Shown here: positions 1-64,000 of the stretch, piece by piece
How the letters are laid out: each line of letters begins with the position of its first letter
How positions within the stretch are numbered: the stretch's first letter is position 1
Assembly (NCBI GenBank): GCA_963705355.1
Contig: OY970070.1
Span: forward strand, 287,741-351,740
Origin: an uncultured Thermoplasmata archaeon
GTDB lineage: Archaea > Thermoplasmatota > Thermoplasmata > UBA10834
Reading direction: 5' to 3'
DNA: 64,000 nt
Translations under genes and position numbers: made by a program
The notes under the pieces: model-generated
Databases searched by the model: none
What the model saw: only the letters and a program-made list of their open reading frames with translations
Told to the model about the DNA's origin: nothing

Positions 1-733
1 GTCCTTTCCCTACAACGAGCAGTCTCAGGTCGGGCTCCTTCGGCGCGAGCTCCACCATCGCCTTCAGTACTATGTCAAGCTGCTTCTCCTTCGAGAGACG
101 TCCGACGTGCAACAAAACTCGCTTGCCGCCAAGCCCGAACCGATCCAGGAATTTCTTGTCGTACTTCTCAGGCGAGAATCTCGAGCAATCCACGCCTGTC
201 GGCACGACTTCGCAGGATTTCATCACTACTCTGTTGTCAGCAAGCTCCTCCTTTGTCGGAGCCGACGGGACGACTACTACTTCGGGCCTTTTGAGGAGAT
301 TCCTCAGATAGACCCAGACTAGTTTGTCCAAGATGTCCTTACGAATCGGAAGAGGTGAATGATACTTCACTGCCTCATTGGCCATTGTGTGGAAGGTCAG
401 CACATGTGGCACTTTGAGAGCTCTCGCCGCCGTGAGACTCAGAATGGCCATGGATGCGAGACCGTGCGAGTGTATGACATCGACCTTCTCCTTCCGCAGG
501 TGCTCCAGCATGTCTGACGGGGAGACGACTATCCTGTATCCAGGGTAGGGCTTGAATTCTATCGACGGCAGGTAGTGAACTGGCCGGGTCGAATCGACCC
601 TCTGATTGGAATCAGGCGCGAGGACGATGACTTCATGGCCCCTCTTCTCGAGACCATGGGCTGCGAGTTCCATCGCCACGACAGCTCCGTCCACCGTTGG
701 ATGAAAGGAGTCCGCGAACATCGCGATCTTCAA
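1..733 (-). CDS. GT4-family glycosyltransferase, partial (3' end runs off the window start); N-terminus MKIAMFADSFHPTVDGAV...
   Basis: Reverse-strand translation gives a GT4-like N-terminal domain (MFADSFHPTVDGAVVAMELAAHGLEKRGHEV...). The ORF is absent from the track because it is truncated at the window edge. Start is TTG 733 or ATG 721, with a GGTGA-like RBS upstream. Confidence 0.55.
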   Translation of the reverse strand, partial: MKIAMFADSFHPTVDGAVVAMELAAHGLEKRGHEVIVLAPDSNQRVDSTRPVHYLPSIEFKPYPGYRIVVSPSDMLEHLRKEKVDVIHSHGLASMAILSLTAARALKVPHVLTFHTMANEAVKYHSPLPIRKDILDKLVWVYLRNLLKRPEVVVVPSAPTKEELADNRVVMKSCEVVPTGVDCSRFSPEKYDKKFLDRFGLGGKRVLLHVGRLSKEKQLDIVLKAMVELAPKEPDLRLLVVGKG

Positions 734-737
734 TTGT

Positions 738-2063
738 TCACCTTGAGGACCGATTTGATTTGATTTTCTTGAGCTTAGAGATCACATCTTCGGGCGACTC
801 ACCTAACAACCTTATCATCGGTTCCTTTCCCACGCCGCCTTCATCGTATATGACATCGGGCGTCCCGCCGAATGCCTGGATCGCCTTGTGAACGCCCCAC
901 GTCATGGAAGATACGCCCTTGGGCTCCCTGGCTCTGTCAAATGTGGAAACTGACATTCCGGCCTTCCTACACGCTGTCAGGTTCTCCTTGGAATACTTCA
1001 TGTTGAGCGCGCATCTGGTGTCGGGGTCTTGTGAGGAGGCTGCCAGGATGATTCTCGCGATGTGCTTCGACGCCCCGAACCTGGCAGAGCCAACCTTTCT
1101 CGCGCCTGAGCCGACGCGCACTATTCGACCATCAAAGGCGGCGACCTCGTTAGGCTCCAGGGCTCCGAGAACCGCATAGCCCATGTTCGTTCCAACCTCT
1201 GGCAGGAGATTGGCATCCATGATTCGTTCCAGCTGCCGACCCACGTTCTCAAGCTCTTCCAACATGGCTGTCTTTCCGGCCTCGATCCTCAGCACTGCGA
1301 GCGGATTTGCACAGGGCACGCCTATCCCAACCTTCTCCCTTGCCAGGATCGCTTTGTATACCATTCCTTTGGACTTCCTGACCGCCTCCTCGAGTCCGTA
1401 TCCAAGGGCGACATGACCTGCTATGAGAGATGCGAATGCGCATCCCGTGCCATGGACTTCAGCCCGGACCCTTGGAGAGGATATCTTCGTTATCTTGTCT
1501 CCCACGAAGAGATAGTCCGCAGCCTCTTCTCCCTTGAGATGTCCTCCCTTCAACAACACTGCCTTTGGTCCGAACTCGAGGATCTCTCGCCCCGCTGTCT
1601 TTGCGGACCTCACGTCCATGACTTTCACTCCGGATAGTCTCGTAGCTTCGCCGAGATTGGGCGTAACCAAGTCGGTTATCGGCAAGAGCTTTGTGACCAG
1701 GGCCTCGACGAAGCCCTCTGCGTGGAGCGAGCTTCCGGTCGTGGCTGCCATGACGGGATCCACGATCAGAGGGCAGGTTATCTGCTTCAGCTTCGAAGCC
1801 ACGATCTTGACTATCTCGGCACTGTAGAGCATCCCCGTCTTCACGGCGTCAAGCTTGACGTCCTCAAGAACAGATTCGAGCTGACTCGCGACATGGGAAG
1901 GGGGAACGGGGAAGATGGAAGCCACTCTCTTAGTGTTCTGTGAAGTGACGCAGGTGACAACGGAGCAACCGTGAACGCCGACGGCTTCGAACGCCTTCAA
2001 GTCGGCCTGCAGCCCCGCACCCCCCACCGAATCAGAACCAGCGATTGTGAGAGCGTTTGGCAT
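738..2063 (-). CDS. thiDN: Bifunctional hydroxymethylpyrimidine/phosphomethylpyrimidine kinase plus thiamine-phosphate synthase ThiN (archaeal ThiDN fusion)
   Basis: N-terminal ThiD kinase motifs (TIAGSDSVGGAGLQADLK, GCSVVT) and a C-terminal ThiN domain. This fusion is typical of archaea. Confidence 0.85.
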   Translation of the reverse strand: MPNALTIAGSDSVGGAGLQADLKAFEAVGVHGCSVVTCVTSQNTKRVASIFPVPPSHVASQLESVLEDVKLDAVKTGMLYSAEIVKIVASKLKQITCPLIVDPVMAATTGSSLHAEGFVEALVTKLLPITDLVTPNLGEATRLSGVKVMDVRSAKTAGREILEFGPKAVLLKGGHLKGEEAADYLFVGDKITKISSPRVRAEVHGTGCAFASLIAGHVALGYGLEEAVRKSKGMVYKAILAREKVGIGVPCANPLAVLRIEAGKTAMLEELENVGRQLERIMDANLLPEVGTNMGYAVLGALEPNEVAAFDGRIVRVGSGARKVGSARFGASKHIARIILAASSQDPDTRCALNMKYSKENLTACRKAGMSVSTFDRAREPKGVSSMTWGVHKAIQAFGGTPDVIYDEGGVGKEPMIRLLGESPEDVISKLKKIKSNRSSR

Positions 2064-2133
2064 TGTTCACATCATGGACAACTGTCGATAAATGACTTGT
2101 GCCATTCATCTTCATCCGGCGCCACTGGCATTA

Positions 2134-2141
2134 CTGTTAAA
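2134..2141 (+). promoter_or_regulatory. TATA-like box (TTAAATAC) ~30 nt upstream of ATG 2170; probable leaderless promoter
   Basis: An AT-rich octamer in a GC-rich intergenic region. The spacing matches an archaeal TATA-to-start distance. Confidence 0.35.
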
Positions 2142-2169
2142 TACGCGTGAGCCAATCAGAACGGCCACA

Positions 2170-2544
2170 ATGAAAGCTGAGACGGGCCACATCATTTTCA
2201 AGGACAAGTTCAAGTACAAGGATCTTCAGGACGTTTTCGAGGAGATTCTGGTCGCGTTCCTCGACGAAACGGACCAGATGCCGGACGAAGATGAGATACT
2301 CCAGATGTTCCTCGGAATCAACATGATGGACATCGAGAAGAATCGCAAGCCTGAGGGCTACAATCGAAGGGGCAGGATGAGGCTCGTGTTCCCTCTCTCC
2401 CAGGGGAAGAAGCAGTTCTATGTTCGAGCGGACTCGAAGACCGCGGAGACCATCAGGATAACCGAGCGTCTGAGCAAGATACTCAAGAAGGGTGGCATCC
2501 CGCACACCGTGGATTGGGACAAGCTTCAGGCGATCCAGCAGTGA
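2170..2544 (+). CDS. Hypothetical protein (~125 aa)
   Basis: Track ORF 2092..2544 trimmed to the internal ATG that follows the TATA-like box. No recognisable motif. Confidence 0.4.
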   Translation: MKAETGHIIFKDKFKYKDLQDVFEEILVAFLDETDQMPDEDEILQMFLGINMMDIEKNRKPEGYNRRGRMRLVFPLSQGKKQFYVRADSKTAETIRITERLSKILKKGGIPHTVDWDKLQAIQQ

Positions 2545-2585
2545 CTTGTCGCTAGCCGGGACCGTACACTGCCCACAGAGGAACG

Positions 2586-4625
2586 ATGACCGAGGCGGAT
2601 TTGAGGGCGCGCATCAAGGAGGCCGTCGATGACAGGTCCACTCTCGATGGAATGAGGAAGTCCTTCAGGACCATATCGGCAAGGCAGAAGGAGAACGCTT
2701 CTAGGATTCCCGATCTTGAATCGCGCAAAGAGAGGCTTCGCAAGACGAAGGAGTTCTCAGTGGGTAATGAGGATTTATTCACATCGACCATCGCAGTTCT
2801 TCGAGACAACGGATTCAGGGTCGTGTTGGCGAAGACTGCTGAGGCGGCCATTAGGACGGTCAGGGACGAGCTCAAGGGATACAGTCTCGTCGTCAAATCC
2901 AAGTCAAACGTCACGAAGGAGCTACACCTCGCGGAGCGCCTCGAAAAGGAGGGCATCACAGTCATCGAGACTGACCTGGGAGACAGAATAGTCCAGCTCC
3001 AGGGATGTGCCCCCGTTCATCCGACTGGCCCTGCTTGCCATCTGACGAGAAAGCAGATCTCAAAACTGTTCTCCAAGCACTTCGGGAAAAACGTGTCAGA
3101 GGACCCGATGGAGCTTACGGAAGCCATGAGGAAGGAGATCGCCTCGTACCTCTCCGAAGCGAAGGTGGGGATCACCGGGGCAAACGCGATAGCCGCGTGT
3201 GAAGGTGCTGTCGTGATCGTTCACAACGAGGGGAATGCAGCCAAGTGCGCCATGTTGCCTGACAAGCACATCATCATCACCACTCCGGAGAAAATCGTAC
3301 CCGACCTCGATGACGCCGTCAATGTGACGAAACTCCAGACCTACCTTTCCACTGGGAAGATCGTGAGCTCGTACATCAACATCATAACTGGCCCGAGCTA
3401 CACCTCCGATATCGAGAAGCAGGTGTACAAAGGGATGCACGGACCAAAAGACGTGGTGATCATTTTCGTCGACGATGGCCGGCTCGAAGCTGCGGACAAG
3501 GAGGCGCAGTACTGCATAGGCTGCGGGATGTGTCTGTTGCATTGCCCGACCTACAACGTGGTCGGGCCGGTGTTCGGCGGCTCGGGTCACATGGGTGGAA
3601 TCGGCGCATACCTCGAGGGCTCTAGGGGGAAGGTCGATGAATCCTTGAAAAGTGGACTGTACTTGTGCACTTCGTGCGGGGCTTGCATCGAGGTCTGCCC
3701 TACGCGGGTTGATACCAAAAAGGGAATAATGGATATAAGATCTCGCGCGAGAATGCTCAAAAAGGGTGAAGTGCCTGAACGGTCTGCGTTGGTCGCCAGC
3801 GTAAGAAACTACGACAATCCCTGGCAGGTTCCGAGGACCAAGAAGTCAAAGTGGGCTGAAGGGCTCGGGCTCAAAGCAGAAGGAAAAGTATTGTATTTCG
3901 CTGGCTGTTCCACATCTCTGCTGTTTCCAGAATCAGCCATGCGCGTCGTTCGAATCATGAGAGCTCTGGGCGCAGAGCCAGCATATCTTGGCCAGGACGA
4001 GAAGTGCTGTGGATCAACCCTTCGGAAGCTGGGTGAAGAAGAGTTGGCGCGGTCGAAGGCAGAAGCCTGCTTCGAGGATTTCAAGAAGACGGGGGCGAAG
4101 CTCGTCGTCACCTCGTGTCCTGGCTGCTCGTCTGCGCTCAATCACTATCCGGGCCTCTTGGAAGCTTCTGGTGTCAGGGTCCAGCACATCTCTCAGTTCC
4201 TCGATGAGAATCTGTCAGAGGCCACATGTTCGCCTTCAAGAGACCTCGGGGACGTTACATTCCACGACCCTTGCGACCTCGGCCGAGCACAGGGAGTGTA
4301 CGAAGAGCCACGACGAGTGCTGGCGAAGATCCTTGGGCGCAATCCAATTGAGATGGAGTTGTCGAAGAAGAACAGTGCGTGCTGTGGTTCTGGCTCCGGT
4401 GTGAAGTCGGTTTATCCCGATCTCGCCAAGGCAATCGGTCAAGACAGGATAGCGATGGCGAAGGCCGCCGGCGCGAGCGTGATTGTCACCTCGTGTCCCT
4501 GGTGCGAACAGAACCTGAGGGACTCGCAATGCGACAGCCCGGAGATTGCGGTGATGGACCTCGTCGAAGTTGTGGAGAAGTCGCTGGCGGAGAACGCTCT
4601 GAAAAGGTCAACAACGCGGGGCTGA
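2586..4625 (+). CDS. LUD (DUF162) domain fused to a 2x[4Fe-4S] ferredoxin module and two CCG domains; Lut/Lld-like or heterodisulfide-reductase-D-like iron-sulfur oxidoreductase
   Basis: Motifs CIGCGMCLLHCP and CTSCGACIEVCP (4Fe-4S). Cys-rich CCG-type motifs (EKCCGS, SACCGSGSG, TSCPGCS, TSCPWCE). N-terminal LUD-type region. Confidence 0.7.
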   Translation: MTEADLRARIKEAVDDRSTLDGMRKSFRTISARQKENASRIPDLESRKERLRKTKEFSVGNEDLFTSTIAVLRDNGFRVVLAKTAEAAIRTVRDELKGYSLVVKSKSNVTKELHLAERLEKEGITVIETDLGDRIVQLQGCAPVHPTGPACHLTRKQISKLFSKHFGKNVSEDPMELTEAMRKEIASYLSEAKVGITGANAIAACEGAVVIVHNEGNAAKCAMLPDKHIIITTPEKIVPDLDDAVNVTKLQTYLSTGKIVSSYINIITGPSYTSDIEKQVYKGMHGPKDVVIIFVDDGRLEAADKEAQYCIGCGMCLLHCPTYNVVGPVFGGSGHMGGIGAYLEGSRGKVDESLKSGLYLCTSCGACIEVCPTRVDTKKGIMDIRSRARMLKKGEVPERSALVASVRNYDNPWQVPRTKKSKWAEGLGLKAEGKVLYFAGCSTSLLFPESAMRVVRIMRALGAEPAYLGQDEKCCGSTLRKLGEEELARSKAEACFEDFKKTGAKLVVTSCPGCSSALNHYPGLLEASGVRVQHISQFLDENLSEATCSPSRDLGDVTFHDPCDLGRAQGVYEEPRRVLAKILGRNPIEMELSKKNSACCGSGSGVKSVYPDLAKAIGQDRIAMAKAAGASVIVTSCPWCEQNLRDSQCDSPEIAVMDLVEVVEKSLAENALKRSTTRG

Positions 4626-4632
4626 TTCATCC

Positions 4633-5193
4633 TTAGTTCCTACGAAGAAGATGTTCTCCGACCGTCGTGTAAGTTGGGCCTTTGGGGCTGAGCACGCTCT
4701 TTTTGAGGATAATTCTGTCGACTTCGTACTCCCCGTAGTCCGACGCTGCATTTGCCCTCAGCATCTCCTGCACGTTGATTATGTTCTTCGAACTCCTGGT
4801 TCTTGCCAGAGTGAGATGAGGGACGAAGCCCTTCGTATCCCTCACGAACCCAAGGTCCGCCATCGAGCTGTCCAGCCTGTCTGCAATTTGCGTCAGGACT
4901 GCCCCGTCTTCGATTCCGACCCACACGACGCGGATGTTCGACATCGACGGGAAGGCACCCATCCCTTTCATACGTATGGTGAAAGGTTCAAAACCATCCG
5001 AGGCGGCTCCGATCCTGGCCATGATGTCATCGATGAGCGCCTCATCGGCATCGCCCAGGAATTTCAGAGTGAGGTGGAGCAAGTCGGTCTTGACGATCTT
5101 GAGATCAGCCCGCGACCGCTGCAGCTCGCTCACTGCGGAGACAAGCATATCACTCGGTTGAATGTCCACTGAGATGAACGCCCTGAATTTCAC
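4633..5193 (-). CDS. thpR: RNA 2',3'-cyclic phosphodiesterase / 2'-5' RNA ligase family (ThpR/LigT)
   Basis: Two H-x-T-x motifs (HLTLKFLG and HLTLAR) at the typical spacing, in a ~186 aa protein. Confidence 0.75.
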   Translation of the reverse strand: MKFRAFISVDIQPSDMLVSAVSELQRSRADLKIVKTDLLHLTLKFLGDADEALIDDIMARIGAASDGFEPFTIRMKGMGAFPSMSNIRVVWVGIEDGAVLTQIADRLDSSMADLGFVRDTKGFVPHLTLARTRSSKNIINVQEMLRANAASDYGEYEVDRIILKKSVLSPKGPTYTTVGEHLLRRN

Positions 5194-5261
5194 AGGTACC
5201 GGATGGGCTACTCATTCTCATATGCCTTACACTGAGAGCACGCCTTGCGTTCATCGCGCCA

Positions 5262-6044
5262 CTATCCATAACGAGGCTGTTGCTTGTCGAGATACCTGAT
5301 TTTCGACCTCACGATGGAGATGCCCACAACAGCTATCGCGAAAGCCGCCACGAGGCCAATCAAATAGGCCGAGGGTCCGAGCTTCGATTCCGACAGCGAA
5401 CCGAAAGACGCAGCCAGGTTGAAGATTCCATGCATCGCCACCCCCGCAAGATAGTAGGGGAACCAGCTCTTTCCTTGGCGGGTGCTTCTGGCTATGCCGA
5501 GTCCGATTACGGAAGTCGTGCTCGCATGGAGCAACGCAGAGGACAAGCTCCTGATGATTGTAGTCGCGATGAACGCCTTTGCGCCGTCCGAGAAATAGGC
5601 GTTGCCCTCGTACAAGAGGTTCTCAGTGGCTGCGAATCCGAGACCAGCTGCTGCGCCGAACACGATGCCATCCTCGAGTTCTGCGATGAACCTCCTGTTC
5701 CTCAACACGCCTATCGATTTGGTGAACTCCTCTGCGAAAGGCGCAATGATCACAGCCAGCAGAAGGGACCCGAGATTCGGATTGTGACCCAGTATATCCG
5801 TGACTCTCTCGAAGTTCATGTTCAGGAGGGCGATCAGGACAGCTTCTATGACCACGGCAATGATTACCGATATGACCGCACCATAGGCGAATATCCTCAG
5901 GAGTCTGGAATACGGTTCACGGCCGTATCTCTCAGTATTCCTGATCCACACGAGGTATACGAGCGAAGGGACAAAGGCTGCAGCTAAGAGAACTAAGACA
6001 TCTGTGAACTGCAGGGCCATCCGGTCACTCATGGGCTGGAGCAA
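5262..6044 (-). CDS. PrsW-family intramembrane metalloprotease
   Basis: Polytopic membrane protein with the PrsW motifs EEFTK, ATENL and HGIFN. Confidence 0.7.
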   Translation of the reverse strand: MLQPMSDRMALQFTDVLVLLAAAFVPSLVYLVWIRNTERYGREPYSRLLRIFAYGAVISVIIAVVIEAVLIALLNMNFERVTDILGHNPNLGSLLLAVIIAPFAEEFTKSIGVLRNRRFIAELEDGIVFGAAAGLGFAATENLLYEGNAYFSDGAKAFIATTIIRSLSSALLHASTTSVIGLGIARSTRQGKSWFPYYLAGVAMHGIFNLAASFGSLSESKLGPSAYLIGLVAAFAIAVVGISIVRSKIRYLDKQQPRYG

Positions 6045-6161
6045 TCGTTCGGTATATCAAACTTGGCGGATGGAGATGGGAACTATCGGAAAAATGAGAA
6101 TTGGTCGACCCTTTGCAGGGGCATTAGGGTCTGTTGCCGAAGGGTGAATCCTCAAGGCGTC

Positions 6162-6341
6162 CTACTTCTTCTCTTCGACAGAGATCGCATTGTTCGGGCA
6201 TTCGTCGACGCATGCCGCACAGTCAAGGCACTTCTTTTCGTCCACGACCGCAACGTCTTCAACCGTGATGGCTCCTTCTGGACAGATATCCACGCAGGCA
6301 CCGCAAGCGACGCATTCGTCCTTGTTGATCTTTGCTGGCAT
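6162..6341 (-). CDS. 2x[4Fe-4S] ferredoxin (59 aa), not in the ORF track
   Basis: Reverse translation: [59 protein letters not shown]. Two canonical CxxCxxCxxxCP motifs. GGAGGT RBS 7 nt upstream of the ATG. Confidence 0.8.
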
Positions 6342-6549
6342 CCGAATACCTCCAAGTCCTTGGGCTCAGGAATTCCTCCCCAGATATAAACGTTCCCGAC
6401 CCAATGGCATATTGCGTTATTTTTAGGCTTAGGACACCATAAATCTCTGGACGGGAGCGTTTTGTCGCTTCCCGCGAAACGAGGTCTGAAATCCTTCATT
6501 CTATTGGCAAATTATTAGAAAGAAGTATTCCATGGAGCAAGGAGTGGTG

Positions 6550-7641
6550 ATGAAAGAGACCCTCGTGGGCAGATGGCTCCTGACGTATGATGGAGCAGTC
6601 AAGGGATTCCTCAGAATCGAGGAGGATACGGTGAGTGAGGTTTGTCTGGGCGAACCTCCATCCAGATCGTCCAAGACGATCATACTTCCGTCCTTCGTGA
6701 ACGCGCATACGCACATCGGCGACGCAGTGGCTTTCCCAGCACCCAAAGGTTCAATAGACGAGCTTGTGGGCCCTGATGGCTACAAGCACAGAGCGTTGCG
6801 TTCCACGCCAAGAGAGTCGAGGATTGCCGCCATGAACAAGGCGGCCAGATTCATGGCCTCGACGGGCACCTCATTATTCGTCGATTTCCGAGAGGGCGGG
6901 CTCGAGGGCCTCAGGGAACTATCCGAGGCGCTCGGGGAAAACTGCCTGAAGGCGGTTGTCCTGGGCAGACCGTTGGGTCTTGAGATCACAGAACGCGAAG
7001 TCAGGTCCATGCTCGATACATGCGACGGCATCGGCTTGAGCGCTTATCGAGACTGGCCAGCGGACTTCGTCAAGATCATCTCGAGGGCAGTGACATCCAG
7101 ACGGAAGATGTTCGCTCTCCATGCCAGCGAGGCGGTCCACGAGGACATCGACCCGATCCTGGACCTGAAACCATCCTTCCTCGTTCACATGACATCTGCT
7201 CGTGAGACTGATATGGCCGCTTGCGCGAGCGAGAGGGTCCCGATAGTAGTTTGTCCGCGCTCCAACGAGTTCTTCGGTCTCTGCCCTGAGATTCCACAGA
7301 TGCTCAGGTTGGGTATCACTTTGGGCCTCGGGACAGACAATTGCATGATCTCGAAGCCGGATGTTATTGAAGAGCTGAAGGCCGCTTTCAGGATGAGCAA
7401 GAAGAAGGGGGGAATATCCCCCCTGGAAGCGGTTCGGATGGCGACATTCTGCGGGCGCAAAGTCTTAAGTGCGACGGGGAATATAGCTACGGAAATCGGC
7501 ATCAAGGACGATCTGACAGTCATGAGGGTGGGCGGAGAAGACCCGTTGCACGATCTTGTGACTGCTGGAAGTTCTGAAAACATCCAGGTGATCATCCGCG
7601 GAGGAAAGGTGCGGTGGAGGTCTGAGACTTGGACGAAATAA
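6550..7641 (+). CDS. Amidohydrolase-superfamily protein (chlorohydrolase / nucleobase-deaminase-like)
   Basis: Metal-binding NAHTH motif near the N-terminus (SFVNAHTHIGD), HASE and D-N motifs. Start chosen at the ATG preceded by a GGAGTGG RBS. Confidence 0.7.
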   Translation: MKETLVGRWLLTYDGAVKGFLRIEEDTVSEVCLGEPPSRSSKTIILPSFVNAHTHIGDAVAFPAPKGSIDELVGPDGYKHRALRSTPRESRIAAMNKAARFMASTGTSLFVDFREGGLEGLRELSEALGENCLKAVVLGRPLGLEITEREVRSMLDTCDGIGLSAYRDWPADFVKIISRAVTSRRKMFALHASEAVHEDIDPILDLKPSFLVHMTSARETDMAACASERVPIVVCPRSNEFFGLCPEIPQMLRLGITLGLGTDNCMISKPDVIEELKAAFRMSKKKGGISPLEAVRMATFCGRKVLSATGNIATEIGIKDDLTVMRVGGEDPLHDLVTAGSSENIQVIIRGGKVRWRSETWTK

Positions 7642-8066
7642 GGAAGATACTCATAGCGACAGACGGTTCTGAGTACACCAAGGAGGCGGTGTCTACCGGC
7701 CTGCATCTCGCGAAGATCCTTGGGGCCGAGGTCACCGCGCTCTATGTCATCGACCAAACATCGTTCGTGAGCTTTCCCATCGATTCCTCCATAGTTAGCG
7801 TGTACTCCCTCCTCGAGAACGAGGGCAAGCGCGCGGTGGATGAGGTGAGAAAAGAGGGCGAGGGGCAAGGGGTCAAAGTGACTCCTGTGGTCGTCGAGGG
7901 CTCTCCGACTAGGAAGATCGTCGAGGTGGCGGCCGACTTCGATCTCGTTGTCATAGGCACCCTGGGTCGGTCCGCCCTGTCGAAGCTGTTCATGGGGAGC
8001 GTCGCGGAGAGGGTTACCAGATACGCACCCTGTCCAGTCCTCGTCGTGAGGAGCAGGAAGAGGTGA
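7629..8066 (+). CDS. Universal stress protein (UspA family)
   Basis: ILIATDGSEYTKEAV...ALYV and C-terminal GSVAERVTRYAPCPVLVV are typical Usp signatures. Confidence 0.75.
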   Translation: MDEIRKILIATDGSEYTKEAVSTGLHLAKILGAEVTALYVIDQTSFVSFPIDSSIVSVYSLLENEGKRAVDEVRKEGEGQGVKVTPVVVEGSPTRKIVEVAADFDLVVIGTLGRSALSKLFMGSVAERVTRYAPCPVLVVRSRKR

Positions 8067-8917
8067 CTCACGACATGAAGGTCCGAGAGGTCATGACCGA
8101 GAATCCGATCATCGCCGAGCTCCCCGGGACCAGGACCGAGGTTCTGAAGAGGCTGGTGAAGAACAACATAACGGGCCTGCCCGTTGTGAAGAGCGATGAC
8201 GGGTCCTTGGCGGGGTTCGTCACCAGGCAGGATATTTTCGCGAAGCCCGACGAGGAGCAGCTCGCCCTCGTAATGAGGCGAGACGTTCCTTCGATAGGCC
8301 CCAATGCAAGCGTCAAGGACGCGGCAAGGGCTCTCGTCGACAACCATCTCAGCCATCTGCCTGTGGTCGATAAAGGAAAGCTCGTGGGCGTGATCACGCC
8401 CACGGATCTGCTGATAGTCGTTGAGAAGGACAACCCGCAGATTGCAGTCGAGGAGATCGTGCGATCACCTTGCATTCCGATTTACAACGGCGCTCCTCTG
8501 TCAGTCGCGCTTGCGACGTTCAGGGGCGCGAAGGTGTATGCATTGCCCGTTCTGGACGACGATGCGAAATTGGTCGGGATAATCACGGACAGAGACATCT
8601 TCAACCAGACAGTGGTTGACAGCTCGGTCGTCATGAGCGACCTGGGAATAGGCGATGACGAGGACAACTGGACCTGGGAGGGCCTCAGAAACGTGATGAA
8701 GCTCTGGTACGAGGTGTCCAGGGTCGACTTGCCGAAGCTGACAGTGAAGGACATCATGATCAAGAACCCGATGACTGTGTTCAGGAAGACTCTAGTTGGG
8801 GACGCCGCTCGCATCATGAGGAAAAACGATTTCGGGCAGCTTCCTGTCAGGGACTCAAAGGACAACCTCGTGGCGATGGTTTATGATATAGATGTGGTAT
8901 CCACGCTCACAAAGTGA
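8063..8917 (+). CDS. CBS-domain protein (four CBS repeats)
   Basis: Repeated ...GLPVV / HLPVVD / ALPVLDDD / QLPVRD segments in CBS-domain pairs. 4-nt overlap with the upstream usp gene. Confidence 0.8.
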   Translation: MTHDMKVREVMTENPIIAELPGTRTEVLKRLVKNNITGLPVVKSDDGSLAGFVTRQDIFAKPDEEQLALVMRRDVPSIGPNASVKDAARALVDNHLSHLPVVDKGKLVGVITPTDLLIVVEKDNPQIAVEEIVRSPCIPIYNGAPLSVALATFRGAKVYALPVLDDDAKLVGIITDRDIFNQTVVDSSVVMSDLGIGDDEDNWTWEGLRNVMKLWYEVSRVDLPKLTVKDIMIKNPMTVFRKTLVGDAARIMRKNDFGQLPVRDSKDNLVAMVYDIDVVSTLTK

Positions 8918-8923
8918 TGCACA

Positions 8924-10621
8924 ATGGATCCCCAGGAGCTACTGTCCCTCTGCAAACGCAGGGGATTTCTATGGCCGGCATACGACATCTACGGAGCGGT
9001 TGCGGGCCTCTATGACTACGGCCCTTTGGGCGCGGCCCTCAAGAGCAACATAGAGAACTACTGGAGGGCATTGTACGTCCTGGGCGAGGGCTTTCAGGAG
9101 ATATCATGTCCAATACTCGCCCCAGAGCCGGTATTCAAGGCTTCAGGGCATTTGGACGCCTTCTCTGACATGTATGTCGAGTGCACCAACTGCGGTGAGA
9201 CCTACCGCGCGGATCATCTTGCCGGTGGCCTGCACGACAACCCGGCGTCGTTGAGCGAAGAGAAGCTGAGGAGCTTGCTCATGGACAATGATGTGAGATG
9301 CCCCGAGTGCAAGGGCGAGCTCACGGCGCCCAAGCGCTTCAGCCTGATGTTCAAGACCTCGATAGGTGCCGGCAAGGGCAAGACGGCCTACCTGAGACCG
9401 GAAACAGCTCAGGGGATGTTTGTCAACTTCTCCCAGATCTACAGGCACGGCCGGGAGAAGCTGCCTGTGGGTGCTGTCCAGATCGGCCGATCGTTCAGGA
9501 ACGAGATATCTCCCCGCCAAGGGCTCTTGAGGCTCAGGGAGTTTTCGATGATGGAGGCCGAGCTTTTTGTGCACCCTGACGAGAAATCATGGCCCAGATT
9601 CAAAGAGGTCAAACATGAGAAGCTCCTGCTCGTTCCTAACGGCGGTGCACCCCGGACGATGACCTTGGATGAGGCCGTGAGATCCAAAGTGATCGTGAAC
9701 GAGATCCTTGCATACTTCATCTGGCTGACCCACAAGTTCGCCGTAGACATCGGGATGGATCCCAAGCGGCTCAGGTTTAGGCAGCACTTGAAGACTGAGA
9801 TGGCTCACTACGCAGCAGACTGCTGGGACCTCGAGGCCGAGATAGGATACGGCTGGGTCGAGATGGTCGGCGTCGCTGATCGCGGGAGCTACGATGTGCA
9901 GGCTCATATCAACCACTCAGGCGCGGACCTGACGGCATTCGAGCGGTTCGACGAGCCGAAAGAGGTGGAGCAGGAAGTGGTCAAGCCGAACTTCGGCGCG
10001 CTCGGGCCGCTCTTCAAGGGCAAAGCGAAACAGGTCGCCGAGGCCCTCGCGAAGATGACCGCAGGTTCTGTGAAGGGAAAGAAGGAGATCTCTGTGGAAA
10101 TCGGCGGGGAGAGACTGCAAGTTCCCTCCTCGTGTTTCGAGGTCTCCACAAGGAAGGAGAAGGTGTCCGGCCGAAAACTGGTCCCGCACGTGATTGAACC
10201 GTCTTACGGTGTGGACCGGATGCTGTACGCGGTGCTCGATCATTCGTATTGGAAGAAAGATGATTACGTCACCCTGCGGCTCAAGGGCCTCGTGGCGCCG
10301 ATCAAAGTCGGCGTGTTCCCGCTGATGGCCAAGGATGGTCTCGACGAGATAGCATCCAGGATTCTCGAAGCGGTCTTAAGGGCTGGCTTCGCGGCGTACT
10401 ACGATGATTCAGGATCGATTGGCCGTCGCTATGCGCGGATGGATGAGGTTGGGACGCCTTGCTGCGTGACCGTCGACTATGACACCAAGACCGACGGGAC
10501 CGTGACAATCAGAGAGAGGGATTCGGCCGATCAGATACGGATCAAGCAGGAGCTAGTGCCTAGGGCCGTCGGCGCGCTTCTCTCTGGAGCGAATCTTGGA
10601 TCCCTACCCAAACTGAAGTGA
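8924..10621 (+). CDS. glyS: Glycine--tRNA ligase (archaeal/eukaryal-type class II)
   Basis: N-terminus RRGFLWPAYDIYGAVAGLYDYGPLG. Class II motifs (FRNEISPRQGLLRLREFSMMEAE) and a C-terminal anticodon-binding domain. Confidence 0.9.
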   Translation: MDPQELLSLCKRRGFLWPAYDIYGAVAGLYDYGPLGAALKSNIENYWRALYVLGEGFQEISCPILAPEPVFKASGHLDAFSDMYVECTNCGETYRADHLAGGLHDNPASLSEEKLRSLLMDNDVRCPECKGELTAPKRFSLMFKTSIGAGKGKTAYLRPETAQGMFVNFSQIYRHGREKLPVGAVQIGRSFRNEISPRQGLLRLREFSMMEAELFVHPDEKSWPRFKEVKHEKLLLVPNGGAPRTMTLDEAVRSKVIVNEILAYFIWLTHKFAVDIGMDPKRLRFRQHLKTEMAHYAADCWDLEAEIGYGWVEMVGVADRGSYDVQAHINHSGADLTAFERFDEPKEVEQEVVKPNFGALGPLFKGKAKQVAEALAKMTAGSVKGKKEISVEIGGERLQVPSSCFEVSTRKEKVSGRKLVPHVIEPSYGVDRMLYAVLDHSYWKKDDYVTLRLKGLVAPIKVGVFPLMAKDGLDEIASRILEAVLRAGFAAYYDDSGSIGRRYARMDEVGTPCCVTVDYDTKTDGTVTIRERDSADQIRIKQELVPRAVGALLSGANLGSLPKLK

Positions 10622-10638
10622 GGAGAAGAAGGTCCGAC

Positions 10639-11961
10639 ATGTCTTTGTCATCTTCTAAGAGTTCTTCCGGGATAGATGACTTCCCGACGCCAATCGACCT
10701 CTCGGGCGTGTTCAGGAAGTACATCGGCAAACAGGTCAGCTACGCCACGCACGGGATTCACAGGTACCCCGCGAAGTTCATTCCCCAGATCCCGAGGTTC
10801 TGCATCGAATCGTATTCCGAGGTCGGGGACGATGTGCTCGATCCGTTCATGGGTTCCGGTACGACGCTGCTTGAATCCTTCATTCTCGGGAGGAACAGTT
10901 ACGGGATAGACATCCATCCGCTTGCACGGCTGATCGCGAAAGTCAAGACGACTCCTCTGAATCCGGAAACACTCTCGATGATGGCCGACAAGCTACTCTC
11001 TGACATCCGCAGCGAAACCGGAGAAAACGACTCCTGGATTCCTGAGATCCCCAATCGCGAGCACTGGTTCAGACCTCACGTTCTCTCCGAGCTAGCCACC
11101 ATCAAGAAGCACGTCTGGGGTCTCAGAGAGGGCGACTTCAAGGACTTCTTCAAGACATGTTTCTCATCCATCATCCGCGGGGTTTCCAACTCCGACGATG
11201 ATTCTCTGATCCCCGAGGTCACGACGTTCCACAAGAAGTTGGACGAGCAGGGAAAGACCTCATACGACGCTTTGTCAAGGTTCGAGAATGCCGTCAGGAA
11301 CAAGACGATCGACGCCAGGGATTTCTGGAGGCTGACACAGGAGGTGCTGAGGAAGCACAGAAGAGCCCCTGCGGTGAACATCGTTGGAAACGATGCAAGG
11401 GATATCGCCCTTGATGATAGCTCCATCGACCTTGCAGTCACCTCTCCCCCTTATGCGAGCGCAGTCCACTATGTCGGCGTTCACAAACTGGAGATGTACT
11501 GGCTCGACCTCATCAAGAGCACTGCGGAACTCGACAGCAGGGTCATCGGCACGTCGAGAGCATATGTGCGCGAGTACAGATCCTGGCAGCCGAACTCGAA
11601 TATCCCTGGGCTCATGCGCATTCTCGACGAATTGATGCTCAGAGACAGAAAGAGCGCTTACCTAGTGTACAGGTATTTCGATGAGATGAGGAAGAACTTC
11701 AACGAGGTGAACAGAGTGCTGAATCGGAACGGCAAGTACTGCGTCGTTGTAGGCGAAAACACATTCCGCAAGGTCCGAATACCTACGTACAGGATCCTGG
11801 CCAGCATCGCGAAGCGTTCAGGATTCGAAGTGGAGAAGTCCTATGTTTACGATGTCATAAACAGGCACATGGACATTCCAAGATGGAACGACAGCAGGAT
11901 CGAGAGGGACTACATCTTAGTTCTCAACAAGACGCGCAAGTCATTCGAGGGCTCCTTGTAG
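10639..11961 (+). CDS. Site-specific DNA methyltransferase with an SPPY catalytic motif (N4-cytosine/N6-adenine amino-methyltransferase family; SPPY favours m4C)
   Basis: HRYPAKF followed by DPFMGSGTT (AdoMet motif I), and later VTSPPYASAVHY (motif IV). No endonuclease gene is adjacent. Confidence 0.75.
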   Translation: MSLSSSKSSSGIDDFPTPIDLSGVFRKYIGKQVSYATHGIHRYPAKFIPQIPRFCIESYSEVGDDVLDPFMGSGTTLLESFILGRNSYGIDIHPLARLIAKVKTTPLNPETLSMMADKLLSDIRSETGENDSWIPEIPNREHWFRPHVLSELATIKKHVWGLREGDFKDFFKTCFSSIIRGVSNSDDDSLIPEVTTFHKKLDEQGKTSYDALSRFENAVRNKTIDARDFWRLTQEVLRKHRRAPAVNIVGNDARDIALDDSSIDLAVTSPPYASAVHYVGVHKLEMYWLDLIKSTAELDSRVIGTSRAYVREYRSWQPNSNIPGLMRILDELMLRDRKSAYLVYRYFDEMRKNFNEVNRVLNRNGKYCVVVGENTFRKVRIPTYRILASIAKRSGFEVEKSYVYDVINRHMDIPRWNDSRIERDYILVLNKTRKSFEGSL

Positions 11962-12124
11962 TGCTCATGTTCTCCGATTCAAGATGCGATTGATACTCAA
12001 CGGGCGTTGAATCGCTGTGGCATGACCGCGGGCAATCACCGGACATGATGAAGCGCAGCGCCAGTGTCGCGAGAATAGCTTTATTCAGCCTTTCATCCTT
12101 ATCTCACGTCTGAGGGATGGGACC

Positions 12125-12667
12125 GTGGCTAGTGATTTGCCCCTGAAGTTCAGGTTGTCCAGATTGACAGTCGAGAGCCTCAGAAACCTCTGTGATTCTC
12201 AGAATGTCGCAGGCGGTTGGAATCTCCTGAAGGAGCAATTGGTTGGCTTTGTGCAGGCGAACATCGACCGCAGAACCCTGGAGGGCTTCTGCCGTGCCCA
12301 GGAAGAGATCTACTTCGTCGAGGGCATGGCGAAAGCAATCAAATGGTCTGCAAGCAAGAAGATCGTCGATCTGGACCCCGATAGCGATCACACCCTTGCC
12401 AATGCCGTGTTCACCATGAAACGTTCGGACGGATGGGAGGTATACAACGTCCGGTTCGTGAACCAAACCACAGACGACATCGCGACCTCATGCGAGTGCG
12501 TGGATTTCAGGGACAAGGGGTACTTCTGCCCTCACCAGATGGCGGTGTTGGTGCGATGCCTCGCAGAGGGCCTGTTTGCTCTCGATCAGTGGACGGGCCC
12601 TATGACTCCGGAGGCAGAGGATTTGATTCTCGCGAATGTCTTCAGGAGAAAGAGGCCCGCAAGGTAG
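12125..12667 (+). CDS. SWIM-zinc-finger-like protein (hypothetical)
   Basis: CxCx(n)CxH pattern CECVDFRDKGYFCPHQMAV. GTG start preceded by a GAGGGA RBS. Confidence 0.45.
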   Translation: MASDLPLKFRLSRLTVESLRNLCDSQNVAGGWNLLKEQLVGFVQANIDRRTLEGFCRAQEEIYFVEGMAKAIKWSASKKIVDLDPDSDHTLANAVFTMKRSDGWEVYNVRFVNQTTDDIATSCECVDFRDKGYFCPHQMAVLVRCLAEGLFALDQWTGPMTPEAEDLILANVFRRKRPAR

Positions 12668-12746
12668 ATTCCTTTGTAGAATGGAGGCCGTCCAGCTTCT
12701 TCGTTGAACAAGGTTTATCTACGCTTACTCGTTTGTCCCGAAAGTC

Positions 12747-15368
12747 ATGGCACAATACGATTGGCGAGAGAGCGAGCCAAAGTGGCAGGCCAAATGGAAG
12801 GGGTGGGAGATCTACCGTTTTGACCCAAAGTCCAGGAGAAGAGTCTACAGCATAGACAATCCCCCGAGGTACGCCTCCGGAGCTCTGCATTTGGGCCATG
12901 CCTACGGGTACACGGTCATAGATTTCGCCGCCAGGTACAAGCGACTTAGAGGATACAATGTCTTCTTCCCGCTCTGTTTCGATGTGAACGGGACGCCTGT
13001 CGAAGTGCGCGTGGAGAAGGTCAAGGGGATAAAAGCCTCAGATGTTCCCCGCCAGGATTTCATACAGATGTGCAGAGAGTTCGCCGAGAAGCACATCGGC
13101 GAGATGGTTCACCAGTTCGAGATTCTCGGCGAGAGCATGGACCCGAGCATCTACTACCAAACCGATGCGGAGTACTACAGGCGGCTGACACAGATCTCCT
13201 TCATTCGGATGTTCAAGAAGGGTCTGGTCTACAAGGGTCACTTCCCCATCAACTGGTGCACAAGGTGCGGGACTGCGCTCGCAGAGGCGGAGGTAGAATA
13301 CGAGCCCCGAAAGACGAAGCTGAACTACATCAAGTTCACAGAGACTGAGTCTGGCAAGGAAGTGCTCATCGCCACGACAAGGCCCGAGCTGCTGAGCACG
13401 TGTCTTCTGGTCGCGGTTCATCCGGAGGACGCGTCCAAGAAGGACCTGGTCGGGAAAGAACTGCTGGTGCCAGTCTACAACAGGAAGGTGAAGGTCGTTG
13501 CGGACCCGAAAGTGGAGCCATCCTTCGGCACCGGCACAGTGATGATCTGCTCGATCGGGGATAAGGACGATCTTGAGTGGATCATGAAATACAATCTGCC
13601 GCTGGAGAAGGGCATAGACGAATCCGGCGTCATGACCTCACTCGCCGGCAAGTACGCGGGCATGAATGTGGTTGATGCGCGAAAGACAATCATCGAGGAT
13701 ATGAAGCGTGCGGGGCTGCTCGTGAAGCAAGAGGATCTTGACCAGAACGTAGGTGAGTGCTGGAGATGCAACACCCCCATCGAGTTCATCAAGGTCCCAC
13801 AATGGTTCATCAGGAGCCTTCAGTTCAAGGCCCAGGTCCTCGAGATGATTGACCAGATCGATTGGAACCCGGAATTCATGAAGATCAGGATCCAGAACTG
13901 GGTGAATTCCCTCGCGTGGGACTGGGTCATATCAAGGCAGAGGTACTTCGCCACAGCGATACCCCTTTGGGAGTGCCGGGACTGCGGCAATGTCCTCCTT
14001 GCAGAGGAGCACGAATGCTATGTGGATCCGACCGCAAAACCCCCGAAGGTCGACAAGTGCGAGGTGTGCGGGGGGAAGTATGTCGGGTCGACCGAGGTGT
14101 TCGACACCTGGATGGATTCCAGCATCTCTCCCCTCTTCAACACGTACTGGGAGAGAGACGAGAGACTGTTCAAGAGGCTATATCCCATGTCCATGAGGCC
14201 CCAGGGTCTCGAGATAATCCGGACATGGGCCTACTACACAATTCTGCGCGAGATGTTGCTCATCGGGGAGAAGCCTTGGAATGAGACTATGATTCACGGT
14301 TTCATCATGGCCCCCGACGGAACACCAATGCATGCGTCCGCCGGGAATGTCATCGACCCGATGCCGCTGCTTGAAAAGCACGGCGGGGACGCGATGAGGT
14401 ACTATGCGGCCACGTGTGCCCTCGGCATCGATCACGCGTTCAAAGAGCAAGAGCTCGTCCGCGGCGGGAGGCTCGCGACGAAGACCTGGAACGTAATGCG
14501 GATGGTGGGATCTGCCTGCAAGACGAAGCCCAGGAAGCCCAAGAAGATGCACACTGTTGATGAGTGGATACTCAGTCGGTTCGGGAAGCTGATTCTGCAG
14601 GTAGAGAAGGCCAGCGACAAGTATCGGTTCGACCAGGCCATGGCCGCGACAGAAGATTTTATGTGGCATGAGTTCGCGGACCACTACATCGAATTGGTGA
14701 AGCACAGGGCCTACAGTGACAAGGACGCAGGCGCTAGATACGCTCTCTACACTGTTGGTCTGGGCTTGCTCAAGCTGATATCCGTTTTTCTGCCGCATGT
14801 TGCCGAGGACGCATATCAGCTGAACTTCAAGGAACACGAGAAATCCATCAGCATCCACGTCTCTGAATGGCCAGAGCCTCCAAAGGAGAGTGAAGACTCT
14901 GAGAGGAAGGGAGAATCGATCAAGCAGATCGTCGCATCGGTCCGTTCCTGGAAGTCGTCGAAAGGGCTCTCGCTGAACGCTGAGATCAAAAGGGTCGAAA
15001 TCGTTGGGCCCGAGGCGGCCGACGTGATTGCGGGCTCGGAGAGCGACATCAAGGAGACCCTCAAGGCTAAGGAACTTGAGGTCCGCGCGGATGTCGCGTT
15101 GAAAGAGACAGTGTCGCGATTGAGGCCTGTGCACTCCAGGCTTGGGCCCTCTTTCAGGAAGGACGCGAAGGAGATCGCAGAGAAACTCGCGTCGATGCGT
15201 GGTTCTGGTGTCTTGGCCCCAGACAAGGGGGTTCTGATCAAGATGAGCGACGGAAGAGAAATCGCATTGTCTCCCGAGTTCTTCGAGGTCGAGAGGAAGG
15301 TCACTTCAGACAAAGGTGAGCTCGAGCAATTCATGGTCAACGAGTTCTCGGTGCTGGTGTATCAGTAG
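12747..15368 (+). CDS. valS: Valine--tRNA ligase (archaeal type)
   Basis: Class I HIGH motif (HLGHAYGY) and ValRS-type blocks (DWDWVISRQRYFATAIPLWEC, RPQGLEIIRTWAYYTI, GNVIDP...GGDAMRYY). The KMSKS position reads PMHAS (see findings). Confidence 0.85.
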   Translation: MAQYDWRESEPKWQAKWKGWEIYRFDPKSRRRVYSIDNPPRYASGALHLGHAYGYTVIDFAARYKRLRGYNVFFPLCFDVNGTPVEVRVEKVKGIKASDVPRQDFIQMCREFAEKHIGEMVHQFEILGESMDPSIYYQTDAEYYRRLTQISFIRMFKKGLVYKGHFPINWCTRCGTALAEAEVEYEPRKTKLNYIKFTETESGKEVLIATTRPELLSTCLLVAVHPEDASKKDLVGKELLVPVYNRKVKVVADPKVEPSFGTGTVMICSIGDKDDLEWIMKYNLPLEKGIDESGVMTSLAGKYAGMNVVDARKTIIEDMKRAGLLVKQEDLDQNVGECWRCNTPIEFIKVPQWFIRSLQFKAQVLEMIDQIDWNPEFMKIRIQNWVNSLAWDWVISRQRYFATAIPLWECRDCGNVLLAEEHECYVDPTAKPPKVDKCEVCGGKYVGSTEVFDTWMDSSISPLFNTYWERDERLFKRLYPMSMRPQGLEIIRTWAYYTILREMLLIGEKPWNETMIHGFIMAPDGTPMHASAGNVIDPMPLLEKHGGDAMRYYAATCALGIDHAFKEQELVRGGRLATKTWNVMRMVGSACKTKPRKPKKMHTVDEWILSRFGKLILQVEKASDKYRFDQAMAATEDFMWHEFADHYIELVKHRAYSDKDAGARYALYTVGLGLLKLISVFLPHVAEDAYQLNFKEHEKSISIHVSEWPEPPKESEDSERKGESIKQIVASVRSWKSSKGLSLNAEIKRVEIVGPEAADVIAGSESDIKETLKAKELEVRADVALKETVSRLRPVHSRLGPSFRKDAKEIAEKLASMRGSGVLAPDKGVLIKMSDGREIALSPEFFEVERKVTSDKGELEQFMVNEFSVLVYQ

Positions 15369-15399
15369 CGGTCTTCCAGCAGCTACCGTAACTCGACAG

Positions 15400-15408
15400 T
15401 TTATAATA
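15400..15408 (+). promoter_or_regulatory. TATA box (TTTATAATA) ~26 nt upstream of ATG 15434
   Basis: AT-rich box with the expected spacing for a leaderless archaeal transcript. Confidence 0.4.
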
Positions 15409-15433
15409 GTGCGATTGTGATTTGCAGCTGAAC

Positions 15434-15712
15434 ATGGACAAAAAGGACGAAGTCGTCGAAGTGCTTCGAAGCGTTCTCGACCCGCACACCGGCGTCAGCG
15501 TCTACGAAATGGGTCTGGTCTCGGACCTCGTGGTCACGGGGGATTCTGTAAGCCTCACATTCATGCCCACAAGCCCGTTCTGCCCAGTGGGGGTTGAGCT
15601 TGCTAAATCCATCAGGGACCATATCCTGTCAATCGAGGGAATGAAGAGCTGCAATGTGAAGGTAGTTGGGCATATCCGCGCGGATCAGATCAATGAGGCG
15701 CTCAGCGCCTAG
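15434..15712 (+). CDS. DUF59 / MIP18-family Fe-S cluster assembly-related protein
   Basis: ~92 aa. The block SVLDPHTGVSVYEMGLV...FMPTSPFCPV is typical of the DUF59 (SufT/PaaD-like) family. Confidence 0.6.
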   Translation: MDKKDEVVEVLRSVLDPHTGVSVYEMGLVSDLVVTGDSVSLTFMPTSPFCPVGVELAKSIRDHILSIEGMKSCNVKVVGHIRADQINEALSA

Positions 15713-17114
15713 CGGGATTCCTTATCAAATCGATTTTCACACGCTTGTTCTGGATAGAGTATTGCTCGAGTCCCTTCATGGCTCTGAATGCGACGCTCTT
15801 ATGGATATCAAGGCGACTTGACTCGTCTCCGACCTCGACCGTACCTATCAGATGCTCGATGATACCGGTCTTGCGTTCGATGAACCGTATCAGGTCGACC
15901 ATCCCCACTCCGTCTCTCTTGCCGATGTTGATTCTGAAAGGCACCATACCGAAATGGTCAGCGTACTCCTCGAGATCCAGCTGTTTCTTCACCGTGTCCC
16001 TGCCCTGCGACTCGGGGACATCGTGCTCCTCGAGCTTGGTCCTCCCGAACATCTCAATTGCCTTCACCAGGTACTGCTCCTGCTGGCCCACGAAGGTGAT
16101 TGCCTTCCCGGATTTCCCCGCTCTTGCCGTCCTCCCTATTCTATGCACATAATCCTCGGGGTTCTCAGGTATGTCGTAGTTGATTACGTGGGTCACGTCT
16201 TCGATGTCCAGACCTCTTGCCGCAACATCCGTTGCGATGAGTATCCTCAGCTTGCCAGACCTGAATTTCTGCATGACTTTGTCCCTGACAGCCTGAGTCA
16301 GGTCTCCGTGGATGGCATCCGCAGAGTAGCCATAAGCCCGGAGCTTGTGTGCGAGCATGTCCACCATCTTCTTGGTCGAACAGAACACCATCGCCAGGGC
16401 AGGTTTCTCGATGTCCAGAATCCTGCAGAGGGCCCAGAGCTTGTTCTTCCTTCCCACGTTTATGTAGACCTGTTGCGCCTGGGGGACCGTGAGCGAGTCC
16501 TGGCTTATTATGACCTCCTTGGGGTTCCTCATGTATCTGCGCGCAAGTTCCTTGATCGCGTCTGGGAGGGTCGCGGAGAAGAGCATCGTCTGCCTGTTCT
16601 TCGGCACGCTCTGAAGTATCCACTCGATGTCATCTATGAATCCCATGTCAAGCATGCGATCGGCTTCATCCAGTACCAGGAACCTGACCCCCTCGAACGA
16701 GAGCTCTCCCCTCCTCATCAGGTCCATGACCCTTCCTGGGGTGCCAACAACGATCTCCACGCCCTTCCGGAGCTTGTCTGTCTGGACGTTGATCGACTGC
16801 CCTCCATAAATGGCAATAGACCTGACGTCCGAGTACTTGGCCAGTTCCGCGAAGTCTCCCGCGACCTGCATGGCGAGCTCCCTCGTGGGGACTAGCACGA
16901 GGCATTGAATCCTCCTCGACTTCTCCAGCTTTTCTATGATCGGGAGTGCGAATGCTCCCGTCTTGCCGGTTCCAGTCTGAGCCTGAGCCATCAGGTCTTG
17001 GTTGACCTGCGCCAAGGGTATTACTTGCTCTTGGACTGGTGTGGGATCCTCCCATTCCTGGTCCTTGATGGCTCTCAGAACGTTTTGATCATGAACTAGT
17101 GAGCTGAAATCCAT
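15702..17114 (-). CDS. DEAD-box ATP-dependent RNA helicase with a C-terminal DbpA-type RNA-binding domain
   Basis: Q motif, AQTGTGKT (motif I), VLDEADRMLDMGF (DEAD), SAT, HRIGRTARAG and an RNA-recognition-like C-terminus. Confidence 0.9.
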   Translation of the reverse strand: MDFSSLVHDQNVLRAIKDQEWEDPTPVQEQVIPLAQVNQDLMAQAQTGTGKTGAFALPIIEKLEKSRRIQCLVLVPTRELAMQVAGDFAELAKYSDVRSIAIYGGQSINVQTDKLRKGVEIVVGTPGRVMDLMRRGELSFEGVRFLVLDEADRMLDMGFIDDIEWILQSVPKNRQTMLFSATLPDAIKELARRYMRNPKEVIISQDSLTVPQAQQVYINVGRKNKLWALCRILDIEKPALAMVFCSTKKMVDMLAHKLRAYGYSADAIHGDLTQAVRDKVMQKFRSGKLRILIATDVAARGLDIEDVTHVINYDIPENPEDYVHRIGRTARAGKSGKAITFVGQQEQYLVKAIEMFGRTKLEEHDVPESQGRDTVKKQLDLEEYADHFGMVPFRINIGKRDGVGMVDLIRFIERKTGIIEHLIGTVEVGDESSRLDIHKSVAFRAMKGLEQYSIQNKRVKIDLIRNPARR

Positions 17115-17222
17115 TCTCTCGATCTTCCGTCTCGCTTGTCGCCCGAGCTAAACTTATCGCACTATTTTAATCCATTGAGCATTCATACCTGTTCTAGGGT
17201 TCAGCTGGAGAGGAAGTACCAG

Positions 17223-17864
17223 ATGATGGCCAAAGCGCGAGAAGCCTGGCAGAGGCTCTACTCGAAACACGGACTCCAGTACGGAGGGAGCGGAGACATC
17301 GGACCTCTGGCACCCCATCTCAAGCCCGGGATGGTCGTCCTTGATGCGGGCTGCGGTGATGGGAAGACCACAGAGATCCTCGCCGGGAAGTGCGAAGTCG
17401 TTGGCTGCGACTTCTCCAGGGAGGCACTCGTTTCTCTCAGGTCGGAGCGCGACCGAGAAGGACTCGTGAATCTGGTAGAATGCAACATAATGAATCTTCC
17501 GTTTGAACCTGAAAAGTTCGATGCTGTCTCATGCGTTCATACCCTGTCACATATGCTCGAAAAGGATCGGGCCGCTGCCGCGCGAGAGATTGCCCGAGTC
17601 CTGAAGTCGGGCGGACATCTGTTCATCGAGGGGTTCGGCAAGGCTGATGTGAGGTTCGGCGAGGGTCAGGAAACCGAGGACTCGTCCTTCCTGAGGGGAA
17701 ACGGGATTCTGACTCATTACTTTCAGGATGGAGAGATACCTGCGCTCTTCGAAGGCATGGAGCTGATTTCCGAGATTGGGACCCTCAAACGCGTGTCCTT
17801 AGGTGCGATTGCCGGCAAGCGAGACCTCAGGAGGGCTCTCTTGAGGAAGACTCCAAACGATTGA
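17223..17864 (+). CDS. Class I SAM-dependent methyltransferase
   Basis: VLDAGCGDGK (motif I) and an acidic residue after the beta-2 strand. Start chosen at the ATG after a TATA-like TATTTTAAT box; the track TTG start at 17136 is doubtful. Confidence 0.6.
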   Translation: MMAKAREAWQRLYSKHGLQYGGSGDIGPLAPHLKPGMVVLDAGCGDGKTTEILAGKCEVVGCDFSREALVSLRSERDREGLVNLVECNIMNLPFEPEKFDAVSCVHTLSHMLEKDRAAAAREIARVLKSGGHLFIEGFGKADVRFGEGQETEDSSFLRGNGILTHYFQDGEIPALFEGMELISEIGTLKRVSLGAIAGKRDLRRALLRKTPND

Positions 17865-17874
17865 GAATACTGAG

Positions 17875-17948
17875 TGCGGCCGCCGGGATTTGAACCCGAG
17901 TTTTGAGCTTGGCAAGCTCAAGTGATAACCAGGCTACACTACAGCCGC
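17875..17948 (-). tRNA. tRNA-Gly (anticodon GCC)
   Basis: Reverse complement GCGGCTGTAGTGTAGCCTGGTTATCACTTGAGCTTGCCAAGCTCAAAACTCGGGTTCAAATCCCGGCGGCCGCA folds as a cloverleaf. Anticodon loop TTGCCAA, T-arm CGGGTTCAAATCCCG, 7-bp acceptor stem. Confidence 0.85.
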
Positions 17949-17978
17949 ATCGTTTGAGGTTCAATACAGACGGGCGAT

Positions 17979-19313
17979 TTATACCTTGTGCGAAGCATGC
18001 AGATTGGTTCTCCCTCGCTCGTTCCACCACGGAATTGCTTCTCCGACCAGATACAACGAACCTATCACGCAGAGCCCTCGGCCGCGAGTGTCTTTGGCAG
18101 AGTGATCGAATGCATCCTCGGAACTCTCAAATAGCTCTCGAGGTCCTGAGAACTCTTCGCCAACAATGCTGTCGAGTTTCTTTGCGGGCAGTGCCCTCTT
18201 GCACTTTGCCTGGGTCGAAACTATCTTCTCAGCTGCGGGTATCAGCGCCTTGACTATTCCTCGAGAGTCTTTGTCATCCATACAGCCAAGAACAAATGTG
18301 AGTGGAGTCACCTTAAGACTCTCCAGGACACCGACGGTCGTTGAGACTCCGTCCGGATTGTGGCTTCCATCGAACAGAATCAGTGGATTCCTTGAAACAA
18401 CGTCGAGTCGACCAGGCCACCGAGCTGCCATCAGCCCTCTCCTAATGTCTTCGTCGGTGATGAACACATCTCGTTTTGCCAGCTCCTCGACAATGGCGAT
18501 TGCGCCTGCCGCGTTTTCGGCCTGGTATCCACCCAGCAGATGAGTGTTCAGATTCCTGAGGTTCCTGTCCCCTGAATAGTCGAACTTGGTTCCATTAAGA
18601 GACTGTCGGATCGCGGTCACTTCGAAATCCTTTCCGATCCGCTTCAAAGGGGCGCCCTTCCTCTCGCAGGTGCTGGTGATTACAGCTAGAGCCTCTGGTT
18701 TCCGTTCGCACGTTACTACACTCATACCTTGCTTTACGATTCCCGCCTTCTCTCGAGCGATGTCCTGGATCGTGGTGCCCAAATAGTTCGTATGCTCCAG
18801 GCCGATCCTTGAAATGGCTGAGACCACGGGGCTGAGGACGTTGGTTGCGTCGAGCCTCCCGCCCATGCCGACTTCCGCAACGACCATGTCGACCCCCATC
18901 TCGGCGAAGTACTTGAACGCAAGGCCAGTGGTGAACTCGAAAAACGTGAGCTGTTTTTCCTTGTTCTCCTCCGCCATGGCTTCCATTACCTGGCGAAGGT
19001 TCGTCCCCAGCCTCACGACATCCTCCTCGGAGATCTCTCGTCCGTTTATCCTGATCCGTTCTCTGAAATCGACCAGATGCGGAGAAGTGTACAGCCCAAC
19101 ACGGAGTCCATGCTTTCTCAGGATTTCAGAGGCAAGCACGCAGATTGACCCCTTTCCATTGGTGCCCGCCACATGGATGGATCTGAGGTCGTGGTGCGGA
19201 TTGCCAATCCTTTCTAGGAACTCGGTGATGTTCTCAAGACCGAGCTTAATTCCAAACCGCTCAAGAGAGAACATCCACTCCTTGAACTCATTGTACCGCA
19301 TCGTTGGGGACAA
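17979..19313 (-). CDS. folC: Folylpolyglutamate synthase / dihydrofolate synthase (Mur-ligase family)
   Basis: P-loop HVAGTNGKGS, Mur-ligase middle domain, and a C-terminus typical of FolC. Confidence 0.75.
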   Translation of the reverse strand: MSPTMRYNEFKEWMFSLERFGIKLGLENITEFLERIGNPHHDLRSIHVAGTNGKGSICVLASEILRKHGLRVGLYTSPHLVDFRERIRINGREISEEDVVRLGTNLRQVMEAMAEENKEKQLTFFEFTTGLAFKYFAEMGVDMVVAEVGMGGRLDATNVLSPVVSAISRIGLEHTNYLGTTIQDIAREKAGIVKQGMSVVTCERKPEALAVITSTCERKGAPLKRIGKDFEVTAIRQSLNGTKFDYSGDRNLRNLNTHLLGGYQAENAAGAIAIVEELAKRDVFITDEDIRRGLMAARWPGRLDVVSRNPLILFDGSHNPDGVSTTVGVLESLKVTPLTFVLGCMDDKDSRGIVKALIPAAEKIVSTQAKCKRALPAKKLDSIVGEEFSGPRELFESSEDAFDHSAKDTRGRGLCVIGSLYLVGEAIPWWNERGRTNLHASHKV

Positions 19314-19355
19314 CTTCTCCCATCTTTTAAGGGCTTTGGAGGTCGTGTGCCGCCT

Positions 19356-20135
19356 CTATTCGCCCTCAGCGTTCATCCTCGCCGTCCAGTGGGAAAGGTT
19401 CAATCCCTGCTCCTTCGCCAGCCTTTCCATTGCTCTCAGCACTCCTGAGCTGTACTGGGCGGCCTTCTTGGGCCGATTGCGGGATGGAAGGCCCAGGATT
19501 TCGGCTACCTCTCTGAGGATGATCTTCCGACCGGCAGAACTGACTTTCTTTTCCAGCGGCGTGTCCACAGCTGCAGAAATGACCGTGGCGGTGGCGTATG
19601 GAAATCCAATGGTCTTGCCGAGTGCAGTGGCTTCTGACGCCAGCAGTCGGGCTTCACAGAGCATCTTCGTCAAGTCGGCCGCCATGGTCTCGGCAGGGTT
19701 TCCAACGCGAGAATACTTCGCGTAACCGCCGAACAGCTCATCTGCTCCGCTCCCAGCTAGAACGATTTTCTCTGCGGATCTCTGAAGAACGCAGAGGATC
19801 GGGATCGTGTAGGCGATTTTCACCGGATCGCTCGTATTGAGGATTCTTGATGCCCTTCGCGCAAGAGACTCCACATTCTCCGCCTTCAATTCTATCAAGC
19901 TCAGCTTCCTTCCTTCTTCATCGGCACACTGCCGCGCGTTGAGCGCGTCAAAGGATCCTTCTGTGGCACACGTGTAGCACATTACGCTCGTTTTCTCGCT
20001 GGCAAGTGCTGCAAGTATTGAGCTATCAAGGCCTCCAGAATAGGCGACAGCTGCCCTGCTCTCTTCAGCGATGAGGTCAGATACGGCGGCTCTCAACCTT
20101 GTGAGGAGAAGGTTCGAATTCATGATTGACACCAA
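19356..20135 (-). CDS. Asparagine-synthase-C-terminal-domain-like PP-loop ATP pyrophosphatase
   Basis: SGGLDSS PP-loop and the AsnB-type SGADELFGGY motif in a ~259 aa stand-alone protein. Confidence 0.55.
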   Translation of the reverse strand: MVSIMNSNLLLTRLRAAVSDLIAEESRAAVAYSGGLDSSILAALASEKTSVMCYTCATEGSFDALNARQCADEEGRKLSLIELKAENVESLARRASRILNTSDPVKIAYTIPILCVLQRSAEKIVLAGSGADELFGGYAKYSRVGNPAETMAADLTKMLCEARLLASEATALGKTIGFPYATATVISAAVDTPLEKKVSSAGRKIILREVAEILGLPSRNRPKKAAQYSSGVLRAMERLAKEQGLNLSHWTARMNAEGE

Positions 20136-20296
20136 GAGCCTCGCTCAACGACAAAAACCCATCGTCTTGGCGGGTCTGCGCATAGGCGACATTCTGGTCG
20201 TCTCAGGGCAGCCAGATGATGACCAAAGGCTTAAAAGGCATCGAGGTCATCTACCTGCAATCCCAGGTTTCGAACCCCCAAACGGAGGGCTCATTG

Positions 20297-20830
20297 ATGG
20301 CTGAAGACGACCTGATGAAAGTCAAAGTATGCTTTATCGGAGATGCAGGCGTTGGCAAGACGAGCCTGATCAAGAGATTTGTACTGGACGTGTTCGACGA
20401 CCGGTACATCGCAACGATTGGAACGAAGGTCACCAAGAAGATCGTCGACGTCGACGGCCAGGCGAAGGTCATGATGCTTGTCTGGGACATAATGGGCCAG
20501 AAAGGCTTCAGAGAGCTCCTGCGCGAGGCATATTTCTTCGGCGCCCACGGCGCCATTGCAGTCTGCGACCTCACGAACAAGGAGACACTCGAAGAGCTGA
20601 GATACTGGATCAAGGCCCTGACTGATGTTGCGGGCGATGTCCCTATCGTGTTCGCCGGCAACAAGGTCGATCTCGAGAACGACAGGGTCATCAAGGAGCA
20701 GGACCTGCAGGAGCTGGCTTCGAAGTACAAGGGGAAGTCATTCTTGACGAGCGCGAAGACAGGTCAGAACGTTGAGGCCGCGTTCAAGACCCTCGCTGAG
20801 GCGATGTCCGAAAGAATGAAGAGCCAATAA
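20297..20830 (+). CDS. Ras-superfamily small GTPase, Rab/Ras-like (~178 aa)
   Basis: G1 GDAGVGKT, switch-I T (YIATIGT), G3 WDIMGQ, G4 GNKVD, G5 TSAK, and Rab-like YFFGAHGAI. Start chosen at ATG 20297, 7 nt after a GGAGGG RBS; the track start 20216 is a likely over-extension. Confidence 0.8.
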   Translation: MAEDDLMKVKVCFIGDAGVGKTSLIKRFVLDVFDDRYIATIGTKVTKKIVDVDGQAKVMMLVWDIMGQKGFRELLREAYFFGAHGAIAVCDLTNKETLEELRYWIKALTDVAGDVPIVFAGNKVDLENDRVIKEQDLQELASKYKGKSFLTSAKTGQNVEAAFKTLAEAMSERMKSQ

Positions 20831-20891
20831 TGGGCTAGTTTTCATTCCCAGTATTGATAACGACTTGAGAACACTTATAAGCCCAGCACAG

Positions 20892-20901
20892 TCTATAAAA
20901 T
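20892..20901 (+). promoter_or_regulatory. TATA-like box (TCTATAAAAT) upstream of the giant surface-protein gene
   Basis: AT-rich decamer in the 150-bp intergenic region between the GTPase gene and the surface-protein gene. Confidence 0.3.
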
Positions 20902-20982
20902 CGCACGAGAGGCGAGGCTAAATTGGCTGTGCGTTTGGGCAAACGCCTTATAGTGGTAAGTCAAACACAGTCCTTCGGACAC

Positions 20983-23900
20983 ATGAGGATACTCGCTACC
21001 TTCTTCGCCCTTTTCCTTGTCGCATCGCCTTTTCTTCCCTTGGCCAACCATAGCGTTCGCGACGCGGAGGCTGCTTCCCTTTCTTCTTGGACTAGAGTGT
21101 TCTATCTTCATGAGGGCGTAGCGTACGTCCCTTGGGGAACCTATGACTGGTTGAACTCATCGGGCCCCGCGAACCCTTCTCGAACTGACTACGACGGTGA
21201 CGGCGTCGAGGGCATCACCCTCAGACATCCGGGACTATGGCAAACATGGCATGGCTGGATCTTGTATCCGAGAGTTGGTTCTGACGTTTCCGTGTCAGGC
21301 GATATGGGGGTGAATGTCTGGGCGAGAAGCATCGATAACTCGCCGGGAATTGTCATGCGGGCGCGATTCTTTGACATCACAGCAGGTCAATGGTCGGACC
21401 CACGTAATGGAATTGAATTGGGCAATGCGACGCTTCCGCTCGCGGGTCCGGACTACTCTGTGTACCAGCTCTATTCTTTCACGATTGCTAGCGTATCATA
21501 CGTTCTCCCATCTGGTCACTATCTTGCGCTGGTCATCGAGCGACGGGACAATGATAACAGTCGACTCGTGATCTACTTTGACAAAACAGACTATGCCTCT
21601 TACATCACTCTCAACACAACGACTTTCGTGAACGTGGATTCCGCCCGGACCGTGGATTCGTACGGTTCTCCGCGGGGAACCTTCTCAGATCAGGAGAGCG
21701 CCGTTGTTGAGGCGAACGTGTCAGATCCGTTTGGAGCATATGACATAGTGGCAGCCTATGTTCAGGTTTTGAACGAGAGCGGTGTTGTCAACGCGACTAC
21801 TTCGATGAATCTCGTCCAAACAGATCCTTCCCAGCCTGGCTACTGGAAAAGTTACAGCCTGGCACTGTCACTCTTGCCTGAGGGCAGCTACACAGTGAAT
21901 GTCACCGCTAGTGATCCTCAGGGCACGCCCACATGGATGAATCTGTCTCTCACGATTGTGTCGGTCGATCACTTCCTTGTGTCGGCCCCTTCAGCAATCG
22001 TTGCCGGCTCACTCTTCTCGATGACGGTCTCGGCTCTGGATTCCTCCAACTCCATCATAACGAATTGGGTTGGCCAGGTTCAGCTGGCTGCATACGAACC
22101 GGATCTGGTGACGCCGGGGGTGAGGCTGTTGGCTCGGACACTTCTGGTCTTCACGCCGGGTGACGGAGGTCAGGTGACTATATCGGATCAGAACTACACT
22201 TTCGGCGAGGACACGATTCGCATCAAGGCTTCGTCTGGAGTCCACGTTGGCTGGAGCGGGCTCATAGCTGTTTCCAGCGGGCCGGTCATCCGCATCCTCA
22301 TCTCTCCGCCGGGTCCTGAGACCGTCGCTTCAGGAACCTCAAGGGCCTTCACTGCTACGGGCCTTGATGTTCTTGGAAACATCAACACGACTTGGTCTCC
22401 GAATTGGACCGTGCCGTCCAGCATCGGCACGATTTCGGGAGCCGGCCTCTCAGTGACCTTCACAGCTTCGTTGGTTGGCTCGGGTAATCTGAGGTGCAAG
22501 AACGATTTGACAGACGCGAACAGGACCGCTCTTATTAATGTTGTTGTGGGAGAGTTGGCAAGGATTGTCATCTCTGCTCCGTCTGATCCTCTCCTGATTG
22601 GAGAGAACGAGACTCAAGCCCTTACTGCGACTGGCTACGATGTCAATGCAAATCTGGTGGATATCACTGGCGCTATTTGGCGTACCAACACTTCCGGGGC
22701 TGTCAATGGCAGTGGGCCGTCCGGAGTCTATCGGGCGGGATTCATCCCTGAGGTTGGTGTCATCAGCGTCAGAGTCGGCGGCATCGTTGGGGTGCTTAGT
22801 GTTGTCGTTGTTAGCGGTATCCATGGACCCTGGCTCAGCACGATACCGGAGCAGATTCAGAACGAGGACGGAGGGACATGGGAGCTTAGCCTTACTGGGT
22901 ATTGGCATGACGACGAGGGGACCGAGTCCCTCAGATGGTCGGTCGAGGACGTCAATATGTCGCTCTATATCGTCACACATGATCCGAATTCGAATGCCGT
23001 GCTGAGGCTGACCACCCAACCGAATCAGAACGGGGAGGACGCGCTCCGGCTTTGGGTTGTGGACAGTGGAGGCTATTGGACATATCAGTGGGTGACCGTC
23101 AAGATACTCCCGGTAAATGATGCGCCTCAATTCGTCAACAATCCTCCGACGCGACTCAGTGTGAGATTCGACGACCCCTACGTATTCGACTACACGTACT
23201 ATGTCTGGGACGTTGACAATGCGAAGTCGGAATTGGGGATGAGCGCATCCTTGCCCAGCTCCAGCGGCGGCAGCATCGAATTCGATGGACTCATTGCCAC
23301 CTTCCTGTTCCCTTCGGACCCAAGCCGTGGCTCGACCTACTTCGAGATTGTCACTCTTTCAGTGATAGATCCCGCCGACGCTTCTTCTCAATTGAAGTTA
23401 GCCGTATATGTCACTTGGGACTACCCTCCTCGCTTGAACACCAGCCTGCCCAACCAAACGCTGTATGAGGGGGACGTCCTTCACTATTGTTTTAACCTCG
23501 ACTCATATTTCTATGATGTTGAGGGCTCGTACCTATATTACTCCTACGGCTTCCAGCATCTCCAGGTCTACATAGCCTGGAACCACTCGGTCTACATGAA
23601 CGCGACGGAGGAGTGGTCTGGCACGACCGACGGCGCGTTCACTGCCACAGACCCTGAAGGTGCTCTGAAGACCGACATGATCACAGTCACCGTGATCGCA
23701 GTCAATGATGCGCCGATTGTGAGAAGTCCAGGATCTATTCTAGTGAAATACAACGTCACATACTACCTCTACCTGAGCCAGTATGTGTTCGACCCGGACA
23801 ACTCAATTGATTCCTTGACATTCACGTTCAACGACACGCACGTGAAGGAGACATCGACCTTCATGGGCAGCTACCGACTCGAGATACTGTTTCCGGGAAG

Positions 23901-25149
23901 CATCCTCCCTGATTCCGATATCTTCCTTGGCCCATACCTTGTCTATGTTCACATGGAGGTTACTGATCCTGGTGGTCTGATGACCCCCTGCAATTTCACG
24001 GTCTTTGTGACGGACGACGCTCCGCCGACTGTGATTGCCCCGAATCCGGACGCGACTTACTACGCATTCCCTGAGAACTCATATCTGAACAACTCGCTGA
24101 GGATGTACGATTTGTTCTGGGATCCCGACGATTCGATGCTCAATTTCACAATCGTGGGGAACAGATTCGTTCACCTCCAAATCTACTCAAACGGTGTCGT
24201 CAATCTGACTTCAGATGTGAATTGGTCGGGAACGGAGGTCCTCACAATCACGGCAAAGGATTCACATCTCGGCTGGGCATCGTTCCGCGCGTACGTGACG
24301 GTCACGCCAGTCAATCAGGCTCCTTGGATCTATCCAATCCCCGACATGATCGTCAAGACGGGGCATATTGATGCGCCATTCTACATCCTCGACTACATTT
24401 ACGATAGCGACGATGCTCCGGAGAACCTGACGATTACTGCATCTCCTGCTGAGAGCGTGGCTGTCGTCGGAGGGTTCCTCTACGTCACGCTCCCGCACGG
24501 AGTTGATGTCATAACGGTCACCATTCAGGCGAGCGACGGCAAATTGCAGTCCAATGTCAGAATCTTCAAGGTTGGTGTGGAGAAGACGATGGCTGAGAGA
24601 ATCGGCTGGCCCTATACGTTCCCGCTTGTGTTGCTGGCGGCAGGCGTCGCGGGCTACTTCCTGGCGAGCCGGATCCCGCGGCCGTACGCGCTTGAGAACA
24701 TCTTCCTCATTCACAACGATGGCAGGCTCATTGCACATGTCACCAAAGAGGAGAACACTAATCTGGACAAGGATGTGGTGAGCGCCATGTTCACGGCAGT
24801 CCAAGAGTTCGTCCGGGACTCCTTCCAGAAAGGTGAGGTGGGACTCAAGAAGCTTGAGATCGGTGACAAGAGAGTCATCATCGAGAAGGGGCAGTGGGCT
24901 TACGCCGCGTTGATATACTCTGGTTGGCCGGCGAAGGAGACCTTCGAGAACCTCCCCATGCTATTGAGGGACATCGAGGAACGCTACAAGGGCAGGCTGG
25001 AGAGGTGGAACGGCACCATGAAGACCGTCGTGGGGGTCGACAAGATGCTCCAAGAGTTCATGGCGGATACCTACAGGCCGGGAACGTGGCACGAAGAGGA
25101 GGAGATCGGTGAGGAGCGGTGGGTCGACATCCTCGAGAAGGAGGCCTAG
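20983..25149 (+). CDS. Giant (~1390 aa) secreted/membrane-anchored surface protein: signal peptide, N-terminal DxDxDG-containing domain, cadherin-like repeats, one C-terminal TM helix, cytoplasmic Roadblock/LC7-like domain
   Basis: Signal peptide MRILATFFALFLVASPFLPLA. Many N-x-S/T sequons. Repeated cadherin-type linkers (VNDAPQF, AVNDAPIV, PVNQAPWI) with DxD/DxNxD motifs. TM helix WPYTFPLVLLAAGVAGYFLA, then IFLIHNDGRLIAH...DVVSAMFTAVQEF...GLKKLEIGDKRVIIEKGQWAYAALIYSG, which matches the Roadblock/LC7 pattern. The track start 20923 is a TTG; ATG 20983 gives a cleaner signal peptide. Confidence 0.7.
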   Translation: MRILATFFALFLVASPFLPLANHSVRDAEAASLSSWTRVFYLHEGVAYVPWGTYDWLNSSGPANPSRTDYDGDGVEGITLRHPGLWQTWHGWILYPRVGSDVSVSGDMGVNVWARSIDNSPGIVMRARFFDITAGQWSDPRNGIELGNATLPLAGPDYSVYQLYSFTIASVSYVLPSGHYLALVIERRDNDNSRLVIYFDKTDYASYITLNTTTFVNVDSARTVDSYGSPRGTFSDQESAVVEANVSDPFGAYDIVAAYVQVLNESGVVNATTSMNLVQTDPSQPGYWKSYSLALSLLPEGSYTVNVTASDPQGTPTWMNLSLTIVSVDHFLVSAPSAIVAGSLFSMTVSALDSSNSIITNWVGQVQLAAYEPDLVTPGVRLLARTLLVFTPGDGGQVTISDQNYTFGEDTIRIKASSGVHVGWSGLIAVSSGPVIRILISPPGPETVASGTSRAFTATGLDVLGNINTTWSPNWTVPSSIGTISGAGLSVTFTASLVGSGNLRCKNDLTDANRTALINVVVGELARIVISAPSDPLLIGENETQALTATGYDVNANLVDITGAIWRTNTSGAVNGSGPSGVYRAGFIPEVGVISVRVGGIVGVLSVVVVSGIHGPWLSTIPEQIQNEDGGTWELSLTGYWHDDEGTESLRWSVEDVNMSLYIVTHDPNSNAVLRLTTQPNQNGEDALRLWVVDSGGYWTYQWVTVKILPVNDAPQFVNNPPTRLSVRFDDPYVFDYTYYVWDVDNAKSELGMSASLPSSSGGSIEFDGLIATFLFPSDPSRGSTYFEIVTLSVIDPADASSQLKLAVYVTWDYPPRLNTSLPNQTLYEGDVLHYCFNLDSYFYDVEGSYLYYSYGFQHLQVYIAWNHSVYMNATEEWSGTTDGAFTATDPEGALKTDMITVTVIAVNDAPIVRSPGSILVKYNVTYYLYLSQYVFDPDNSIDSLTFTFNDTHVKETSTFMGSYRLEILFPGSILPDSDIFLGPYLVYVHMEVTDPGGLMTPCNFTVFVTDDAPPTVIAPNPDATYYAFPENSYLNNSLRMYDLFWDPDDSMLNFTIVGNRFVHLQIYSNGVVNLTSDVNWSGTEVLTITAKDSHLGWASFRAYVTVTPVNQAPWIYPIPDMIVKTGHIDAPFYILDYIYDSDDAPENLTITASPAESVAVVGGFLYVTLPHGVDVITVTIQASDGKLQSNVRIFKVGVEKTMAERIGWPYTFPLVLLAAGVAGYFLASRIPRPYALENIFLIHNDGRLIAHVTKEENTNLDKDVVSAMFTAVQEFVRDSFQKGEVGLKKLEIGDKRVIIEKGQWAYAALIYSGWPAKETFENLPMLLRDIEERYKGRLERWNGTMKTVVGVDKMLQEFMADTYRPGTWHEEEEIGEERWVDILEKEA

Positions 25150-26843
25150 TAGCTATCCTCGGCGAGCTTCCGCATCGCGTACTCGTGAAGCGTCTCTCTC
25201 TGTGGTCCGAGATCGGTGTCGAACTGCTCCTTCATCTTCTGGGCAACTGCTCTCCTCATGAACCTGAGCGGTAGACAGCCGCTGTATAGCAGCCAGTCAT
25301 GGAACAGCTTCAACGAGAACTTGTTCCCAAGTGCTTTTCTGACGTCCTCTCTAAGCTGCATGATCGAGAGCTTTCCGAGGAAATAGGATGAGTAGTAGGT
25401 CGGCGACATCGCGCACGAACGCGCTTCAATCCAAGATGCCTTCTTGTCCATCCCACACTCGTCGATAAACAGCTGAGCACCCTCATCTATGGTGAAGTCT
25501 CCTTTCGCAAGCCGCACCTCGACAATCATCCGCGCTATCCTGAACATGAGATCGTTCAGATACGTGAACCTGCCGAGAGGATTATCATTGAATCCCGATG
25601 AGATCATGAGTTCCTCAGAGTACAGTCCCCAGCCCTCGCCGAAGTCCGGGGACGCGATAAGGATTCTGATGGTGGAAGGGTTCGTGTTGGAACAAATGCC
25701 TTGGAGGTGGTGACCGGGATAAGCTTCGTGAACAGTTGTGTTTTCAATCTCGGCGTAACTGTGTTCCCGTAGCAGCTCAGATTGGTCCTCATCGGGCGTC
25801 ACAAGGAACATGCCCGTCCGAGATTCATCGAATTTGCCCGGTTCGAACTGAGCAGCGAAAGGCGTCATAGGCCGCATGAACATGGGCGTTTCGAGGACCA
25901 ACAGCTTCTCGTTCTCAGGAATCGTCACAAGGTCCTTCTGTTCCACGAAATCCCGGGCTCTTTTGACAGCTTCTCTGTACGCCTTCAATGCGGCCTCAAA
26001 CGTCTCTGGATGTCTGGATTTCATCGATTCCATTGCCTCTGCCGGATTGCCTGAGGGAACGATGCTTTTGGCTACCTCAGCCATTTGCTTCCTCACAAGC
26101 TCTAGGTATCTTTCCCCAATCTCAAGTGCTTCCTCAGCAGTCACTCCCCAATCCTTCATCTTGAGATATTGCTCGTACTCATCGATGTCGATGGCGAAAT
26201 TCGGGCTGGCCTTCGGAATCACCTTTTCCCGGAGCCATTTGTTATGATCCTCGACAGTGCGAATCGCGGCATTCGCGACCTTTGCCAATCGCTCCTTCTT
26301 ATGTAGGTCGCATGATTTCCTCTCCGCCAGTTTCTCGATGTCTCTGATCAATCCCGGAATCTCAAGTCCTGCTTCCAGAGCTGCTTGGTTCCAAATCCTA
26401 GACGGAGACCTGAGGGCCTTGCGCGACTCTGCAAGAAACGCTGGCACTTCGTCCAGTCTGCTTATAATCGATTCTAGTCTTTCGTCGAAGGACGGGTGGT
26501 CTCTCATGAACAGGAAGAACAGAGAGTAGCCGACCTCGCTGCATGCCAACGATTCCCTCTCAAAGAGCTTCAGGTCTGCGATCTCAAAAAGCTTCAACTT
26601 CAGTATGTAGGCCGCAAGATCGACGTCCAGACGGTCGTCTGGAGAAAGCTTCTCAGATGAGACGACGTTCAGCAGCTGGAGTAGTTCCTCAATTCTTCTG
26701 CAAATGCGTGTTCTTGACGACTCGCTAGCGTCCCTGAGGACCTGATCATACTTGTGCCAGCCGACTTGAGTCGCATAGGACGGATCCCAGCTCAGGAATT
26801 CGTCCATCAAGGACTCCGCCAGTTCCACGTAGGATGTGCCCAT
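25146..26843 (-). CDS. DUF885-family protein (putative metallopeptidase-like)
   Basis: Family-typical HEAYPGHHLQ motif in a ~565 aa protein. The family is mostly bacterial. Confidence 0.6.
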   Translation of the reverse strand: MGTSYVELAESLMDEFLSWDPSYATQVGWHKYDQVLRDASESSRTRICRRIEELLQLLNVVSSEKLSPDDRLDVDLAAYILKLKLFEIADLKLFERESLACSEVGYSLFFLFMRDHPSFDERLESIISRLDEVPAFLAESRKALRSPSRIWNQAALEAGLEIPGLIRDIEKLAERKSCDLHKKERLAKVANAAIRTVEDHNKWLREKVIPKASPNFAIDIDEYEQYLKMKDWGVTAEEALEIGERYLELVRKQMAEVAKSIVPSGNPAEAMESMKSRHPETFEAALKAYREAVKRARDFVEQKDLVTIPENEKLLVLETPMFMRPMTPFAAQFEPGKFDESRTGMFLVTPDEDQSELLREHSYAEIENTTVHEAYPGHHLQGICSNTNPSTIRILIASPDFGEGWGLYSEELMISSGFNDNPLGRFTYLNDLMFRIARMIVEVRLAKGDFTIDEGAQLFIDECGMDKKASWIEARSCAMSPTYYSSYFLGKLSIMQLREDVRKALGNKFSLKLFHDWLLYSGCLPLRFMRRAVAQKMKEQFDTDLGPQRETLHEYAMRKLAEDSY

Positions 26844-27019
26844 GGATTGTCTGGCGTGATACCAACTGTACGACTTAAACCTTTATCATTTTGGGGCTTC
26901 TCATTCAGCCAGTCCCTGGGGATACCGATTTCGGAGGACTGAGGTCGCTTTTTGAAGCCGTTTGGTCCCCATCTCTCTCCTCATATACCCATCGCAAAGC
27001 ATTAAACTGTGCGCAATTC

Positions 27020-29323
27020 ATGACATCCACCCAGATGTCTAGCTCCTCCGCTCGCCAGGCAGTCACTGTCACGCTGAGGCGTGACTTGGGGCTTCTCGAC
27101 GTGACCATGATCGGCGTGGGCGCGATGATAGGCACGAGCATATTCGTGCTCATCGGAGTGGTCACTCAGGATGTCGGTGCCGGGATTCTGCTGGTTTTCT
27201 TGTTCAACACCGTTGTGACAATCTTCACGGCGACCACGTACGCGGAATTGGGATCGTCGTTCCCCGAGGCGGGCGGAGGCTACTTGTGGGCCAAGAAAGC
27301 ACTTCCTCATCCGGCGGAATTCATCTCTGGTTGGCTTTCATGGTTCGGCCACACGGTGGCATGCAGTTTCTATTCACTTGGATTCGGCTACGCCGCTGTT
27401 GCGATTGTTGACTATTTGGGCCTCAGCATTCTCGGCCTTTCATCCGCCATTCTTGTGAAACTCTTTGCTGTCATCGCCATGGCGTTCTTCCTTGGGATCA
27501 ACTACATTGGCGTGGGCACGACCGGGAAGACAGGAACCTCTGTCACGATTATCCAGGTCCTGATCATCGTGTTCTTCGTTGCCTTCTCATTGATTAGCGC
27601 ATTCGACACCAAAGGGATTCACGCCTTTGACAACCTGGAGCCGCTTCTGCCAGCCGGAAAGGGCTATGACAGCATCTTCATGTCGATGGGCTTCACGATT
27701 CTTGCCTTTGAAGGATACGAGATCGTGGTCCAATGCGGCGAGGAGGTCAAAAACCCAAAGAAGAATATCCCGCGGGCAATATTCGCCTCAGTCGCCGTGG
27801 CCTCACTGCTCTACATCTTGGTCGCTCTTGCGTGCTTTGTGAAATATCCCGCGATGGACATCGGGAACGAGGGGGAGAAAGCGGTGTTCTTCACAGCTGC
27901 TCATGTCATCCCGATCGCTGGAGCTCCGTTGCTGATATTCGGAGGACTGCTGTCTGCCATGGCCGCTCTGAACGCAACCGTCTTTTCGTCTTCTCGCGTC
28001 AGTTTCGCAATGGGAAGGGACGGGTCGTTGCCAAAAGTATTCGGAAAGATACACTTAGTCCGCAGGATTCCGCACAATGCCATTCTTATCACGGGAGCGA
28101 TCATGTTCGTCATGGCGATGTTCTTTCCGCTGAAGGTCGTCGTGGCGTCCACATCGGTCGTGTTCCTTCTTCTGTTCACGCTCGCGAACCTCGCATCAAT
28201 AAGGTTAATTCCCAGGCTGACAGAAATCGACGTCGGCTTCAGAACGCCGTTCTTCCCCTTGTTTCCAGTCATCGGAGTGATCACGAAGCTCGCCTTGGCC
28301 GTATCGATATGGTGGCTCGTCCCGGAGGCATGGTATGTGGCTCTCGTGTGGATTGCAATTGGTTTTGCCGTGTCCGCGTTTGCGAAGCCTAGAGAAGAAT
28401 ACGAATCGATTGTTGCGCAACGGAGAGTCCCGCCGCGGCCTCTTACGAAGGAGCAGATCGAGCGGTTCAGAGTTTTCCTCGCGCTCGAGGATCTCGGCAA
28501 TCTTAGGCTCATCGAACTTGCGGGCATATTCGCGAGGTACTTCAACGGCGACCTCACTGTCAACAAGATCGTCGAGGTTCCGAGAGCGATGCCGCTGGAA
28601 ACCATCAGCAAGGAGTACATTGATGAAATCTCGATTAGTCTCAAGAAGACAGTCAAGGTTGCCCCCTCCACCGTTGCTGTCAGACCAGTCGTATCGGTTT
28701 CTTATGACGTTGCTGGCTCCATCTTGGATCAGACCAAGCATGAGGCCGCGAACCTATTGGTCCTAGGCTGGAAGGGAACGCGGAGGAGGGGTAAGACGAT
28801 CCTGGGTCGCAACCTCGACAGGGTAGTCCGTGAAGCCCCCTGCGACGTCGTCATAATCAAGACTGCGAGACTGAGCAAGAACATCGAGAATATCCTGTTG
28901 GTCTCTGGAGGTTATTTCGAAACCAGAAAAGCGCTGCTGCTCGCGCTGCCGATCGCCAGGGAGTTCGGTGCAAAGATAGAAATACTCTCGGTTGTGACGG
29001 ACGACAAGCAAGTGGAGCTGATGCGAGGAAACGCGGAGAGATTGGGCCACATGGCCAACAGGGTGAAGGTGGCTAACGAGGTCAAGTACGTGTATTCCAG
29101 ATCCTTCGTGAACGCAGTCCTGGACCGCGTTCAGCATTCTGACATCCTCGTGATGGGTGCGGGCCCGCAGTCAGTCTTTGAGCGCACGTTGTTCGGGGCG
29201 ACATATGACAGAATAATCCGGTCGGTCGATGTTCCGGTTCTGGTCGTGAAAACCGCCCGCGCTGGCAAAGGGGGCACACAGTCGCTGGTTTCCTCGAGGC
29301 CGCCGATACCGGGACTGGACTAG
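27020..29323 (+). CDS. APC-superfamily amino-acid permease fused to two C-terminal universal-stress-protein domains
   Basis: 12-TM APC core (GVGAMIGTSIFVLIG ...) followed by two Usp-like modules (LVLGWKG..., LVSGGYFE...VLVVK). Start moved to ATG 27020. Confidence 0.8.
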   Translation: MTSTQMSSSSARQAVTVTLRRDLGLLDVTMIGVGAMIGTSIFVLIGVVTQDVGAGILLVFLFNTVVTIFTATTYAELGSSFPEAGGGYLWAKKALPHPAEFISGWLSWFGHTVACSFYSLGFGYAAVAIVDYLGLSILGLSSAILVKLFAVIAMAFFLGINYIGVGTTGKTGTSVTIIQVLIIVFFVAFSLISAFDTKGIHAFDNLEPLLPAGKGYDSIFMSMGFTILAFEGYEIVVQCGEEVKNPKKNIPRAIFASVAVASLLYILVALACFVKYPAMDIGNEGEKAVFFTAAHVIPIAGAPLLIFGGLLSAMAALNATVFSSSRVSFAMGRDGSLPKVFGKIHLVRRIPHNAILITGAIMFVMAMFFPLKVVVASTSVVFLLLFTLANLASIRLIPRLTEIDVGFRTPFFPLFPVIGVITKLALAVSIWWLVPEAWYVALVWIAIGFAVSAFAKPREEYESIVAQRRVPPRPLTKEQIERFRVFLALEDLGNLRLIELAGIFARYFNGDLTVNKIVEVPRAMPLETISKEYIDEISISLKKTVKVAPSTVAVRPVVSVSYDVAGSILDQTKHEAANLLVLGWKGTRRRGKTILGRNLDRVVREAPCDVVIIKTARLSKNIENILLVSGGYFETRKALLLALPIAREFGAKIEILSVVTDDKQVELMRGNAERLGHMANRVKVANEVKYVYSRSFVNAVLDRVQHSDILVMGAGPQSVFERTLFGATYDRIIRSVDVPVLVVKTARAGKGGTQSLVSSRPPIPGLD

Positions 29324-29772
29324 ACAGTTCCTCCGAAAAGCTCTTCTAGCGCTCTCCTCGCGGTCTTAGTCATGTCCATTGACCGAGTCTCCTCGCGCGT
29401 CACCCATCTCATCTCCGTGACCTCTACGCTCGGATTCTCGACTCCGCCTATTGGTTTGACCAAGAAATCTGCAAGGACGTAATGGTATCTGATTTTCCCA
29501 GACCCATCCGTGTCTATCATGTCAAAGACGTTGATCAGCTCGAGCACCTCGCCCTTTATCCCAGTCTCCTCCTCCAGCTCTCGGGCGCACGCTTCTGACA
29601 GCTTCTCGCCGAGTTCCACGAGGCCGCCCGGAACGCTCCATTTGCCCGCTCCCGGCTCGAATGCTCTCTTCACCAGCAGAATCTTGCCATTCTTGATTGC
29701 CACGGCTCCCACTCCAACAAGCGGGATTGTCGGATACTCCCGCCTGCGATGCGGATCCTTTTCGTCCGTCAT
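29320..29772 (-). CDS. NUDIX hydrolase
   Basis: Nudix box GGLVELGEKLSEACARELEEETGI. Confidence 0.75.
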   Translation of the reverse strand: MTDEKDPHRRREYPTIPLVGVGAVAIKNGKILLVKRAFEPGAGKWSVPGGLVELGEKLSEACARELEEETGIKGEVLELINVFDMIDTDGSGKIRYHYVLADFLVKPIGGVENPSVEVTEMRWVTREETRSMDMTKTARRALEELFGGTV

Positions 29773-30902
29773 GTCTGTCGCCCCTTCCTTCTCACTATGT
29801 AGATGTACATCGTCGCTGCAACCGTAACAGCAATCGCCATGCCAGCCAGAACAATCGCTGTCTCATTCCCGCGCACCGGACTAGTCATGTCCAGGAGCGT
29901 CGCGGCAAGACCTTTGGTGACTGAGACAATCTGTCCTTCGGAGAGCTTGTCGAGCGTGTCGTTAGAGGAATGATAGTACGGATTGAACTGGTACAGGTTA
30001 TCCGACGGATTGGATTCGATGACGAGCGCCGCTGGGTAGCCATCCGCCCAGAATCTAGCATGATCGCTGTATGTTGTGGAGGGGTCGACCGTGACGTTGA
30101 CTGCCAGCTGGATGTCGTAGGTTTGAACTGATTCCCGCACGCGAGTCCCGAGGGCAGCAGAGTTGCCGTTGACGACGACAACGGTGTGATTCCCGTATCC
30201 CCCTTCGTATCCGATCATGTCAAGAATCCAGCAGCCGGCATATGCAGCGCCTGCGGCTTTCTCCGACTGGACAAACGCGAGGCTGCCTGCAAGGCCCCCT
30301 GAGAAGTCGTATCCATACTCTTCCGCACCAAAAGCGACGAACTTCACTGTGTTCTTCAAGCTGAATCTGGACAATATCCTTGCCAGTTCAAGGACGGATG
30401 CCACTCCTGATGCGTCATCATCCGCCCCTGGAGCGGCGAGCCTTTGACCGTCCGAGAGGTTCCTCGCGTCTCTGTTCTCGCTGTCATAGTGCGCCCCGAA
30501 GAGAAACTGCGACGACGATTCAGATGTACCTGGCATTGTCGCAACAACGTTTCTAACTGTATGAGTGCCCACTGTGAATTCCTGATACGCCACGCTGATG
30601 TTCAACTCTTCGAACTGTTCGAATATGTAGGACGCGGCATCTTGAGATGTGTTGAGATAGAATGCTCTGGAACCGAAGTCTTGAAGATCTTCAATTGTTT
30701 GCATAATCCTCTCGCCAGATACGCAGTTGATGGTCTCCGATATTCGGGGAACGTCTGCGCGCGCCTCCGTCTCGAAGGAAATCGTCGAGAAGATCAGTGC
30801 TGATGCGAGGATCGTCATCGAAAACGATCGGGACAGCAGCGAGTCTAACCTACGTGCGGAAGCAATGCCAAGGAGTCCTGCCAGGGGTCTCGATAAACGC
30901 AT
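29769..30902 (-). CDS. M28-family zinc aminopeptidase, secreted with a C-terminal membrane anchor
   Basis: M28 metal-ligand blocks (FLFGAHYDS, DDASGVA, FGAEEYGY, HSSND). N-terminal signal sequence and a C-terminal hydrophobic segment. Confidence 0.75.
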   Translation of the reverse strand: MRLSRPLAGLLGIASARRLDSLLSRSFSMTILASALIFSTISFETEARADVPRISETINCVSGERIMQTIEDLQDFGSRAFYLNTSQDAASYIFEQFEELNISVAYQEFTVGTHTVRNVVATMPGTSESSSQFLFGAHYDSENRDARNLSDGQRLAAPGADDDASGVASVLELARILSRFSLKNTVKFVAFGAEEYGYDFSGGLAGSLAFVQSEKAAGAAYAGCWILDMIGYEGGYGNHTVVVVNGNSAALGTRVRESVQTYDIQLAVNVTVDPSTTYSDHARFWADGYPAALVIESNPSDNLYQFNPYYHSSNDTLDKLSEGQIVSVTKGLAATLLDMTSPVRGNETAIVLAGMAIAVTVAATMYIYIVRRKGRQT

Positions 30903-30927
30903 AGTCGTGCCCGGATTAGTAGCGAAT

Positions 30928-30936
30928 CATATAAAG
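30928..30936. promoter_or_regulatory. Near-palindromic TATA element CATATAAAG / CTTTATATG between divergent genes (M28 peptidase start 30902; SprT-like GTG 30958)
   Basis: Each start codon lies ~26-30 nt from the box on its own strand, consistent with bidirectional leaderless promoters. Confidence 0.35.
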
Positions 30937-30957
30937 AGATTCGGCCATACAATCTGC

Positions 30958-31632
30958 GTGTGTCTGAGAGATGCTTTCGCCTCGGTCAGCCGGCGTCTGG
31001 AATTGGCCGATGTCGGAGCCGAGTTCTTTCCATATTCGGAATTGAAGCACACCTGGAAGAGCAATGGCGGCGCGCTCAGCTTCAAGATAAGCGACTATAT
31101 GATGGATGCGCCGGAGGAGGTGCTGGAATCACTCGCTTGGTATCTACTGTGCCGAGCCACGGGACGAGAACGTCCAAAAATAAGGGCTACCCGATATCTC
31201 AATTACGCTCGCTCGGGAGAACTCTGGGAACCGAAGAAGGATCTCTACATGCGCAGGTCGAGAAGCTTGACGTTTGTGCCTCGAGGCGCTGCAAGAGATC
31301 TTCGTGAGGTGTTCGACTATGTCAACTCATTCTATTTCTCCGGTAAGATCCAAAATCCAATTCTAGCATGGGCATCGGAATCCCCTCGTCGACGCCTCGG
31401 GTTCTACCTCGCCCCTTTGAACCTTCTCGCGGCAAACAGGGTCATGGATTCTGAGCGCGTTCCGCGATACGTGCTCGAGTTCGTCGTTTTTCACGAGCTT
31501 CTGCACCACGTCAACGCAGGCGATGGCCGTGGAATCAGGCGAGTTCATCACGATGCCGAGTTCCGGAACCAGGAGAGGACCTTTTCGCACTATGACGATG
31601 CGGAGCGCTGGCTCAGGAAGCTTGTAAGATAA
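30958..31632 (+). CDS. HExxH zinc-metallopeptidase-like protein (SprT/DUF45-like)
   Basis: C-terminal FVVFHELLHHV motif. Track ORF 30727..31632 overlaps the M28 gene; the start is reassigned to in-frame GTG 30958 just after the TATA element. Confidence 0.4.
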   Translation: MCLRDAFASVSRRLELADVGAEFFPYSELKHTWKSNGGALSFKISDYMMDAPEEVLESLAWYLLCRATGRERPKIRATRYLNYARSGELWEPKKDLYMRRSRSLTFVPRGAARDLREVFDYVNSFYFSGKIQNPILAWASESPRRRLGFYLAPLNLLAANRVMDSERVPRYVLEFVVFHELLHHVNAGDGRGIRRVHHDAEFRNQERTFSHYDDAERWLRKLVR

Positions 31633-31958
31633 AGAAGGCCGCTAAAGACCTGAGCGGATTGTCCCCCAGGTGTAACAGCGCGGTTCATCGCTTGCCAAAG
31701 CAGTCTCGCCGCCCTGACCCTCCTGGGGGTTGTTGTTGTGCGTCGCGTTGTCCCCTACACACGCTCCGGTGTCACACCGATGATTCGTAGAGGGACCCAT
31801 GATCGGCGCACTGTTGCCTGGTGTCGGAACACTGCATCACGTGGATCAGCAGCATATTCTTCCAGGCGTGGAATCCTAGTACCTATCTTCGATATATTCT
31901 TTTCCAGCGATATCGAACAACGTCTGTCAGTTAACTCACTCCCAGACCGTGAAGGTTA

Positions 31959-33152
31959 ATGTACTCCAAAGTATTTCCAAAGTCCAGAGCATCAACAGTG
32001 GGTCAGGTCCTGGACATGTTAGCTGATGATATCGACCGAATAGTCGAGGAATCCGCTCTGAAGCTCCTTCAGATATCTTCCGCGCCAGTGCGGTATTTCC
32101 TTCTGACTGACGTCATGGCAAAGGACGTTGACGATCTTCTGGTCCAAAGGGCCGTCAAGGAGTGTGAGAGCTACCCGCCAAGGCTGAAGTTGCTTCAAAC
32201 CCTCAGACCAGACGGAACCTGGCCGATACCCAAGTTACGCAAGGCGACTGAGGATGCTGGACCTGGACCTCCTTGTGGTTGGACTTATGTCACGATGCTG
32301 AGGAATCTGAATTTCCTCAGCGACAATCTGACATCGAGAGAGGAGGGTCATGTTGAGGCGGCTCTTGACCGACTCCTGACCTGGCAGACTGAAGAAGGGT
32401 ACATCCCTGGCCCTTGGAACATGCCGTTCGCGCTCCCTCAATACAATGGGTTTGCCCTTCGAGCCTTTCTTCACTTCGGAATGGAGAAGGATCCGCGTGT
32501 GCAGAAGCTCATTCGTTGGCTGCTCAGCGTCCAACGACCAGACGGAGGATGGATAGTGCCGTATTTGGAGGACATGAAGCAACTCCCGGATTTCAAATAC
32601 CTTAGGCAGTCGGACTTCGTTGATCTCGTCAACCGAGGTAAGATCTGCGAGTACGATCCCGCGCAGTTCTATGATGTGCCGAGTTGTCAGTGGACCACGA
32701 TGATGGTTGTGAGAGGGTTGTGCGGGAGCTACAAGCTCTCGGGCACGAAAGCGGCGTTGAGAGGGGCCGAATTCTTTCTGAACAGGTTCTTCAAGAAAAA
32801 CTATCATACTCTTTTCTACTATTCTGAGAAGAACTGGACCAGACTTAAGTACCCGACCTACTTCGGAAGCGGCCTGTGTGCTCTGGATATCCTGACTTGG
32901 ATGGGGTTCGGAGCCGACGACAAGCGCATGGAAAGGCCGATCAGATGGCTCCTTGGAGCGCGGGCTACGGACGGTTTCTGGAATCAGTCGGAGCGGCCGC
33001 ACCCCGACAAAGACCAATGGATAACGGAGATCGCGCTTAGCATACTGAACCGCTATTCTGAATCGCTCAAGAGGGTCCCGTTCGGGCGCGAGGCACAGCT
33101 CAAGGGCCTGAGGCCCGTGTGGCCAAGATTCCCCTCCGGTGCCAGGCGATAA
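31959..33152 (+). CDS. Prenyltransferase / squalene-oxidase-repeat (alpha/alpha-toroid) protein
   Basis: Repeats such as QRPDGGW and ARATDGFW, spaced as in terpenoid-cyclase/prenyltransferase beta-subunit repeats. Confidence 0.45.
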   Translation: MYSKVFPKSRASTVGQVLDMLADDIDRIVEESALKLLQISSAPVRYFLLTDVMAKDVDDLLVQRAVKECESYPPRLKLLQTLRPDGTWPIPKLRKATEDAGPGPPCGWTYVTMLRNLNFLSDNLTSREEGHVEAALDRLLTWQTEEGYIPGPWNMPFALPQYNGFALRAFLHFGMEKDPRVQKLIRWLLSVQRPDGGWIVPYLEDMKQLPDFKYLRQSDFVDLVNRGKICEYDPAQFYDVPSCQWTTMMVVRGLCGSYKLSGTKAALRGAEFFLNRFFKKNYHTLFYYSEKNWTRLKYPTYFGSGLCALDILTWMGFGADDKRMERPIRWLLGARATDGFWNQSERPHPDKDQWITEIALSILNRYSESLKRVPFGREAQLKGLRPVWPRFPSGARR

Positions 33153-33187
33153 CTGGCTCTTTCTGCACTATCTGGCCTTGGGCAATT

Positions 33188-33197
33188 CTTTTTATAG
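33188..33197 (+). promoter_or_regulatory. TATA box (CTTTTTATAG) 24 nt upstream of ATG 33220
   Basis: AT-rich box at leaderless spacing. Confidence 0.4.
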
Positions 33198-33219
33198 CCA
33201 CAATCCATCTATAAATCCG

Positions 33220-34119
33220 ATGGCCGGGCTGATCGGCTGCTCTGGCTGGTCGTACGACGATTGGGTGGGAAGGTTCTATCCAAGCGACCTTGCGAGGAAG
33301 AAAGGTGAGTGGTTATCATACTACTCCAGATTCTTCTCGACGGTCGAGATCAATTCCACGTTCTATCGCGTTCCGAACGATTACATGGTCAGGTCCTGGA
33401 TAGAGCGCGGGAAGCAGAAACCCGGCTTCGAGTTCTCCGTGAAGCTCCCCCAGATTGTCACGCACGAATCCATACTGAAGGCTGATGGCGAAAAGGCTGC
33501 TGCGCAGGCATCCAGTTTCGAGAGTATTTGTGTGAGGCCCCTCGCGGAGGCTGGATTGCTGGGCGGGGTCCTTGTGCAGCTCACGCCCTACTTCCGTCTC
33601 GAAGGAAATGAGAGTCTGGGTAAGCTCAGGGCGCTGCTGGATGTGTTGGACACCGACGCGCACGACTACGCTGTCGAATTCAGGCACAGGAGCTGGCTCA
33701 ACGAGAGAGGAAACGAGCTTGCTGCCGACGCCCTCGAGACGCTTCAGGAATTCGGCGTGGCCAACGTGATTGTCGACGGACCTGGTTTTCCTGTGACCAG
33801 GTCGCTCACGGCCAAGCACGCATATGTCAGGTTTCACGGCAGGAACTACGATATCTGGTTCAAGGACGAGAAAGAGGATGACTACCGAATAAACCGGTAC
33901 GATTTCCTCTACACGCATGAGCAGCTCGAACCCTGGCGGCCGAGGCTGCAGGAGATCATATCTAACTGCAGGGTGGCGAGGATATACTTCAACAACCACG
34001 GACGTGCCAAGGCGGTCAAAGACGCATTCATGATGATGGACCTGCTTGGCGTTCCTCATGAGGAGAAGGACATCGACATCCAGGACCAGATGACCCTCGG
34101 CAAGTTCGGCGCGCCCTAG
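33220..34119 (+). CDS. DUF72 (UPF0759) family protein
   Basis: N-terminus MAGLIGCSGWSYDDWVGRFYP is the family signature. Start moved from 33139 to ATG 33220. Confidence 0.7.
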   Translation: MAGLIGCSGWSYDDWVGRFYPSDLARKKGEWLSYYSRFFSTVEINSTFYRVPNDYMVRSWIERGKQKPGFEFSVKLPQIVTHESILKADGEKAAAQASSFESICVRPLAEAGLLGGVLVQLTPYFRLEGNESLGKLRALLDVLDTDAHDYAVEFRHRSWLNERGNELAADALETLQEFGVANVIVDGPGFPVTRSLTAKHAYVRFHGRNYDIWFKDEKEDDYRINRYDFLYTHEQLEPWRPRLQEIISNCRVARIYFNNHGRAKAVKDAFMMMDLLGVPHEEKDIDIQDQMTLGKFGAP

Positions 34120-36539
34120 CTGGCCAACTCCGCCTTGCTCGTGCCGTCTTCCTGCTCTTCCACTCTGATTATGTAGTTCATCGTGTCCTTGATGTCCTCG
34201 ATGTGAGTGATCAAGAATATCTGTCTGAATTGGGTCGACAGGCGTGACAGCGCCGTCATGACGCTTCTCTTCCTGTTGAGATCCTGAGAGCCGAATATCT
34301 CGTCCAGTATGAGGAAATTGATCGGAGTCGCTCCAGTCCTGTCCGCGATGATCCTCGAGATGGCGAGGCGCAGGCTCAGGTTCGCCAGATCCGATTCGCC
34401 TCCTGAGAAGCGGTCTATCGGGTATGAAGTGCCCTGGTCATCTATCTGCATCTCGTAGTTCTCGTCCAGCTCGACGTTCGCATACCTTCCCTCGGTCATC
34501 GACTCCAGCCCCTTGGAAGTGAGCTCTGACAGGACAGGTGCGATCCGGCCGATCAGATGGTCCTTGAAGTTGATTACGACATCCTCGAGCAGCGCCAAAT
34601 CCTCCGCTTTCTTCCTGTCCTTCTCGATGGCCTTCTTGACGCGGGCTATCCCCTCGATCTCTTGTCGGGCTCGAGCGAGCTCGGAGTCCGCCTTCTCCTT
34701 AATGCTGCCGAGCTTTCGCAGAGCGTCCTTGGCGGAGTTGAGTATGGCAGTTTTTTCATCAAGCTCAGCTAATGTCGATTCGTATAAGCTCTTCTTTGGT
34801 CCAAGAGCCTCAACCATCCCTCGATATTGTCCCTCCTCTACCGTTCCATTCTTTATCGCCGCCCGCACGTCCTCGATCTCGCGGGCATAATGATCCGACT
34901 GCGCCTTGAGGCTCTTCAGCTCAAGATATGTCTCGTGCGCGGCCTTGAGTCTTTCGTGCTCAACGATGACCATCTCGTAGTCCTTGTCGGTGAACCTGAC
35001 CTCGCCGAGTTCGAATCGGCTCTTCTTGCGGTCCGATAGTCTAGTCCTCACCTTGGCCAGTTCGAGTTCTTTCTCCTTGGTGGAAGCCTCCATCTGCCTC
35101 ATCTTCATGAGTTGCTGGTCAAGGTTCGCCTTCTTCCTCTTCAGCGCATCCTCTTTGCTCGTGAGAGTCCTGAGCTCGGAATCAAGCTTGTCGATGTCGG
35201 CCTGCGCCCCTCTGGCCATCTTATCTGCATCCGCAGAGCTATCGGTGAGTTTCTTCAGAAGAAGCCCGTATGAGTCGTCGAGCTTGCGCTCGCAAGTTGG
35301 GCAGACGCCATCCCTTCCCGCGGTCTTGATCTCTTCCAGCTTCCTCCGGTCCTTTGTCGCCGCATCTTTTCTGTCCGATACGACCGACTTGAGCTCTCCC
35401 ACGCGCAAGTTGATCTCGGTCCTTCTTGCCTGGCATTCGGCATTCGCCTTCTCCACATCGCCTATCTTCGTCACGATGTCCGCCGCGTCCTCTGCGCTCG
35501 CTCTGAGCCTCGCAAGCTCGTCCTGTCTCCGAGATTCCTCGGCCTCATCGGTGGCGATCTCCTGCTGAATCATCTTCATCCTCTCGTTTCTGGACTTCTC
35601 TTTCTCGAAGTCTTCCTTCCTCTTCGAGACGAGCTTCCACGCCTCCTCGTCCTTCTCTGCTGACGGCAATTTCTTGAGTCTGGCGTTGGCTTCCGCCAGC
35701 TTTGTTGCCGTGATCCTTTCCCTGCTTCGCATCTCTGCAAGTGCCGATTGCTTGGCCTTCAGGTCCCCGAATGCGGAATTGTACGCATCCACATCCTTCT
35801 TCAGCTCGTCTCTCCTCTTGCGGGCCAAGTCCGCGGCCGTAGCGGCTTCTCTTTCCTGCTGTTCCGCGACGGCGAGCTCTGTTGACGCTTTCTCGAGCGT
35901 TGCGGTCAGTCCAGGCATCTTTTCATCAAGCACTTTCTCGCGCTCTCTGCCATCCTCGGTGAGAAGGGTTTTCTGTGCGCCCTCGATTCTGGAGAGCGAA
36001 TCCTTGCGGTCCGCTCTTATCTCAGTCAGGACCGAATCCACGCCGTCTATCCTCAGCATTCTCAGGACGACCTTCTTTCTCTCTCCCGCGGCGACGTTCT
36101 GGAGCGCGTTGAGCTCTTTCTGTCTGGCGAACACCGATGTGAAGAACGATTTGTGATCCATCCCCAGCAGTCTCTCGACCATCTTCCTAACTGGCTTGTC
36201 GCCCTCTGCGAGCACCTTGTCCTTTGTCCTCAACTCCGCGCGCATGGAGAGGCTCCTTCCTCCCATCTCCCGCTCGATCTTGTACTCCGTTCCCCCGAGC
36301 TCGAATTCAAGGATGGCAGTGCAGGTCTCGCCGGCTCCGGAGCCAGCTCTCCTGATTCCCTCTCTGGAGGTCCGCACAACCTCATCGACATTCCCGAACA
36401 ACGCCCAGGCGATCCCTTCTATGACGGTGGTTTTCCCGACGCCGTTGAGACCGAGTATTCCCACTATTCCGTCGGGAAACTGGAGCTCGAGCTCCTTGAA
36501 TCGTCTGTAGTTCTTGAGCTTGAGATAGGAGATCCTCAT
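34116..36539 (-). CDS. rad50: DNA double-strand-break repair ATPase Rad50
   Basis: Walker A GLNGVGKTT, long coiled coils, zinc-hook CPTCERKL, signature/Walker B ...LILDEIFGSQD, D-loop. Confidence 0.9.
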   Translation of the reverse strand: MRISYLKLKNYRRFKELELQFPDGIVGILGLNGVGKTTVIEGIAWALFGNVDEVVRTSREGIRRAGSGAGETCTAILEFELGGTEYKIEREMGGRSLSMRAELRTKDKVLAEGDKPVRKMVERLLGMDHKSFFTSVFARQKELNALQNVAAGERKKVVLRMLRIDGVDSVLTEIRADRKDSLSRIEGAQKTLLTEDGREREKVLDEKMPGLTATLEKASTELAVAEQQEREAATAADLARKRRDELKKDVDAYNSAFGDLKAKQSALAEMRSRERITATKLAEANARLKKLPSAEKDEEAWKLVSKRKEDFEKEKSRNERMKMIQQEIATDEAEESRRQDELARLRASAEDAADIVTKIGDVEKANAECQARRTEINLRVGELKSVVSDRKDAATKDRRKLEEIKTAGRDGVCPTCERKLDDSYGLLLKKLTDSSADADKMARGAQADIDKLDSELRTLTSKEDALKRKKANLDQQLMKMRQMEASTKEKELELAKVRTRLSDRKKSRFELGEVRFTDKDYEMVIVEHERLKAAHETYLELKSLKAQSDHYAREIEDVRAAIKNGTVEEGQYRGMVEALGPKKSLYESTLAELDEKTAILNSAKDALRKLGSIKEKADSELARARQEIEGIARVKKAIEKDRKKAEDLALLEDVVINFKDHLIGRIAPVLSELTSKGLESMTEGRYANVELDENYEMQIDDQGTSYPIDRFSGGESDLANLSLRLAISRIIADRTGATPINFLILDEIFGSQDLNRKRSVMTALSRLSTQFRQIFLITHIEDIKDTMNYIIRVEEQEDGTSKAELAS

Positions 36540-37648
36540 TCCTCATCCCTCATCAGGTAGGGCATTCCCATCTCCATCAGCTTGCTCTTCTTTTCATCTG
36601 AGACATCGAGCGATATCACATATTTCTTGAACTCGTCAGCCAGAAGGCCTATTTGGGTGTCGCCCACCTGCTTCTGACCTTCGCCCTCGACCTTGTCGAC
36701 TTTGAGCTCGAAGTGAAGAGCGCTGCTGCCCATCCTCCTGATCGCCTGCACATCGAGCGATCTGTACGCGTCCGAAGCGACGTTCTTGATTGTGAGCCGG
36801 ACGATTCTCTCATCGATGATCGCGCCGCTCATCCGCTCCTTTGCTTCCTGAAGAATCTCAGAAGAGGTCAGTCTGTACGCGTCGAACACTTCCATGTCCA
36901 GCATGCTGCGGACACGCAGTTCGTGAAACTTGACCGCGTGTGTGTCTAGGTCCACCTCGATGATCCCTTTCTTCTGTTCGGCTTCGCCGAAGCTGAGTCT
37001 CTCCGTCGATCCGGAATAGTATGCCCTCGGGCAGACCTTCTTGAACTCGTGATAGTGGCCAAGTGCGACATAATCCCATTCTGGTGATATGTTCTCGGCG
37101 GGGACGGTCTGCTCGTTGAACTCGTCCATCTTGTAGGTGTCGGTGCCGACAACTCCTGCATGAATGACCAACACGCCGAGCTTGGTGTCTCTGGACGGTC
37201 TCAGTCCTGACGTGATTTCAGCCAGAGACGGGTTCGTAGAGTGCGGTAACGCGTATATCGTCGCATCTCCGACGACGATGGTCTTTCCTCCGGGCTCATG
37301 CACTGGATGGACGTGCTTCAGATGTTCGAATATGCGGAAGATGTTACCTGTCTCGCGGAGGCGTGGCGTGGAATGGTTGCCGGAAACCAGTATTGTTTCG
37401 ATGCCCGATTCGGATAGCCTGATGAGCTGCCTCAACGCGAAGTCTATGGCGCGGTTCTGTGGTCTCACCGTGTCGAACAGGTCCCCCGAATGGACGACGA
37501 CCTCGGGCCTGAGCTCGATTGTCTTGTCGATTGCCTCCTGAAACGCGTGGTAGAAGTCCGCCTCTCGCTGGTTGATGCCCTCAGCAACGTCGAGCTTGGA
37601 ATATGCGCTGAAACCCAGATGGGTATCAGACAGGTGGACCAGCTTCAA
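36536..37648 (-). CDS. mre11: DNA double-strand-break repair nuclease Mre11
   Basis: Phosphoesterase motifs HLSDTHLG, GDLFD, GNHS, HAG. TTG start overlaps the stop of the upstream antiporter gene by 2 nt. Confidence 0.9.
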   Translation of the reverse strand: MKLVHLSDTHLGFSAYSKLDVAEGINQREADFYHAFQEAIDKTIELRPEVVVHSGDLFDTVRPQNRAIDFALRQLIRLSESGIETILVSGNHSTPRLRETGNIFRIFEHLKHVHPVHEPGGKTIVVGDATIYALPHSTNPSLAEITSGLRPSRDTKLGVLVIHAGVVGTDTYKMDEFNEQTVPAENISPEWDYVALGHYHEFKKVCPRAYYSGSTERLSFGEAEQKKGIIEVDLDTHAVKFHELRVRSMLDMEVFDAYRLTSSEILQEAKERMSGAIIDERIVRLTIKNVASDAYRSLDVQAIRRMGSSALHFELKVDKVEGEGQKQVGDTQIGLLADEFKKYVISLDVSDEKKSKLMEMGMPYLMRDEE

Positions 37649-39519
37649 CTCCTTCCACGCTCCATCGTCGCTATGATGTCCTCGATCTCAGCGAGGTCCG
37701 CCGACGAGTCTCCGAAGGCAGATGTTCCTCTGTGCTCGAAGATCTCCGTCAACTTCTTGTCTATGGTCTTCACTGAACCCCAGAGAGCGATGATTGCCAC
37801 AGCGATGATGGGCACGGCGAGCAGAGCGAACGTGAGTCCCTGCTGTGCGAGCGAGTTGATAAGTGGGGAGATCACGACGAACCCCACGACCATGTAGATG
37901 GCAAGGAAGACCCACTTGAGCGCCTTCGAGGTATCCTGATAGCCGATGTTCACTGCGGATTTGGTGCTCAGCATGGCCTCGCTGGTGGATATCTCGATGA
38001 GCCTTATGGTCCTGCTCCAGATGCCGAACAATGCAGATGCGACGACTACAAGCGAACCCGTGATCAGCACGAACAGAAAGAGCTCCTCATTGTTGCCTAC
38101 GAAACCAGCGTAGTCCCGTATCTTGGGGGCAGCCCCGACCGCAATCGCAGAGACTGATACCATGACGATGATGTAGACGAAAAGCCGGGAAATACTAATT
38201 CTCATCTCGTTTGATATTTTCAGAGACGTTTGCGAGCGCCTTCTCATGTTCCTGACCACGAGGTTGAAATACGATGCAAGCAAAAGGAGCGATCTTGGCA
38301 CTCTTTCCTCGACAACTTTCGTCGCCCTGTCAGAGTACTTCACGCTGTAGGGAACGACCAGAGCCGAGATCGTCGTCACAAGGACGATGGTTGGATAGAG
38401 GTTGATGCTCTTGCTTATCGCCGTAGACCCGATTGCAACGGCAGCTATCATCAGAGAGAACTCACCGACGGCGATCATGCTGAGACCAGCGCCGATGGAG
38501 TTCCTCGCGCCGAACCCGAATATGAATGTTGAGAGTGAGCATGAGAATATCTTGGCCAGGATGAAGACGAGAGTGATGATTGCGGCAGTTATGAGGAATT
38601 CGCTGTTGAGGAAGAGCTTGAGATCTACAAGCATACCCACCGTGATGAAGAATATCGCGCCAAAGAGATCCCGGATCGGCTCCACGCGCCTAACCACATC
38701 TCCGAGGTACCTTGACTCGGACACGATGACCCCCATGACGAAAGCTCCAATTGCTTCTGAGAATCCTATCCACCTCGAGAATACCGCCATCGAGAAGCAC
38801 AGCCCAAGGACTGTGAGCACCAGAAGTTCTCCAGACCGCTGCTTTCCCACATAGTCCACGAGTCTGGGCACAACCGCGAGGCCGAACACGATCGAGGCCG
38901 CAATGAAAATCCCCATCTTCAGCAGAAGATCGGCGAGTTGAGATGGTTCGATGCCTCCTTGAGAGATGAGTCCCGAGACTGCCGCCAAGATGAGGACCGC
39001 TGCGAAGTCCTCCACGATCAGGAGCCCGACGATCAGCCGAGCCTTCTCATTATCCAGTCCTCCTCTCTCTCTCAAGGACCTCACAACTATCATCGTCGAT
39101 GCCACCGACAGCATCGCACCAAGAAGAGTGGACTCGAGCCCGCTCCAGCCAAGCGCTCGTCCCAGCTGGTACCCGATGCCAATCATCAATGCGATTTCGA
39201 GAGCTGCCGCCGCGATCACCGTGACCCCTATCTTCCGGAGCTGCTTCAAGCTGAACTCAAGGCCGATCGAGAAGGTGATAAGGACGATCCCGAGCCTCGC
39301 GAGCATCTCGATAACTGGCTGTGCGGAAATGACAGTCTGAGATCCCTCTGAGCCCACAGTGTATTGAGCCGATATCACGAACGGACCTGCGACCATGCCT
39401 GCTACTAGATACCCCAAAATGAGGGGCTGCTTCAACCGATTGAAAAGGATGATGATGGTGGCGGCGACCGCGATCACGATTGCCATGTTGATGAGGAAAC
39501 CCGTCTGCAGGTCTAGCAT
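37645..39519 (-). CDS. CPA2-family monovalent cation:proton antiporter (Kef/NapA-like) with an extra C-terminal membrane domain
   Basis: ~13 TM helices with CPA2 core features, plus a ~200 aa C-terminal extension carrying further hydrophobic helices. Confidence 0.75.
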   Translation of the reverse strand: MLDLQTGFLINMAIVIAVAATIIILFNRLKQPLILGYLVAGMVAGPFVISAQYTVGSEGSQTVISAQPVIEMLARLGIVLITFSIGLEFSLKQLRKIGVTVIAAAALEIALMIGIGYQLGRALGWSGLESTLLGAMLSVASTMIVVRSLRERGGLDNEKARLIVGLLIVEDFAAVLILAAVSGLISQGGIEPSQLADLLLKMGIFIAASIVFGLAVVPRLVDYVGKQRSGELLVLTVLGLCFSMAVFSRWIGFSEAIGAFVMGVIVSESRYLGDVVRRVEPIRDLFGAIFFITVGMLVDLKLFLNSEFLITAAIITLVFILAKIFSCSLSTFIFGFGARNSIGAGLSMIAVGEFSLMIAAVAIGSTAISKSINLYPTIVLVTTISALVVPYSVKYSDRATKVVEERVPRSLLLLASYFNLVVRNMRRRSQTSLKISNEMRISISRLFVYIIVMVSVSAIAVGAAPKIRDYAGFVGNNEELFLFVLITGSLVVVASALFGIWSRTIRLIEISTSEAMLSTKSAVNIGYQDTSKALKWVFLAIYMVVGFVVISPLINSLAQQGLTFALLAVPIIAVAIIALWGSVKTIDKKLTEIFEHRGTSAFGDSSADLAEIEDIIATMERGRS

Positions 39520-39751
39520 CCTAAATGCACCATTCTCTGATGTCCGCCGTAGCCAGCAGAACCGCTCTCGCTGTTGCCTGGATGAACAGCAACAAGCCGC
39601 CCATTCGGCTCGCGAAAGGGCTCTGGCTCACGCATATCCTTCATGTTACTTAATTGTGGCCCTTCCATCAATCCTTCAGTTTGCATCGGAAAACATGGTC
39701 TGAGGAGCTCATGGAAAATTCAAATGGACAGAAGCGCATCAATCCCTTGGG

Positions 39752-40672
39752 ATGCCGAACTTCAGAACTAGATTCGCACAGTCGACAGAAGACCCGAGAG
39801 TCAGAGCGAAACTCTTCGGGATCGGGAGTGCTGGGTGCAACATCGTTGAGGGGACTCAGTTCCCCACAGTTGCATTTTCGACTTCCAGCGCGGATCTTGC
39901 GCGATCCCATGCTGAGAGAAAGGTCTTGATAGGCCAGGACCGGTTGCTTGGGCTATCTGATGCCGGACCAGATCTGATGAAGCGCTTGCCGACTGTTGTC
40001 GGCCATGAATTACTGGATATATTCAACAACACCGAAGTCGCTTTCATAATGTGCGGCCTCGGAGGCGTCACGGGAAGCCTTGGATCCAAACTCCTCACAT
40101 CAATCGCAAAGGCAAAGGGAGCGATGGGGATCGCACTTGTCGCGATGCCGTTCTCGGCCGAGAGTTTCAAGCGCAGGGAGGTAGCGACTACCGCCTTGGC
40201 GGATTTGTTGGGGTCATCGGCCATGTGCGTCGCTTTCGACAACGACAAGCTTTCATCCCTGGCTCCCAATCTGCCACTTTCGAGGGCATTTGGCCTCTTG
40301 AACGGGATAATGCTCAGACCTGTCATCGACCTGTGCGCAACGATGTCCAGGAGCGATCTCAGCATATTCCGTGAGGTCGTGGGCGGAGCAACATATGCGC
40401 GGTTCGGGCTTGGCATGGCAAGGGGCGACGAGAGGCTTCAGAGGGTTGTTGATGAATCTCTGAGCTCTCCTTGGTTCGACTACGACATCAAGGAGGCGAC
40501 TGCGGCGATAGCTGTGTACTCAGCGGCCGATCCATGGGACAAGGAGATCGACAAGATTCTCGGCCTTCTTGAGGGAAAACTGCCTTCCATCCGGATTCTC
40601 TGGGGTTCATATGCGGATCCGCGGCTTGGCGATCGGATAAGGCTCAGCCTCCTTATCTGCCGGAGCCGCTAG
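39752..40672 (+). CDS. Divergent FtsZ/tubulin-superfamily protein (compact, 306 aa)
   Basis: Collinear with FtsZ: KLFGIGSAGCNIV (cf. GVGGGG), GLGGVTGSLG (cf. GGGTGTG), MPFSAESFKRR (cf. RPFSFEGKRR), ...DNDKL (cf. IPNDRLL), and a C-terminal domain. The glycine-rich and T7 regions are degenerate. Confidence 0.65.
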   Translation: MPNFRTRFAQSTEDPRVRAKLFGIGSAGCNIVEGTQFPTVAFSTSSADLARSHAERKVLIGQDRLLGLSDAGPDLMKRLPTVVGHELLDIFNNTEVAFIMCGLGGVTGSLGSKLLTSIAKAKGAMGIALVAMPFSAESFKRREVATTALADLLGSSAMCVAFDNDKLSSLAPNLPLSRAFGLLNGIMLRPVIDLCATMSRSDLSIFREVVGGATYARFGLGMARGDERLQRVVDESLSSPWFDYDIKEATAAIAVYSAADPWDKEIDKILGLLEGKLPSIRILWGSYADPRLGDRIRLSLLICRSR

Positions 40673-40781
40673 ATTGGCAGAACATGGTCGCGTCCCTCAC
40701 ATATTTAGAATGTCCAAAATATGATTCCTGCGATAAAAGATAGTATTATCAGCCAATCTGGGAACCCCTAATAGCCTCGCA

Positions 40782-41969
40782 TTGCATTCTGGGCTCTCAG
40801 AGGGCGAAATAACGAAGGTGATTCAGCTAGGATGCGGAATAACCGGACTCGTGTGTGCAGAGCATTTGGAGAAGAACGCCAAAGTCGATGAAGTCGTCCT
40901 TGCGGACTCTCGTACGGAACCCGCGAAGGCGATGGTATCTCGCGTCAAAAGCGAGAAGATGTCGATTCGGAAGGTGGATGGGACAGATCCGAACGAACTC
41001 AAGAGGCTGATGAAAGGTTGCGACCTGATTGTCTCATCCTTGCCTTGGGAGCTGAACAGGAAGGTACTAGATGTCGCTGCGTCGACTGGGACAGACTACG
41101 TCGACTTCTGTTTGACGGTGGAATCCGAAGAGGATCTGAAGACCGTCATGGTCAAGTGCAAGAAGGCCGGGATTCACGCATTGACGGCGACGGGGGAAGA
41201 TCCTGGCATATCGGATGTCTTTGCTGTGTATGGCGCCAGCAAGTTGGACAAGGTCGAAGAGGCACATGTTCGAGACGGTGACAGCGGTGCCGCCGAGGGC
41301 GTCGATTTCTTCTCCCTGTGGTCTCCCATCGACCTCCTTGAGGAAACGACTGTTCCCGCAGCTGTCTTCAGAAATGGACAGATGACGTTCGTCCCTCCTC
41401 TTGACAAGAGAGAGATCTATGAGTTTCCACCTCCCGTGGGGGCCTTGCCAGTTTATTACACGAACCACGAGGAGACCTACCTGATGCCCAGGTTCATCAA
41501 AGGCCTTCGGAATGCCGATTTCCAGATAGCCATTGACGACAGCTTTGCGAGCGTGGCCAGGATGCTGAGGAAACTGGGCCTCCACAGTCTGAAGCCTTTG
41601 GACGTGAAGGGAGTAAAGGTCAGGCCGCTGGATGTCGTGGTCTCGCTAATGCCGCGTCCAGTGGACCTCATCGGCAAGGTGAAAGGGCACGCCGTGATCG
41701 TTGTCGAGGTTCTTGGCGTGAAGGATGGCGTGAAGAGGAAGGTCAAACTGTGGACCATGATGTCCCACGAGAAGGCATACGATATCTGCAAGAGCAATGC
41801 CACTGGCTATCTCGTGGGATCGGGGGGAGCGGTGGCTGCTGAGATGCTTATTGCCGGCGAGGTCAAAGAGCATGGATTCCTGGCGCCCGAGCAACTTCCA
41901 GCGGACAAGTTCTTGGCGAGGCTGCCTTCCAAGGGACTCAAAGTTGAGGAGCGAATAACGGACCTCTGA
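40782..41969 (+). CDS. Saccharopine-dehydrogenase-family NAD(P)-binding oxidoreductase
   Basis: Rossmann motif VIQLGCGITG and overall similarity to the Sacchrp_dh family. Confidence 0.6.
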   Translation: MHSGLSEGEITKVIQLGCGITGLVCAEHLEKNAKVDEVVLADSRTEPAKAMVSRVKSEKMSIRKVDGTDPNELKRLMKGCDLIVSSLPWELNRKVLDVAASTGTDYVDFCLTVESEEDLKTVMVKCKKAGIHALTATGEDPGISDVFAVYGASKLDKVEEAHVRDGDSGAAEGVDFFSLWSPIDLLEETTVPAAVFRNGQMTFVPPLDKREIYEFPPPVGALPVYYTNHEETYLMPRFIKGLRNADFQIAIDDSFASVARMLRKLGLHSLKPLDVKGVKVRPLDVVVSLMPRPVDLIGKVKGHAVIVVEVLGVKDGVKRKVKLWTMMSHEKAYDICKSNATGYLVGSGGAVAAEMLIAGEVKEHGFLAPEQLPADKFLARLPSKGLKVEERITDL

Positions 41970-41988
41970 TTGTCAGAATCGCGTTGCG

Positions 41989-42798
41989 TCAACTCTTGCG
42001 TTTGGAGGCGAGGAGTTCGAGAGCCTCCTCCTCCATGAAATGCAACTTGCCAGGGACGACCAGCGTGTGCAGTGGGGGTCCGAAATCCAGAGAGACCAGC
42101 TCCTTGACTCTCCCTGCTCTCACGATGCAATCCGGCGACCCAGCACGAGCGACAGCGCACACCAGCGTGTCATCAGAAATCACGCCCTTTCGAGTGCGTC
42201 TCTCCATGTCCCTCAGCAGATTCAAGCCCTCGTTGGCTGTCATGTATCTCAGGTTCTCAGCGTCGATGTCCAGCAGAACGAGGGTGTGCAACCCTCTCGA
42301 CAGGTTGTCGGATATGACGTCGTAAGGGCTTGTGGGCGAGTATCCTTCCTGCGGGAACGGGAGTGTGGTTGTGCGCCCGAACTTGTAGTGCTGCAGTCCT
42401 AGCAGTCCAGGAACTGCTGTCAGGACGGATGCCCCGTGGATGACCGCTGTGTCTACGGACTGCTTGAGTGCCCTGAGCCTCAGGTCGATGTGAGTCGTTG
42501 CGGTCATCGGGTCTCCTGCGACGAGCAAGACCACTCTCTTGCTCAGGCAGGCATCCAATATCACGGTGCCCTCTTCGACCGCGATTCTGTCCAGCAATTC
42601 GATCCTTTGACGAGTCTTTGCCGCTAGTCGCTCCAGTGAACCCGTTGCCAAGGTGGATGTGTAGGCCTCTGCGAAGACCACATCGGCCTTCTCGATCTCC
42701 TCCAGACCCCTCACAGTCACCCCGTTTTCGTCATGCAGGCCGAGGCCGACAAATGACAGTCTGCCTTTTCCCGGAGCCACCTTCCTGAGAATGCCCAA
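41989..42798 (-). CDS. dph5: Diphthine synthase (Dph5; tetrapyrrole-methylase fold)
   Basis: N-terminus LSFVGLGLHDENGVTVRGLEEIEKADVVFAE and the family block TLVLLD. Confidence 0.8.
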   Translation of the reverse strand: MGILRKVAPGKGRLSFVGLGLHDENGVTVRGLEEIEKADVVFAEAYTSTLATGSLERLAAKTRQRIELLDRIAVEEGTVILDACLSKRVVLLVAGDPMTATTHIDLRLRALKQSVDTAVIHGASVLTAVPGLLGLQHYKFGRTTTLPFPQEGYSPTSPYDVISDNLSRGLHTLVLLDIDAENLRYMTANEGLNLLRDMERRTRKGVISDDTLVCAVARAGSPDCIVRAGRVKELVSLDFGPPLHTLVVPGKLHFMEEEALELLASKRKS

Positions 42799-42865
42799 CC
42801 AACTAAAGTAACCTTTCTTTTCGGACAGCGACTTTATCTATCGCGTAGGTCGATTTGCTTTTTCG

Positions 42866-43870
42866 ATGGACTCTCTCTGCGTCGTGGTGCCGAAGAAGAA
42901 GGCCGAGCCCGTCCGCCGGCGGCTATTGGATAAGGGCATCCTCAGAAAGGGCGTCCAGATAAAGTCGGACGCCAAGAACGTCTACCTGCCTGTCACTCAG
43001 CGGATAGACCTGGGTTTCCCAATCGAGACCACAGATTTCAAGGAGGCCGAGGAGCAGGTCACGGACTACCGCCTGCTGGTCGACCTGCCGGAGGAGTTGA
43101 GGCCTTACCTGCCATCATCCTTCGACGCGCTCGGGTCGATCGCGCTCGTAAAGATGGCCGACGAGGTCGCGCCATATGCGTCCCAGATCGGGAAGGCGAT
43201 CATCGCCACTCAGAAGTCGATCAGGACAGTCTGCATGGATTCCGGCGTCGCGGACGAGTTCAGAACGAGAAGGATCAAGGTCGTCGCGGGGGAAAAGACC
43301 ACCGAGACGACGCACAAGGAATATGGGATGACTTTCAGGATGGACGTCTCCAGAGTCTTCTTCTCTCCGAGACTTGCAACCGAGCGGGAGAACGTTGCAA
43401 AGCAAGTTCAGCCCGGGGAGGTCGTGATAGACATGTTCGCTGGCATCGGCCCCTTCTCGATCATGATCGCAAAGACACGCTCGCCGAAGGTGGTGTATGC
43501 CATCGACAAGAACCCAGATGCGGTCAGCTTCATGAAGGAGAACCTGTCCCTCAACAAGGTCTCGACAGTCAAACCAATCCTCGGCGATGCCAGAGAGGAG
43601 ATCTCAAAGCTCGAGAAGGCTGACAGGATCATCATGAATCTCCCGCACGACGCTAACGAGTACGTAGCCGATGCGCTCAAGATGCTGAAGCCCGGCGGGA
43701 TCGTTCACTACTACGAGATCACGGAGGAGCCCAAGCTCCAGCCTCGACTGGATGAGATCGCCGACACAGCGAGACGAGAGGGGCGCGTTCTAAAGGAGCT
43801 CGCCAGAAGGAAGGTCAAGAGCTACTCCCCGACCATGAACCTCTACGGATTCGACCTTCAGTTCCTTTGA
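42866..43870 (+). CDS. trm5: tRNA (guanine37-N1)-methyltransferase Trm5 / Taw2-family (Met-10+ like)
   Basis: VIDMFAGIGPFSI (SAM motif I) and NLP motif in a ~334 aa archaeal-type Trm5 architecture. Confidence 0.75.
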   Translation: MDSLCVVVPKKKAEPVRRRLLDKGILRKGVQIKSDAKNVYLPVTQRIDLGFPIETTDFKEAEEQVTDYRLLVDLPEELRPYLPSSFDALGSIALVKMADEVAPYASQIGKAIIATQKSIRTVCMDSGVADEFRTRRIKVVAGEKTTETTHKEYGMTFRMDVSRVFFSPRLATERENVAKQVQPGEVVIDMFAGIGPFSIMIAKTRSPKVVYAIDKNPDAVSFMKENLSLNKVSTVKPILGDAREEISKLEKADRIIMNLPHDANEYVADALKMLKPGGIVHYYEITEEPKLQPRLDEIADTARREGRVLKELARRKVKSYSPTMNLYGFDLQFL

Positions 43871-44355
43871 CATTTCCTCGGTTGGAGGGTTATTCCCCTC
43901 TGACCCTGATAGTTGCCCGAGCGCTGCTCGTAGCCTTTCTTCGGCGACGAGCGTAGCTCCTCGAACACGACCTGAGCGAACCTGTCTCCTATCGGGACTT
44001 CGACAGGTCCGTTGGAGGCATTGTAAGCAGAAAAGGTCAAATTTCCGTTAAATCCAGCATCGATTCTTCCAAAAGAGGACAATATCCCTTTTCTGGCCCA
44101 GGTGGTCCTGATCCATATCTCTCCGACCAAGAATCCAGGGAGTACCAAGTATTCCTTGGTGCCCACTACGAACCAGGAGCTCCCGGGCACCACAGCGGTT
44201 CCCTCCCTGATCTTCTCATCGGTCGAAGGGACCCATATCTCCTCGATGGTAACGTCGTAGCCGTTGGGGGTCAGGTTGTTCTCGTTGAAGCCTTCGATCT
44301 TCAGCGAGCCATTGGCCAGCATATCGAGTATGTCGGTGTCCGAAAGAACCGCCAT
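43858..44355 (-). CDS. dcd: dCTP deaminase / dUTPase-superfamily protein
   Basis: N-terminus LSDTDILDMLANGSLKIEGF and a size typical of the archaeal Dcd family. Confidence 0.7.
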   Translation of the reverse strand: MAVLSDTDILDMLANGSLKIEGFNENNLTPNGYDVTIEEIWVPSTDEKIREGTAVVPGSSWFVVGTKEYLVLPGFLVGEIWIRTTWARKGILSSFGRIDAGFNGNLTFSAYNASNGPVEVPIGDRFAQVVFEELRSSPKKGYEQRSGNYQGQRGITLQPRKCQRN

Positions 44356-44360
44356 GCTGG

Positions 44361-44966
44361 CTACCTCTTGCCACTACGCTTTTTCGGCTTTGCGGATGCG
44401 GGGGTCGCGCGGTTCTCGGCATCCTGTCGCCCAATCTCCTCGGCGGCTTGCTCCGCAAGCAACTTGAACCTGACGAAGGCTGAGTTCCACTTCTCCTCGA
44501 GCTCTACCTTGAAGGCGTCGGAAAGATCCTCCGGACCGGCGATCTCGATCCGCCTGAACCCCTTCTCCGCAAGTATCTCGTTCACAGGTTCGACCGATTT
44601 CTCTATCCTGCCCCATTTGAACAGTTGGTCTATGCCCTCGAGCTCCTTTGACAACTCAACGATGTGCTCAGTTCCGAGCTTCGAGAGCAGCCTCGTGTAG
44701 AGGTCCGTAAGTTCCTTCACGGCCTTCATCGAGGCCTTCCTCAGACCCTCCATGAACCTGTCCAGGTCCTCATCCTTGAGCTGGGCCAGCTTCCTCGATG
44801 AAGATGCCAGGGAGTCCTTCGCCTCGGCCATCATCGCGGGCTCAAGCTCAGTCTCTATCGTGCGAATTATGACTATGCCATGCCGCGCAAGGGCCGCCTT
44901 CGCCTCAGTGAGGTCTCGGAGAAGCCCAGGGCTCAGCGTGTACGGCATGCGCAACCCCTGGCTCAT
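44361..44966 (-). CDS. Hypothetical protein with a Lys-rich C-terminal tail
   Basis: No recognisable motif. 4-nt overlap with the upstream M42 gene suggests co-transcription. Confidence 0.4.
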   Translation of the reverse strand: MSQGLRMPYTLSPGLLRDLTEAKAALARHGIVIIRTIETELEPAMMAEAKDSLASSSRKLAQLKDEDLDRFMEGLRKASMKAVKELTDLYTRLLSKLGTEHIVELSKELEGIDQLFKWGRIEKSVEPVNEILAEKGFRRIEIAGPEDLSDAFKVELEEKWNSAFVRFKLLAEQAAEEIGRQDAENRATPASAKPKKRSGKR

Positions 44967-46090
44967 ACCTCAGTCAAGCCCGCAACGGTCTTCTTGTCGA
45001 GCTTTCTAATGAGTTCGATGACGAGCTTGATGCAATTCTCGGCGTCCTCCATGCTCAAGAGGCCGACGTGCGAGTGTATGTGCCTCGTCGGGACGCCAAG
45101 CACAACGCTCGGGCATCCGGCGTTCGCCATGTGAATCACGCCCGCGTCAGTGCCTCCCTTCACTTGGGATAGCTGTATGGGGATTCTCTTCTGCTTGGCC
45201 GTCTTGATTACCAGTTCAACGAGACCCTGGTTGGGGATCATGGAACTGTCGAACGTCGTTAGTGTGGGACCATAGCCCATCTTGGATGCAGCCTCGTTCG
45301 CCTCGATGCCTGGCACATCGCCCGCGATGTCAACTTCGAGGGTTATGCAGACATCCGGCTTCACGATGTACGCAGTCGTGCGGGCTCCCCTCAGGCCAAC
45401 TTCCTCCTGCGTGGTCGCAGCCCCGATGACCTTGTTGGGATGACTGATCTTCCTCTCAGCCAAGATCCTCACCACTTCCGCAGCGGTCCAAGCCCCTATC
45501 CTGTCGTCAAATGCCTTTCCGATCGCGATCGTGTCAGTCCCCTTTTTCTTGCCGTCCTTGAAGAGCCTCTTCTGCATCGTGGAGAAGCAGGAGTCAGGAA
45601 TCGCAGGATTCCCCACCCTCACCCCCATCGCTTTCGCCTCCTCTTCGTTCGAGGCGCCGATGTCTATGAACATCTTCTCCTTGACGACAACCTTGCTCCT
45701 CTCTTCCGCCGGCAGAAGATGCGGTGGCTTGGCGGCGATTATTCCCGGGACCACTCCCTTGTCGGTCTTCACGAGCACTCTCTGGCCTAGCAGAACCTGG
45801 TCGAACCATCCGCCGAGCGGATTGAAGGTCAGGAATCCCAGCTTGTGTATCGACGATATGATGAATCCGACCTCGTCTATGTGCCCAGGCACCAAAACGA
45901 CTGGGCTATCAACGGTTCCCTTTTTCTCAAACATGAGTGAGCCGAGCTTGTCCGAGTACACTCTGTCGGAGAACCCGGAGACGTAGTTCTTCATAATCCT
46001 GGCAGGCTCCCTCTCGAAACCCGAGGGGCCGAAGCAGTTGGTCAGCTCTTCTAAGAACTTCATCGCTTGCTGGTCTATCGTAGCAGTCAC
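44963..46090 (-). CDS. M42-family aminopeptidase (TET/FrvX-like)
   Basis: M42 metal-binding blocks (GHIDEVGF, FDDRIG, EEVGLRGA, HSHVG). Confidence 0.8.
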   Translation of the reverse strand: MTATIDQQAMKFLEELTNCFGPSGFEREPARIMKNYVSGFSDRVYSDKLGSLMFEKKGTVDSPVVLVPGHIDEVGFIISSIHKLGFLTFNPLGGWFDQVLLGQRVLVKTDKGVVPGIIAAKPPHLLPAEERSKVVVKEKMFIDIGASNEEEAKAMGVRVGNPAIPDSCFSTMQKRLFKDGKKKGTDTIAIGKAFDDRIGAWTAAEVVRILAERKISHPNKVIGAATTQEEVGLRGARTTAYIVKPDVCITLEVDIAGDVPGIEANEAASKMGYGPTLTTFDSSMIPNQGLVELVIKTAKQKRIPIQLSQVKGGTDAGVIHMANAGCPSVVLGVPTRHIHSHVGLLSMEDAENCIKLVIELIRKLDKKTVAGLTEV

Positions 46091-46164
46091 CTTGTCGCGA
46101 GCATCAGGTTGACGATAGATAATCCTTTGCAGTATTGAAATCGTAGATGGATAGTGTCTGAGAT

Positions 46165-47028
46165 TCAGGGTTCAAGATTCTTTGCATTCTGTGGCAAGGT
46201 GTTTCTAATCTTGCCCGCTTGGATAGCAAGTTCAAGCTCACCGATCTGACCATCCATGAACTGAGATACCAGGTCAATCATTGGCCTCGGCATCTCCTTG
46301 ACAAGCTCGATCTCCGGCTTTCTCAGCATCCCCAGGATGCCGTCTGGAATCTTCTGCTCCTGTTCGAGTATGGCATCGTCGACGGGAAGATTTGCATACC
46401 AGTTGCGGTAAGTCTCTCCCCTTGAGCTGTCGTGTCCAACATAGTACGCTGAGGCGGAATTGGTCAGTCTCGCATCCTCGCACTTCAAGCATACGAAATG
46501 CCTGAAGTCAGAAGGGCAGAGTTTGGGTAGCTTCCATCGCTGCTGGAATCGCGACCAGTATCTGCCCATGCAACCCTTGTCCAACGGCCTTGAGTTCTCG
46601 ATTCTTCCGTCCGAATGCCGCCAAGGAATGATAGGGTCTTCGGGTTTCATTCCAGTCCCTCTCTCATCGAGAGCTTCCTTCAGTATCTCTATGATGGCTG
46701 GCGGCAGATGCGCTCCTATCCAGGCATCCGTCTTGAAGTGCTCATCCCGTCCACTGGCCAGAATGGCGTGTGGCATTCCGGCTTCATCGTACTGGATGTT
46801 TCGCATCTTCAGGTTGTACAAGTGGCTCGGACGCCATCCGAACTCCATTGTCAGGAGCACAAGGAGCTTCGTGTAGGTGTCCGGCTCCTTCTCGACAGCT
46901 TCAATCCACTGCTGATTGAAATTAAAGGAAGAATGTCTGGCTCTTAGGAGGTGCACGGCTCGGCGCGCTCCCGAAGTGAGAAAAGCCCATAGGGGGGAAG
47001 AAAGGAAGGGGTTTGGCCGCCCCGTCAA
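46165..47028 (-). CDS. Tyrosine recombinase / phage-type integrase (catalytic-domain-like; possibly truncated)
   Basis: Candidate catalytic residues in order: R in MEFGWRPSHL, SDFRHF (HxxR box) and YYVGHDSSRGETYRNWY (Tyr nucleophile region). The first ~33 codons overlap R1 repeat copy 1. Confidence 0.55.
   Translation of the reverse strand: MTGRPNPFLSSPLWAFLTSGARRAVHLLRARHSSFNFNQQWIEAVEKEPDTYTKLLVLLTMEFGWRPSHLYNLKMRNIQYDEAGMPHAILASGRDEHFKTDAWIGAHLPPAIIEILKEALDERGTGMKPEDPIIPWRHSDGRIENSRPLDKGCMGRYWSRFQQRWKLPKLCPSDFRHFVCLKCEDARLTNSASAYYVGHDSSRGETYRNWYANLPVDDAILEQEQKIPDGILGMLRKPEIELVKEMPRPMIDLVSQFMDGQIGELELAIQAGKIRNTLPQNAKNLEP
46928..47022. repeat. Repeat R1 copy 1, long form (GAATGTCTGGCT...TGAGAAAAGCCCATAGGGGGGAAGAAAGGAAGGGGTTTGG)
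   Basis: ~75% identical over ~95 nt to 48633-48730, and core-identical to shorter copies at 59548, 59621, 61176, 61761 and 63060. Confidence 0.7.
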
Positions 47029-47167
47029 TCGCGTCTGATTGACAAAGAAGCCAGATGGGCCATCGCGATTTGAGCGCGAAGCCAGAACCTAGGACCCCCG
47101 GAGGAAATGCTCTCTCCTGCTCGATCTAGACGAAGGAGTCAAATCTGCGACTCTGCGATATCGTGCC

Positions 47168-48619
47168 TTGGATTTGGCGAGTGGGACAATGAGAAAAGAG
47201 CTAGTGCCCTATGCAAACCTGGTGACGGAATCTCGAAAGAGAGAGAAGAAAGCCCTCGATATGCTCGCGGAATTAGTGAAGTATCCCTCCGTCGCCATCA
47301 GGGACCACCCAACGATACTGGAGTGCGCCAGTTGTGTTGAGGATCAATTGAGGAAGTTCGGCTATTCCGTGAAACAGTATCCGACTGGGGGTTCGCCTGT
47401 TGTATTCGGCGAAAGGAACGTTGGGGCGGCAAAGACGCTTCTCATCTATGAACACTACGATGTCCAGCCCGAGGATCCTCTTGAGAGTTGGAGTGTCCCA
47501 CCTTGGCAGCTGACCATCAAGGGTGAGCGTTTCTATGGCAGGGGCACATGTGACACCAAGGGTCCCCACATCGCCAATCTGATTGGCATGAGCCTGATTG
47601 AGGACTTGCTTGGACAGCTTCCTGTTAACGTCAAGTTCGTCGTCGAGGGGGAAGAGGAGATTGGATCAGAGCATCTGCCTGTGTTCGCAATTCCAAACGG
47701 GGACCTACTGAAGGCCGATGGGGGAGTAATTGAAGCGCTAACAGTCAACCCTGGGAGTTCATCGGAGATGATAAGCGGGGCAAAAGGATGTGCCTATTTC
47801 GAACTGTCTGCAGAGGGTACGCCACCGTTCCCCAGGACCGACGCTCATTCAGGATTTGCAGGCGCCGTTCCGAATGCTGCCTGGAGACTGATTTGGGCAC
47901 TTGCCTCCCTCAAGGATGCGAACGAGAACATCCTGATTGAGGGCTTCAATGATTTGGTCAAGGAGCCGTCAGCGGAGGACCTGGCGGCTCTCAAGAACGC
48001 CCAACGGAGCTTGGAGAAGTTCTTGGCAGATGAGTATGGAGTGACGAGGACCATCCTCGATCGCAGAGGGCTCGACCTAAAGAGAGCGATCTATCTTGAA
48101 CCATGCATATCTGTGTGTGGAATCGAGAGTGGATACCGTGGCCCAGGATCAAAGTCGATTACGCCTGCGCGAGCCAAGACCAAACTTGACTTCAGGTTAG
48201 TCCCTGATCTCACTGAAGATAAAGTAGAAGCGTTGTTAAGAGCACATCTTGAGAGGAACGGCTTCTCCGACATCCGAGTGACAAGAGTTGACCGTGGCTA
48301 CGACCCGGCGAAGACTCCAATCAACGATCCGTTCATTCAACTCGTCCATCAAGCTGCAGCCGAAATCGCCTCCCCGGCTCCCGTTGACCTGATTCCTATG
48401 CATTGGGGGAGCGCCCCTCTTTATCTCTTCACCCCCCATGTTCCGTGCTGCATAATGGCCAGCGATGGAGATTTGCAGACGAACGCTCACGCCCCTGACG
48501 AGAACTGGATTAGGTCGAGTATGTGTAACAGTATGGCTTTCGTCGCGCTTGTGGCCGAACGAATGGCTGCAACATCAAAGGGTTTGTGGGACAACGAAGA
48601 AGAACTCAATTCCGGCTGA
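47168..48619 (+). CDS. M20-family dipeptidase / peptidase (ArgE/DapE/PepV-like)
   Basis: M20 metal-binding blocks (YEHYDVQP, GRGTCDTKG, VEGEEEIGS) and a dimerisation domain. The true start may be ATG 47189. Confidence 0.75.
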   Translation: MDLASGTMRKELVPYANLVTESRKREKKALDMLAELVKYPSVAIRDHPTILECASCVEDQLRKFGYSVKQYPTGGSPVVFGERNVGAAKTLLIYEHYDVQPEDPLESWSVPPWQLTIKGERFYGRGTCDTKGPHIANLIGMSLIEDLLGQLPVNVKFVVEGEEEIGSEHLPVFAIPNGDLLKADGGVIEALTVNPGSSSEMISGAKGCAYFELSAEGTPPFPRTDAHSGFAGAVPNAAWRLIWALASLKDANENILIEGFNDLVKEPSAEDLAALKNAQRSLEKFLADEYGVTRTILDRRGLDLKRAIYLEPCISVCGIESGYRGPGSKSITPARAKTKLDFRLVPDLTEDKVEALLRAHLERNGFSDIRVTRVDRGYDPAKTPINDPFIQLVHQAAAEIASPAPVDLIPMHWGSAPLYLFTPHVPCCIMASDGDLQTNAHAPDENWIRSSMCNSMAFVALVAERMAATSKGLWDNEEELNSG

Positions 48620-48632
48620 TTGAAATCAGAAA

Positions 48633-48730
48633 AAGAATGTCTGGCTTAGTGTGGGTGCGCGCCCCTGCGGCCGCACTCAGCTGTTTTGAGAAAAGCCAAT
48701 AGGGGAGGAAAGGCGACCGATGTTCAAACC
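48633..48730. repeat. Repeat R1 copy 2, long form with internal GC hairpin (GTGCGCGCC...GGCCGCAC) and core GAGAAAAGCCAATAGGGGAGGAAAGGCGACCGATGTTCAAACC
   Basis: Direct repeat of 46928-47022. Together the two copies flank the M20 peptidase gene. Confidence 0.7.
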
Positions 48731-48804
48731 GCAATTCACGCCACATCCGAAAAAAGGCTATAGAGAAGGACAAATCCGAAGGCCTAGGAATCGCATTCAC
48801 CCCT

Positions 48805-48957
48805 ATGGAGAGCGAAAGGTTGGTTAGTGTGTATGAGTGCAATGTGTGCCACTTTCTGTTCGGGAAACATGCCCCCCAGTGTCCAGTTTGCCACCATGGG
48901 GCGCTGTCTATGGTTGGCTCCTTTCTCCCTGAGAAAGGACATGAACAACCACCCTGA
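48805..48957 (+). CDS. Small zinc-ribbon (rubredoxin-like CxxC...CxxC) protein, 50 aa, not in the ORF track
   Basis: MESERLVSVYECNVCHFLFGKHAPQCPVCHHGALSMVGSFLPEKGHEQPP has two CxxC knuckles 10 residues apart. It lies in repeat-rich intergenic DNA, so could be fortuitous. Confidence 0.35.
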   Translation: MESERLVSVYECNVCHFLFGKHAPQCPVCHHGALSMVGSFLPEKGHEQPP

Positions 48958-48976
48958 GTGGCGCTTTCCGTCTGCT

Positions 48977-49017
48977 GGAAAAGGCAATAGACAAGGAAAT
49001 GAGAAGGGTTTGGTGCG
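48977..49017. repeat. Degenerate R1 copy (GGAAAAGGCAATAGACAAGGAAATGAGAAGGGTTTGGTGCG)
   Basis: Shares the head GGAAAAG-C-ATAG and the tail AAGGGTTTGG with copy 1. Confidence 0.45.
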
Positions 49018-49238
49018 TTCTCCGAAGACTCAATTAGCCAGATTAGCTTCCGAGCCAGTGTGTCTCGAAACGGGGTCGGTCTACCCTACTCTCGCCACTC
49101 CGGACCCGATTTTTTTGGAATGACTTTCTGGAAGGCGCAATGCAATGCTCACCTTCCACGGCCATCATTCTGTGAAGTGGTGGGTCAACCTCATGACATC
49201 TCGGTAAGGCACGACGCCGACGATCCTGCCCTCGGCGT

Positions 49239-50342
49239 CTACGACCGGCAGCGAGCGTTCATCAGCCTCCCCTGCAGGGGCTCGAGCTTCGGATGCGTGA
49301 AGGAGCCATTCTCTTCGATGACCTCGCCATCAAAGAACACAGAGGGCTTTATCGTCACGCCGTCGATGTGGCTCTTCGCGAGGGGGTAGCCGCCATGAAA
49401 GGAGGCCATCTGAGAGCCGAAGCCCGTGACAAATACACCGAAGGCCCGCTCGTCCTCGAGGATTTTTCCCGAGAGGCGAGCCCCGGGGTTGAAGCCGAAG
49501 CAAAAGTGTGCCACATTATACATCCTGCGGTCTCGGAAGTGCCGAATCCATTCACGCAGAATATCTGCAGCCTTCCCGTCACCGATGGAAACGATTCGCC
49601 CTTTCGAGAGCTCCAGGCGGATTGGCTCTTTCAATGGTGCGAGAGGATCGGGAGGCCACACCGTGCCGTCTAGGACTAGGCTCCCCTCAATCGTGCCCTC
49701 CATCGCAGCCCAAGAGAGCTGCCCGCCCAGGTAGCTATCACGACCAGAAACCACGCACTCCCCCGTGTCAAGGAATATGGGTCGCTTCCCGTTTTTGAAG
49801 CTGATGTCCGTGCCTGCGAGAGATGTCACACGAATCTCCTTCGCTCTAGCGGTCATCTCCTGTAGCGTCATCCCGAATTTCTTCAGATCAGGGAGAGACA
49901 CATTTCCTATGCACCGAGTCATCATATCCGCGTCCATCCCCGAGAGGCAGAGTGCCCTCGCGCCCGCAGCCATGGCGCGCTCGAAGGCTTTCGTGGTGAT
50001 GAGATACGTCCGCGCGAACTCCACAAGGACATCTGCGCTCTTCATCGCTTCCGCGAAGGAAGCTGGGGGTTCGGTGCCCAGCGGCCCTTTGATATGGTAC
50101 CAAACTTCCAGTGACTGGCCCCCACGAGTCTCCACCGCGTCAGCTGTCGCGCGCACGACACTCGGATCCGCGCCTTGGTCGCCATAGACGATGACCGTCT
50201 CGCCCTTCTTTAACCGTAGCAAGTCTCTAACAATAACCGTCGCCACGCCCTTTACGTTCTCCGTATAAATCCCCTCCAGTGACCAGATCTGCGGCTTAAG
50301 AAAGTTCGCATCAGCGCGCCTCCTTTCTATGCTTCTTCTCAA
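49239..50342 (-). CDS. Putative aminopeptidase (M29/AmpS-like); weak assignment
   Basis: Size and blocks (FLDTGECVV, HFCFGFNPG) are compatible with thermophilic-metalloprotease M29 proteins. Last gene of the opp cluster. Confidence 0.35.
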   Translation of the reverse strand: MRRSIERRRADANFLKPQIWSLEGIYTENVKGVATVIVRDLLRLKKGETVIVYGDQGADPSVVRATADAVETRGGQSLEVWYHIKGPLGTEPPASFAEAMKSADVLVEFARTYLITTKAFERAMAAGARALCLSGMDADMMTRCIGNVSLPDLKKFGMTLQEMTARAKEIRVTSLAGTDISFKNGKRPIFLDTGECVVSGRDSYLGGQLSWAAMEGTIEGSLVLDGTVWPPDPLAPLKEPIRLELSKGRIVSIGDGKAADILREWIRHFRDRRMYNVAHFCFGFNPGARLSGKILEDERAFGVFVTGFGSQMASFHGGYPLAKSHIDGVTIKPSVFFDGEVIEENGSFTHPKLEPLQGRLMNARCRS

Positions 50343-51420
50343 CGGGCACGAACTTTGATCTGAACCCGAAGTATCCAGGGCCGAAAACTTCGATACCCTT
50401 CGGCGTCCGCCATATGTTCGGGGCGGGAAGGCCGAAGACCGCGATCGACTGGCCCTTCGTCACCCAAGGATTCAGAACCGGCACGCGCTCTTCGATATCT
50501 AGGAGGCAGATAAGGTCTGGTACTGTGACGTCGACCTTATCATCGCGCCATGCGATGATGTTCTCGTTCTTGAACCATATCCTGTAACGCTTCCCGTAGT
50601 CCTTGTCCACGCTACGAAGGGAGATTTCACCGAAGGTGAACCCCTCCTTGTCCTGATACTTGCAGTTCGCCATCGCCACGCCTCGGAACAGGAGGTAACC
50701 GCCCGTGGCCTCGAGGATCGCTTCGATGACATTCGCCTTGCCGCGGATCGCTTGTCCGACTCTTTCACAAAAGGTGATAGACCGCAATACAAGACCCTTC
50801 CGCAGACTCCCGACACAGCCCGGATGATCTGCGACACCGACATGCCCCCCACTAATCACGGCCATGGAGCGGACAAAAGCCTCGGCGTGAAAATCGTCCA
50901 TCACGCGCTGTACGATCACCTCATCCCCGTATTTATTCGCAATGCCCATGGGCGCAATGGGGATTCCCGCGACGAAGTATGTCGAGTGCTGGAGGTCAGG
51001 TACGGAACGGCCTGCGCCATCCGCATCCAAAACAGGGAGCCCGAGCTGAGCAGCGACGGACAGGGCGGCAGCCGTGTTCCCTCCACCGAGTTCCGAAGCC
51101 ACGATGCTCCCGAAGGCAACGCCGAGATGGCGTTCGAGAGCCCTCGTTGCCAATAGGCATTCTTGTCCATCGTAGAGTATCTCTTCTTTCGCCTTGAAAA
51201 CGGTTTTCCCGGTTGGCGCGAGACTCCCGCAGTAATATGGCGTGCACATCCAGGTCTCCTGTGGTAATTCATCTGGATCTGCGAGGCGGATCGAGCGGCC
51301 CGCCTTCAAATCCGCCGCGACCGTTTCGAGCCCCTTATCCAACGACCCGCCACCACCGGTCCCCAGGAACGCTGCGCCTACCAAGATATCCTGCACATTC
51401 GCCAAGTTTAGTGTTCTCAT
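50311..51420 (-). CDS. DUF917-family protein
   Basis: N-terminus VGAAFLGTGGGGS and a size (~369 aa) typical of DUF917. This family is often encoded with hydantoinase or peptide-utilisation genes. Confidence 0.5.
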   Translation of the reverse strand: MRTLNLANVQDILVGAAFLGTGGGGSLDKGLETVAADLKAGRSIRLADPDELPQETWMCTPYYCGSLAPTGKTVFKAKEEILYDGQECLLATRALERHLGVAFGSIVASELGGGNTAAALSVAAQLGLPVLDADGAGRSVPDLQHSTYFVAGIPIAPMGIANKYGDEVIVQRVMDDFHAEAFVRSMAVISGGHVGVADHPGCVGSLRKGLVLRSITFCERVGQAIRGKANVIEAILEATGGYLLFRGVAMANCKYQDKEGFTFGEISLRSVDKDYGKRYRIWFKNENIIAWRDDKVDVTVPDLICLLDIEERVPVLNPWVTKGQSIAVFGLPAPNIWRTPKGIEVFGPGYFGFRSKFVPVEKKHRKEAR

Positions 51421-52391
51421 GTGACTTCCTCCGATATCATTTCAACGAAATGACAGGCAACCCAGGTCTTCCTCACTTGGCGGAGAGGAGGCTCCTCCTT
51501 GGTGCATCGCTCCTGGGCCCACGAACACCGAGTGCGGAAGCGGCAGCCCGACGGCGGCTCCAGCGCCGAAGGAATCTCCCCCTTCAGAGGGAGGCGGGCG
51601 CGCTCCCGTCCCGGCTCGGGTAATGGCACGGCGTTCCGCAACGCCATCGTATACGGGTGTTGGCCATCCCGGAGGACGTCCACGGCGCCGCCGACCTCCA
51701 TGAGTTTCCCTAGGTACATTACGCCCACGCGATCCGCGAGATAGCTCACGAGGGCTAAATCATGGCTGATGAAAAGGTATGTGAGGCCAAGGTCCGTCTG
51801 TAGCTCCTTCAAAAGGTTCACGATTTGGGCTTGGACGGAGACATCGAGGGATGATGTCGGTTCGTCCAAGACGATGAACTTCGGCTCGAGGGCGAGAGCC
51901 CGCGCGATGGCGATGCGTTGGCACTGCCCGCCGCTCAGCTCGTGGGGATAGCTCTCCGCGACCTCGGGATTGAGCCCCACACGTCGGAGCAACTCGCTCA
52001 CTGCGTTACGCGCATCCTGTGAGGTCAATCTCCGATGGACTCGCAACGGCTCGGCGATAGCCTGACCCACGCGCATTCGTGGGTCTAAAGAGGCAATAGG
52101 ATTTTGAAAGACAATCTGCATCCGTAACCGCGTCTGTCGGAGGACCTCCCCGCGAATTACGGTAAGCTCCCGGCCGTCAAACCAAATGTGGCCCGAGGTA
52201 GGCTCGACAAGGCGAAGGATGCAGCGGCCGAGAGTACTCTTCCCAGAGCCGCTCTCTCCCACGAGACCGAAGGTCTCCCCCTCCTCGATATCGAGGTTCA
52301 CGCCGTCGACCGCATGGACGTATGCGCGTCCAGCAAAGCCCTTGTGAACAGGGAAGAGCTTCGTGAAATTCTCTATGCGAACGATGCTCAT
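51417..52391 (-). CDS. oppF: Oligopeptide/dipeptide ABC transporter ATP-binding protein (OppF/DppF-type)
   Basis: Walker [10 protein letters not shown], signature LSGGQCQR, Walker [14 protein letters not shown]-terminal oligopeptide-transporter domain. Confidence 0.85.
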
Positions 52392-53362
52392 TCCTTCACC
52401 CCCTCATAAAGAAGGCACGCGGCGCTGTGCCCGGGCTGTGGCTCGAGAAGTTCGGGACGACGGACCGCGCAAGTCTTCATCGCGAATTCGCATCGTGGAT
52501 GGTAACGGCATCCGCCCGGTGGATTGATGAGGCTCGGGACGCTTCCGGGGATGGATGCAAGCGGTTTCTCTCGCACGTCCGCCCGTGGGATGGACTTCAG
52601 GAGGCGCTGGGTATAGGGATGTAAAGGGTTCTGGAAAAGATCGCACACCGGCGCCACCTCCGCGAGCGCACCAGCGTACATAACACCCACCTGCATGCAA
52701 GTCTCTGCAACAATGCCGAGGTTATGGGTGATGAGAAGAACCGAGAGGCGGAATTCCCGCTGGAGTTCTACGAGAAGGTCGAGGATCTGAGCCTGGATTG
52801 TGACGTCAACGGCAGTCGTGGGTTCGTCTGCGATGAGGAGTTGAGGTCGGCAGGCAAGAGCCATGGAAATCATCACGCGCTGCTGCATCCCGCCGCTGAG
52901 TTCGTGGGGGTAACTCCGCAGGACGTTTTCCGGGTCCGGCAGGCCCACGCGCCGGAAAAGATCGAGGCTCCGGCGTTTTGCTATATCCTTATCCACGCTT
53001 TCGTGGGTCATGATGATCCGGGTGATTTGCTTCCCCACGGAGAAGACGGGATTCAGGCTCGTTGCAGGATCCTGGAAGATCATGGAAATCGCCGTGCCGC
53101 GGAGGTGCTCCATCTCCGCCTCTGTCTTCGAGAGGAGTTCCTCTCCCATGAAATGAATGCTGCCCGTGCGAATGCGAGCGTTCGGAGGCAGGAGCCCCAG
53201 AATCGTGAGGGCTGTAACAGTTTTCCCGCACCCCGTCTCGCCCACCAATCCGAAGATTTCGCCCTCTCCAATCGAAAAGGTGACATGGTCCAACACCTTC
53301 GCAGTCCCGATTTCGGTTGTGAACTCAAGGCTCAGGTCCTTCACTTCGAGTAGGGATTTCAT
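52388..53362 (-). CDS. oppD: Oligopeptide/dipeptide ABC transporter ATP-binding protein (OppD/DppD-type)
   Basis: Walker A GETGCGKT, signature LSGGMQQR, Walker B LLIADEPTTAVD. Confidence 0.85.
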   Translation of the reverse strand: MKSLLEVKDLSLEFTTEIGTAKVLDHVTFSIGEGEIFGLVGETGCGKTVTALTILGLLPPNARIRTGSIHFMGEELLSKTEAEMEHLRGTAISMIFQDPATSLNPVFSVGKQITRIIMTHESVDKDIAKRRSLDLFRRVGLPDPENVLRSYPHELSGGMQQRVMISMALACRPQLLIADEPTTAVDVTIQAQILDLLVELQREFRLSVLLITHNLGIVAETCMQVGVMYAGALAEVAPVCDLFQNPLHPYTQRLLKSIPRADVREKPLASIPGSVPSLINPPGGCRYHPRCEFAMKTCAVRRPELLEPQPGHSAACLLYEGVKE

Positions 53363-54282
53363 ATCAACAACCGCCTCCGCCGTAGCTTAGGGTCGAGGGC
53401 ATCCCGGAAGCTATCTCCCAGGAGGTTGAATGAGAGGACCACGAGGAAAATAGCGAGTCCCGTGAATGTGGAATACCACCAGTAAGTGACGAAGCTTCCT
53501 GTCACATAAGCGGTGTTAAATATCACACCCCAATCGGGGATGGGAGGCTGCGCACCGAGACCGAGCCAACTCAAGGATGCGGCAATGAGAATCGCGGACC
53601 CGACATCCATAGATGCTTGGATTGTCGCTGGCGTGATGGAATTCGGCAGAATGTGCCGCAGGATGATCCGGGGGCGGGGCAACCCGAGCACGACCGCCGC
53701 CTCGACGAACGGCTGCGAGCGGATATGAATGACCTGGGAGTGCACAAGTCGTGTGTACCAAGGCCAAAAGCTCACCGCAATCGCGATGATTACGGCGTTT
53801 GTGCCACGACCCAATGTCGCCGCAATCACGAATGCGAGGATGATAGGTGGGAAGGCGAGGAACATGTCCGTGACCCGCATAATGACTTCTTCTACCAGGC
53901 CGCGCACGTACCCCGCGAGCACCCCAAGGAGGACGCCGACGGGGAAAGCTATGGCGATTGTCAGGACACCGACCTTGAGCGCTAGGCTCGCGCCGAACCA
54001 CAGACGTGCAAGGAGATCGCGCCCGAACTCGTCCGTGCCAAAGGGGTGTTCCCAGCTCGGTGATTGAAGCCTCTCCGCAACGTTTGTCTGCCCTTGCCCT
54101 TGAACGGAATACGGGACGAGGGAGGGCAGGAAGAGTGCAATGAGGGCCGCGCCCACAAAGAGCATGAGGATTACGAAACCCAGGAGGCCGAGAGGGTCTC
54201 GTCGGAGGATTCTCCAGAGCCCGCGAATGAACCCCATTGCTGCAGTTTGGACGCGGGCCAGAGCTGGAGATTCGGTCCCCAT
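53359..54282 (-). CDS. oppC: Oligopeptide ABC transporter permease (OppC/DppC-type)
   Basis: BPD-transporter permease with an EAA-like loop. Start reassigned to ATG 54282 (MGTESPALARV...) because the track ORF overlaps oppB by 170 nt. Confidence 0.75.
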   Translation of the reverse strand: MGTESPALARVQTAAMGFIRGLWRILRRDPLGLLGFVILMLFVGAALIALFLPSLVPYSVQGQGQTNVAERLQSPSWEHPFGTDEFGRDLLARLWFGASLALKVGVLTIAIAFPVGVLLGVLAGYVRGLVEEVIMRVTDMFLAFPPIILAFVIAATLGRGTNAVIIAIAVSFWPWYTRLVHSQVIHIRSQPFVEAAVVLGLPRPRIILRHILPNSITPATIQASMDVGSAILIAASLSWLGLGAQPPIPDWGVIFNTAYVTGSFVTYWWYSTFTGLAIFLVVLSFNLLGDSFRDALDPKLRRRRLLI

Positions 54283-54284
54283 TA

Positions 54285-54384
54285 CCCCTTTATCAGTACT
54301 ATCTGGGGATTCCAAAAGGATTGGCTTCATCATTATCAACCTCCCCCCTTTGCCAGTACTATCCGGGGATCCAAAAAGGATTGG
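54285..54384. repeat. Tandem ~40-nt direct duplication (CCCTTTRYCAGTACTATCYGGGGAT-CCAAAAGGATTGG) spanning the oppB 3' end and the oppB-oppC spacer
   Basis: Two copies 60 nt apart. One encodes the OppB C-terminus (FLDPRIVLAKGGG). The other lies in the spacer and supplies an AAAGGGG RBS-like sequence before the oppC start. Confidence 0.6.
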
Positions 54385-55433
54385 ATGAGGTCCACGGCGA
54401 GGTTCATGACCACGTAGAAAATTGCCACGACAATCGTGCAGCCGAGGATTGCAGGGTAGTCGAAGGAGAGCGCAGACAGAAAGGCGTACTGTCCAATCCC
54501 ATTCCATACAAAGATATTCTCAATGAGAAACGCCCCCGTGAGTTCGTAAGCAAAGGAAAGACTCACAACGACGATGGTAGGAGCGATTGCATTCTTGAGA
54601 GCGTACCGATAATGTATGACACGGGCAGGCATACCGTAAGCCTTGGCCGTACGGATATAATTCTCGCCAAGAACCTCGATCATCATCGTCCGCACCATGC
54701 GCGTCACGAGACCAAGCGGATAAAGCGCCAGCGTAATGGCCGGCAGGATGAGATGCACGACGGCGTCCTCAAAACGGACGAAGTTCCCATGGAGGAGCGC
54801 ATCGATCACAAGGAAGCCCGTAATTCTCTTCATAGGATAGACAATAGCCAGACTGTCCGAGAAGCGGCCCTGGAGGGGCAGGATACCTAATATTTGGACG
54901 AGAATCATCTGGAGGAGGACCGCGACCCAGAAGGAAGGGAGAGCAACCCCGCCCACCGCGAAGAAACGGGCGAGATGGTCTGGCCACTTACCACGACGAA
55001 CCCCCGCGAGGATGCCGAGGGGGATCCCCACGCCAATTGCAATGAGCAGAGAGGCCGTAATCAATTCGAAAGTCGCGGGCAACTTCACTTCGATATCCTT
55101 GAGGACAGGGTTGTGTGTCCGGATAGAGGTGCCCAAGTCACCGTGGAAGAGGCCTGTGACGTAGTACCAGAACTGCACAGGCAGAGAATCGTCTAAGTGT
55201 AGTTCTGCGCGAGCCTGCGCGAGATTCTCCGGAGTCGCATGGATACCCACCCAAAGGCCCGCAGGATCCGCAGGGATCACCCGACAAAGGAAGAAGGTGA
55301 TCACCACGACCCCGAAGACCACCAGGACGGCGAGGAGTACCCGGCGTAGTAGGAAACGAGCAAACGCCCCTCCCGCGGCCCCAGGCTTGCGGGCCCTCCG
55401 CGCTATTGTCCACTGGCGAGACGGAGGGCCCAC
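54336..55433 (-). CDS. oppB: Oligopeptide ABC transporter permease (OppB/DppB-type)
   Basis: Six-TM BPD-transporter permease with the conserved EAA-region block (IRTAKAYGMP). Confidence 0.8.
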   Translation of the reverse strand: MGPPSRQWTIARRARKPGAAGGAFARFLLRRVLLAVLVVFGVVVITFFLCRVIPADPAGLWVGIHATPENLAQARAELHLDDSLPVQFWYYVTGLFHGDLGTSIRTHNPVLKDIEVKLPATFELITASLLIAIGVGIPLGILAGVRRGKWPDHLARFFAVGGVALPSFWVAVLLQMILVQILGILPLQGRFSDSLAIVYPMKRITGFLVIDALLHGNFVRFEDAVVHLILPAITLALYPLGLVTRMVRTMMIEVLGENYIRTAKAYGMPARVIHYRYALKNAIAPTIVVVSLSFAYELTGAFLIENIFVWNGIGQYAFLSALSFDYPAILGCTIVVAIFYVVMNLAVDLIQSFLDPRIVLAKGGG

Positions 55434-55444
55434 GTCTTCAGTCC

Positions 55445-57079
55445 TCAGTGATGCAACTGGTAGAAAAACACCACCAGTGGGTAGGCCGGGTTGTCGCTAA
55501 AGCCTTGCAGATTCGCCTTCAGGACATACAGATTCTTTATGTCCACAATCCCCACACCCGGACAGTCATTATAGAGCATGAGCTGGGCGGTACGATAATC
55601 TGCAAGGGATTGGGTCGGGTTTGTACCCTCGAGAGCAGCTGCACTATCGATCACACTGTCGAAAGCGGAGTTATTATAGTAGCCCAGATTGAAGTACGCG
55701 TAGCTATAGCTGCTGAACATATTGTAGAGGAAGTCATACGGCGTCACATAACCCGGCCACCAGTACATCACAAAGATATCCTGGGCCGTGGCGGGGTTCG
55801 CCGTTGCGAGGAGCCATTGCTGTTCCCAGGGCATGGGCTGAATGTCGAGGTTAATGCCAAGGGTCGTGAGTTGTTCCTTCCAGAGCTCAGCGACCTTCTG
55901 CTCATATAAGTCCCCCTGGAGATATGTGTACTTGAGGGTGAATCCGCCATCTGGATAGCCGGCCTGGGTCAAGAGTTGCTCGGCCATGCTCAGGTTGAAG
56001 TCGTAATAGGGCAAGGTGTCGTCGTGCCCCCACATCGTGGCCGGAATCATGCCAATGGATTGGGTCCCGAGGCCACTCATGACCGAGGTCATGATGTCGT
56101 CATAGGGGATCGAATGGGCAAGAGCCTGACGGACGGTGGTGTTGTTTGTCGGGGAACGTTCCATGTTGAAGAATACGTAGAGGGCACGATAGCTCGGGTT
56201 TTTCACTACATTCACTGCACTATCATTCTGCAATGTCGGCACATCCTGGAGGGGCGGGTCCACTAGGATATCCGCAGTGCCACTGAGCACTGCCTGCTCC
56301 CGCTGTGCCGGGTCTGCAATCGTCTTGATGATCGCATTGTCGAACTGACCGGATTTCCAGCCACCCCAGTATCCTGCGAACTTTTTCAAGACCACGTAAC
56401 TGTTCGAGTACTGTACCGTTGTGTCAAGCATGTACGGGCCAGAGCCACTTTCATGGCCAGCATTGAACCATTCCTGCTGGAGCGTATAGTTCGCGCCCGG
56501 GGTATTCGGGGAGAAAATGTAGGCAGCATAACCACAGGTCGCTATCTTGTCGAAAGGCGCGGGGTACAGGAGATGGAAATGGATTGTGTAGGTATCCAGG
56601 ATATCGATATTTTGGGCTGCCTGGGTCGCATTCCCGAGAGGCGCCCAGATATAAGCCGCCCCCTGACCTATCGTGATCGTTCGCAGAAGCGAGAACCTGA
56701 CCGCCGTTGCGTTGAAAGGCGTATCATCGTGGAATTTCACGTCCTGGCGGAGATTGAACGTCCAGTCCAGTCCGTCTGACGAGGCGTTCCAGTCCGTCGC
56801 GAGGAGCGGAACCGCCTTCTGTTCCGTGGGATCCCAGTGAGTCAACGTCTCGTAGATGTTAGGCAACAGTATAATGGAATTGGAGAATTCGCTGCTCGGG
56901 TCGAGGGTGACCATCTCTGAGTTGGTCACATAAGTTATCACATTTGCTTTCCGAACATTTCGAGTGCCGAGGATCGCAGCAGTAGCGACGATCACAAGTA
57001 TGACGACGATGATGGCGATCAACTTTCCTCTATGGCGCCGTGGCGCCTCGCTCTTTGGTTTTTCAGTAGAACTTGCCAT
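55445..57079 (-). CDS. oppA: ABC transporter substrate-binding protein, family 5 (oligopeptide-binding OppA-like) with an N-terminal membrane anchor
   Basis: N-terminal TM anchor LIAIIVVILVIVATAAILG, then an SBP_bac_5-like domain. First gene of the minus-strand opp cluster. Confidence 0.75.
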   Translation of the reverse strand: MASSTEKPKSEAPRRHRGKLIAIIVVILVIVATAAILGTRNVRKANVITYVTNSEMVTLDPSSEFSNSIILLPNIYETLTHWDPTEQKAVPLLATDWNASSDGLDWTFNLRQDVKFHDDTPFNATAVRFSLLRTITIGQGAAYIWAPLGNATQAAQNIDILDTYTIHFHLLYPAPFDKIATCGYAAYIFSPNTPGANYTLQQEWFNAGHESGSGPYMLDTTVQYSNSYVVLKKFAGYWGGWKSGQFDNAIIKTIADPAQREQAVLSGTADILVDPPLQDVPTLQNDSAVNVVKNPSYRALYVFFNMERSPTNNTTVRQALAHSIPYDDIMTSVMSGLGTQSIGMIPATMWGHDDTLPYYDFNLSMAEQLLTQAGYPDGGFTLKYTYLQGDLYEQKVAELWKEQLTTLGINLDIQPMPWEQQWLLATANPATAQDIFVMYWWPGYVTPYDFLYNMFSSYSYAYFNLGYYNNSAFDSVIDSAAALEGTNPTQSLADYRTAQLMLYNDCPGVGIVDIKNLYVLKANLQGFSDNPAYPLVVFFYQLHH

Positions 57080-57632
57080 TTATCTCCCTCTCCTTTCACT
57101 TGCCTTCTTCACTTCTTGACACTTTGGTAGCAGAATGATGAGAACATCTCTCCCCACAAATTCAGATAGGCCGCTGATTACTCCACGCTTATGTACCGAA
57201 AATGTTCCGAGAATCTTCGACCTGTCATCAATCTCTATTTTCAGACAGACACCTTCACTCACATCATGGTATCACTATAAGCACTCTGCTGTCTGATGGC
57301 ATCTGAAACTATCAGTTGTGAGGATATCTTTCCCAGGTGAACACACGCCGAAAAACGGTATCCTGGCTGGGCTTGAATGTCGCTTCGGCCATCATTCATC
57401 GCCTCATCCTGTATGGATCGCCCAAGACACTCTGGATGGGCCGCTTCATCATCGGGAAAATCAGCAATTGAAAAATACTTGCACTCAATGTTCAACGGAT
57501 GCCTAGAGTCCTTGACACTCGAGACTTCCGAGAGATCACGGTGCGAGCATCTGTGGAGAGACCTGTTCGAACGACACCGCTTCCCAGCGTTTGTTTCCTT
57601 CCCCTAGTTTGGAGATGTTTTCCAGGATTCCT

Positions 57633-58010
57633 TCATACCATCCATTTCTGCCAGACGACCTTCGGCGCTTTCGAGAGCAGGTGCTTGCATTCTTTGGGCC
57701 GTCCTCTCTTGTCGATGCGCAACAGCTCGCAATGGTCGAACCGCCAGTACTCACAGAGATCGCAAGCATAGGTCTCCCCGAGCGGGACCTGCTGATAGTC
57801 TCGGCATCTCTCACACTTGCCCTCTATCCAGTTCTTGAGCTCCCCCTTGCAATCTGGGCACGGGATAGGAGTATGGTACGGAACATGGCTATTGGAGACC
57901 ATCTGCGCCCCGGGGCAATGCTCGTATCCTGGGCAGCGGCACTCTGGCCATGCCATGATCGGGCAGAAGCCATAGTCCTCAAGCTCCACAGTGCATGGAA
58001 CCTTGTGCAT
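57633..58010 (-). CDS. Cysteine-rich hypothetical protein (125 aa, 16 Cys; multiple CxxC zinc-ribbon-like pairs)
   Basis: CPIMAWPECRCPGYEHCPG, CPDCKGE...CERC, CDLCEY...HCE patterns. Confidence 0.4.
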   Translation of the reverse strand: MHKVPCTVELEDYGFCPIMAWPECRCPGYEHCPGAQMVSNSHVPYHTPIPCPDCKGELKNWIEGKCERCRDYQQVPLGETYACDLCEYWRFDHCELLRIDKRGRPKECKHLLSKAPKVVWQKWMV

Positions 58011-58577
58011 ACTTGAATGTCTTGCTCTCTATCAATCAGAGAATTATTGCCCTGAACCAAACCTCACCAACGCTATCGAACTAGCAGGGCTCGTCCGTGG
58101 AAACTCCGGAATGCATTTTCTACCGGTAAGAAAATGGAGGATGAGATCCTCACATTCTGTACCAGTGAGTATAGCATCCAGCTTTAATCACTGGTAGATT
58201 CCGGGCCATAATCCCGACAAGAGCACGTTAATGAGAAAAAAGGAAAGGGTTTGAGGGAACGGACGGGGACAACGGGTTCTGACGCTTCCAAAGCCAGCGC
58301 ATTTTGAAGGCCAGATTTTGGGCTTTCGCTATCCGTTGAAGGCCGACGTTGACCTGCTCATGATTGATGCCAAATCACAACATACTAGCTTGTGAAGGGG
58401 ACGATCTCCTCTCCCAACGAGATTGTTCTACCAGCCTCCTTGGAGCATGCAATGGAGACGCCTCTCACTCATTGGAAATCAGTGAGACCGTACGGTAATC
58501 GTGAAGACCTGCGTCCCTCCATCCTTCGCCAACGGACGATGTCAGGAACATTCTCATGGAGGAATGGGCATCGGGGT

Positions 58578-59321
58578 ATGATGGCAATGACAAGCAAGTT
58601 CAGGAGCGAGGTGAAGCAACTCGCAACGCAACTAGGAGCGGATCTCGTTGGAATAGCTCCAGAGAAGGCGTTTGCCAATGCGCCTGGAGGACATCGCCCG
58701 CAGGACATCCTGACGGGGGCGAGAAGCGTCATAGTAATCGCTGTCGCACTCCCACATGCGGCTCTCGAATCCGCTCCTAGCCGCGAGTATTCGGCAACTT
58801 ACACGTCGGCCAACAATGAGCTCAACAGAATCGCGTTCAGGCTCGCGAAGTTTCTCCAGGAGAATGGGCATCGCGCGGTCCAGGTCCCCGCATCTTCGCC
58901 CTACGATCTCAAGCGCATGAGAGGCGATATTTCGCACAGGCATGCTGGCGAGCTGGCAGGGCTCGGGGTGTTCGGCAAGAACAGCCTCCTCCTCTCGCCG
59001 AAATATGGCGCTAGAATGCGCTTGGTCTCTGTCATCACAGACGCAAACCTCACACCTGACAAGAGGTTGGAGACTGATTTCTGCATGGATTGTGACAAAT
59101 GCATCCGAGCATGTCCGGCGAAAGCCCTCAAAGGCGGTCGAACAGTTGACAAAGAAACTTGTGACAATCAGCACCCCAGAATAGGAAAGAAGCTCGATCT
59201 GTCGGGCGGGGAACAGGTCTGCGGTGTCTGCATACGCGTCTGCCCTGTTGGGATTGATGCCAAGAAGAGAGGGCCTCACAAGGCCAGTCGCTCGAGATCA
59301 AGGGACCAATGCGAATACTGA
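58578..59321 (+). CDS. QueG-like (epoxyqueuosine-reductase-related) 4Fe-4S protein, truncated relative to bacterial QueG
   Basis: QueG-like N-terminus (LGADLVGIAPEKAF...ARSVIVIAVAL), ISHRHAGELAGLGVFGKNSLLLSPKYG, and two Cys clusters (CMDCDKCIRACP, CGVCIRVCP). Start placed at ATG 58578. Confidence 0.55.
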   Translation: MMAMTSKFRSEVKQLATQLGADLVGIAPEKAFANAPGGHRPQDILTGARSVIVIAVALPHAALESAPSREYSATYTSANNELNRIAFRLAKFLQENGHRAVQVPASSPYDLKRMRGDISHRHAGELAGLGVFGKNSLLLSPKYGARMRLVSVITDANLTPDKRLETDFCMDCDKCIRACPAKALKGGRTVDKETCDNQHPRIGKKLDLSGGEQVCGVCIRVCPVGIDAKKRGPHKASRSRSRDQCEY

Positions 59322-59422
59322 AAGACCTTGTTTGCGTCAGCTCCTTACTGGGACAAAGACAACGGCCGGCTCGTGCTAGGTCCGAGGCAGATTGAGGAAG
59401 CGGTTCGTCCTGGAAAGGAGTC

Positions 59423-59513
59423 TAGGTCCGGCTTCAATCCCTGCTGATTGAATTCGAGTTGCGATGTACTGGCTCCTGAGGGGTTCGAATCCTCCCGAGG
59501 TTGGATTCCCAGA
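59423..59513 (+). repeat. R2 module A: tRNA-3'-half-like element (TAGGTCCGGCTTCAATCCCTGCTGATTGA...TTGCGATGTACTGGCT...GGGGTTCGAATCCTCC CGAGGTTGGATTCCCAG)
   Basis: Contains a canonical T-arm-like GGGGTTCGAATCC. ~80% identical in blocks to 63729-63812. No complementary 5' acceptor strand found nearby. Confidence 0.5.
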
Positions 59514-59547
59514 AGAAAAAGCCTCGGATGGGGTTTGAGCCTCGCCT

Positions 59548-59590
59548 CGGAAAAGCCCATAGGTGAGGAAAGGCGACCGATGTTCAAACT
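59548..59590. repeat. R1 copy 3 (CGGAAAAGCCCATAGGTGAGGAAAGGCGACCGATGTTCAAAC); a second partial copy lies at 59621-59655
   Basis: Near-identical to the core of copy 2. Confidence 0.7.
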
Positions 59591-59826
59591 ACAAGGTCTT
59601 CACACGTCTCCAAGGAAAGTCCTTAGGGGAGGAAGGGCGGGCGATGTTCAAATCTCGAATGGTGAGAGGGATGTTGCTTGCAGAGCCCGAAATGCCTGTC
59701 TGGACATTTTAGCGGGACGCGCGATCGGAACGCAGTTGGATGTGCGTTGATGAAGGCGATTGAACCTTAAGTCTGCCGCAACGAGTTAATATACCGGTTC
59801 CTTCAAATATCCATTGGGCGACTCTT

Positions 59827-61164
59827 GTGAAAGCGATCGACGCCAGTGTGCTCAAGAAGTTCGAAATGTCTTTCGACGAGGACCCTAAGAACCGCCTCGC
59901 CATGAATGCGGTGACAGAGAACGGAATCTCATCTGTCGCTCTCAATCGAAAGGATGTCGACAGGATCAACTTCACGTTCAGCCACCAGATCGAGTCACCG
60001 GAAGCGACAAATCAGGAGAGATCAGGAAGATGCTGGCTTTTCTCTGGGCTCAGCTTTCTGGCTTTTGAAGCCATGAAGAAGTTGAATGTCGACACCTTCG
60101 AGCTTTCCGAGATCTATCAGATGTTCTGGGATAAGCTCGAGAAGGCGAACTTCTTCCTTGAGAACATAATCGAGACAAGGGCGGAACCCCTGGACAGTCG
60201 GAGGCTGATGTGGCTGCTTTCGGACCCACTGTCCGATGGCGGACAGTGGGACATGTTCGTGAACCTTGTCAAGAAATACGGCGTGGTTCCGAAGTCCTTC
60301 ATGCCAGAGACCGAGAGCAGCAACAACTCGGAACCGATGAACGCCCTCTTGGAAACAAAGCTGAGGGAATATGCGAAGCTGATAAGGGACAAGCACGCCG
60401 ATGATAACGACCTGGAGGAGCTGCGCTCGATCAAAGAGAAGTGTCTTGAAGAGTTCTACAGGATGCTTGCGGTGAGCCTCGGAAAGCCGCCGACCGAATT
60501 ATACTGGGAATGGCGCGACAAGCACGAGGAATTCCATCGGCACGGCAGGATAACTCCGAAGGAGTTCTACAGCGAATACATCGGCGTTGATCTGGACGAC
60601 TTCGTGTGCATCATCAACGCCCCTACTCCGGACAAGCCGTTCAACAGGACGTACACGGTGAGGAATCTCGGCAACGTCGTCGAGTGTAGGCCGATTCGAT
60701 ACCTGAACGTGGACATGAAGAGTCTCAAGAGAGTCACGATAGAGATGATCAAGGACAATCATGCGGTCTGGTTCGGCTGCGATGTCGGCCAGATGCTTGC
60801 CACCGAACTGGGCGCTATGGACCTCAGCGTCTATGACTACGAGCTAGTCTTCGGAACGAAGTTCAATCTTGACAAGGCGTCGAGGCTTGAGTACGGCTGC
60901 AGCGAAATGACGCACGCGATGCTTCTCACCGGCGTGGATCTTGACGAAGGCGGTCGACCCAGAAAATGGCGGGTGGAGAATAGCTGGGGTGCCAAGATCG
61001 GAGATAAGGGATTCATGTACATGATGGATGAATGGTTCGAGGAGTATCTGTACGAGGTCATCGTGAACAAGAAGTATCTCGGGCCGGAATTGTTGACGGC
61101 GCTCGAAACAGAGCCGGTCCCCCTCGAACCTTGGGATCCGATGGGAAGTCTCGCAAGGTCGTAG
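59827..61164 (+). CDS. pepC: C1B-family cysteine peptidase (aminopeptidase C / bleomycin-hydrolase type)
   Basis: Catalytic Cys in QERSGRCWLFS, and a C-terminal His/Asn region (...VENSWG). GTG start. Confidence 0.8.
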   Translation: MKAIDASVLKKFEMSFDEDPKNRLAMNAVTENGISSVALNRKDVDRINFTFSHQIESPEATNQERSGRCWLFSGLSFLAFEAMKKLNVDTFELSEIYQMFWDKLEKANFFLENIIETRAEPLDSRRLMWLLSDPLSDGGQWDMFVNLVKKYGVVPKSFMPETESSNNSEPMNALLETKLREYAKLIRDKHADDNDLEELRSIKEKCLEEFYRMLAVSLGKPPTELYWEWRDKHEEFHRHGRITPKEFYSEYIGVDLDDFVCIINAPTPDKPFNRTYTVRNLGNVVECRPIRYLNVDMKSLKRVTIEMIKDNHAVWFGCDVGQMLATELGAMDLSVYDYELVFGTKFNLDKASRLEYGCSEMTHAMLLTGVDLDEGGRPRKWRVENSWGAKIGDKGFMYMMDEWFEEYLYEVIVNKKYLGPELLTALETEPVPLEPWDPMGSLARS

Positions 61165-61175
61165 GAAGCTCATTC

Positions 61176-61200
61176 GCATAGGGGAGGAAAGGCGATTCGG
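61176..61200. repeat. R1 copy 4 (GCATAGGGGAGGAAAGGCGATTCGG)
   Basis: Core motif ATAGGGGAGGAAAGGCGA ~50 nt upstream of the next gene. Confidence 0.6.
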
Positions 61201-61251
61201 GCACGAAAAAGGGTGGTCGGGTTGAGAGTGCCAAAAAGAACCGCATATGCA

Positions 61252-61695
61252 ATGGCTATCGCCATCTCAATTGTGATTCTGCTTGTGCTGATGGTCTATC
61301 TCCTCGCTTTCTCCATGGTGAAGGTTTCTGGAGTTGTCGACCATAAGACCATAACAGGCATCAGGGACCAGACTCTCTACTCTCTGGTTGTGATGTATCC
61401 CTGGGGTATCCAGATCGATGACCATGCTCTCGATTACCTATTCCAAGGTAAGGACCAGAATGTGACAATCAATGCGACATTTGAGCAGGCGATACTCAGC
61501 CATGGATATTCCAAGATCAACTATCTTGCCAGCATCCAGGTCAGCTCGAAAGACTCGGTGAATCACCTCAATCCAGGAGATGCTCTCGCTTACTTCGTGA
61601 AGAGAAGTGATTTCAACGCTCTGAGGATTGGGAACACCGTAACATACGAGGTTGAGAAGGGAAAGACCCTCACCATTGCACGGGTCAATGATTGA
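61252..61695 (+). CDS. Hypothetical membrane-anchored protein
   Basis: N-terminal TM helix AIAISIVILLVLMVYLLAF followed by a soluble domain. Start taken at ATG rather than the track's GTG 61213. Confidence 0.4.
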   Translation: MAIAISIVILLVLMVYLLAFSMVKVSGVVDHKTITGIRDQTLYSLVVMYPWGIQIDDHALDYLFQGKDQNVTINATFEQAILSHGYSKINYLASIQVSSKDSVNHLNPGDALAYFVKRSDFNALRIGNTVTYEVEKGKTLTIARVND

Positions 61696-61760
61696 ACTGC
61701 GCTTGCAGAGTCCTCCAGGCTAGATTCCAGGAGAGGGAGAGAGTTTATGTCATCCTTTCT

Positions 61761-61778
61761 CGGAAAAGCCCATAGGGA
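61761..61778. repeat. R1 copy 5, left half only (CGGAAAAGCCCATAGGGA), interrupted by the IS110 element
   Basis: Matches the R1 head. The R1 tail resumes at 63060 immediately after the IS. Confidence 0.6.
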
Positions 61779-63058
61779 TGGTATGTAGAAGAGGCCACTC
61801 GCCATTTCGTAGCAACGAGGTTGGATTCCCAGTGCCTCAATACGAATCGGAGGCGAGTAGGCCATGTTGTACATAGGACTGGACGTGCATAAAGAATTCT
61901 GTCAAGCGTGCGTGGTGAACGAACTCGGACGAGCTCTCTCAAATGAGAGATTCTTGTCCACCCGGGAGGAACTCGACAGGTTCCTGGCTCGATTCAAGGA
62001 CGCCAAGTTCGTCCTCGAATCCACAGGCATGTGGGAGTTCATCTACGAGGGAATCGAGAAGAGAGGGTTCGAGGTAGTGCTGGCTCATCCGCTCAAAGTG
62101 AGAGCCATTGCAGAAGCCAAGGTCAAGACCGACAAGGTCGACGCTGAAACCCTGGCTCAGCTACTTCGAGCGAACCTCATCCCTCGCTCGTGGGTCCCCA
62201 GTAAGGACGTGAGGGATCTCAGACAACTCGTGAGACAGCGCGCATATCTCGTCCAGCAGTCCACGAGTCTCAAGAATCGAATCCATGCCGAACTCCTCAG
62301 ACGAGGAGTACGGCGTCCACTGAACTTCGTGAGGCCGTTCTCGAAGAAGAGCATCGACTGGATGCGGTCTCTCGAGATCCCGACTGTCATCTCGTGCCTG
62401 AACTGCCTAGAGAGCGTCCAGGCACAGATCGAGAAGATGAACGCCCAGCTGCTGGATGAGTTCAACCGAAGACCCGATGCCCAGCTCATTGCGACGGTCC
62501 CGGGCATCGGATTCTACGGCGCCCTTCTGATCCACGCGGAGATCGACGACATCAAGAGGTTCTCTCATCCCGAGAAGCTGTGCGCTTATGCGGGGTTGGT
62601 GCCAACTGTGAGCCAGTCGGCATCCTCCGTCCACTACGGTGCCATCAGCAAGGACGGGTCCAGTTATCTCCGCTGGATGCTCACGGAGGCGGTCCACACT
62701 CACACTCATTGCGAGCCAGGCTCGCGACTCTCGAGATTCCACGCGAAGGTCGCGAGACGAAGGGGCAAGCAGAAGGCGACCATCGCGACCGCGAGGAAAC
62801 TCCTCCTCATCATCTACTGGATGCTCGTGAGACACGAGCCATATCACAGTCAAGGATTGGACCCCGGCTTTCCTCCTGCACGTAATGAGTGCGACATAGG
62901 GATTGGGGCAGGTCCCTGACAAATGGACGAAGATGCCATAGTGCGGCGTGGACCGCGAATAGAGGCTTGTCCGACAAACCCCTTGATCAAATCCACGACG
63001 GGAGGCAAAAACAAAGAGGATGAAACGCAATCAGACGAAATGTGAGTGGCCTTCTTCA
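61779..63058 (+). mobile_element. IS110-family insertion sequence (~1.28 kb) with imperfect 13-14-bp terminal inverted repeats (GAAGAGGCCACTC / GAGTGGCCTTCTTC), inserted into an R1 repeat
   Basis: Transposase ORF at 61864-62919. IRs at 61788-61800 and 63044-63057. Flanked by the two halves of an R1 motif. The non-coding ends (~80 nt left, ~140 nt right) could encode an IS110-type bridge RNA. Confidence 0.55.
61864..62919 (+). CDS. IS110-family transposase (DEDD-type recombinase)
   Basis: N-terminus MLYIGLDVHKEFCQACVV, the hallmark of IS110/IS1111 transposases. C-terminal domain contains VPGIGFYGALLI. Confidence 0.85.
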   Translation: MLYIGLDVHKEFCQACVVNELGRALSNERFLSTREELDRFLARFKDAKFVLESTGMWEFIYEGIEKRGFEVVLAHPLKVRAIAEAKVKTDKVDAETLAQLLRANLIPRSWVPSKDVRDLRQLVRQRAYLVQQSTSLKNRIHAELLRRGVRRPLNFVRPFSKKSIDWMRSLEIPTVISCLNCLESVQAQIEKMNAQLLDEFNRRPDAQLIATVPGIGFYGALLIHAEIDDIKRFSHPEKLCAYAGLVPTVSQSASSVHYGAISKDGSSYLRWMLTEAVHTHTHCEPGSRLSRFHAKVARRRGKQKATIATARKLLLIIYWMLVRHEPYHSQGLDPGFPPARNECDIGIGAGP

Positions 63059-63059
63059 A

Positions 63060-63082
63060 CATAGAGGGAGGAAAGGCGATTC
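63060..63082. repeat. R1 copy 6, right half (CATAGAGGGAGGAAAGGCGATTCC)
   Basis: Completes the R1 motif split by the IS110 element. Lies ~30 nt upstream of the isf-like gene. Confidence 0.6.
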
Positions 63083-63108
63083 CTGGGTGAGGAGAGTGGG
63101 GGAAACTG

Positions 63109-63687
63109 ATGAAAGTTCTTGCGATAAACGGTAGCGTAAGGAAAGGCGGGAACACGCAGCTCATGATCGAAGTGGCGGCGAAGCCGTTAAAGAGCGCTCG
63201 CGTACGAGTGGAGTCCGTGTACATCACGGATTATGACATCAAGCCCTGCAACGCGTGCGAGGTGTGCTACACGAAGCCTTGGCATTGCCCGATCAAGGAC
63301 GACGCCGTGAAGCTGCTCAAGAAGATGACCGACGCTGACGGTCTCATCATCGCATCCCCCGTGTACTGCACAGACGTGACGGCGCAGCTCAGGGCGCTTA
63401 TAGACCGGAGCGTCATACCGTACATTGAGCAGGACTTCAAGGACAAAGTGGGCGGGGCCATCATTGTGGGGGCGGGCGCTCATGGAGGCCAGGAGCTCGC
63501 CCTAATCCAAGTCATGGAATTCTTCCACTACCAGGGAATGATTATCGCCAGCCCTAGATTCGGGTTGGGCGGTGCTATGGGCACTGCAGACAAGAAGGGC
63601 GACATCAAGAAGGACAAGGAAGGGCTCAAGAGCGCCAGGGAACTGGGCATTCGAATGGCCGAACTCCTCAAGAGGTTCGACAAATGA
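63109..63687 (+). CDS. NADPH-dependent FMN reductase / iron-sulfur flavoprotein (Isf-like) family
   Basis: N-terminus MKVLAINGSVRKGGNT and flavodoxin-like fold motifs. A CxxC pair (CNACEVC) as in Isf proteins. Confidence 0.7.
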   Translation: MKVLAINGSVRKGGNTQLMIEVAAKPLKSARVRVESVYITDYDIKPCNACEVCYTKPWHCPIKDDAVKLLKKMTDADGLIIASPVYCTDVTAQLRALIDRSVIPYIEQDFKDKVGGAIIVGAGAHGGQELALIQVMEFFHYQGMIIASPRFGLGGAMGTADKKGDIKKDKEGLKSARELGIRMAELLKRFDK

Positions 63688-63728
63688 CCTGCTTGTCGTG
63701 GTACATGAAGTGGACTCCGAAATGGGAT

Positions 63729-63812
63729 TAGGTCCGAGCTCAATCCCTGCTGATTGATGGTTTCTTGCGACATACTGGCTGGTCAAGGGTTCGAATCCCT
63801 GCGGCCCTACCA
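63729..63812 (+). repeat. R2 module B: tRNA-3'-end-like element ending ...AAGGGTTCGAATCCCTGCGGCCCTACCA
   Basis: Paralogous to module A. T-arm-like GGGTTCGAATCCC followed by an acceptor-like GCGGCCCT and ACCA. Confidence 0.5.
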
Positions 63813-64000
63813 CCGAGGATTTAGCACAACCGCATTTGTCGTGTTTGGTCAGGATTCTTGTCCACTCAATCTGATGCGTGTCTAACCGAGTATGTTTGCC
63901 TTTTGTCTAGTTTCGAGTTCCCCACCGAGGAGAGAAAGAACCATCTAGTGGAAGAAAATACCTCGACAGCACAGGGAACCGTCTAAGGACTCTGAATGGT

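Follow-up and report, generated by a model that had tools for sequence, protein, structure and literature searches.

A Rab/Ras-like small GTPase gene next to a giant surface protein with a predicted cytoplasmic longin-fold tail in an uncultured Thermoplasmata archaeon

The window, that is the whole 64-kb stretch of DNA that was analysed, carries a single small GTPase gene and a single gene for the tail domain that is the subject of this work. The two genes lie side by side on the + strand, 152 bp apart, between an Asn-synthase-like gene and a DUF885 gene, in agreement with a previous sequence-only reading of the same DNA that had described an adjacent, co-oriented pair separated by about 150 bp. 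The features of the locus are collected in Table 1.

Table 1. Features of the GTPase/surface protein locus, in window coordinates
Feature	Coordinates	Strand	Basis and remarks
BRE/TATA-like block, candidate promoter, CAAAGGCTTAAAAG	20224..20237	+	5' of the GTPase gene; near-invariant when 13 orthologous upstream regions are aligned
Shine-Dalgarno-like GGAGG	20284..20288	+	8 nt 5' of the GTPase ATG; invariant in 13/13 orthologous loci
Rab/Ras-like small GTPase, 177 aa	20297..20830	+	Pfam Ras match, G1-G5 motifs
Conserved intergenic block	20855..20900	+	TGATAAC 20855-20861, CTTATAA 20874-20880, CTATAAAA 20893-20900
Signal-peptide-like N-terminal hydrophobic segment, MRILATFFALFLVASPFLPLANHS...	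20983..21072	+	Read from the translation
Ectodomain, ~1180 aa	21073..24606	+	Motif and sequon counts, profile matches
Single TM helix, WPYTFPLVLLAAGVAGYFLA, aa 1209-1228	24607..24666	+	Hydropathy scan; followed by positively charged SRIPRP
Cytoplasmic longin-fold domain (predicted), aa 1236-1360	24688..25062	+	Predicted structure
Acidic C-terminal extension with E-E-W-V-D-I-L motif, and stop codon	25063..25149	+	Motif conserved among orthologues

The product of the first gene is an intact small GTPase of the Ras superfamily (PF00071). The Pfam Ras profile matches it with E=1.6e-39 (135.5 bits, cut-off 21.6) and the NCBIfam small_GTP profile with 9.6e-21, and direct reading of the translation confirmed, as the sequence-only reading had claimed, all five G-boxes: G1 GDAGVGKT, G2 T40, G3 WDIMGQ, in which the switch-II Gln is kept, G4 NKVD and G5 SAK. 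The closest sequences in the PDB are eukaryotic Rabs (Rab26 at 3.4e-32, then Ypt6, Rab1 and Rab8). The protein is, however, Rab-like by sequence similarity only: a bona fide Rab has a C-terminal Cys, while the translated C-terminus (...AMSERMKSQ) contains no Cys and hence no CC, CXC or CAAX prenylation motif. Inspection of the sequence revealed no TM or hydrophobic segment either. A pseudogene, the objection that the sequence-only reading had raised against its own proposal, can be set aside, because the gene is intact and homologues with 82-99% identity are found in many Thermoplasmata MAGs. The start is placed at the ATG at 20297, since this codon and the preceding GGAGG are invariant across 13 orthologous loci; a longer ORF beginning at 20216 was rejected, as its start would precede the conserved TATA box.

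When the 13 orthologous regions upstream of the GTPase gene are aligned, they are diverged apart from the BRE/TATA-like block, whose position and sequence suggest a promoter role. In the 13 orthologous intergenic regions, where the mean column identity is 45%, TGATAAC and TTATA are invariant, and the block that contains them is probably a separate promoter or operator of the large gene. Since a conserved promoter-like block precedes each of the two genes, they need not share one operon.

The large gene runs from an ATG at 20983 to a stop codon ending at 25149 on the + strand and encodes a protein of 1388 aa. The overall plan given by the sequence-only reading (signal peptide, DxDxDG domain, one TM helix, about 1390 aa) was recovered, with a signal-like segment, a DYDGDG motif at aa 69-74 (21187-21204) and a single helix at aa 1209-1228. 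NxS/T sequons number 29 on the N-terminal side of this helix and 1 on its C-terminal side. The membrane-proximal half of the ectodomain (aa ~640-1200) appears to consist of β-sandwich repeats joined by VNDAP-type linkers, four of which are visible in the sequence, while profile searches matched no family in the first 640 aa. The four or more cadherin-like repeats proposed earlier depend on a single marginal match: Pfam Big_9 matches aa 1028-1102 with 24.2 bits, barely above its cut-off of 23.6, but Cadherin_4 (E 0.002-0.03) stays under its curated cut-off, the NCBIfam tandem-95 repeat reaches 66 bits with a cut-off of 90, and self-BLAST detected no internal repeats at E<=0.01. The label "cadherin" is thus only weakly supported for this ectodomain.

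The cytoplasmic tail is 160 aa long, and the domain within it takes up about 125 aa, instead of the ~80 aa first suggested. When the tail was scanned against Pfam at E<=10, nothing matched, Robl_LC7 and the longin families included, and neither phmmer nor a profile search of the PDB sequences gave anything relevant. Among 32 diverse members of the tail family the only recurrent Pfam signals were Robl_LC7, in six of them with a best E of 0.017, and Fuz_longin_1, in three, all below threshold. The fold was assigned from structure prediction: two AF2 models of the tail, built from different input alignments, have the same topology, β-β-α-β-β-β-α-α, with a pLDDT of ~78-79, the fold being accordingly a prediction and not a solved structure. 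A Foldseek search concurs with a longin fold, and Roadblock entries rank below about 40 longin structures. Thus the tail, as modelled, superposes on known longins and is a predicted longin domain in the sense of a structural class. The AF2 and Foldseek check that the sequence-only reading had proposed for its "Roadblock/LC7" domain therefore returned a longin; a cytoplasmic domain of the longin/Roadblock structural superfamily stands, but neither the Robl_LC7 profile nor the Roadblock topology (α-β-β-α-β-β-β) was recovered, the tail models starting with two strands and ending in helices. The near-invariant residues of the domain are G1247, D1262, M1269, T1271, Q1274, F1276, E1332, W1342 and G1344, and conservation across the family peaks in helix α1, with the pattern D-x-D-[IV]-[LV]-S-x-M-[FL]-T-A-[VI]-Q-[ED]-F and a near-invariant Gln. 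In the acidic extension that follows the domain, close homologues show little or no variation at W150, V151, D152 and I153 (tail numbering); the extension forms a low-confidence helix in model 2 and is missing in distant family members.

An exhaustive profile search retrieved 4469 representatives of the tail family (clusters at 50% identity) at E<=1e-3 and 2720 at E<=1e-10, and the family is not in Pfam. Among 149 top representatives, a TM-like segment lies within 45 aa N-terminal of the domain in 107, and the domain is C-terminal in 111. These sequence features point to a large, unannotated prokaryotic family that is usually placed right next to a TM helix, on its cytoplasmic side, some members being fused instead to STAND/AAA_16-TPR or zinc ribbons.

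The synteny check suggested by the sequence-only reading gave a positive answer. In all orthologous loci with upstream DNA (L001-L005, L007, L008, L010 and L012-L023; tail identity 48-82%) the GTPase is immediately upstream and co-oriented, while the downstream neighbours vary. Among the more diverged members examined, with 28-41% identity, a Ras-family GTPase abuts the domain gene upstream in L024, L028, L038, L039, L045 and L051, and on the downstream side, in many cases right at the stop codon, in L058, L065, L066, L072, L074, L078, L080 and L081; a small family member of 194 aa with two TM segments also has a Ras GTPase directly downstream. The adjacency recurs, with other gene order, spacing and flanks, across diverged subfamilies of archaea and five bacterial phyla/classes, and the two frames abut or overlap in bacterial loci and in several diverged archaeal ones (e.g., L028 and L045). 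Over 1.11 Mb of locus DNA, 31 GTPase matches fall within 600 bp of a domain gene and 7 elsewhere; moreover, in an unbiased clustering of neighbours the GTPase ranks first (22 independent loci), well ahead of the next real cluster (7). The flanking DNA examined held no Ras-like GTPase at ~45 of ~62 diverged family loci, which implies that in these cases the domain uses GTPases encoded elsewhere or has other partners. A mirror-tree comparison of GTPase and tail identities gave a Spearman coefficient of 0.72, which was not counted as evidence because shared phylogeny alone accounts for the value.

A bacterial version of this arrangement has been described. A Rup GTPase beside a protein made of an unknown domain, a TM helix and OmpA was reported as a conserved bacterial neighbourhood, the partner domain being left without fold or function (Wuichet and Søgaard-Andersen, 2014; PMC4316618). 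The bacterial loci L078 and L058, with a coiled-coil ORF, a [domain]-TM-OmpA gene, a Ras GTPase and an HD-GYP or hybrid histidine kinase gene in this order, have the layout of the Group 1 Rup neighbourhood of that paper, and the tail profile matches the N-terminal "unknown" domain of their TM-OmpA protein with E of ~1e-25 to 1e-31. The sequence-only reading, which knew of no description of the arrangement, is to be corrected as regards the bacterial gene pair, for which the 2014 paper assigned no fold (PMC4316618). As in Group 1 Rup, the homologous domain of the window protein lies beside a single TM helix on the cytoplasmic side, and its gene adjoins that of a Ras-family GTPase. The orientation in the membrane is instead inverted: the Group 1 Rup order is N-terminal domain, TM and periplasmic OmpA, whereas in the window a giant ectodomain precedes the TM helix and a C-terminal domain. 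Furthermore, the Group 1 Rup GTPases lack the Gln of the G3 motif (WDVAGT, WDIAGE, WDMEGR), which is present in the window (WDIMGQ), and the window pair has no adjoining coiled-coil, OmpA, c-di-GMP or histidine-kinase output gene. Of the traits that define Group 1 Rup, the window pair thus shares the domain next to a TM helix, but it keeps the catalytic Gln and lacks the full neighbourhood. In the literature found, we encountered neither a TM-anchored longin with a GTPase in Thermoplasmata nor a fold assignment for the Rup1 partner domain, which is weak evidence, subscription literature being thinly covered.

The ArvA/ArvB/ArvC genes of Euryarchaeota likewise comprise a small GTPase with conserved adjoining partner genes (PMC10927574), the partners being DUF2073 and DUF2072 proteins encoded 3' of the GTPase (PMC10927574). 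This vesiculation operon was considered and rejected for the window, where neither DUF is present and the downstream gene encodes the 1388-aa surface protein; a defence-system reading was rejected as well, PADLOC defence models giving no meaningful match. Longin-domain regulators or receptors of GTPases are well known in eukaryotes (TRAPP, Mon1-Ccz1, DENN, FLCN-FNIP, GATOR1 Nprl2/3 and SRα SRX-SRβ). The window tail has no detectable sequence homology to them and, while they belong to soluble or peripheral multi-subunit complexes, the predicted longin of the window is part of a surface protein, at its cytoplasmic end. In MglA-MglB, where MglB is a Roadblock/LC7 GAP/GEF, and in Ragulator-Rag, the Ras-like GTPase is regulated or anchored by a small α/β platform of the longin/Roadblock superfamily, and by analogy the modelled tail may provide one too. 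Functionally, the closest analogue of a TM-anchored platform is Ragulator, which is itself fixed to the membrane and brings in GTPases without lipid anchors. Longin/Roadblock proteins and small GTPases are also known from Asgard archaea (PMC10933270; PDB 8yqg, 9jq8), a lineage other than the Thermoplasmatota considered here; unlike them, the window domain is TM-anchored and its cognate pair adjacent. In MK-D1, the GTPase genes generally do not share operons with longin or Roadblock genes, so that partners are hard to assign (PMC10933270).

The reading that we favour, and consider reasonably probable, is that the tail acts as a membrane-anchored platform of predicted longin fold, binding the cognate GTPase and regulating it. 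The two genes would then form a module of a soluble Rab/Ras-like GTPase and a type-I surface glycoprotein with a cytoplasmic longin tail. The tail, probably dimeric like other longin/Roadblock platforms, would bind the GTPase on the cytoplasmic side of the membrane and so recruit a protein that has no lipid anchor; recruitment of this kind would be needed, because the GTPase has neither a C-terminal Cys nor a hydrophobic segment. The tail may control or read the nucleotide state of the GTPase, whether by GAP or GEF activity or by anchoring one state specifically, so that a cytoplasmic GTPase switch would be coupled to the surface protein, to its state or its clustering. The one-component outside-in signalling with Ca2+ or cadherin-type sensing that the sequence-only reading had suggested would be conjectural. 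In eukaryotes, longin/Roadblock modules regulate Rab, Rag, Arf and SRβ. Direct binding between tail and GTPase, GAP/GEF activity, dimerisation and the direction of signalling are the parts of this scheme that we infer.

The same genomic and fold evidence would equally suit a scheme, less probable in our view but a serious competitor, in which the direction is inside-out: the GTPase would be the upstream switch and the longin tail its effector or receptor, the GTP form controlling the placement, clustering, engagement or turnover of the surface protein. Precedents are SRβ-GTP, which binds the SRX longin of SRα, and MglA-GTP, which promotes assembly of the adhesion/motility complex in Myxococcus. 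Among orthologues with a GTPase identity of at least 81%, the GTPase is 82-92% identical to that of the window and the tail/ectodomain 66-82%, and a GTPase better conserved than its partner is in keeping with a central switch for variable surface proteins. Many genomes have several tail-bearing surface proteins and few adjoining GTPases, and the separate promoter-like blocks of the two genes also agree with this scheme. On the other hand, output enzymes (histidine kinase, HD-GYP) follow the homologous bacterial modules, which suggests that signalling proceeds onward from the GTPase and not towards the membrane protein.

It is considerably harder to maintain that the tail works independently of a GTPase, for dimerisation or as a scaffold or cytoskeletal anchor, with the adjacency being an inherited gene order devoid of direct functional coupling. 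Longin folds do have roles without GTPases, examples being SNARE regulation and the AP σ/μ cores; most of the diverged members have no GTPase in the flanks examined, and the two genes have separate promoter-like blocks. In addition, the upstream Asn-synthase-like and Mur-ligase-like genes are syntenic in orthologues too, indicating that gene order is generally conserved in this lineage. A merely inherited order is nonetheless at odds with an adjacency that persists through changes of order, spacing and flanks in diverged archaea and five bacterial phyla/classes, with the 31-to-7 enrichment and the first rank of the GTPase in neighbour clustering, and with the abutting or overlapping frames in bacterial loci and in L028 and L045. 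What appears least probable is a role of the tail in sensing small molecules or peptides, as a member of the wider PAS/GAF/profilin-like α/β class and not as a GTPase platform, even if GAF/PAS-like folds and longin domains have been placed in one group (De Franceschi, 2014, cited in PMC4917890) and the tail has no sequence-level family match in Pfam or among PDB sequences.

Longin/Roadblock platforms are central, together with small GTPases, to eukaryotic membrane traffic and nutrient signalling, and the regulatory partnership of longins with small GTPases is otherwise known mainly from eukaryotic membrane traffic and Asgard genomes. The prokaryotic roots of the longin/Roadblock-GTPase pairing have been argued mainly from Asgard genomes, in which the genes are unlinked (PMC10933270). 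An adjacent, conserved, one-to-one pair of a Rab-like GTPase and a longin offers instead testable cognate partners and, since the pairing of domain and GTPase recurs in many archaea and bacteria, for each such GTPase a partner can be named and put to the test. Moreover, a large non-Pfam family (4469 clusters) gains a predicted fold and a likely role, and the "unknown domain" of Group 1 Rup would be explained by the longin-fold family. It is possible, and we put it forward tentatively, that these proteins belong to a large class of prokaryotic TM receptors in which a longin tail directly switches a dedicated Ras/Rab-like GTPase in response to what happens at the ectodomain, for instance adhesion, clustering or contact with a wall. 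If so, a single ancient system would exist in two forms, the Rup1-OmpA modules of bacteria and the giant-adhesin modules of archaea, and the longin-small GTPase partnership would extend to non-Asgard archaea and to bacteria. For the archaea, the findings suggest that many giant surface proteins are wired to cytoplasmic GTPase switches.

The locus consists of two co-oriented open reading frames (ORFs) on the plus strand, which confirms the basic observation of the sequence-only reading, namely a GTPase gene beside the gene of a giant surface protein; the wider surroundings are housekeeping in character (a class-I tRNA synthetase, a DEAD helicase, a methyltransferase, a Mur-ligase-like gene and an amino-acid permease-Usp fusion). 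The closest MAG, from Thermoplasmata (locus L006, JBASRQ010000082.1), is 94.8% identical to the window at the nucleotide level over 14.2 kb, which assigns the window to that lineage. A GTPase start at 20216, which would give a longer ORF, was ruled out, since across 13 aligned upstream regions of orthologues GGAGG and the ATG at 20297 are invariant and a promoter-like block, ~60 nt 5' of this ATG, is conserved. The intergenic block, (nearly) invariant in 13 orthologues amid diverged surroundings, reads TGATAAC, 12 nt, CTTATAA, CCAGC...CTATAAAA; it resembles an archaeal BRE/TATA preceded by an operator-like TGATAAC, and the resulting 5' leader would measure ~60-80 nt. Since the conserved promoter-like blocks are separate, the two genes may be regulated independently.

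Features of the GTPase-surface protein locus and its flanks (window coordinates)
Feature	Coordinates	Strand	Remarks
tRNA-Gly(GCC)	17874-17948	−	sole tRNA in the window
Asn-synthase-like gene	19356-20135	−	divergent; flanks the GTPase side
Promoter-like block	20224-20237		CAAAGGCTTAAAAG
tRNA-like string	20266-20279		GGTTTCGAACCCCC; shortly 5' of the GTPase start; belongs to no predicted tRNA
Small GTPase gene	20297-20830	+	177 aa, from ATG 20297; Pfam Ras, NCBIfam small_GTP, G1-G5
Promoter-like intergenic block	20855-20900		
Surface protein gene	20983-25149	+	1388 aa, from ATG 20983; read from translation
Acidic C-terminal extension	25063-25146	+	ends E-E-W-V-D-I-L
DUF885 gene	25146-26843	−	convergent; flanks the surface-protein side

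The GTPase matches Pfam Ras (E=1.6e-39) and NCBIfam small_GTP (9.6e-21) and, read from its sequence, carries G1 GDAGVGKT, G2 T40, G3 WDIMGQ, G4 NKVD and G5 SAK, so that the five G-boxes ascribed to it are borne out. Among proteins of solved structure, the nearest in sequence are eukaryotic Rabs (Rab26, 3.4e-32, then Ypt6, Rab1 and Rab8), and neither a C-terminal cysteine nor a hydrophobic segment was found in it; judged from its sequence, it is a Rab-like protein without an evident membrane anchor of its own.

For the surface protein, the topology proposed earlier (signal peptide, ectodomain, one TM helix, cytoplasmic tail) matches the ORF: the N-terminus is signal-peptide-like, DYDGDG lies at aa 69-74, 29 NxS/T sequons precede aa 1209 and one follows it, and the single TM helix (aa 1209-1228) is succeeded by RIPRP and the 160-aa tail. 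The proposed cadherin-like repeats are weakly indicated: Pfam Big_9 barely attains its cut-off on the ectodomain, but Cadherin_4 and the NCBIfam 'tandem-95 repeat' stay under theirs and self-BLAST found no internal repeats. The N-terminal 640 aa match no Pfam or NCBIfam profile, and β-sandwich-repeat, adhesin-like, is the safer label. In L006 the large gene has a TAG at codon 648 (L006 nt 8252-8254), the window having GAG at 22924-22926, and its ectodomain ORF is otherwise collinear with that of the window; the TAG may reflect a nonsense polymorphism, pseudogene status, an error in sequencing or stop-codon recoding.

With a cut-off as loose as E<=10 the tail still matched nothing in Pfam, and PDB searches with the single sequence and with a profile returned nothing relevant. 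Among 32 diverse relatives the sole recurrent Pfam signals were sub-threshold, Robl_LC7 in 6 (best E 0.017) and Fuz_longin_1 in 3. Structure prediction was decisive. Two AlphaFold2 models, built from different alignments (12 close homologues; 30 diverse homologues of 23-82% identity), both reached pLDDT 78-79 and pTM 0.77 with the topology β1-β2-α1-β3-β4-β5-α2-α3. This is the longin order, that of Roadblock being α-β-β-α-β-β-β, and Foldseek agrees. The tail is thus predicted to be a longin-fold domain and not Roadblock/LC7: the placement in the longin/Roadblock superfamily is supported and the possibility of a fold outside both types did not materialize, while the specific Roadblock/MglB label and the size of ~80 aa fell, the domain measuring ~125 aa. 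Its most conserved element across the family is helix α1, DxD[IV][LV]SxM[FL]TA[VI]Q[ED]F, whose near-invariant Gln is aa 1274 in the window. The acidic extension after the domain is conserved in orthologues only, being absent from distant members, and forms a low-confidence helix in the second model; its resemblance to MglB's regulatory C-terminal helix is one of analogy only.

By profile similarity, the tail belongs to a large, membrane-hugging family absent from Pfam: an exhaustive search of 1.84 billion cluster representatives retrieved 4469 proteins at E<=1e-3, 2720 of them at E<=1e-10. Among the best 149 members, 107 carry a TM-like segment no more than 45 aa before the domain, the domain lies <=60 aa from the C-terminus in 111, and the type 'large N-terminal region-TM-domain' is clear in 64. 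Other architectures are ~195-aa proteins with two TM segments, zinc-ribbon-TM-domain, 4-TM proteins with two tandem copies, giants of 2200-2400 aa with two or three copies, and an AAA_16(STAND)-domain-TPR protein. In the giants (L030 4934-11479, L042 6440-13006, P0144, P0156-P0170) the longin-like copies are spaced ~500 aa from one another and separated by CARDB/Ig-like segments, domains of cytoplasmic and extracellular type thus alternating along one chain; most showed no TM segment in a hydropathy scan. Proteins of ~990 aa (L037 8684-11662; similar in L063, L069, L075, L077 and L052) carry an AAA_16/STAND P-loop segment, immediately followed by the longin-like domain (aa ~108-236) and then by long TPR arrays, which links the domain to a P-loop NTPase for a second time, here through fusion. 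With each species represented by one genome, the family occurs chiefly in MAGs of Thermoplasmata, Thermoplasmatota and Methanomassiliicoccales, and bacterial carriers are few (Halochromatium, another gammaproteobacterium, Thiothrix, Desulfobulbus, KSB1 and Anaerolineales).

The GTPase gene lies directly upstream, on the same strand, in every orthologous locus with upstream DNA (L001-L005, L007, L008, L010, L012-L023; GTPase identity to the window 75-92%, tail identity 48-82%), the downstream neighbour varying among Peptidase_M32, PALP and DUF885. Synteny extends to the Asn-synthase-like and Mur-ligase-like genes upstream, so this adjacency alone could be inherited gene order. Stronger evidence of partnership comes from diverged members (28-41% tail identity), where a Ras-family GTPase is adjacent upstream in L024, L028, L038, L039, L045 and L051 and downstream in L066, L074 and L081, as well as in five loci of bacteria (L058, L065, L072, L078, L080), with reading frames that abut or overlap; in a separate small-protein subfamily (P0302) a Ras GTPase likewise follows directly downstream. 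Over 80 loci (1.11 Mb), 31 GTPase matches fall within 600 bp of a domain gene and 7 elsewhere, and assumption-free clustering of all ORFs <=3 kb from domain genes places the GTPase top, with 22 independent loci (next real cluster, 7). The association is not universal: ~45 diverged loci showed no GTPase within the flanks retrieved, nor did the flanks of a zinc-ribbon member. The expected synteny of GTPase and TM-tail protein was found throughout the orthologues and again in diverged members and bacteria, and genomic context indicates that the GTPase is a conserved partner of the domain. In L024 (750-1933, Methanomassiliicoccales) two tandem GTPase genes precede the tail-bearing protein, and as the second of them is divided between two frames, a frameshift or assembly error is suggested. 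L044 and L059 (80-5338, 5492-10507) hold two tandem ~1700-aa surface proteins, each with the tail domain and with no GTPase close by. As several MAGs hold three or more tail-bearing paralogues, many receptors per GTPase are suggested.

The bacterial loci found with the tail profile have exactly the 'Group 1 Rup' layout described by Wuichet and Søgaard-Andersen (2014; PMC4316618): L078 encodes a small coiled-coil ORF, [domain]-TM-OmpA, a Ras GTPase and HD-GYP, and L058 differs in its last gene, a hybrid histidine kinase. Their GTPases lack the G3 glutamine (WDVAGT, WDIAGE, WDMEGR), as reported for this group (PMC4316618). Given the shared layout and Gln-less G3, the window tail is the archaeal homologue of the uncharacterised Rup1 partner domain. 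In public sources members are named 'hypothetical protein' or else 'OOP family OmpA-OmpF porin', a misleading label whose oddity this homology accounts for. Compared with Rup1, the archaeal protein is inverted (N-terminal ectodomain, C-terminal domain), the pair has no coiled-coil or output gene alongside, and the GTPase retains its catalytic Gln. The ArvA/B/C vesiculation system (PMC10927574) was rejected as a counterpart, its partner genes being different. The arrangement, of which the sequence-only reading was aware of no description, is hence partly known in its bacterial form since 2014; in a literature survey of incomplete coverage, neither a fold for the tail domain nor TM-anchored longin-GTPase pairs in Thermoplasmatota were found.

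Longin and Roadblock domains are dimeric platforms binding small GTPases, and function as GEFs (TRAPP, Mon1-Ccz1, DENN), GAPs (FLCN-FNIP, GATOR1, MglB) and receptors or anchors (SRX-SRβ, Ragulator-Rag). With a GTPase that lacks a lipid anchor and a conserved partner domain fixed at the inner membrane face, the module is most economically read as one in which the tail would recruit the GTPase to that face and regulate or read its nucleotide state; the surface protein would thereby be coupled to a cytoplasmic GTPase switch. Information may flow outside-in, as first proposed, or inside-out, the GTPase controlling the adhesin; the sequence is compatible with either direction. That the tail domain supplies Gln in trans (the equivalent of aa 1274) is speculation, testable because Rup1 GTPases have no catalytic Gln of their own.

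The module belongs among kinds already known, the longin/Roadblock-small GTPase modules and the Rup1 neighbourhood. GTPase genes of the Asgard archaeon MK-D1 are as a rule unlinked to longin or Roadblock genes (PMC10933270), and the pair in the window is useful because here they are linked. What is new is the predicted fold assignment for a large family and the fusion of this domain to giant surface proteins in an archaeal lineage outside Asgard.

Follow-up and report, generated by a model that had tools for sequence, protein, structure and literature searches.

Ras-like GTPases of non-Asgard archaea have been known since 2007–2016. The longin fold forms GEF and GAP platforms of Rab, Rag and MglA GTPases, and the partnership between longin domains and GTPases is usually regarded as a hallmark of Asgard archaea and eukaryotes. 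Rab-like GTPases have been described in a Thermoplasmatales archaeon and in Aciduliprofundum, with one gene each (Surkont & Pereira-Leal 2016, PMC4915359), and such archaeal sequences form an unresolved, basal polytomy (PMC4915359; bioRxiv 2024.02.28.582541). The Asgard RasL proteins go back to Klinger et al. 2016 (cited in bioRxiv 2024.02.28.582541). Rabs are recognised by the motifs RabF1–F5 (IGVDF, KLQIW, RFRSIT, YYRGA and LVYDIT; Pereira-Leal & Seabra, summarised in PMC4915359). The Rup and MglA groups are delimited in PMC4316618: members of Rup group 1 have no catalytic Gln in G3 and lie in a conserved set of four neighbouring genes, which includes those of a membrane protein with an OmpA domain and of a GGDEF/EAL protein or kinase, and MglA proteins have a modified G3 (Asp-less in group 1) and, in the bacterial members, an insertion between G1 and G2.

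The gene studied here lies in a 64-kb stretch of archaeal DNA (the window) and encodes an intact Ras-superfamily small GTPase of 177 aa. The coordinates of all features are presented in Table 1. The motifs G1–G5 are all present and in order within a domain of about 170 aa. The match to Pfam Ras (PF00071; E 1.6e-39, 135.5 bits, cut-off 21.6) covers the full-length domain, TIGR00231 small_GTP is matched as well (E 9.6e-21, 74.2 bits, cut-off 42.5), and the Ras-family match of the ORF is far above chance level. In public data the protein is labelled ‘small GTP-binding protein’. Every motif named in the original prediction (GDAGVGKT, the switch-I Thr, WDIMGQ, NKVD, SAK and the YFFGAHGAI block at aa 78–86) was located in the translation, and its description of a functional-looking gene with a GGAGGG ribosome-binding site agrees with the position of that site and with the intact motifs. 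The catalytic Gln, which it recommended checking, is present as Gln68 and is invariant among the orthologues. The switch I signature FDDRYIATIGTKV is common to all Thermoplasmata paralogues found, with minor substitutions. A C-terminal CAAX is indeed lacking: the protein ends in ...AEAMSERMKSQ, Cys occurs only at positions 12 and 89, the acidic N-terminus MAEDDLMK is not amphipathic, and no prenylation, myristoylation or amphipathic-helix signal was found in the GTPase. An alternative in-frame ATG at 20216, chosen in some public gene calls, would give 204 aa; the start at 20297 is favoured because of the position of the ribosome-binding site and the length of most homologues (177–185 aa). The upstream TTAAAA falls within the N-terminal extension of the 204-aa alternative.

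Table 1. Features of the GTPase gene and of the giant gene downstream of it (positions in the window)
Feature	Position	Strand	Basis
TTAAAA, about 60 nt before the GTPase start, possibly a TATA-like box of archaeal type	20231..20236	+	inferred from sequence
GGAGGG Shine-Dalgarno-like site, 7 nt before ATG 20297	20284..20289	+	read from sequence
Ras-superfamily GTPase ORF, Thermoplasmata-specific ‘Rab/Ras-like’ clade, without lipid-anchor signals	20297..20830	+	Pfam Ras, PDB matches, orthologues
G1/P-loop GDAGVGKT, aa 15–22	20339..20362	+	sequence; invariant among orthologues
G2/switch I Thr40, inside FDDRYIATIGTKV (YIATIGTKV)	20414..20416	+	sequence and orthologue alignment
G3/switch II DIMGQ, aa 64–68 (WDIMGQ aa 63–68), catalytic Gln68	20486..20500	+	sequence and orthologue alignment
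G4 NKVD, aa 122–125	20660..20671	+	sequence
G5 SAK, aa 152–154	20750..20758	+	sequence
Intergenic spacer between GTPase and giant gene, with TTATAA (20875–20880) and TATAAAA (20894–20900)	20831..20982	+	sequence
Giant type-I surface protein, 1,388 aa from ATG 20983	20983..25149	+	weak Pfam/NCBIfam matches, sequons, homologue, gene calls
C-terminal TM helix IGWPYTFPLVLLAAGVAGYFLASRI	24601..24675	+	hydrophobic segment
Predicted longin-fold cytoplasmic domain, tail residues 5–133, without Pfam model	24688..25074	+	AF2 model and Foldseek
Acidic C-terminal peptide ...WHEEEEIGEERWVDILEKEA	25087..25146	+	alignment of giant-protein orthologues

Concerning the family, the best 60 PDB matches of the GTPase are all Rab/Ypt/Sec4 proteins (E 3e-32 to 3e-26), with Rab26, Ypt6, Rab1 and Rab8 as the best. 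Identity to Rab26, Ypt6, Rab7 and Rab11 is 38–40%, above that to Ran, Ras and Rho, and the similarity to reference sequences decreases in the order Rab, Ran, Ras/Rap/Ral, Rheb, Rho and Arf/Sar. These exclusively Rab matches, together with the place of the clade beside the Rabs in an NJ tree, are what would be expected of a genuine Rab, i.e. an orthologue or direct precursor of the eukaryotic Rabs, or a gene transferred from a eukaryote to an archaeon; we nevertheless consider such an origin very improbable. Identical residues are found at 11 of the 27 RabF positions (IGTKV, MMLVW, GFRELR, YFFGA and AVCDLT), no better than in Ran and Rap1A (10/27) and far under the 18–25/27 of eight real Rabs, as scored on reference sequences most of which were entered by hand. 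In the NJ tree (200 bootstraps; references without Rup1 and Asgard RasL), the GTPase clade joins Rab and Ran with 33% and Rab6/Ypt6 with 10% bootstrap, against 92% for the monophyly of the Thermoplasmata clade including the paralogues. The missing C-terminal Cys, the lineage-wide and vertical-looking distribution and the basal polytomy reported for such archaeal sequences (PMC4915359; bioRxiv 2024.02.28.582541) also argue against a genuine Rab. The description of the protein as a eukaryote-like Rab/Ras GTPase thus stands in so far as eukaryotic Rabs are the proteins most similar to it; it does not extend to a true Rab.

Since MglA/MglB is the classical case of a prokaryotic small GTPase with a roadblock partner, a polarity GTPase of the MglA type was considered, as was a role in defence or conflict, for which PADLOC gave only weak matches (mad8 E 1.7e-4; PtuA E 3.8e-3). 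Both are scarcely credible: similarity to MglA is not significant (12 aa aligned by blastp, E 1.1), no sequence of the NJ tree is more distant than MglA, G3 is DxxGQ and not of the Asp-less group-1 type, and there is no G1–G2 insertion (as delimited in PMC4316618). The giant protein encoded downstream has no PADLOC matches, and the locus has a stable core-genome location in every species. MglA membership is essentially refuted, and the grouping with MglA that the original prediction had named as evidence against itself was not seen. Membership of Arf/Sar/ArfR was rejected as well (Pfam Arf 45.6 vs Ras 135.5 bits; Arf1 and Sar1 22–28 bits; N-terminus not amphipathic), and the split from Arf/Sar has 90% bootstrap in the NJ tree. 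Rup group 1 was rejected on the invariant Gln68 and on the neighbours, which are an AsnS-like gene and a giant longin-tailed protein. As judged from its sequence, the GTPase is neither MglA- nor Arf-like, nor a bona fide Rab; it is best explained as a member of a Thermoplasmata-specific branch within the ‘Ras-like’ (Rab/Ran/Ras/Rho-type) portion of the superfamily.

The GTPase had been thought sporadic outside Asgard archaea, which is not the case. We found 3,783 homologues, most of them 177–185 aa long; orthologues with 72–100% identity are present in at least 40 Thermoplasmata species (GTDB), together with several paralogue groups, and dozens of further loci were found in metagenomes (a second metagenome scan gave mostly orthologues, which confirmed the pair of the window type but added little breadth). 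The domain is thus widespread in the lineage, which the original prediction had named as a finding against itself, and the GTPase alone is ordinary, being common in Thermoplasmata. Among 71 unique orthologue sequences, residues 8–117 are nearly invariant, with little or no variation in either switch region, whereas the neighbouring FolC-like proteins are only 51–72% identical in most related loci; conserved protein partners are therefore implied. This pattern of residue conservation indicates extreme purifying selection on the GTPase.

The gene had also been assigned to a housekeeping neighbourhood, a description which overlooked the relevant neighbour: a giant surface protein encoded directly downstream. 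From its N-terminus, this protein contains a signal/TM segment, an ectodomain of Ig/cadherin-like repeats, a single C-terminal TM helix and, behind it, a cytoplasmic tail of 157 aa (aa 1232–1388, counted from ATG 20983). An alternative TTG start at 20923 would give 1,408 aa; public gene calls use ATG 20983. Pfam gives weak Big_9 and Cadherin_4 matches, and the NCBIfam tandem-95 repeat reaches 66 bits, under its curated cut-off of 90. The ectodomain has 30 N-x-S/T sequons and is probably glycosylated. Identity to the homologue in CP070736.1 is 45% overall. Across related loci, identity is 75–100% for the GTPase, 47–99% for the tail and 32–98% for the ectodomain (mostly 39–56% outside near-identical strains), and the cytoplasmic tail, far better conserved than the ectodomain, is the constrained and only well-conserved part of the giant protein. 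At its end, ‘EEEWVDIL.KE’ in the acidic C-terminal peptide is nearly invariant and specific to the giant-protein orthologues; this peptide may be a short docking motif. Tail residues 142–149 have low model confidence (pLDDT < 50).

The adjacency of the two genes is strict. Wherever the sequence after an orthologous GTPase gene extends to 4.7 kb or more, the tail is encoded at +3,816 to +3,885 bp (79/79 loci), the GTPase is present at all 76 tail loci with enough upstream sequence, and the giant gene starts 60–150 bp after the GTPase in 85/85 related loci. The AsnS-like gene is found in 30 of 31 loci, with insertions of more than 500 bp in 7 of these, and the DUF885 gene in 49 of 67, so that the adjacency is tighter than for any other neighbour. 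A search for further Ras-like genes gave none in the 64-kb window or in the flanks of 44 genome loci, and chance adjacency is therefore unlikely. The AsnS-like and FolC-like genes upstream were considered as functional partners of the GTPase and rejected, since they are encoded on the other strand and the interval separating them from the GTPase tolerates insertions.

The pairing is found in other arrangements as well. At three loci (L053/54, L139 and L140), a protein of about 195 aa with two TM helices and a longin-like domain is followed directly by a 271-aa Ras-family GTPase; a 183-aa version, apparently truncated, is found at L050. At L140 the two genes lie at 3001–3579 and 3658–4473. Identity to the window pair is 26–30% for the tail and 39–44% for the GTPase, and this second pair, which diverged anciently, is conserved as well. 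At L055/56, a GTPase is divergently placed beside a surface protein of 916 aa that carries the tail domain at its C-terminus, and another such protein comes next. At L135, a GTPase lies 3.6 kb from a tail-domain gene with unrelated genes between, which gives weak support for pairing. Many tail-domain proteins have no nearby GTPase (L051, L052, L057/58, L141 and L142), and four GTPase paralogues have no tail-domain neighbour (L044 and L047–L049).

These unpaired proteins are consistent with another reading, namely that the GTPase is a free-standing cytoplasmic switch, for instance in cell polarity, in division or in control linked to translation, and has nothing to do with the giant protein. 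The adjacency would then be no more than gene order inherited within one clade, and the tail would serve another purpose, e.g. oligomerisation or sorting of the surface protein. The whole block of five genes (FolC-like, AsnS-like, GTPase, giant and DUF885) is syntenic in the clade, and part of the adjacency may therefore be inherited gene order. With its TATA-like boxes, the spacer may hold a separate promoter for the giant gene; the two genes may thus be separate transcripts. The longin domains with GTPase-independent roles and the coat subunits among the top structural matches of the tail (see below) point in the same direction. We hold this reading to be rather unlikely in view of the 79/79 adjacency, the second, diverged pair of the same domain types, adjacent in at least four lineages, the third arrangement at L055/56 and the absence of stray Ras-like genes from the flanks of the 44 genome loci.

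The tail domain belongs to a family with 4,512 cluster representatives (50% identity), all named members of which are from Thermoplasmatota. It occurs mostly on large surface proteins, and also on small membrane proteins and multi-copy soluble proteins; in most members a TM helix directly precedes it, as in the giant protein. The family signature is FLIhxDGxLI.H...D.D..SgMlTAVQ.FV.DSF...L..le.G...I.E.G...Y.A.I..G....(E)..Y...l..W.G. Pfam gives no match to the window tail at E <= 10 and only scattered, weak and irrelevant ones among 25 homologues; NCBIfam and a profile search against PDB sequences gave nothing relevant. An AF2 model built from a 112-sequence alignment (pLDDT 82.7, pTM 0.78) has the topology b-b-a-b-b-b-a-a, with the elements E5–13, E18–23, H32–49, E56–62, E65–71, E75–82, H87–103 and H121–129. 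The residues H21, D31, D33, E101 and W111 mark a conserved surface. The predicted tail thus has the characters of longin domains, namely a five-stranded antiparallel sheet in the order b1-b2-a1-b3-b4-b5-a2-a3 and no N-terminal helix. The fold assignment comes from this single model, because a first model from a shallow alignment of 16 close homologues was poor (pLDDT 57.7, no significant Foldseek match) and was discarded.

In the Foldseek search against the PDB, the top 50 matches of the tail model are all longin/roadblock, with no other fold. A probability of 1.00 is reached by zeta-COP, AP sigma subunits and the longin domains of VAMP7, Ykt6 and Sec22b (rmsd about 3 A), and also by TRAPP Bet5/Trs23/Tca17, Mon1-Ccz1, MglB, MglC, Ragulator and Asgard Roadblock2. 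The TM-scores are 0.57–0.72 for longin domains (best Sec22b 0.72, Ykt6 0.67 and VAMP7 0.62) vs mostly 0.38–0.55 for roadblock domains. The tail is thus predicted to have the longin fold; in the model, its likeness to Longin and Robl_LC7 is at fold level only, without a sequence-profile match. Longin folds can also act independently of GTPases, for example in SNAREs and coat subunits, and this counts against a functional module with the GTPase; the very top structural matches of the tail are coat subunits.

We think it probable, if only just, that the GTPase and the downstream giant gene constitute a two-gene module in which the tail acts as membrane dock and regulator. The GTPase would be a soluble molecular switch, and the predicted longin-fold tail its docking site at the membrane, a role proposed because the GTPase itself has no prenylation, myristoylation or amphipathic-helix signal. 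The tail would also regulate the nucleotide state; a GEF activity (compare the longin platforms TRAPP, Mon1-Ccz1 and DENN) and a GAP activity (compare the roadblock protein MglB) are both conceivable. In this way surface events (binding, adhesion or envelope assembly) could be coupled to the cytoplasmic GTP/GDP switch, or the reverse. The data directly show the intact gene with its G motifs, the extreme purifying selection on it, the strict adjacency, a longin fold of the tail in a confident model and the second, anciently diverged GTPase–longin-like pair; physical binding of the two proteins, the direction of signalling, GEF versus GAP activity and the downstream parts are our inferences. As a more tentative proposal, which is somewhat less probable than not, the module would be one case of a lineage-wide transmembrane system of Thermoplasmatota, which we did not find described, in which an orphan longin-fold domain recruits and regulates dedicated Rab/Ras-like GTPases.

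The new part is the gene neighbourhood, which suggests that the GTPase and the longin-tailed receptor are an undescribed membrane signalling pair. The genetic link between a lipid-anchor-free Rab/Ras-like GTPase and a membrane-anchored, predicted longin-fold domain is strict and at phylum level. If the proteins interact, they would offer a compact prokaryotic model in which the control of small GTPases by longin platforms at membranes could be tested. The longin–GTPase partnership would then not be confined to the Asgard–eukaryote line, and would be independent or ancestral in a euryarchaeal phylum. The orphan domain family, which dominates the cytoplasmic tails of Thermoplasmatota surface proteins, would gain a function, and archaeal transmembrane signalling, a poorly understood field, a receptor-to-GTPase route resembling a receptor–G-protein pair.

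Among the known systems close to this one are the archaeal Rab-like/RasL GTPases (PMC4915359): these are also single-domain proteins closest to eukaryotic Rabs, with a short C-terminus and no prenylation Cys. The RabF motifs which define the Lokiarchaeal Rab-like set are not conserved in the window GTPase (11/27), and its family differs in being lineage-wide in Thermoplasmata, with several paralogue groups, and in being tied to the gene of a membrane partner with a predicted longin fold. Such a partner is absent from the descriptions in PMC4915359 and in Klinger et al. 2016, the latter as far as cited in bioRxiv 2024.02.28.582541. The Rup family (Wuichet & Sogaard-Andersen 2014, PMC4316618) shares the status of a non-MglA prokaryotic Ras-superfamily GTPase with eukaryote-like G1–G5, and the genes of Rup group 1 are likewise linked to a conserved membrane protein, in a proposed signalling system. 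However, the catalytic Gln is absent there and Gln68 is invariant here, the window locus encodes none of the Rup1 partners, which are a coiled-coil protein, a protein with an OmpA domain and a GGDEF/EAL protein or kinase, and Rup group 2 is restricted to Crenarchaeota/Thermoproteaceae.

The longin-platform Rab GEFs (TRAPP Bet5/Trs23, Mon1-Ccz1 and DENN) and the SR-alpha SRX/SR-beta pair also combine a longin-fold domain with a Rab/Ras-like GTPase. The tail model structurally matches the TRAPP longin subunits and Mon1-Ccz1, and its predicted topology (N-terminal helix absent, extra C-terminal helices) is that by which longin differs from roadblock (PMC10933270). In contrast to these platforms, the tail has no detectable sequence similarity to them and its GEF role is putative; the predicted longin fold is here the tail of a single-pass giant or 2-TM protein, not a subunit of a soluble multisubunit complex. 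In MglA–MglB, Rag–Ragulator and the conservon (CvnA-D), roadblock-superfamily domains control or anchor a small GTPase, and the tail model also matches MglB, MglC and Ragulator subunits structurally. Ragulator uses roadblock domains to tether lipid-free GTPases to the membrane, and the actinobacterial conservon couples a membrane sensor genetically to a roadblock protein and a GTPase. Compared with these, the window GTPase is neither MglA- nor Rag-like; unlike conservon-type systems, the locus has no histidine kinase, and sensor and longin-like module are fused in one polypeptide.

The GTPase of the window is encoded by a 177-codon open reading frame, and its motifs are collected in the table. 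Those listed in the original prediction were all located in the translation, including the catalytic Gln (the Q of WDIMGQ), and the proposed ribosome-binding site was recovered; the absence of a prenylation CAAX was also borne out, as the translation has no C-terminal cysteine. An alternative upstream ATG at 20216, chosen by some public gene calls, would give a 204-aa protein; the start at 20297 is favoured because of the position of the ribosome-binding site and the usual length of the homologues (177-185 aa). Pfam Ras covers the whole GTPase domain (E 1.6e-39), with Roc, Arf and Gtr1_RagA scoring far lower, and NCBIfam returns only the generic small_GTP model. No second Ras-like gene was found in the 64-kb window. 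Three long ORFs overlap the GTPase or its neighbours in other frames or on the other strand; these are probably not genes but non-coding shadows of coding sequence with 55% G+C, the value for the window.

Table. Coordinates of the features discussed (nucleotides of the window or of the named locus; aa, GTPase residues)
Feature	Location	Strand	Remarks
GTPase	20297-20830	+	open reading frame
GGAGGG	20284-20289		ribosome-binding site ahead of the ATG at 20297; from sequence
GDAGVGKT	aa 15-22		motif scan of translation
Thr40 in YIATIGTKV	aa 40		motif scan
WDIMGQ	aa 63-68		motif scan
YFFGAHGAI	aa 78-86		motif scan
NKVD	aa 122-125		motif scan
SAK	aa 152-154		motif scan
Overlapping ORF	20251-20730	-	probably non-coding
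Overlapping ORF	20329-20625	+	probably non-coding
Overlapping ORF	18814-19725	+	probably non-coding
'Asn_synthase' protein	19356-20135	-	259 aa, upstream
Giant surface protein	20983-25149	+	1,388 aa, directly downstream of GTPase
Single TM helix of giant protein	24601-24675		followed by 157-aa cytoplasmic tail
EEEWVDIL.KE	25087-25146		extreme C-terminus of giant protein
L005/L034 (CP070736.1), N run	about 14540-14640		masks part of tail-coding region
L046 (MAG UBA9653), GTPase orthologue	665-1350		match in two pieces, 665-910 and 1066-1350
L049, GTPase paralogue	1768-2322		Glu for Gln, WDL[IL]GE
L135, GTPase paralogue	5374-5982	-	Glu for Gln, WDL[IL]GE
L053, GTPase	4664-5476		conserved helical extension
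L139, GTPase	3666-4481		conserved helical extension
L140, GTPase	3658-4473		conserved helical extension
L047, GTPase	6806-7789		conserved helical extension

Over the GTPase gene, the window is identical to a contig of the MAG 'Thermoplasmata archaeon MFD13565_ilm_asm_bin2'. The protein database contains 3,783 homologues; the best 120 of these are 81-99% identical to the GTPase, and the organisms named among them are all Thermoplasmata, Thermoplasmatota or 'Euryarchaeota RBG'. All 44 loci found in a single scan of species-representative genomes also belong to Thermoplasmata or Thermoplasmatota. Of these, 40 hold an orthologue at 75-100% identity and four a paralogue at 43-61%, the two kinds sometimes co-occurring within one MAG. 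Single Rab-like genes were already reported in a Thermoplasmatales archaeon and Aciduliprofundum (Surkont & Pereira-Leal 2016, PMC4915359). Based on this report and the distribution of the homologues, the GTPase is widespread in its lineage, which the original prediction had named as a ground for refutation, and the claim that such proteins are sporadic outside Asgard archaea has to be dropped; by itself, it is another member of an already known family. Residues 8-117, a region that takes in both switches and helix 3, are almost invariant among the 71 unique sequences of orthologues, and variants of FDDRYIATIGTKV and WDI[ML]GQ are common to all paralogues. The catalytic Gln is replaced by Glu in switch II of two paralogues (L049 and L135), which, judging from this substitution, may be hydrolysis-deficient or GAP-dependent. 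The split match in MAG UBA9653 may reflect a frameshift, an insertion or faulty assembly.

Concerning the type of GTPase, eukaryotic Rab/Ypt/Sec4 proteins take all of the first 60 places among its sequence relatives in the PDB (E 3e-32 to 3e-26). Against a set of reference sequences, of which Rab26 and Ypt6 were taken from these PDB matches, Rab scores highest (86-113 bits, 34-40% identity), followed by Ran (83 bits), Ras/Rap/Ral (62-69 bits) and then, in order, Rheb, Rho and Arf/Sar; similarity to the MglA reference is not significant. In a distance-based neighbour-joining tree (200 bootstraps, the same kind of references, without Rup1 or Asgard RasL sequences), a single clade (92% bootstrap) unites the window protein with its orthologues and with six paralogues from Thermoplasmata; this clade lies inside the Rab/Ran/Ras/Rho group, apart from Arf/Sar (90%). 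The protein is clearly neither MglA-like nor Arf-like. The clade joins Rab+Ran with only 33% bootstrap and Rab6/Ypt6 with only 10%. The RabF motifs are not conserved: the GTPase matches 11 of the 27 RabF diagnostic positions, compared with 18-25 in eight real Rabs and 10 in Ran and Rap1A. The protein is therefore Rab-like by overall similarity, but it cannot be shown to be a Rab. The literature is in line with this: such archaeal Rab-like sequences are placed in an unresolved polytomy (PMC4915359), and no archaeal sequence is the specific sister of Rabs (bioRxiv 2024.02.28.582541). That the GTPase is a true Rab, that it belongs to MglA or that it serves in defence is in each case improbable. 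Unlike the window GTPase, Rup group 1 has no catalytic Gln and Rup group 2 is restricted to Crenarchaeota (PMC4316618).

The gene directly downstream of the GTPase is strictly kept. In 40 species-representative genome loci pooled with metagenome loci, some redundancy included, the giant gene begins 60-150 bp after the GTPase in 85 of 85 loci; its tail is present 3,816-3,885 bp after the GTPase in all 79 orthologous loci with enough downstream sequence, and the GTPase is present in all 76 tail loci with enough upstream sequence. The main rival to a functional link is that this is inherited synteny, with no interaction between GTPase and tail, which we regard as possible though rather doubtful. 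Other syntenic neighbours are kept as well, and are less fixed beside the GTPase: the AsnS-like gene is kept in 30 of 31 loci, with insertions >500 bp in 7 of those, and DUF885 in 49 of 67. The rest of the window locus (tRNA synthetases, a DEAD helicase and methyltransferases) is the housekeeping neighbourhood originally described. The upstream 'Asn_synthase' protein matches only profile positions 4-141 of 354, the N-terminal ATP-pyrophosphatase portion, and weakly DUF7411; from these matches it is probably a PP-loop ATPase, not an asparagine synthetase. In almost every locus, its gene keeps synteny with one for a FolC-like Mur ligase.

The giant protein starts with a signal/TM segment, and its ectodomain contains 30 N-x-S/T sequons and weak Ig/cadherin-like matches (tandem-95 repeat, below the curated cut-off, Big_9 and Cadherin_4). 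Across loci, identity is 75-100% for the GTPase, 47-99% for the tail and 32-98% for the ectodomain (mostly 39-56% outside near-identical strains). Despite this ectodomain divergence, the length of the giant protein is nearly constant in the 79 loci; together with the sequons and the single copy at a conserved position, this suggests a structural S-layer-like surface protein rather than a variable adhesin. The homologue in CP070736.1, an otherwise complete genome, is 45% identical overall and about 79% over 52 readable tail residues; its public gene call stops short, at 1,260 aa, because of the N run. In the nearly invariant C-terminal motif, acidic residues precede W-x-x-[IL], an arrangement that resembles short linear motifs of the LIR/AIM type. 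The motif is confined to giant-protein orthologues, is missing from other members of the tail-domain family, and lies where model confidence is low.

Neither the tail by itself, nor 25 of its homologues, nor a profile gave a relevant Pfam, NCBIfam or PDB-sequence match. When 1.84 billion cluster representatives were searched exhaustively with a profile, the domain was recognised in 4,512 proteins at E <= 1e-3 (2,742 at E <= 1e-10), the organism-named ones all being Thermoplasmata, Thermoplasmatota, Thermoplasmatales or Methanomassiliicoccales. The commonest architecture is signal peptide, large ectodomain, TM and C-terminal domain. Others are small TM + domain proteins (about 195 aa), Zn-ribbon + TM + domain, four TM helices with two domain copies, soluble proteins, 1,300-2,400 aa long, in which the domain is repeated two or three times in tandem (DUF5915 in those scanned, also CARDB in P0139 and P0154), and proteins that join the domain to DUF835, to a response-regulator receiver or to an AAA ATPase (AAA_16). 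The domain looks like a versatile signalling module; the tandem and fusion contexts are found in P0139, P0145-P0166, P0198, P0299, P0328, P0388 and P0315. The JGI label 'OOP family OmpA-OmpF porin' on five fragments (P0122, P0127, P0129, P0132, P0199) has no support in sequence or model and looks like an annotation artefact.

A first AF2 model of the tail from 16 close sequences (pLDDT 57.7) gave no match. The model from a 112-sequence alignment (down to about 25% identity) reached pLDDT 82.7 and pTM 0.78, with the topology b-b-a-b-b-b-a-a, and its 50 best Foldseek PDB matches are all longin or roadblock, nearly all with probability 1.00. Among them are zeta-COP and AP sigma subunits; the longin domains of VAMP7, Ykt6 and Sec22b (TM up to 0.72, rmsd about 3 A); TRAPP Bet5/Trs23/Tca17 and Mon1-Ccz1; and MglB, MglC, Ragulator subunits, dynein LC7 and Asgard Roadblock2. 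Since this one predicted structure has no N-terminal helix and has extra C-terminal helices, as in the longin variant of the fold (PMC10933270), the tail is predicted to be a longin-fold domain of that variant.

Beyond the orthologous group, we sampled the context of about seven tail-domain families, a small sample. A second pair, found in L053/54, L139 and L140, consists of a ~195-aa protein (two TM helices and the domain) followed at once by a 271-aa Ras-family GTPase ending in a C-terminal helical extension; the extension of this paralogue group is about 95 aa long, includes VDEIIQDFCAQYGDLEKAMLIVQHQF and has no Pfam match. Identity within the second pair is 65-80% for the GTPases and 52-79% for the domain proteins, as against 39-44% and 26-30% between this and the window pair; the two are old paralogous pairs. 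L050 shares a contig with L031, an orthologue of the window pair; its second-pair GTPase ORF of only 183 aa is followed by a separate 101-aa ORF, an apparent truncation by frameshift. In L055/56, a divergently oriented Ras/Arf-type GTPase lies beside a 916-aa CARDB/CLIPPER surface protein with a C-terminal domain copy, after which comes a second small domain protein. In L135, GTPase and tail-domain gene are 3.6 kb apart with unrelated genes between. No GTPase was found near the domain gene in L051, L052, L057/58, L141 and L142, and no domain gene within 7 kb of the paralogues L044 and L047-L049. The association is therefore recurrent, not universal, and since the flanks of the 44 genome loci are free of extra Ras-like genes, recurrence by chance is unlikely.

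Signals for lipidation and amphipathic signals are both absent from the GTPase, and selection has kept its switch regions frozen. Given these features, the fixed longin-fold neighbour and the known switch binding of that fold, we lean slightly towards a functional link, in which the tail would dock the GTPase at the membrane and set its nucleotide state, the giant protein being the sensing or adhesive part. Full-text searches of incomplete coverage returned no account of a module of a GTPase and an orphan-longin-tailed surface protein. The module falls within a known type, that of a small GTPase with a longin/roadblock partner; in known systems, Rab, Rag, MglA and SR-beta GTPases bind this fold through their switch regions (PMC10933270, PMC4316618).

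Follow-up and report, generated by a model that had tools for sequence, protein, structure and literature searches.

A predicted longin-fold domain beneath a giant Thermoplasmata surface protein and its Rab-like GTPase neighbor

What might a giant archaeal surface protein carry behind its membrane anchor, and with what might that part work? The question is raised by one ORF on the forward strand of the 64-kb stretch of Thermoplasmata DNA analyzed here (the window). It opens at TTG 20923 or, more likely, at ATG 20983 and stops at 25149, for a protein of 1388-1408 aa (1388 aa from the ATG). Its C-terminal end, positions 24607-25149, translates exactly as the initial annotation had quoted: WPYTFPLVLLAAGVAGYFLA, then SRIPRPYALEN-IFLIHNDGRLIAHVTKEE...IYSG..., then stop.

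Layout and membrane side of the surface protein

The protein consists of a signal peptide, an Ig/cadherin-like glycosylated ectodomain, one transmembrane (TM) helix and a 160-aa tail, in this order (Table 1). Translation and ORF layout thus agree with the initial claim of a domain lying right behind the TM helix of a giant surface protein; no second copy of the tail domain was found within the window. Pfam matches in the ectodomain were to Big_9 (6.3e-5) and, weakly, to Cadherin_4 (0.002), and the NCBIfam tandem-95 repeat (2e-18) matched three stretches under its curated cutoff. All but one of the 30 N-X-S/T sequons precede the TM segment. The AF2 model that includes this segment has one unbroken 19-residue helix followed by a 5-residue linker. 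Ectodomain stretches 331-349 and 587-619 also reach the hydropathy threshold; both fall among the Ig-like repeats and probably form beta strands, which makes a single TM helix likely rather than proven.

Table 1. Features of the GTPase and surface-protein genes in the window
Feature	Positions	Strand	Basis or remark
Small Ras-superfamily (Rab-like/Rup-like) GTPase gene	20216..20830	+	directly upstream of surface-protein gene
Intergenic spacer, 152 nt, with T-run and TATA-like boxes	20831..20982	+	read from sequence
Signal-peptide-like N-terminus (MRILATFFALFLVASPFLPLAN)	20983..21048	+	hydropathy peak 2.18 over residues 1-22
Ectodomain, ~1185 aa; Ig-like, cadherin-like and tandem-95-type repeats, rich in N-glycosylation sequons	21049..24606	+	
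Single transmembrane helix, likely (WPYTFPLVLLAAGVAGYFLASRI)	24607..24666 or 24675	+	strong hydropathy segment, from residue 1209 or 1213 to 1231
Longin-fold domain, tail residues 7-135	24685..25071	+	predicted structure
Helix α1 (KDVVSAMFTAVQEFVRDS), most conserved stretch of the family	24769..24822	+	
W-x-G signature (W114, G116), loop after α2, most invariant residues of the family	25006..25014	+	
Acidic C-terminal appendage (TYRPGTWHEEEEIGEERWVDILEKEA) and stop codon	25072..25149	+	pLDDT ~55

The cytoplasmic location on which the initial reading depended is supported by the signal peptide with a single TM helix, by a positive-inside bias across 86 family members (2.51 K+R after the TM segment vs 0.88 before it, P=5e-12) and by homolog architectures. 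In bacterial homologs the domain lies across the membrane from a periplasmic OmpA domain, and other homologs of the domain occur in soluble STAND ATPases. When the best 149 cluster representatives were scored, 87 had a TM-like segment immediately ahead of the domain. Membrane tethering had been called unusual; this holds for Roadblock/longin domains generally but not within this family, where tethering is the rule.

Longin rather than Roadblock order in the tail

The tail model, with pLDDT mostly >85, comprises β1 (tail residues 8-16), β2 (21-26), α1 (35-52), β3 (59-65), β4 (68-74), β5 (78-85), α2 (90-106), a short helix (118-121) and α3 (124-135). This is a five-stranded β-meander between one helix and two helices, and its structural neighbors belong mainly to the Roadblock/longin class. 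Because the predicted fold lies clearly within the Roadblock/longin superfamily, the broad placement made by the initial annotation stands, even with no Robl_LC7 or longin sequence match. Within the superfamily, longins follow the order ββαβββαα and Roadblock domains the order αββαβββα (Levine 2013, PMC3747258). The tail has the longin order, reproduced in a second model that includes the TM helix, and lacks an N-terminal helix under the sheet; the helix that precedes it is the apolar TM segment. Its top structural matches are SNARE longins and AP sigma subunits, and Roadblock scores did not rise above longin scores even when the TM helix was included in the comparison. The narrower label originally given, Roadblock/LC7, is not supported.

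Sequence comparisons do not support that label either. At a threshold as loose as E<=10, the Pfam Robl_LC7 (PF03259) HMM matched neither the 180-aa tail nor the whole protein, and the longin Pfam families (Longin, Fuz_longin_1, Intu_longin_1 and similar) had none in the window protein. Pfam, NCBIfam and PADLOC scans assigned the tail to no family, and PDB sequences searched with the tail (phmmer) and the family profile (hmmsearch) returned nothing significant. In a diverse set of 49 members, sub-threshold Pfam matches were most often to Robl_LC7 (8/49, best E 0.013) and Fuz_longin_1 (4/49, best E 0.0051), with one member each matching Intu_longin_1 and MAPKK1_Int. When the family profile was aligned by hhalign with single sequences, neither alignment was significant: the probability was 0.2% for Sec22b and 2.4% for DYNLRB1, the latter in register over 80 columns. 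A DYNLRB1 seed revealed no Roadblock ORF among the ORFs of the retrieved family loci.

The eight weak Robl_LC7 matches and the in-register, nonsignificant DYNLRB1 alignment are what a canonical Roadblock/LC7 domain of the MglB type can claim, the preceding hydrophobic helix then being Roadblock α1 instead of a TM segment. We regard this as very improbable: besides the missing Robl_LC7 match in the window protein, that helix is uniformly apolar and is needed to anchor a signal-peptide-bearing ectodomain, it is missing in soluble and bacterial homologs, and the face that Roadblock α1 would occupy is filled by two confident C-terminal helices. The likeness of the tail to longin and Roadblock domains may itself have arisen by convergence or by independent circular permutation.

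Conservation centers on two elements of the predicted longin fold. Across 49 sequences of <42% identity, α1 retains M41 (90%), T43 (80%), A44 (86%), Q46 (90%) and F48 (94%), and D51, S52 and F53 are further conserved residues of this region; both helix faces are involved. In the W-x-G signature, W is kept in 94% and G in 98% of alignment A3, and both are invariant in alignments A2 and A5. The family signature reads FLIHxDGRLI, SxMxTAVQxFxxDSF and IExxYxxxLxxWxG. In solved longin and Roadblock complexes, GTPases sit on the "top", single-helix face (Levine 2013, PMC3747258); by analogy, α1 of the tail would be the counterpart of this GTPase-binding face. The fold could also be read as a PAS/GAF/profilin-like α/β sandwich that senses a small molecule or peptide, with a cytoplasmic ligand and no relation to GTPases. 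Longin and Roadblock folds have been grouped with PAS/GAF-like folds in one super-class (Dey et al. 2016, PMC4917890), and a pocket could be formed by the conserved polar residues H16, D18, H24, D34, D36, Q46 and E73, but we hold such a sensor to be highly improbable.

The separate helical acidic tail of ~70 aa that had been proposed behind the domain is much shorter in the model. Helices 90-106 and 118-135 are modeled with confidence as belonging to the fold (pLDDT ~90-97), and the acidic appendage proper is about the last 25 tail residues (136-160). Its motif EE..EE.WVDIL.KE is kept in close orthologs (alignment A1) only and is absent from distant members.

A large family with recurrent GTPase neighbors

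An exhaustive phmmer search with the tail, over clusters defined at 50% identity, retrieved 3571 representatives at E<=1e-3, of which 1256 passed E<=1e-10. The family is large, unnamed and mostly from Thermoplasmatota, with the domain usually right after a TM helix. With homologs in such number, the tail is a genuinely conserved domain rather than a chance pattern.

A functional context for it is provided by the adjacent gene, which encodes a small GTPase with canonical G1-G5 motifs (GDAGVGKTS / TIGTK / DIMGQ / NKVD / SAK, with T in switch I). Its membership of the Ras superfamily is established by these motifs and by a Pfam Ras match of 2.5e-39 (134.9 bits vs a cutoff of 21.6), next to matches to Roc (1.7e-27), Arf (9e-12) and NCBIfam small_GTP (1.5e-20). 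The best solved relatives are eukaryotic Rabs, led by Rab26 (5e-32) and followed by Ypt6, Rab1, Rab8, Sec4, Ypt7 and Rab35. The initial annotation had left this gene unmentioned. Its real start is probably ATG 20297 (177 aa), which has GGAGGG before it. The gene lies 92-152 nt upstream of the surface-protein gene on the same strand. Past the GTPase stop, the spacer holds TTTTCATT, then TTATAA, TATAAAA and CTTATAGT, the last of these ~30 nt before ATG 20983. With TATA-like boxes in the spacer, cotranscription is not assured, and the two genes may have separate promoters. A conserved stretch upstream of the GTPase gene had raised the suspicion of an RNA gene, such as a tRNA, but neither ARAGORN nor Rfam detected one there. 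Other neighbors in the window are an Asn-synthase-like gene, a DUF885 gene and an amino-acid permease-Usp gene. A known defense system as context was rejected, PADLOC returning no meaningful matches.

Of 14 orthologous loci, 13 have an adjacent GTPase gene; this reflects simple synteny and is therefore not independent evidence. Among orthologs, identity is 74-90% for the GTPase, 48-80% for the tail and 35-52% for the ectodomain, which is thus fast-evolving. The linkage extends beyond synteny to distant loci: where both flanks were visible, a GTPase gene was adjacent in 11 of 33, against 3.4% expected from a background of 7 GTPase ORFs in 498 kb, an approximately tenfold enrichment whose binomial P=6e-9 is confounded by phylogeny. 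No other window gene was shared by the distant loci. GTPase linkage recurs in five architectures, namely Ig-repeats-TM-domain, domain-TM-OmpA, AAA_16-domain-TPR, polytopic TM-domain and short soluble proteins, and the tail domain is the sole element common to them. GTPase and domain distances co-vary over 15 distant pairs (Mantel r=0.59, P=2e-4), with shared phylogeny as a confounder. Natural GTPase-domain fusions were sought among 193 proteins and in a third homolog search, and none was found.

Two thirds of the distant loci have no GTPase neighbor, and on five further metagenomic contigs (P0036, P0040, P0197, P0200 and P0202) no GTPase gene lies near standalone members of the domain. Several genomes also encode multiple domain-bearing surface proteins, with three loci in one MAG. 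Such a distribution would suit a longin tail that works independently of GTPases, as a generic oligomerization or anchoring module tying many Thermoplasmatota surface proteins to a cytoplasmic scaffold or to sorting machinery; the GTPase adjacency would then be a secondary, lineage-specific association. Some longin domains, such as SNARE longins and AP sigma, do function without GTPases, and these top structural matches of the tail bind no GTPase through the α1 face. We nevertheless consider this unlikely, given the approximately tenfold adjacency enrichment and its recurrence, bacteria included, across five unrelated architectures. Moreover, a single GTPase could act in trans for more than one receptor, like eukaryotic Rabs, and absent adjacency is therefore weak evidence.

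A candidate receptor-to-GTPase module and its known relatives

On balance we favor, with moderate confidence, a tail that is a cytoplasmic, membrane-tethered longin-fold domain and a docking or regulatory platform for the upstream Rab-like GTPase. The glycosylated Ig/cadherin-repeat ectodomain would bind or sense an external target, be it a surface, another cell or a polymer, and the single TM helix would relay a change in clustering or dimerization. The longin domain, probably dimeric, would dock the GTPase on its conserved α1 face, recruiting it to that membrane patch and biasing its GDP/GTP state in a GEF-like or GAP-assisting manner. Longin and Roadblock platforms act in this way in Mon1-Ccz1, TRAPP, SRX-SRβ and MglB-MglA. 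For the Thermoplasmata pair, sequence, architecture, fold, family size, cytoplasmic side and gene linkage are documented by the analysis, whereas GTPase-tail binding, the binding face, dimerization and the direction of regulation are all putative.

The nearest precedent is bacterial. Group 1 Rup neighborhoods encode a protein described as "conserved domain of unknown function + TM helix + OmpA", its fold unrecognized at the time, and Rup GTPases of this group lack the G3 glutamine (Wuichet & Sogaard-Andersen 2014, PMC4316618). In two bacterial loci of our set (L062 and L081), the domain matches the window tail with phmmer E values of 3e-21 and 7e-18, in operons of a coiled-coil gene, a domain-TM-OmpA gene, a Ras-family GTPase gene without the G3 Gln and a histidine kinase or GGDEF gene; this is exactly the published Group 1 Rup neighborhood (PMC4316618). 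The window likewise encodes a membrane protein with a homologous cytoplasmic domain beside a Ras-like GTPase. However, the bacterial domain is N-terminal and followed by the TM helix and periplasmic OmpA, whereas the window protein has its huge ectodomain ahead of the TM helix and the domain at its C-terminus. OmpA, the coiled-coil partner gene and a GGDEF/EAL or histidine-kinase output gene are all missing from the window, and its GTPase retains the G3 glutamine (WDIMGQ vs WDMEGR and WDVAGT in the bacterial neighbors).

Known longin GTPase platforms include Mon1-Ccz1, TRAPPC1/C4, DENN, FLCN/NPRL2 and the SRX domain of SRα, and a Lokiarchaeal longin is represented by 8yqg. The tail differs from these eukaryotic and Asgard longins in having its own signature with no significant similarity to any longin Pfam family, in being fused straight to a TM helix and giant ectodomain, and in its occurrence in Thermoplasmatota and some bacteria, its regulatory activity being putative. 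In SRα SRX/SRβ the TM anchor is on the GTPase SRβ and the longin is soluble, whereas in the window the anchor is on the longin domain and the GTPase is soluble. Relative to MglB/MglA and other Roadblock-GTPase pairs (PF03259; actinobacterial conservon CvnB/CvnD), the tail is circularly permuted, without the N-terminal helix or an HMM match, and membrane tethered where the Roadblock partners are soluble; the window GTPase is Rab/Ras-like with canonical motifs, not MglA-like.

Longin domains were long considered absent from prokaryotes (Levine 2013, PMC3747258) and later came to be described as a eukaryote-like signature in Asgard archaea (PMC4917890, PMC10933270). A longin-topology family of thousands of sequence clusters now appears in non-Asgard archaea and bacteria, and through its genetic coupling to Rab/Ras-like GTPases the longin/Roadblock-GTPase partnership gains a broader evolutionary base. 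Our searches of the literature on longins in Thermoplasmata, longin-like bacterial domains and Rup follow-ups found no paper describing the tail domain, and no archaeal transmembrane signaling route of this type was described there. The Thermoplasmata pair suggests simple receptor-to-GTPase signaling outside eukaryotes and Asgard archaea, possibly a route from giant adhesin-like surface proteins to the cell interior in wall-less or S-layer-poor Thermoplasmatota. More tentatively, as an idea we would entertain rather than assert, this prokaryotic longin family, which abounds in Thermoplasmatota and extends to several bacterial phyla, might form a minimal transmembrane receptor-to-small-GTPase module that directly recruits and regulates its GTPase. 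With the same reserve, the module might extend over single-pass and OmpA-anchored proteins, each with a dedicated Rab/Ras-like (Rup-type) GTPase. If true, the longin-Rab partnership of eukaryotic membrane traffic would be neither a eukaryotic nor an Asgard invention, and the "unknown" component of Rup systems, their uncharacterized membrane protein, would gain a structural identity, with both a fold and a role. As a separate observation, archaeal fragments holding just this domain are recurrently misannotated as "OmpA-OmpF porin".

Fold and family of the tail domain

Re-translation reproduced exactly the initial annotation's reading of window positions 24607-25149 (+), which form the C-terminus of one long ORF ending at 25149. 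This ORF starts at TTG 20923 or, more plausibly, at ATG 20983, from which a surface protein of 1388 aa is counted. Its ectodomain matches Pfam Big_9 (6e-5) and, weakly, Cadherin_4, and resembles the NCBIfam tandem-95-repeat model (2e-18, below cutoff). The tail is 99% identical to that at L003, a locus in a MAG labelled Thermoplasmata archaeon.

Features of the surface protein, its upstream neighbor, the tail-domain family and the GTPase-linked loci
Feature	Position or loci	Strand	Remarks
Ras-family small GTPase gene	20216-20830	+	immediately upstream of surface-protein gene; Pfam Ras 2.5e-39, Roc 1.7e-27, Arf 9e-12
Signal-peptide-like N-terminus	protein residues 1-22		
Ectodomain			~1185 aa; 29 of the protein's 30 N-X-S/T sequons; Big_9, Cadherin_4, tandem-95 similarity
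TM helix	WPYTFPLVLLAAGVAGYFLA		one, strongly apolar
C-terminal tail			160 aa
Family signature FLIHxDGRLIxH	β1-β2 hairpin		
Family signature DxDxxSxM(F/L)TAVQxFxxDSF	helix α1		
Family signature GxxxIxIExG			
Family signature IExxYxxxLxxWxG			
Ig-repeats-TM-domain	L030, L038, L039, L044, L051, L075, L079 and others		GTPase-linked
Domain-TM-OmpA	L062 (Halochromatium), L081 (Desulfobulbus)		GTPase-linked
AAA_16-domain-TPR	L078		GTPase-linked
Polytopic membrane protein-domain	L068		GTPase-linked
Short soluble proteins	L066; L001 (one intervening gene)		GTPase-linked

By its sequence, the tail is a strongly conserved domain despite having no match to Pfam or NCBIfam models (to E<=10, Robl_LC7 included) or to PDB sequences. 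Word-indexed searches returned close relatives first and then ones at 27-36% identity, and phmmer, run exhaustively against 1.84 billion cluster representatives, yielded 3571 homologues at E<=1e-3, of which 1256 reach E<=1e-10. A TM helix directly precedes the domain in 87 of the 149 best representatives scored. Family signatures were derived from 49 sequences, each below 42% identity; scanned singly, these most often gave sub-threshold matches to Robl_LC7 (8/49, best E 0.013) and Fuz_longin_1 (4/49, best E 0.0051), with one each to Intu_longin_1 and MAPKK1_Int, a faint apparent echo of Roadblock/longin families. Profile comparison to Sec22b and DYNLRB1 (single sequences) was not significant.

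The AlphaFold2 model of the tail (25-sequence alignment, pLDDT 84.2, pTM 0.80) has the order β-β-α-β-β-β-α-(α)-α, which was retained in a second model including the TM segment (34 sequences, pLDDT 82.6), where the latter is one helix of 19 residues with a 5-residue linker behind it. In the definition of Levine et al. (PMC3747258), longins follow the order ββαβββαα, of which the Roadblock order αββαβββα is a circular permutation; the modelled order matches that of longins and is therefore a longin topology. Comparison values for the tail model were 11.8 for TRAPPC2, 11.3 for TRAPPC4, 11.2 for AP sigma, 10.9 for a Lokiarchaeal longin, ~10 for Ccz1/Mon1, NPRL2/3 and FLCN, and 9-9.6 for SRX. The models thus predict, with high confidence, a fold of the longin/Roadblock class with longin order. 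The earlier description as Roadblock-like holds at superfold level but not at the level of family (no Robl_LC7 match) or topology. Likewise, most of the supposed ~70-aa helical acidic tail is α2 and α3 of the domain, the acidic appendage being only the ~25 last residues. A true Roadblock domain with the hydrophobic helix as its α1 is improbable, given the missing Robl_LC7 match, the strong apolarity of that helix by hydropathy, its modelling as a 19-residue TM with longin order retained, and Roadblock scores that stay at or below longin scores when it is included. A PAS/GAF-like ligand sensor seems very improbable.

The acidic C-terminal peptide HEEEEIGEERWVDILEKEA (window 25072-25146) keeps EE..EE.WVDIL.KE in an alignment of close orthologues and is missing from distant members; its form, an acidic stretch then W-x-x-I/L, resembles a short linear docking motif. 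Several top cluster representatives carry two or three domain copies. A 2181-aa protein (L033, 4934-11476) has three, one closing each ~500-aa coiled-coil-rich repeat unit with no TM ahead, and a 582-aa membrane protein (L049, 9083-10828) has two in tandem. Four archaeal fragments (P0003, P0011, P0014, P0016) consist only of a TM helix and a tail-type domain and bear the JGI name 'OOP family OmpA-OmpF porin', which probably passed from bacterial domain-TM-OmpA homologues via the common unnamed domain.

Membrane side of the tail

A signal peptide and one TM helix would place the tail in the cytoplasm. The single TM carries a caveat because ectodomain stretches 331-349 and 587-619 in the repeat region, both probably β-strands, also reach the hydropathy threshold. 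The second, GVISVRVGGIVGVLSVVVVSG (window 22741-22839), is very hydrophobic (TM-like score KD 2.26) and probably belongs to an Ig-like domain; were it a true TM segment, the topology of the N-terminal half would change. Charges flanking the TM are uninformative in the window protein alone. In the 86 family members that have a TM-like segment shortly before the domain (median gap 6 residues), K+R in 12 residues was 2.51 on the domain side vs 0.88 on the other (Wilcoxon P=5e-12). Independent agreement comes from bacterial homologues ordered domain-TM-OmpA, whose peptidoglycan-binding OmpA domain is necessarily periplasmic, and from others with the domain within soluble AAA_16/TPR STAND ATPases. 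A cytoplasmic location is thus very likely.

Linkage to a Rab-like GTPase

The initial annotation did not mention the upstream GTPase gene, whose product has canonical G1-G5 motifs, DIMGQ among them. Among proteins of solved structure, its best matches are to eukaryotic Rabs (Rab26, 5e-32; next Ypt6, Rab1, Rab8, Sec4, Ypt7 and Rab35). Translation likely starts at ATG 20297, preceded by GGAGGG. Given a T-run and TATA-like boxes in the 152-nt spacer before the surface-protein gene, the two genes may be separately transcribed. Ahead of the likely start, the in-frame stretch KGLKGIEVIYLQSQ (window 20216-20296) is kept in some orthologous loci (L003, L009, L010) without a preceding ATG; it may encode an N-terminal extension begun at a different start codon or act as a conserved regulatory DNA/RNA element, and ARAGORN and Rfam found nothing there.

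With each species represented by one genome, a scan gave 574 relatives, and nearly all of the 80 best loci come from Thermoplasmata or Thermoplasmatota, three being bacterial. Among orthologues (L003-L018), the GTPase gene is the immediate upstream neighbor in 13 of 14 loci with a visible flank, the fourteenth (L003) having a split ORF; this is not independent evidence because the whole neighborhood is syntenic. Of 33 distant loci (tail 30-41% identical) whose two flanks can both be seen, 11 have a Ras-like GTPase ORF within 600 nt, vs 3.4% expected from outer flanks (7 GTPase ORFs in 498 kb; binomial P=6e-9, uncorrected for relatedness). No other window gene is common to the distant loci, and the GTPase-linked loci span five architectures with the tail-type domain as sole common element. 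In 15 distant pairs, distances between the GTPases correlate with those between the domains (Mantel r=0.59, P=2e-4; phylogeny is a confounder), a point in favor of a module. Identities between the window and L004-L018 are 74-90% for the GTPase (20216-20830), 48-80% for the tail (24667-25146) and 35-52% for the ectodomain (20983-24606); the outer face changes at a far higher rate than the intracellular parts, which would fit a conserved intracellular partnership behind it. Points against a universal link are the absence of a nearby GTPase in two thirds of distant loci and on five further metagenomic contigs (P0036, P0040, P0197, P0200, P0202), and of GTPase-domain fusions among 193 proteins and in a third homologue search. 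An anchoring or oligomerization module acting independently of the GTPase is a less probable reading, and we favor, with some reservation, a tail that works with the neighboring GTPase.

In the soluble STAND-type ATPases of L037 (8684-11659) and L078 (1425-4145), with AAA_16 and TPR/MalT-like repeats, the domain is inserted just past the P-loop and splits the AAA_16 match in two; L053, L064, L070, L073 and L076 encode similar ~990-aa proteins. At L078, a divergent Ras-like GTPase lies 122 nt upstream.

Published systems and proposed mode of action

The bacterial loci L062 and L081 share the order of a small coiled-coil-like gene, domain-TM-OmpA, Ras-family GTPase and an output gene (a hybrid histidine kinase and a GGDEF protein, respectively), exactly matching the 'Group 1 Rup' neighborhood of Wuichet & Sogaard-Andersen, who left the fold of its membrane-protein domain unnamed (PMC4316618). 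Their GTPases lack the G3 glutamine, whereas the window GTPase keeps it. Surkont & Pereira-Leal described single Rab-like GTPases from Aciduliprofundum and from a Thermoplasmatales archaeon, with no neighborhood analysis (PMC4915359). Prokaryotes were described as devoid of longin domains in 2013 (PMC3747258), and later reports placed them in Asgard archaea (PMC4917890, PMC10933270). Our literature searches found no follow-up paper on the Rup-system domain and none on longin-fold domains in Thermoplasmatota or bacterial Rup systems. Pairing of a Roadblock/longin platform with an adjacent small GTPase is a known principle, and the bacterial operon context has been on record since 2014. New are the predicted longin fold for the Rup-system domain and its membership of a family that is very large, unnamed and centred on Thermoplasmatota. 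New too are the family's dominant form, in which giant single-pass surface proteins carry the domain as a probable cytoplasmic tail, and, in this archaeal lineage, pairing with a Rab-like GTPase retaining the catalytic glutamine.

Solved longin/Roadblock platforms bind the GTPase on the single-helix 'top' face and dimerize via β3/α1 (Levine 2013, PMC3747258), and helix α1 is nearly fully conserved on both faces across the tail-domain family. From this analogy and conservation, we propose that the tail, probably dimeric, would offer α1 to the neighboring GTPase. The input would be the binding or clustering state of the ectodomain; the GTPase would be drawn to the membrane beneath the receptor, and its nucleotide state might be biased by the tail. 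The data favor none of the roles of GEF platform, GAP helper or effector.

The only tRNA in the window is tRNA-Gly (GCC), at 17874-17948 (-). A fusion of an amino-acid permease with tandem Usp domains is encoded near the GTPase/domain pair (26891-29323) and, 31% identical, next to the GTPase at the distant locus L001 (3809-6157), a proximity that may be coincidence or a remnant of older synteny.
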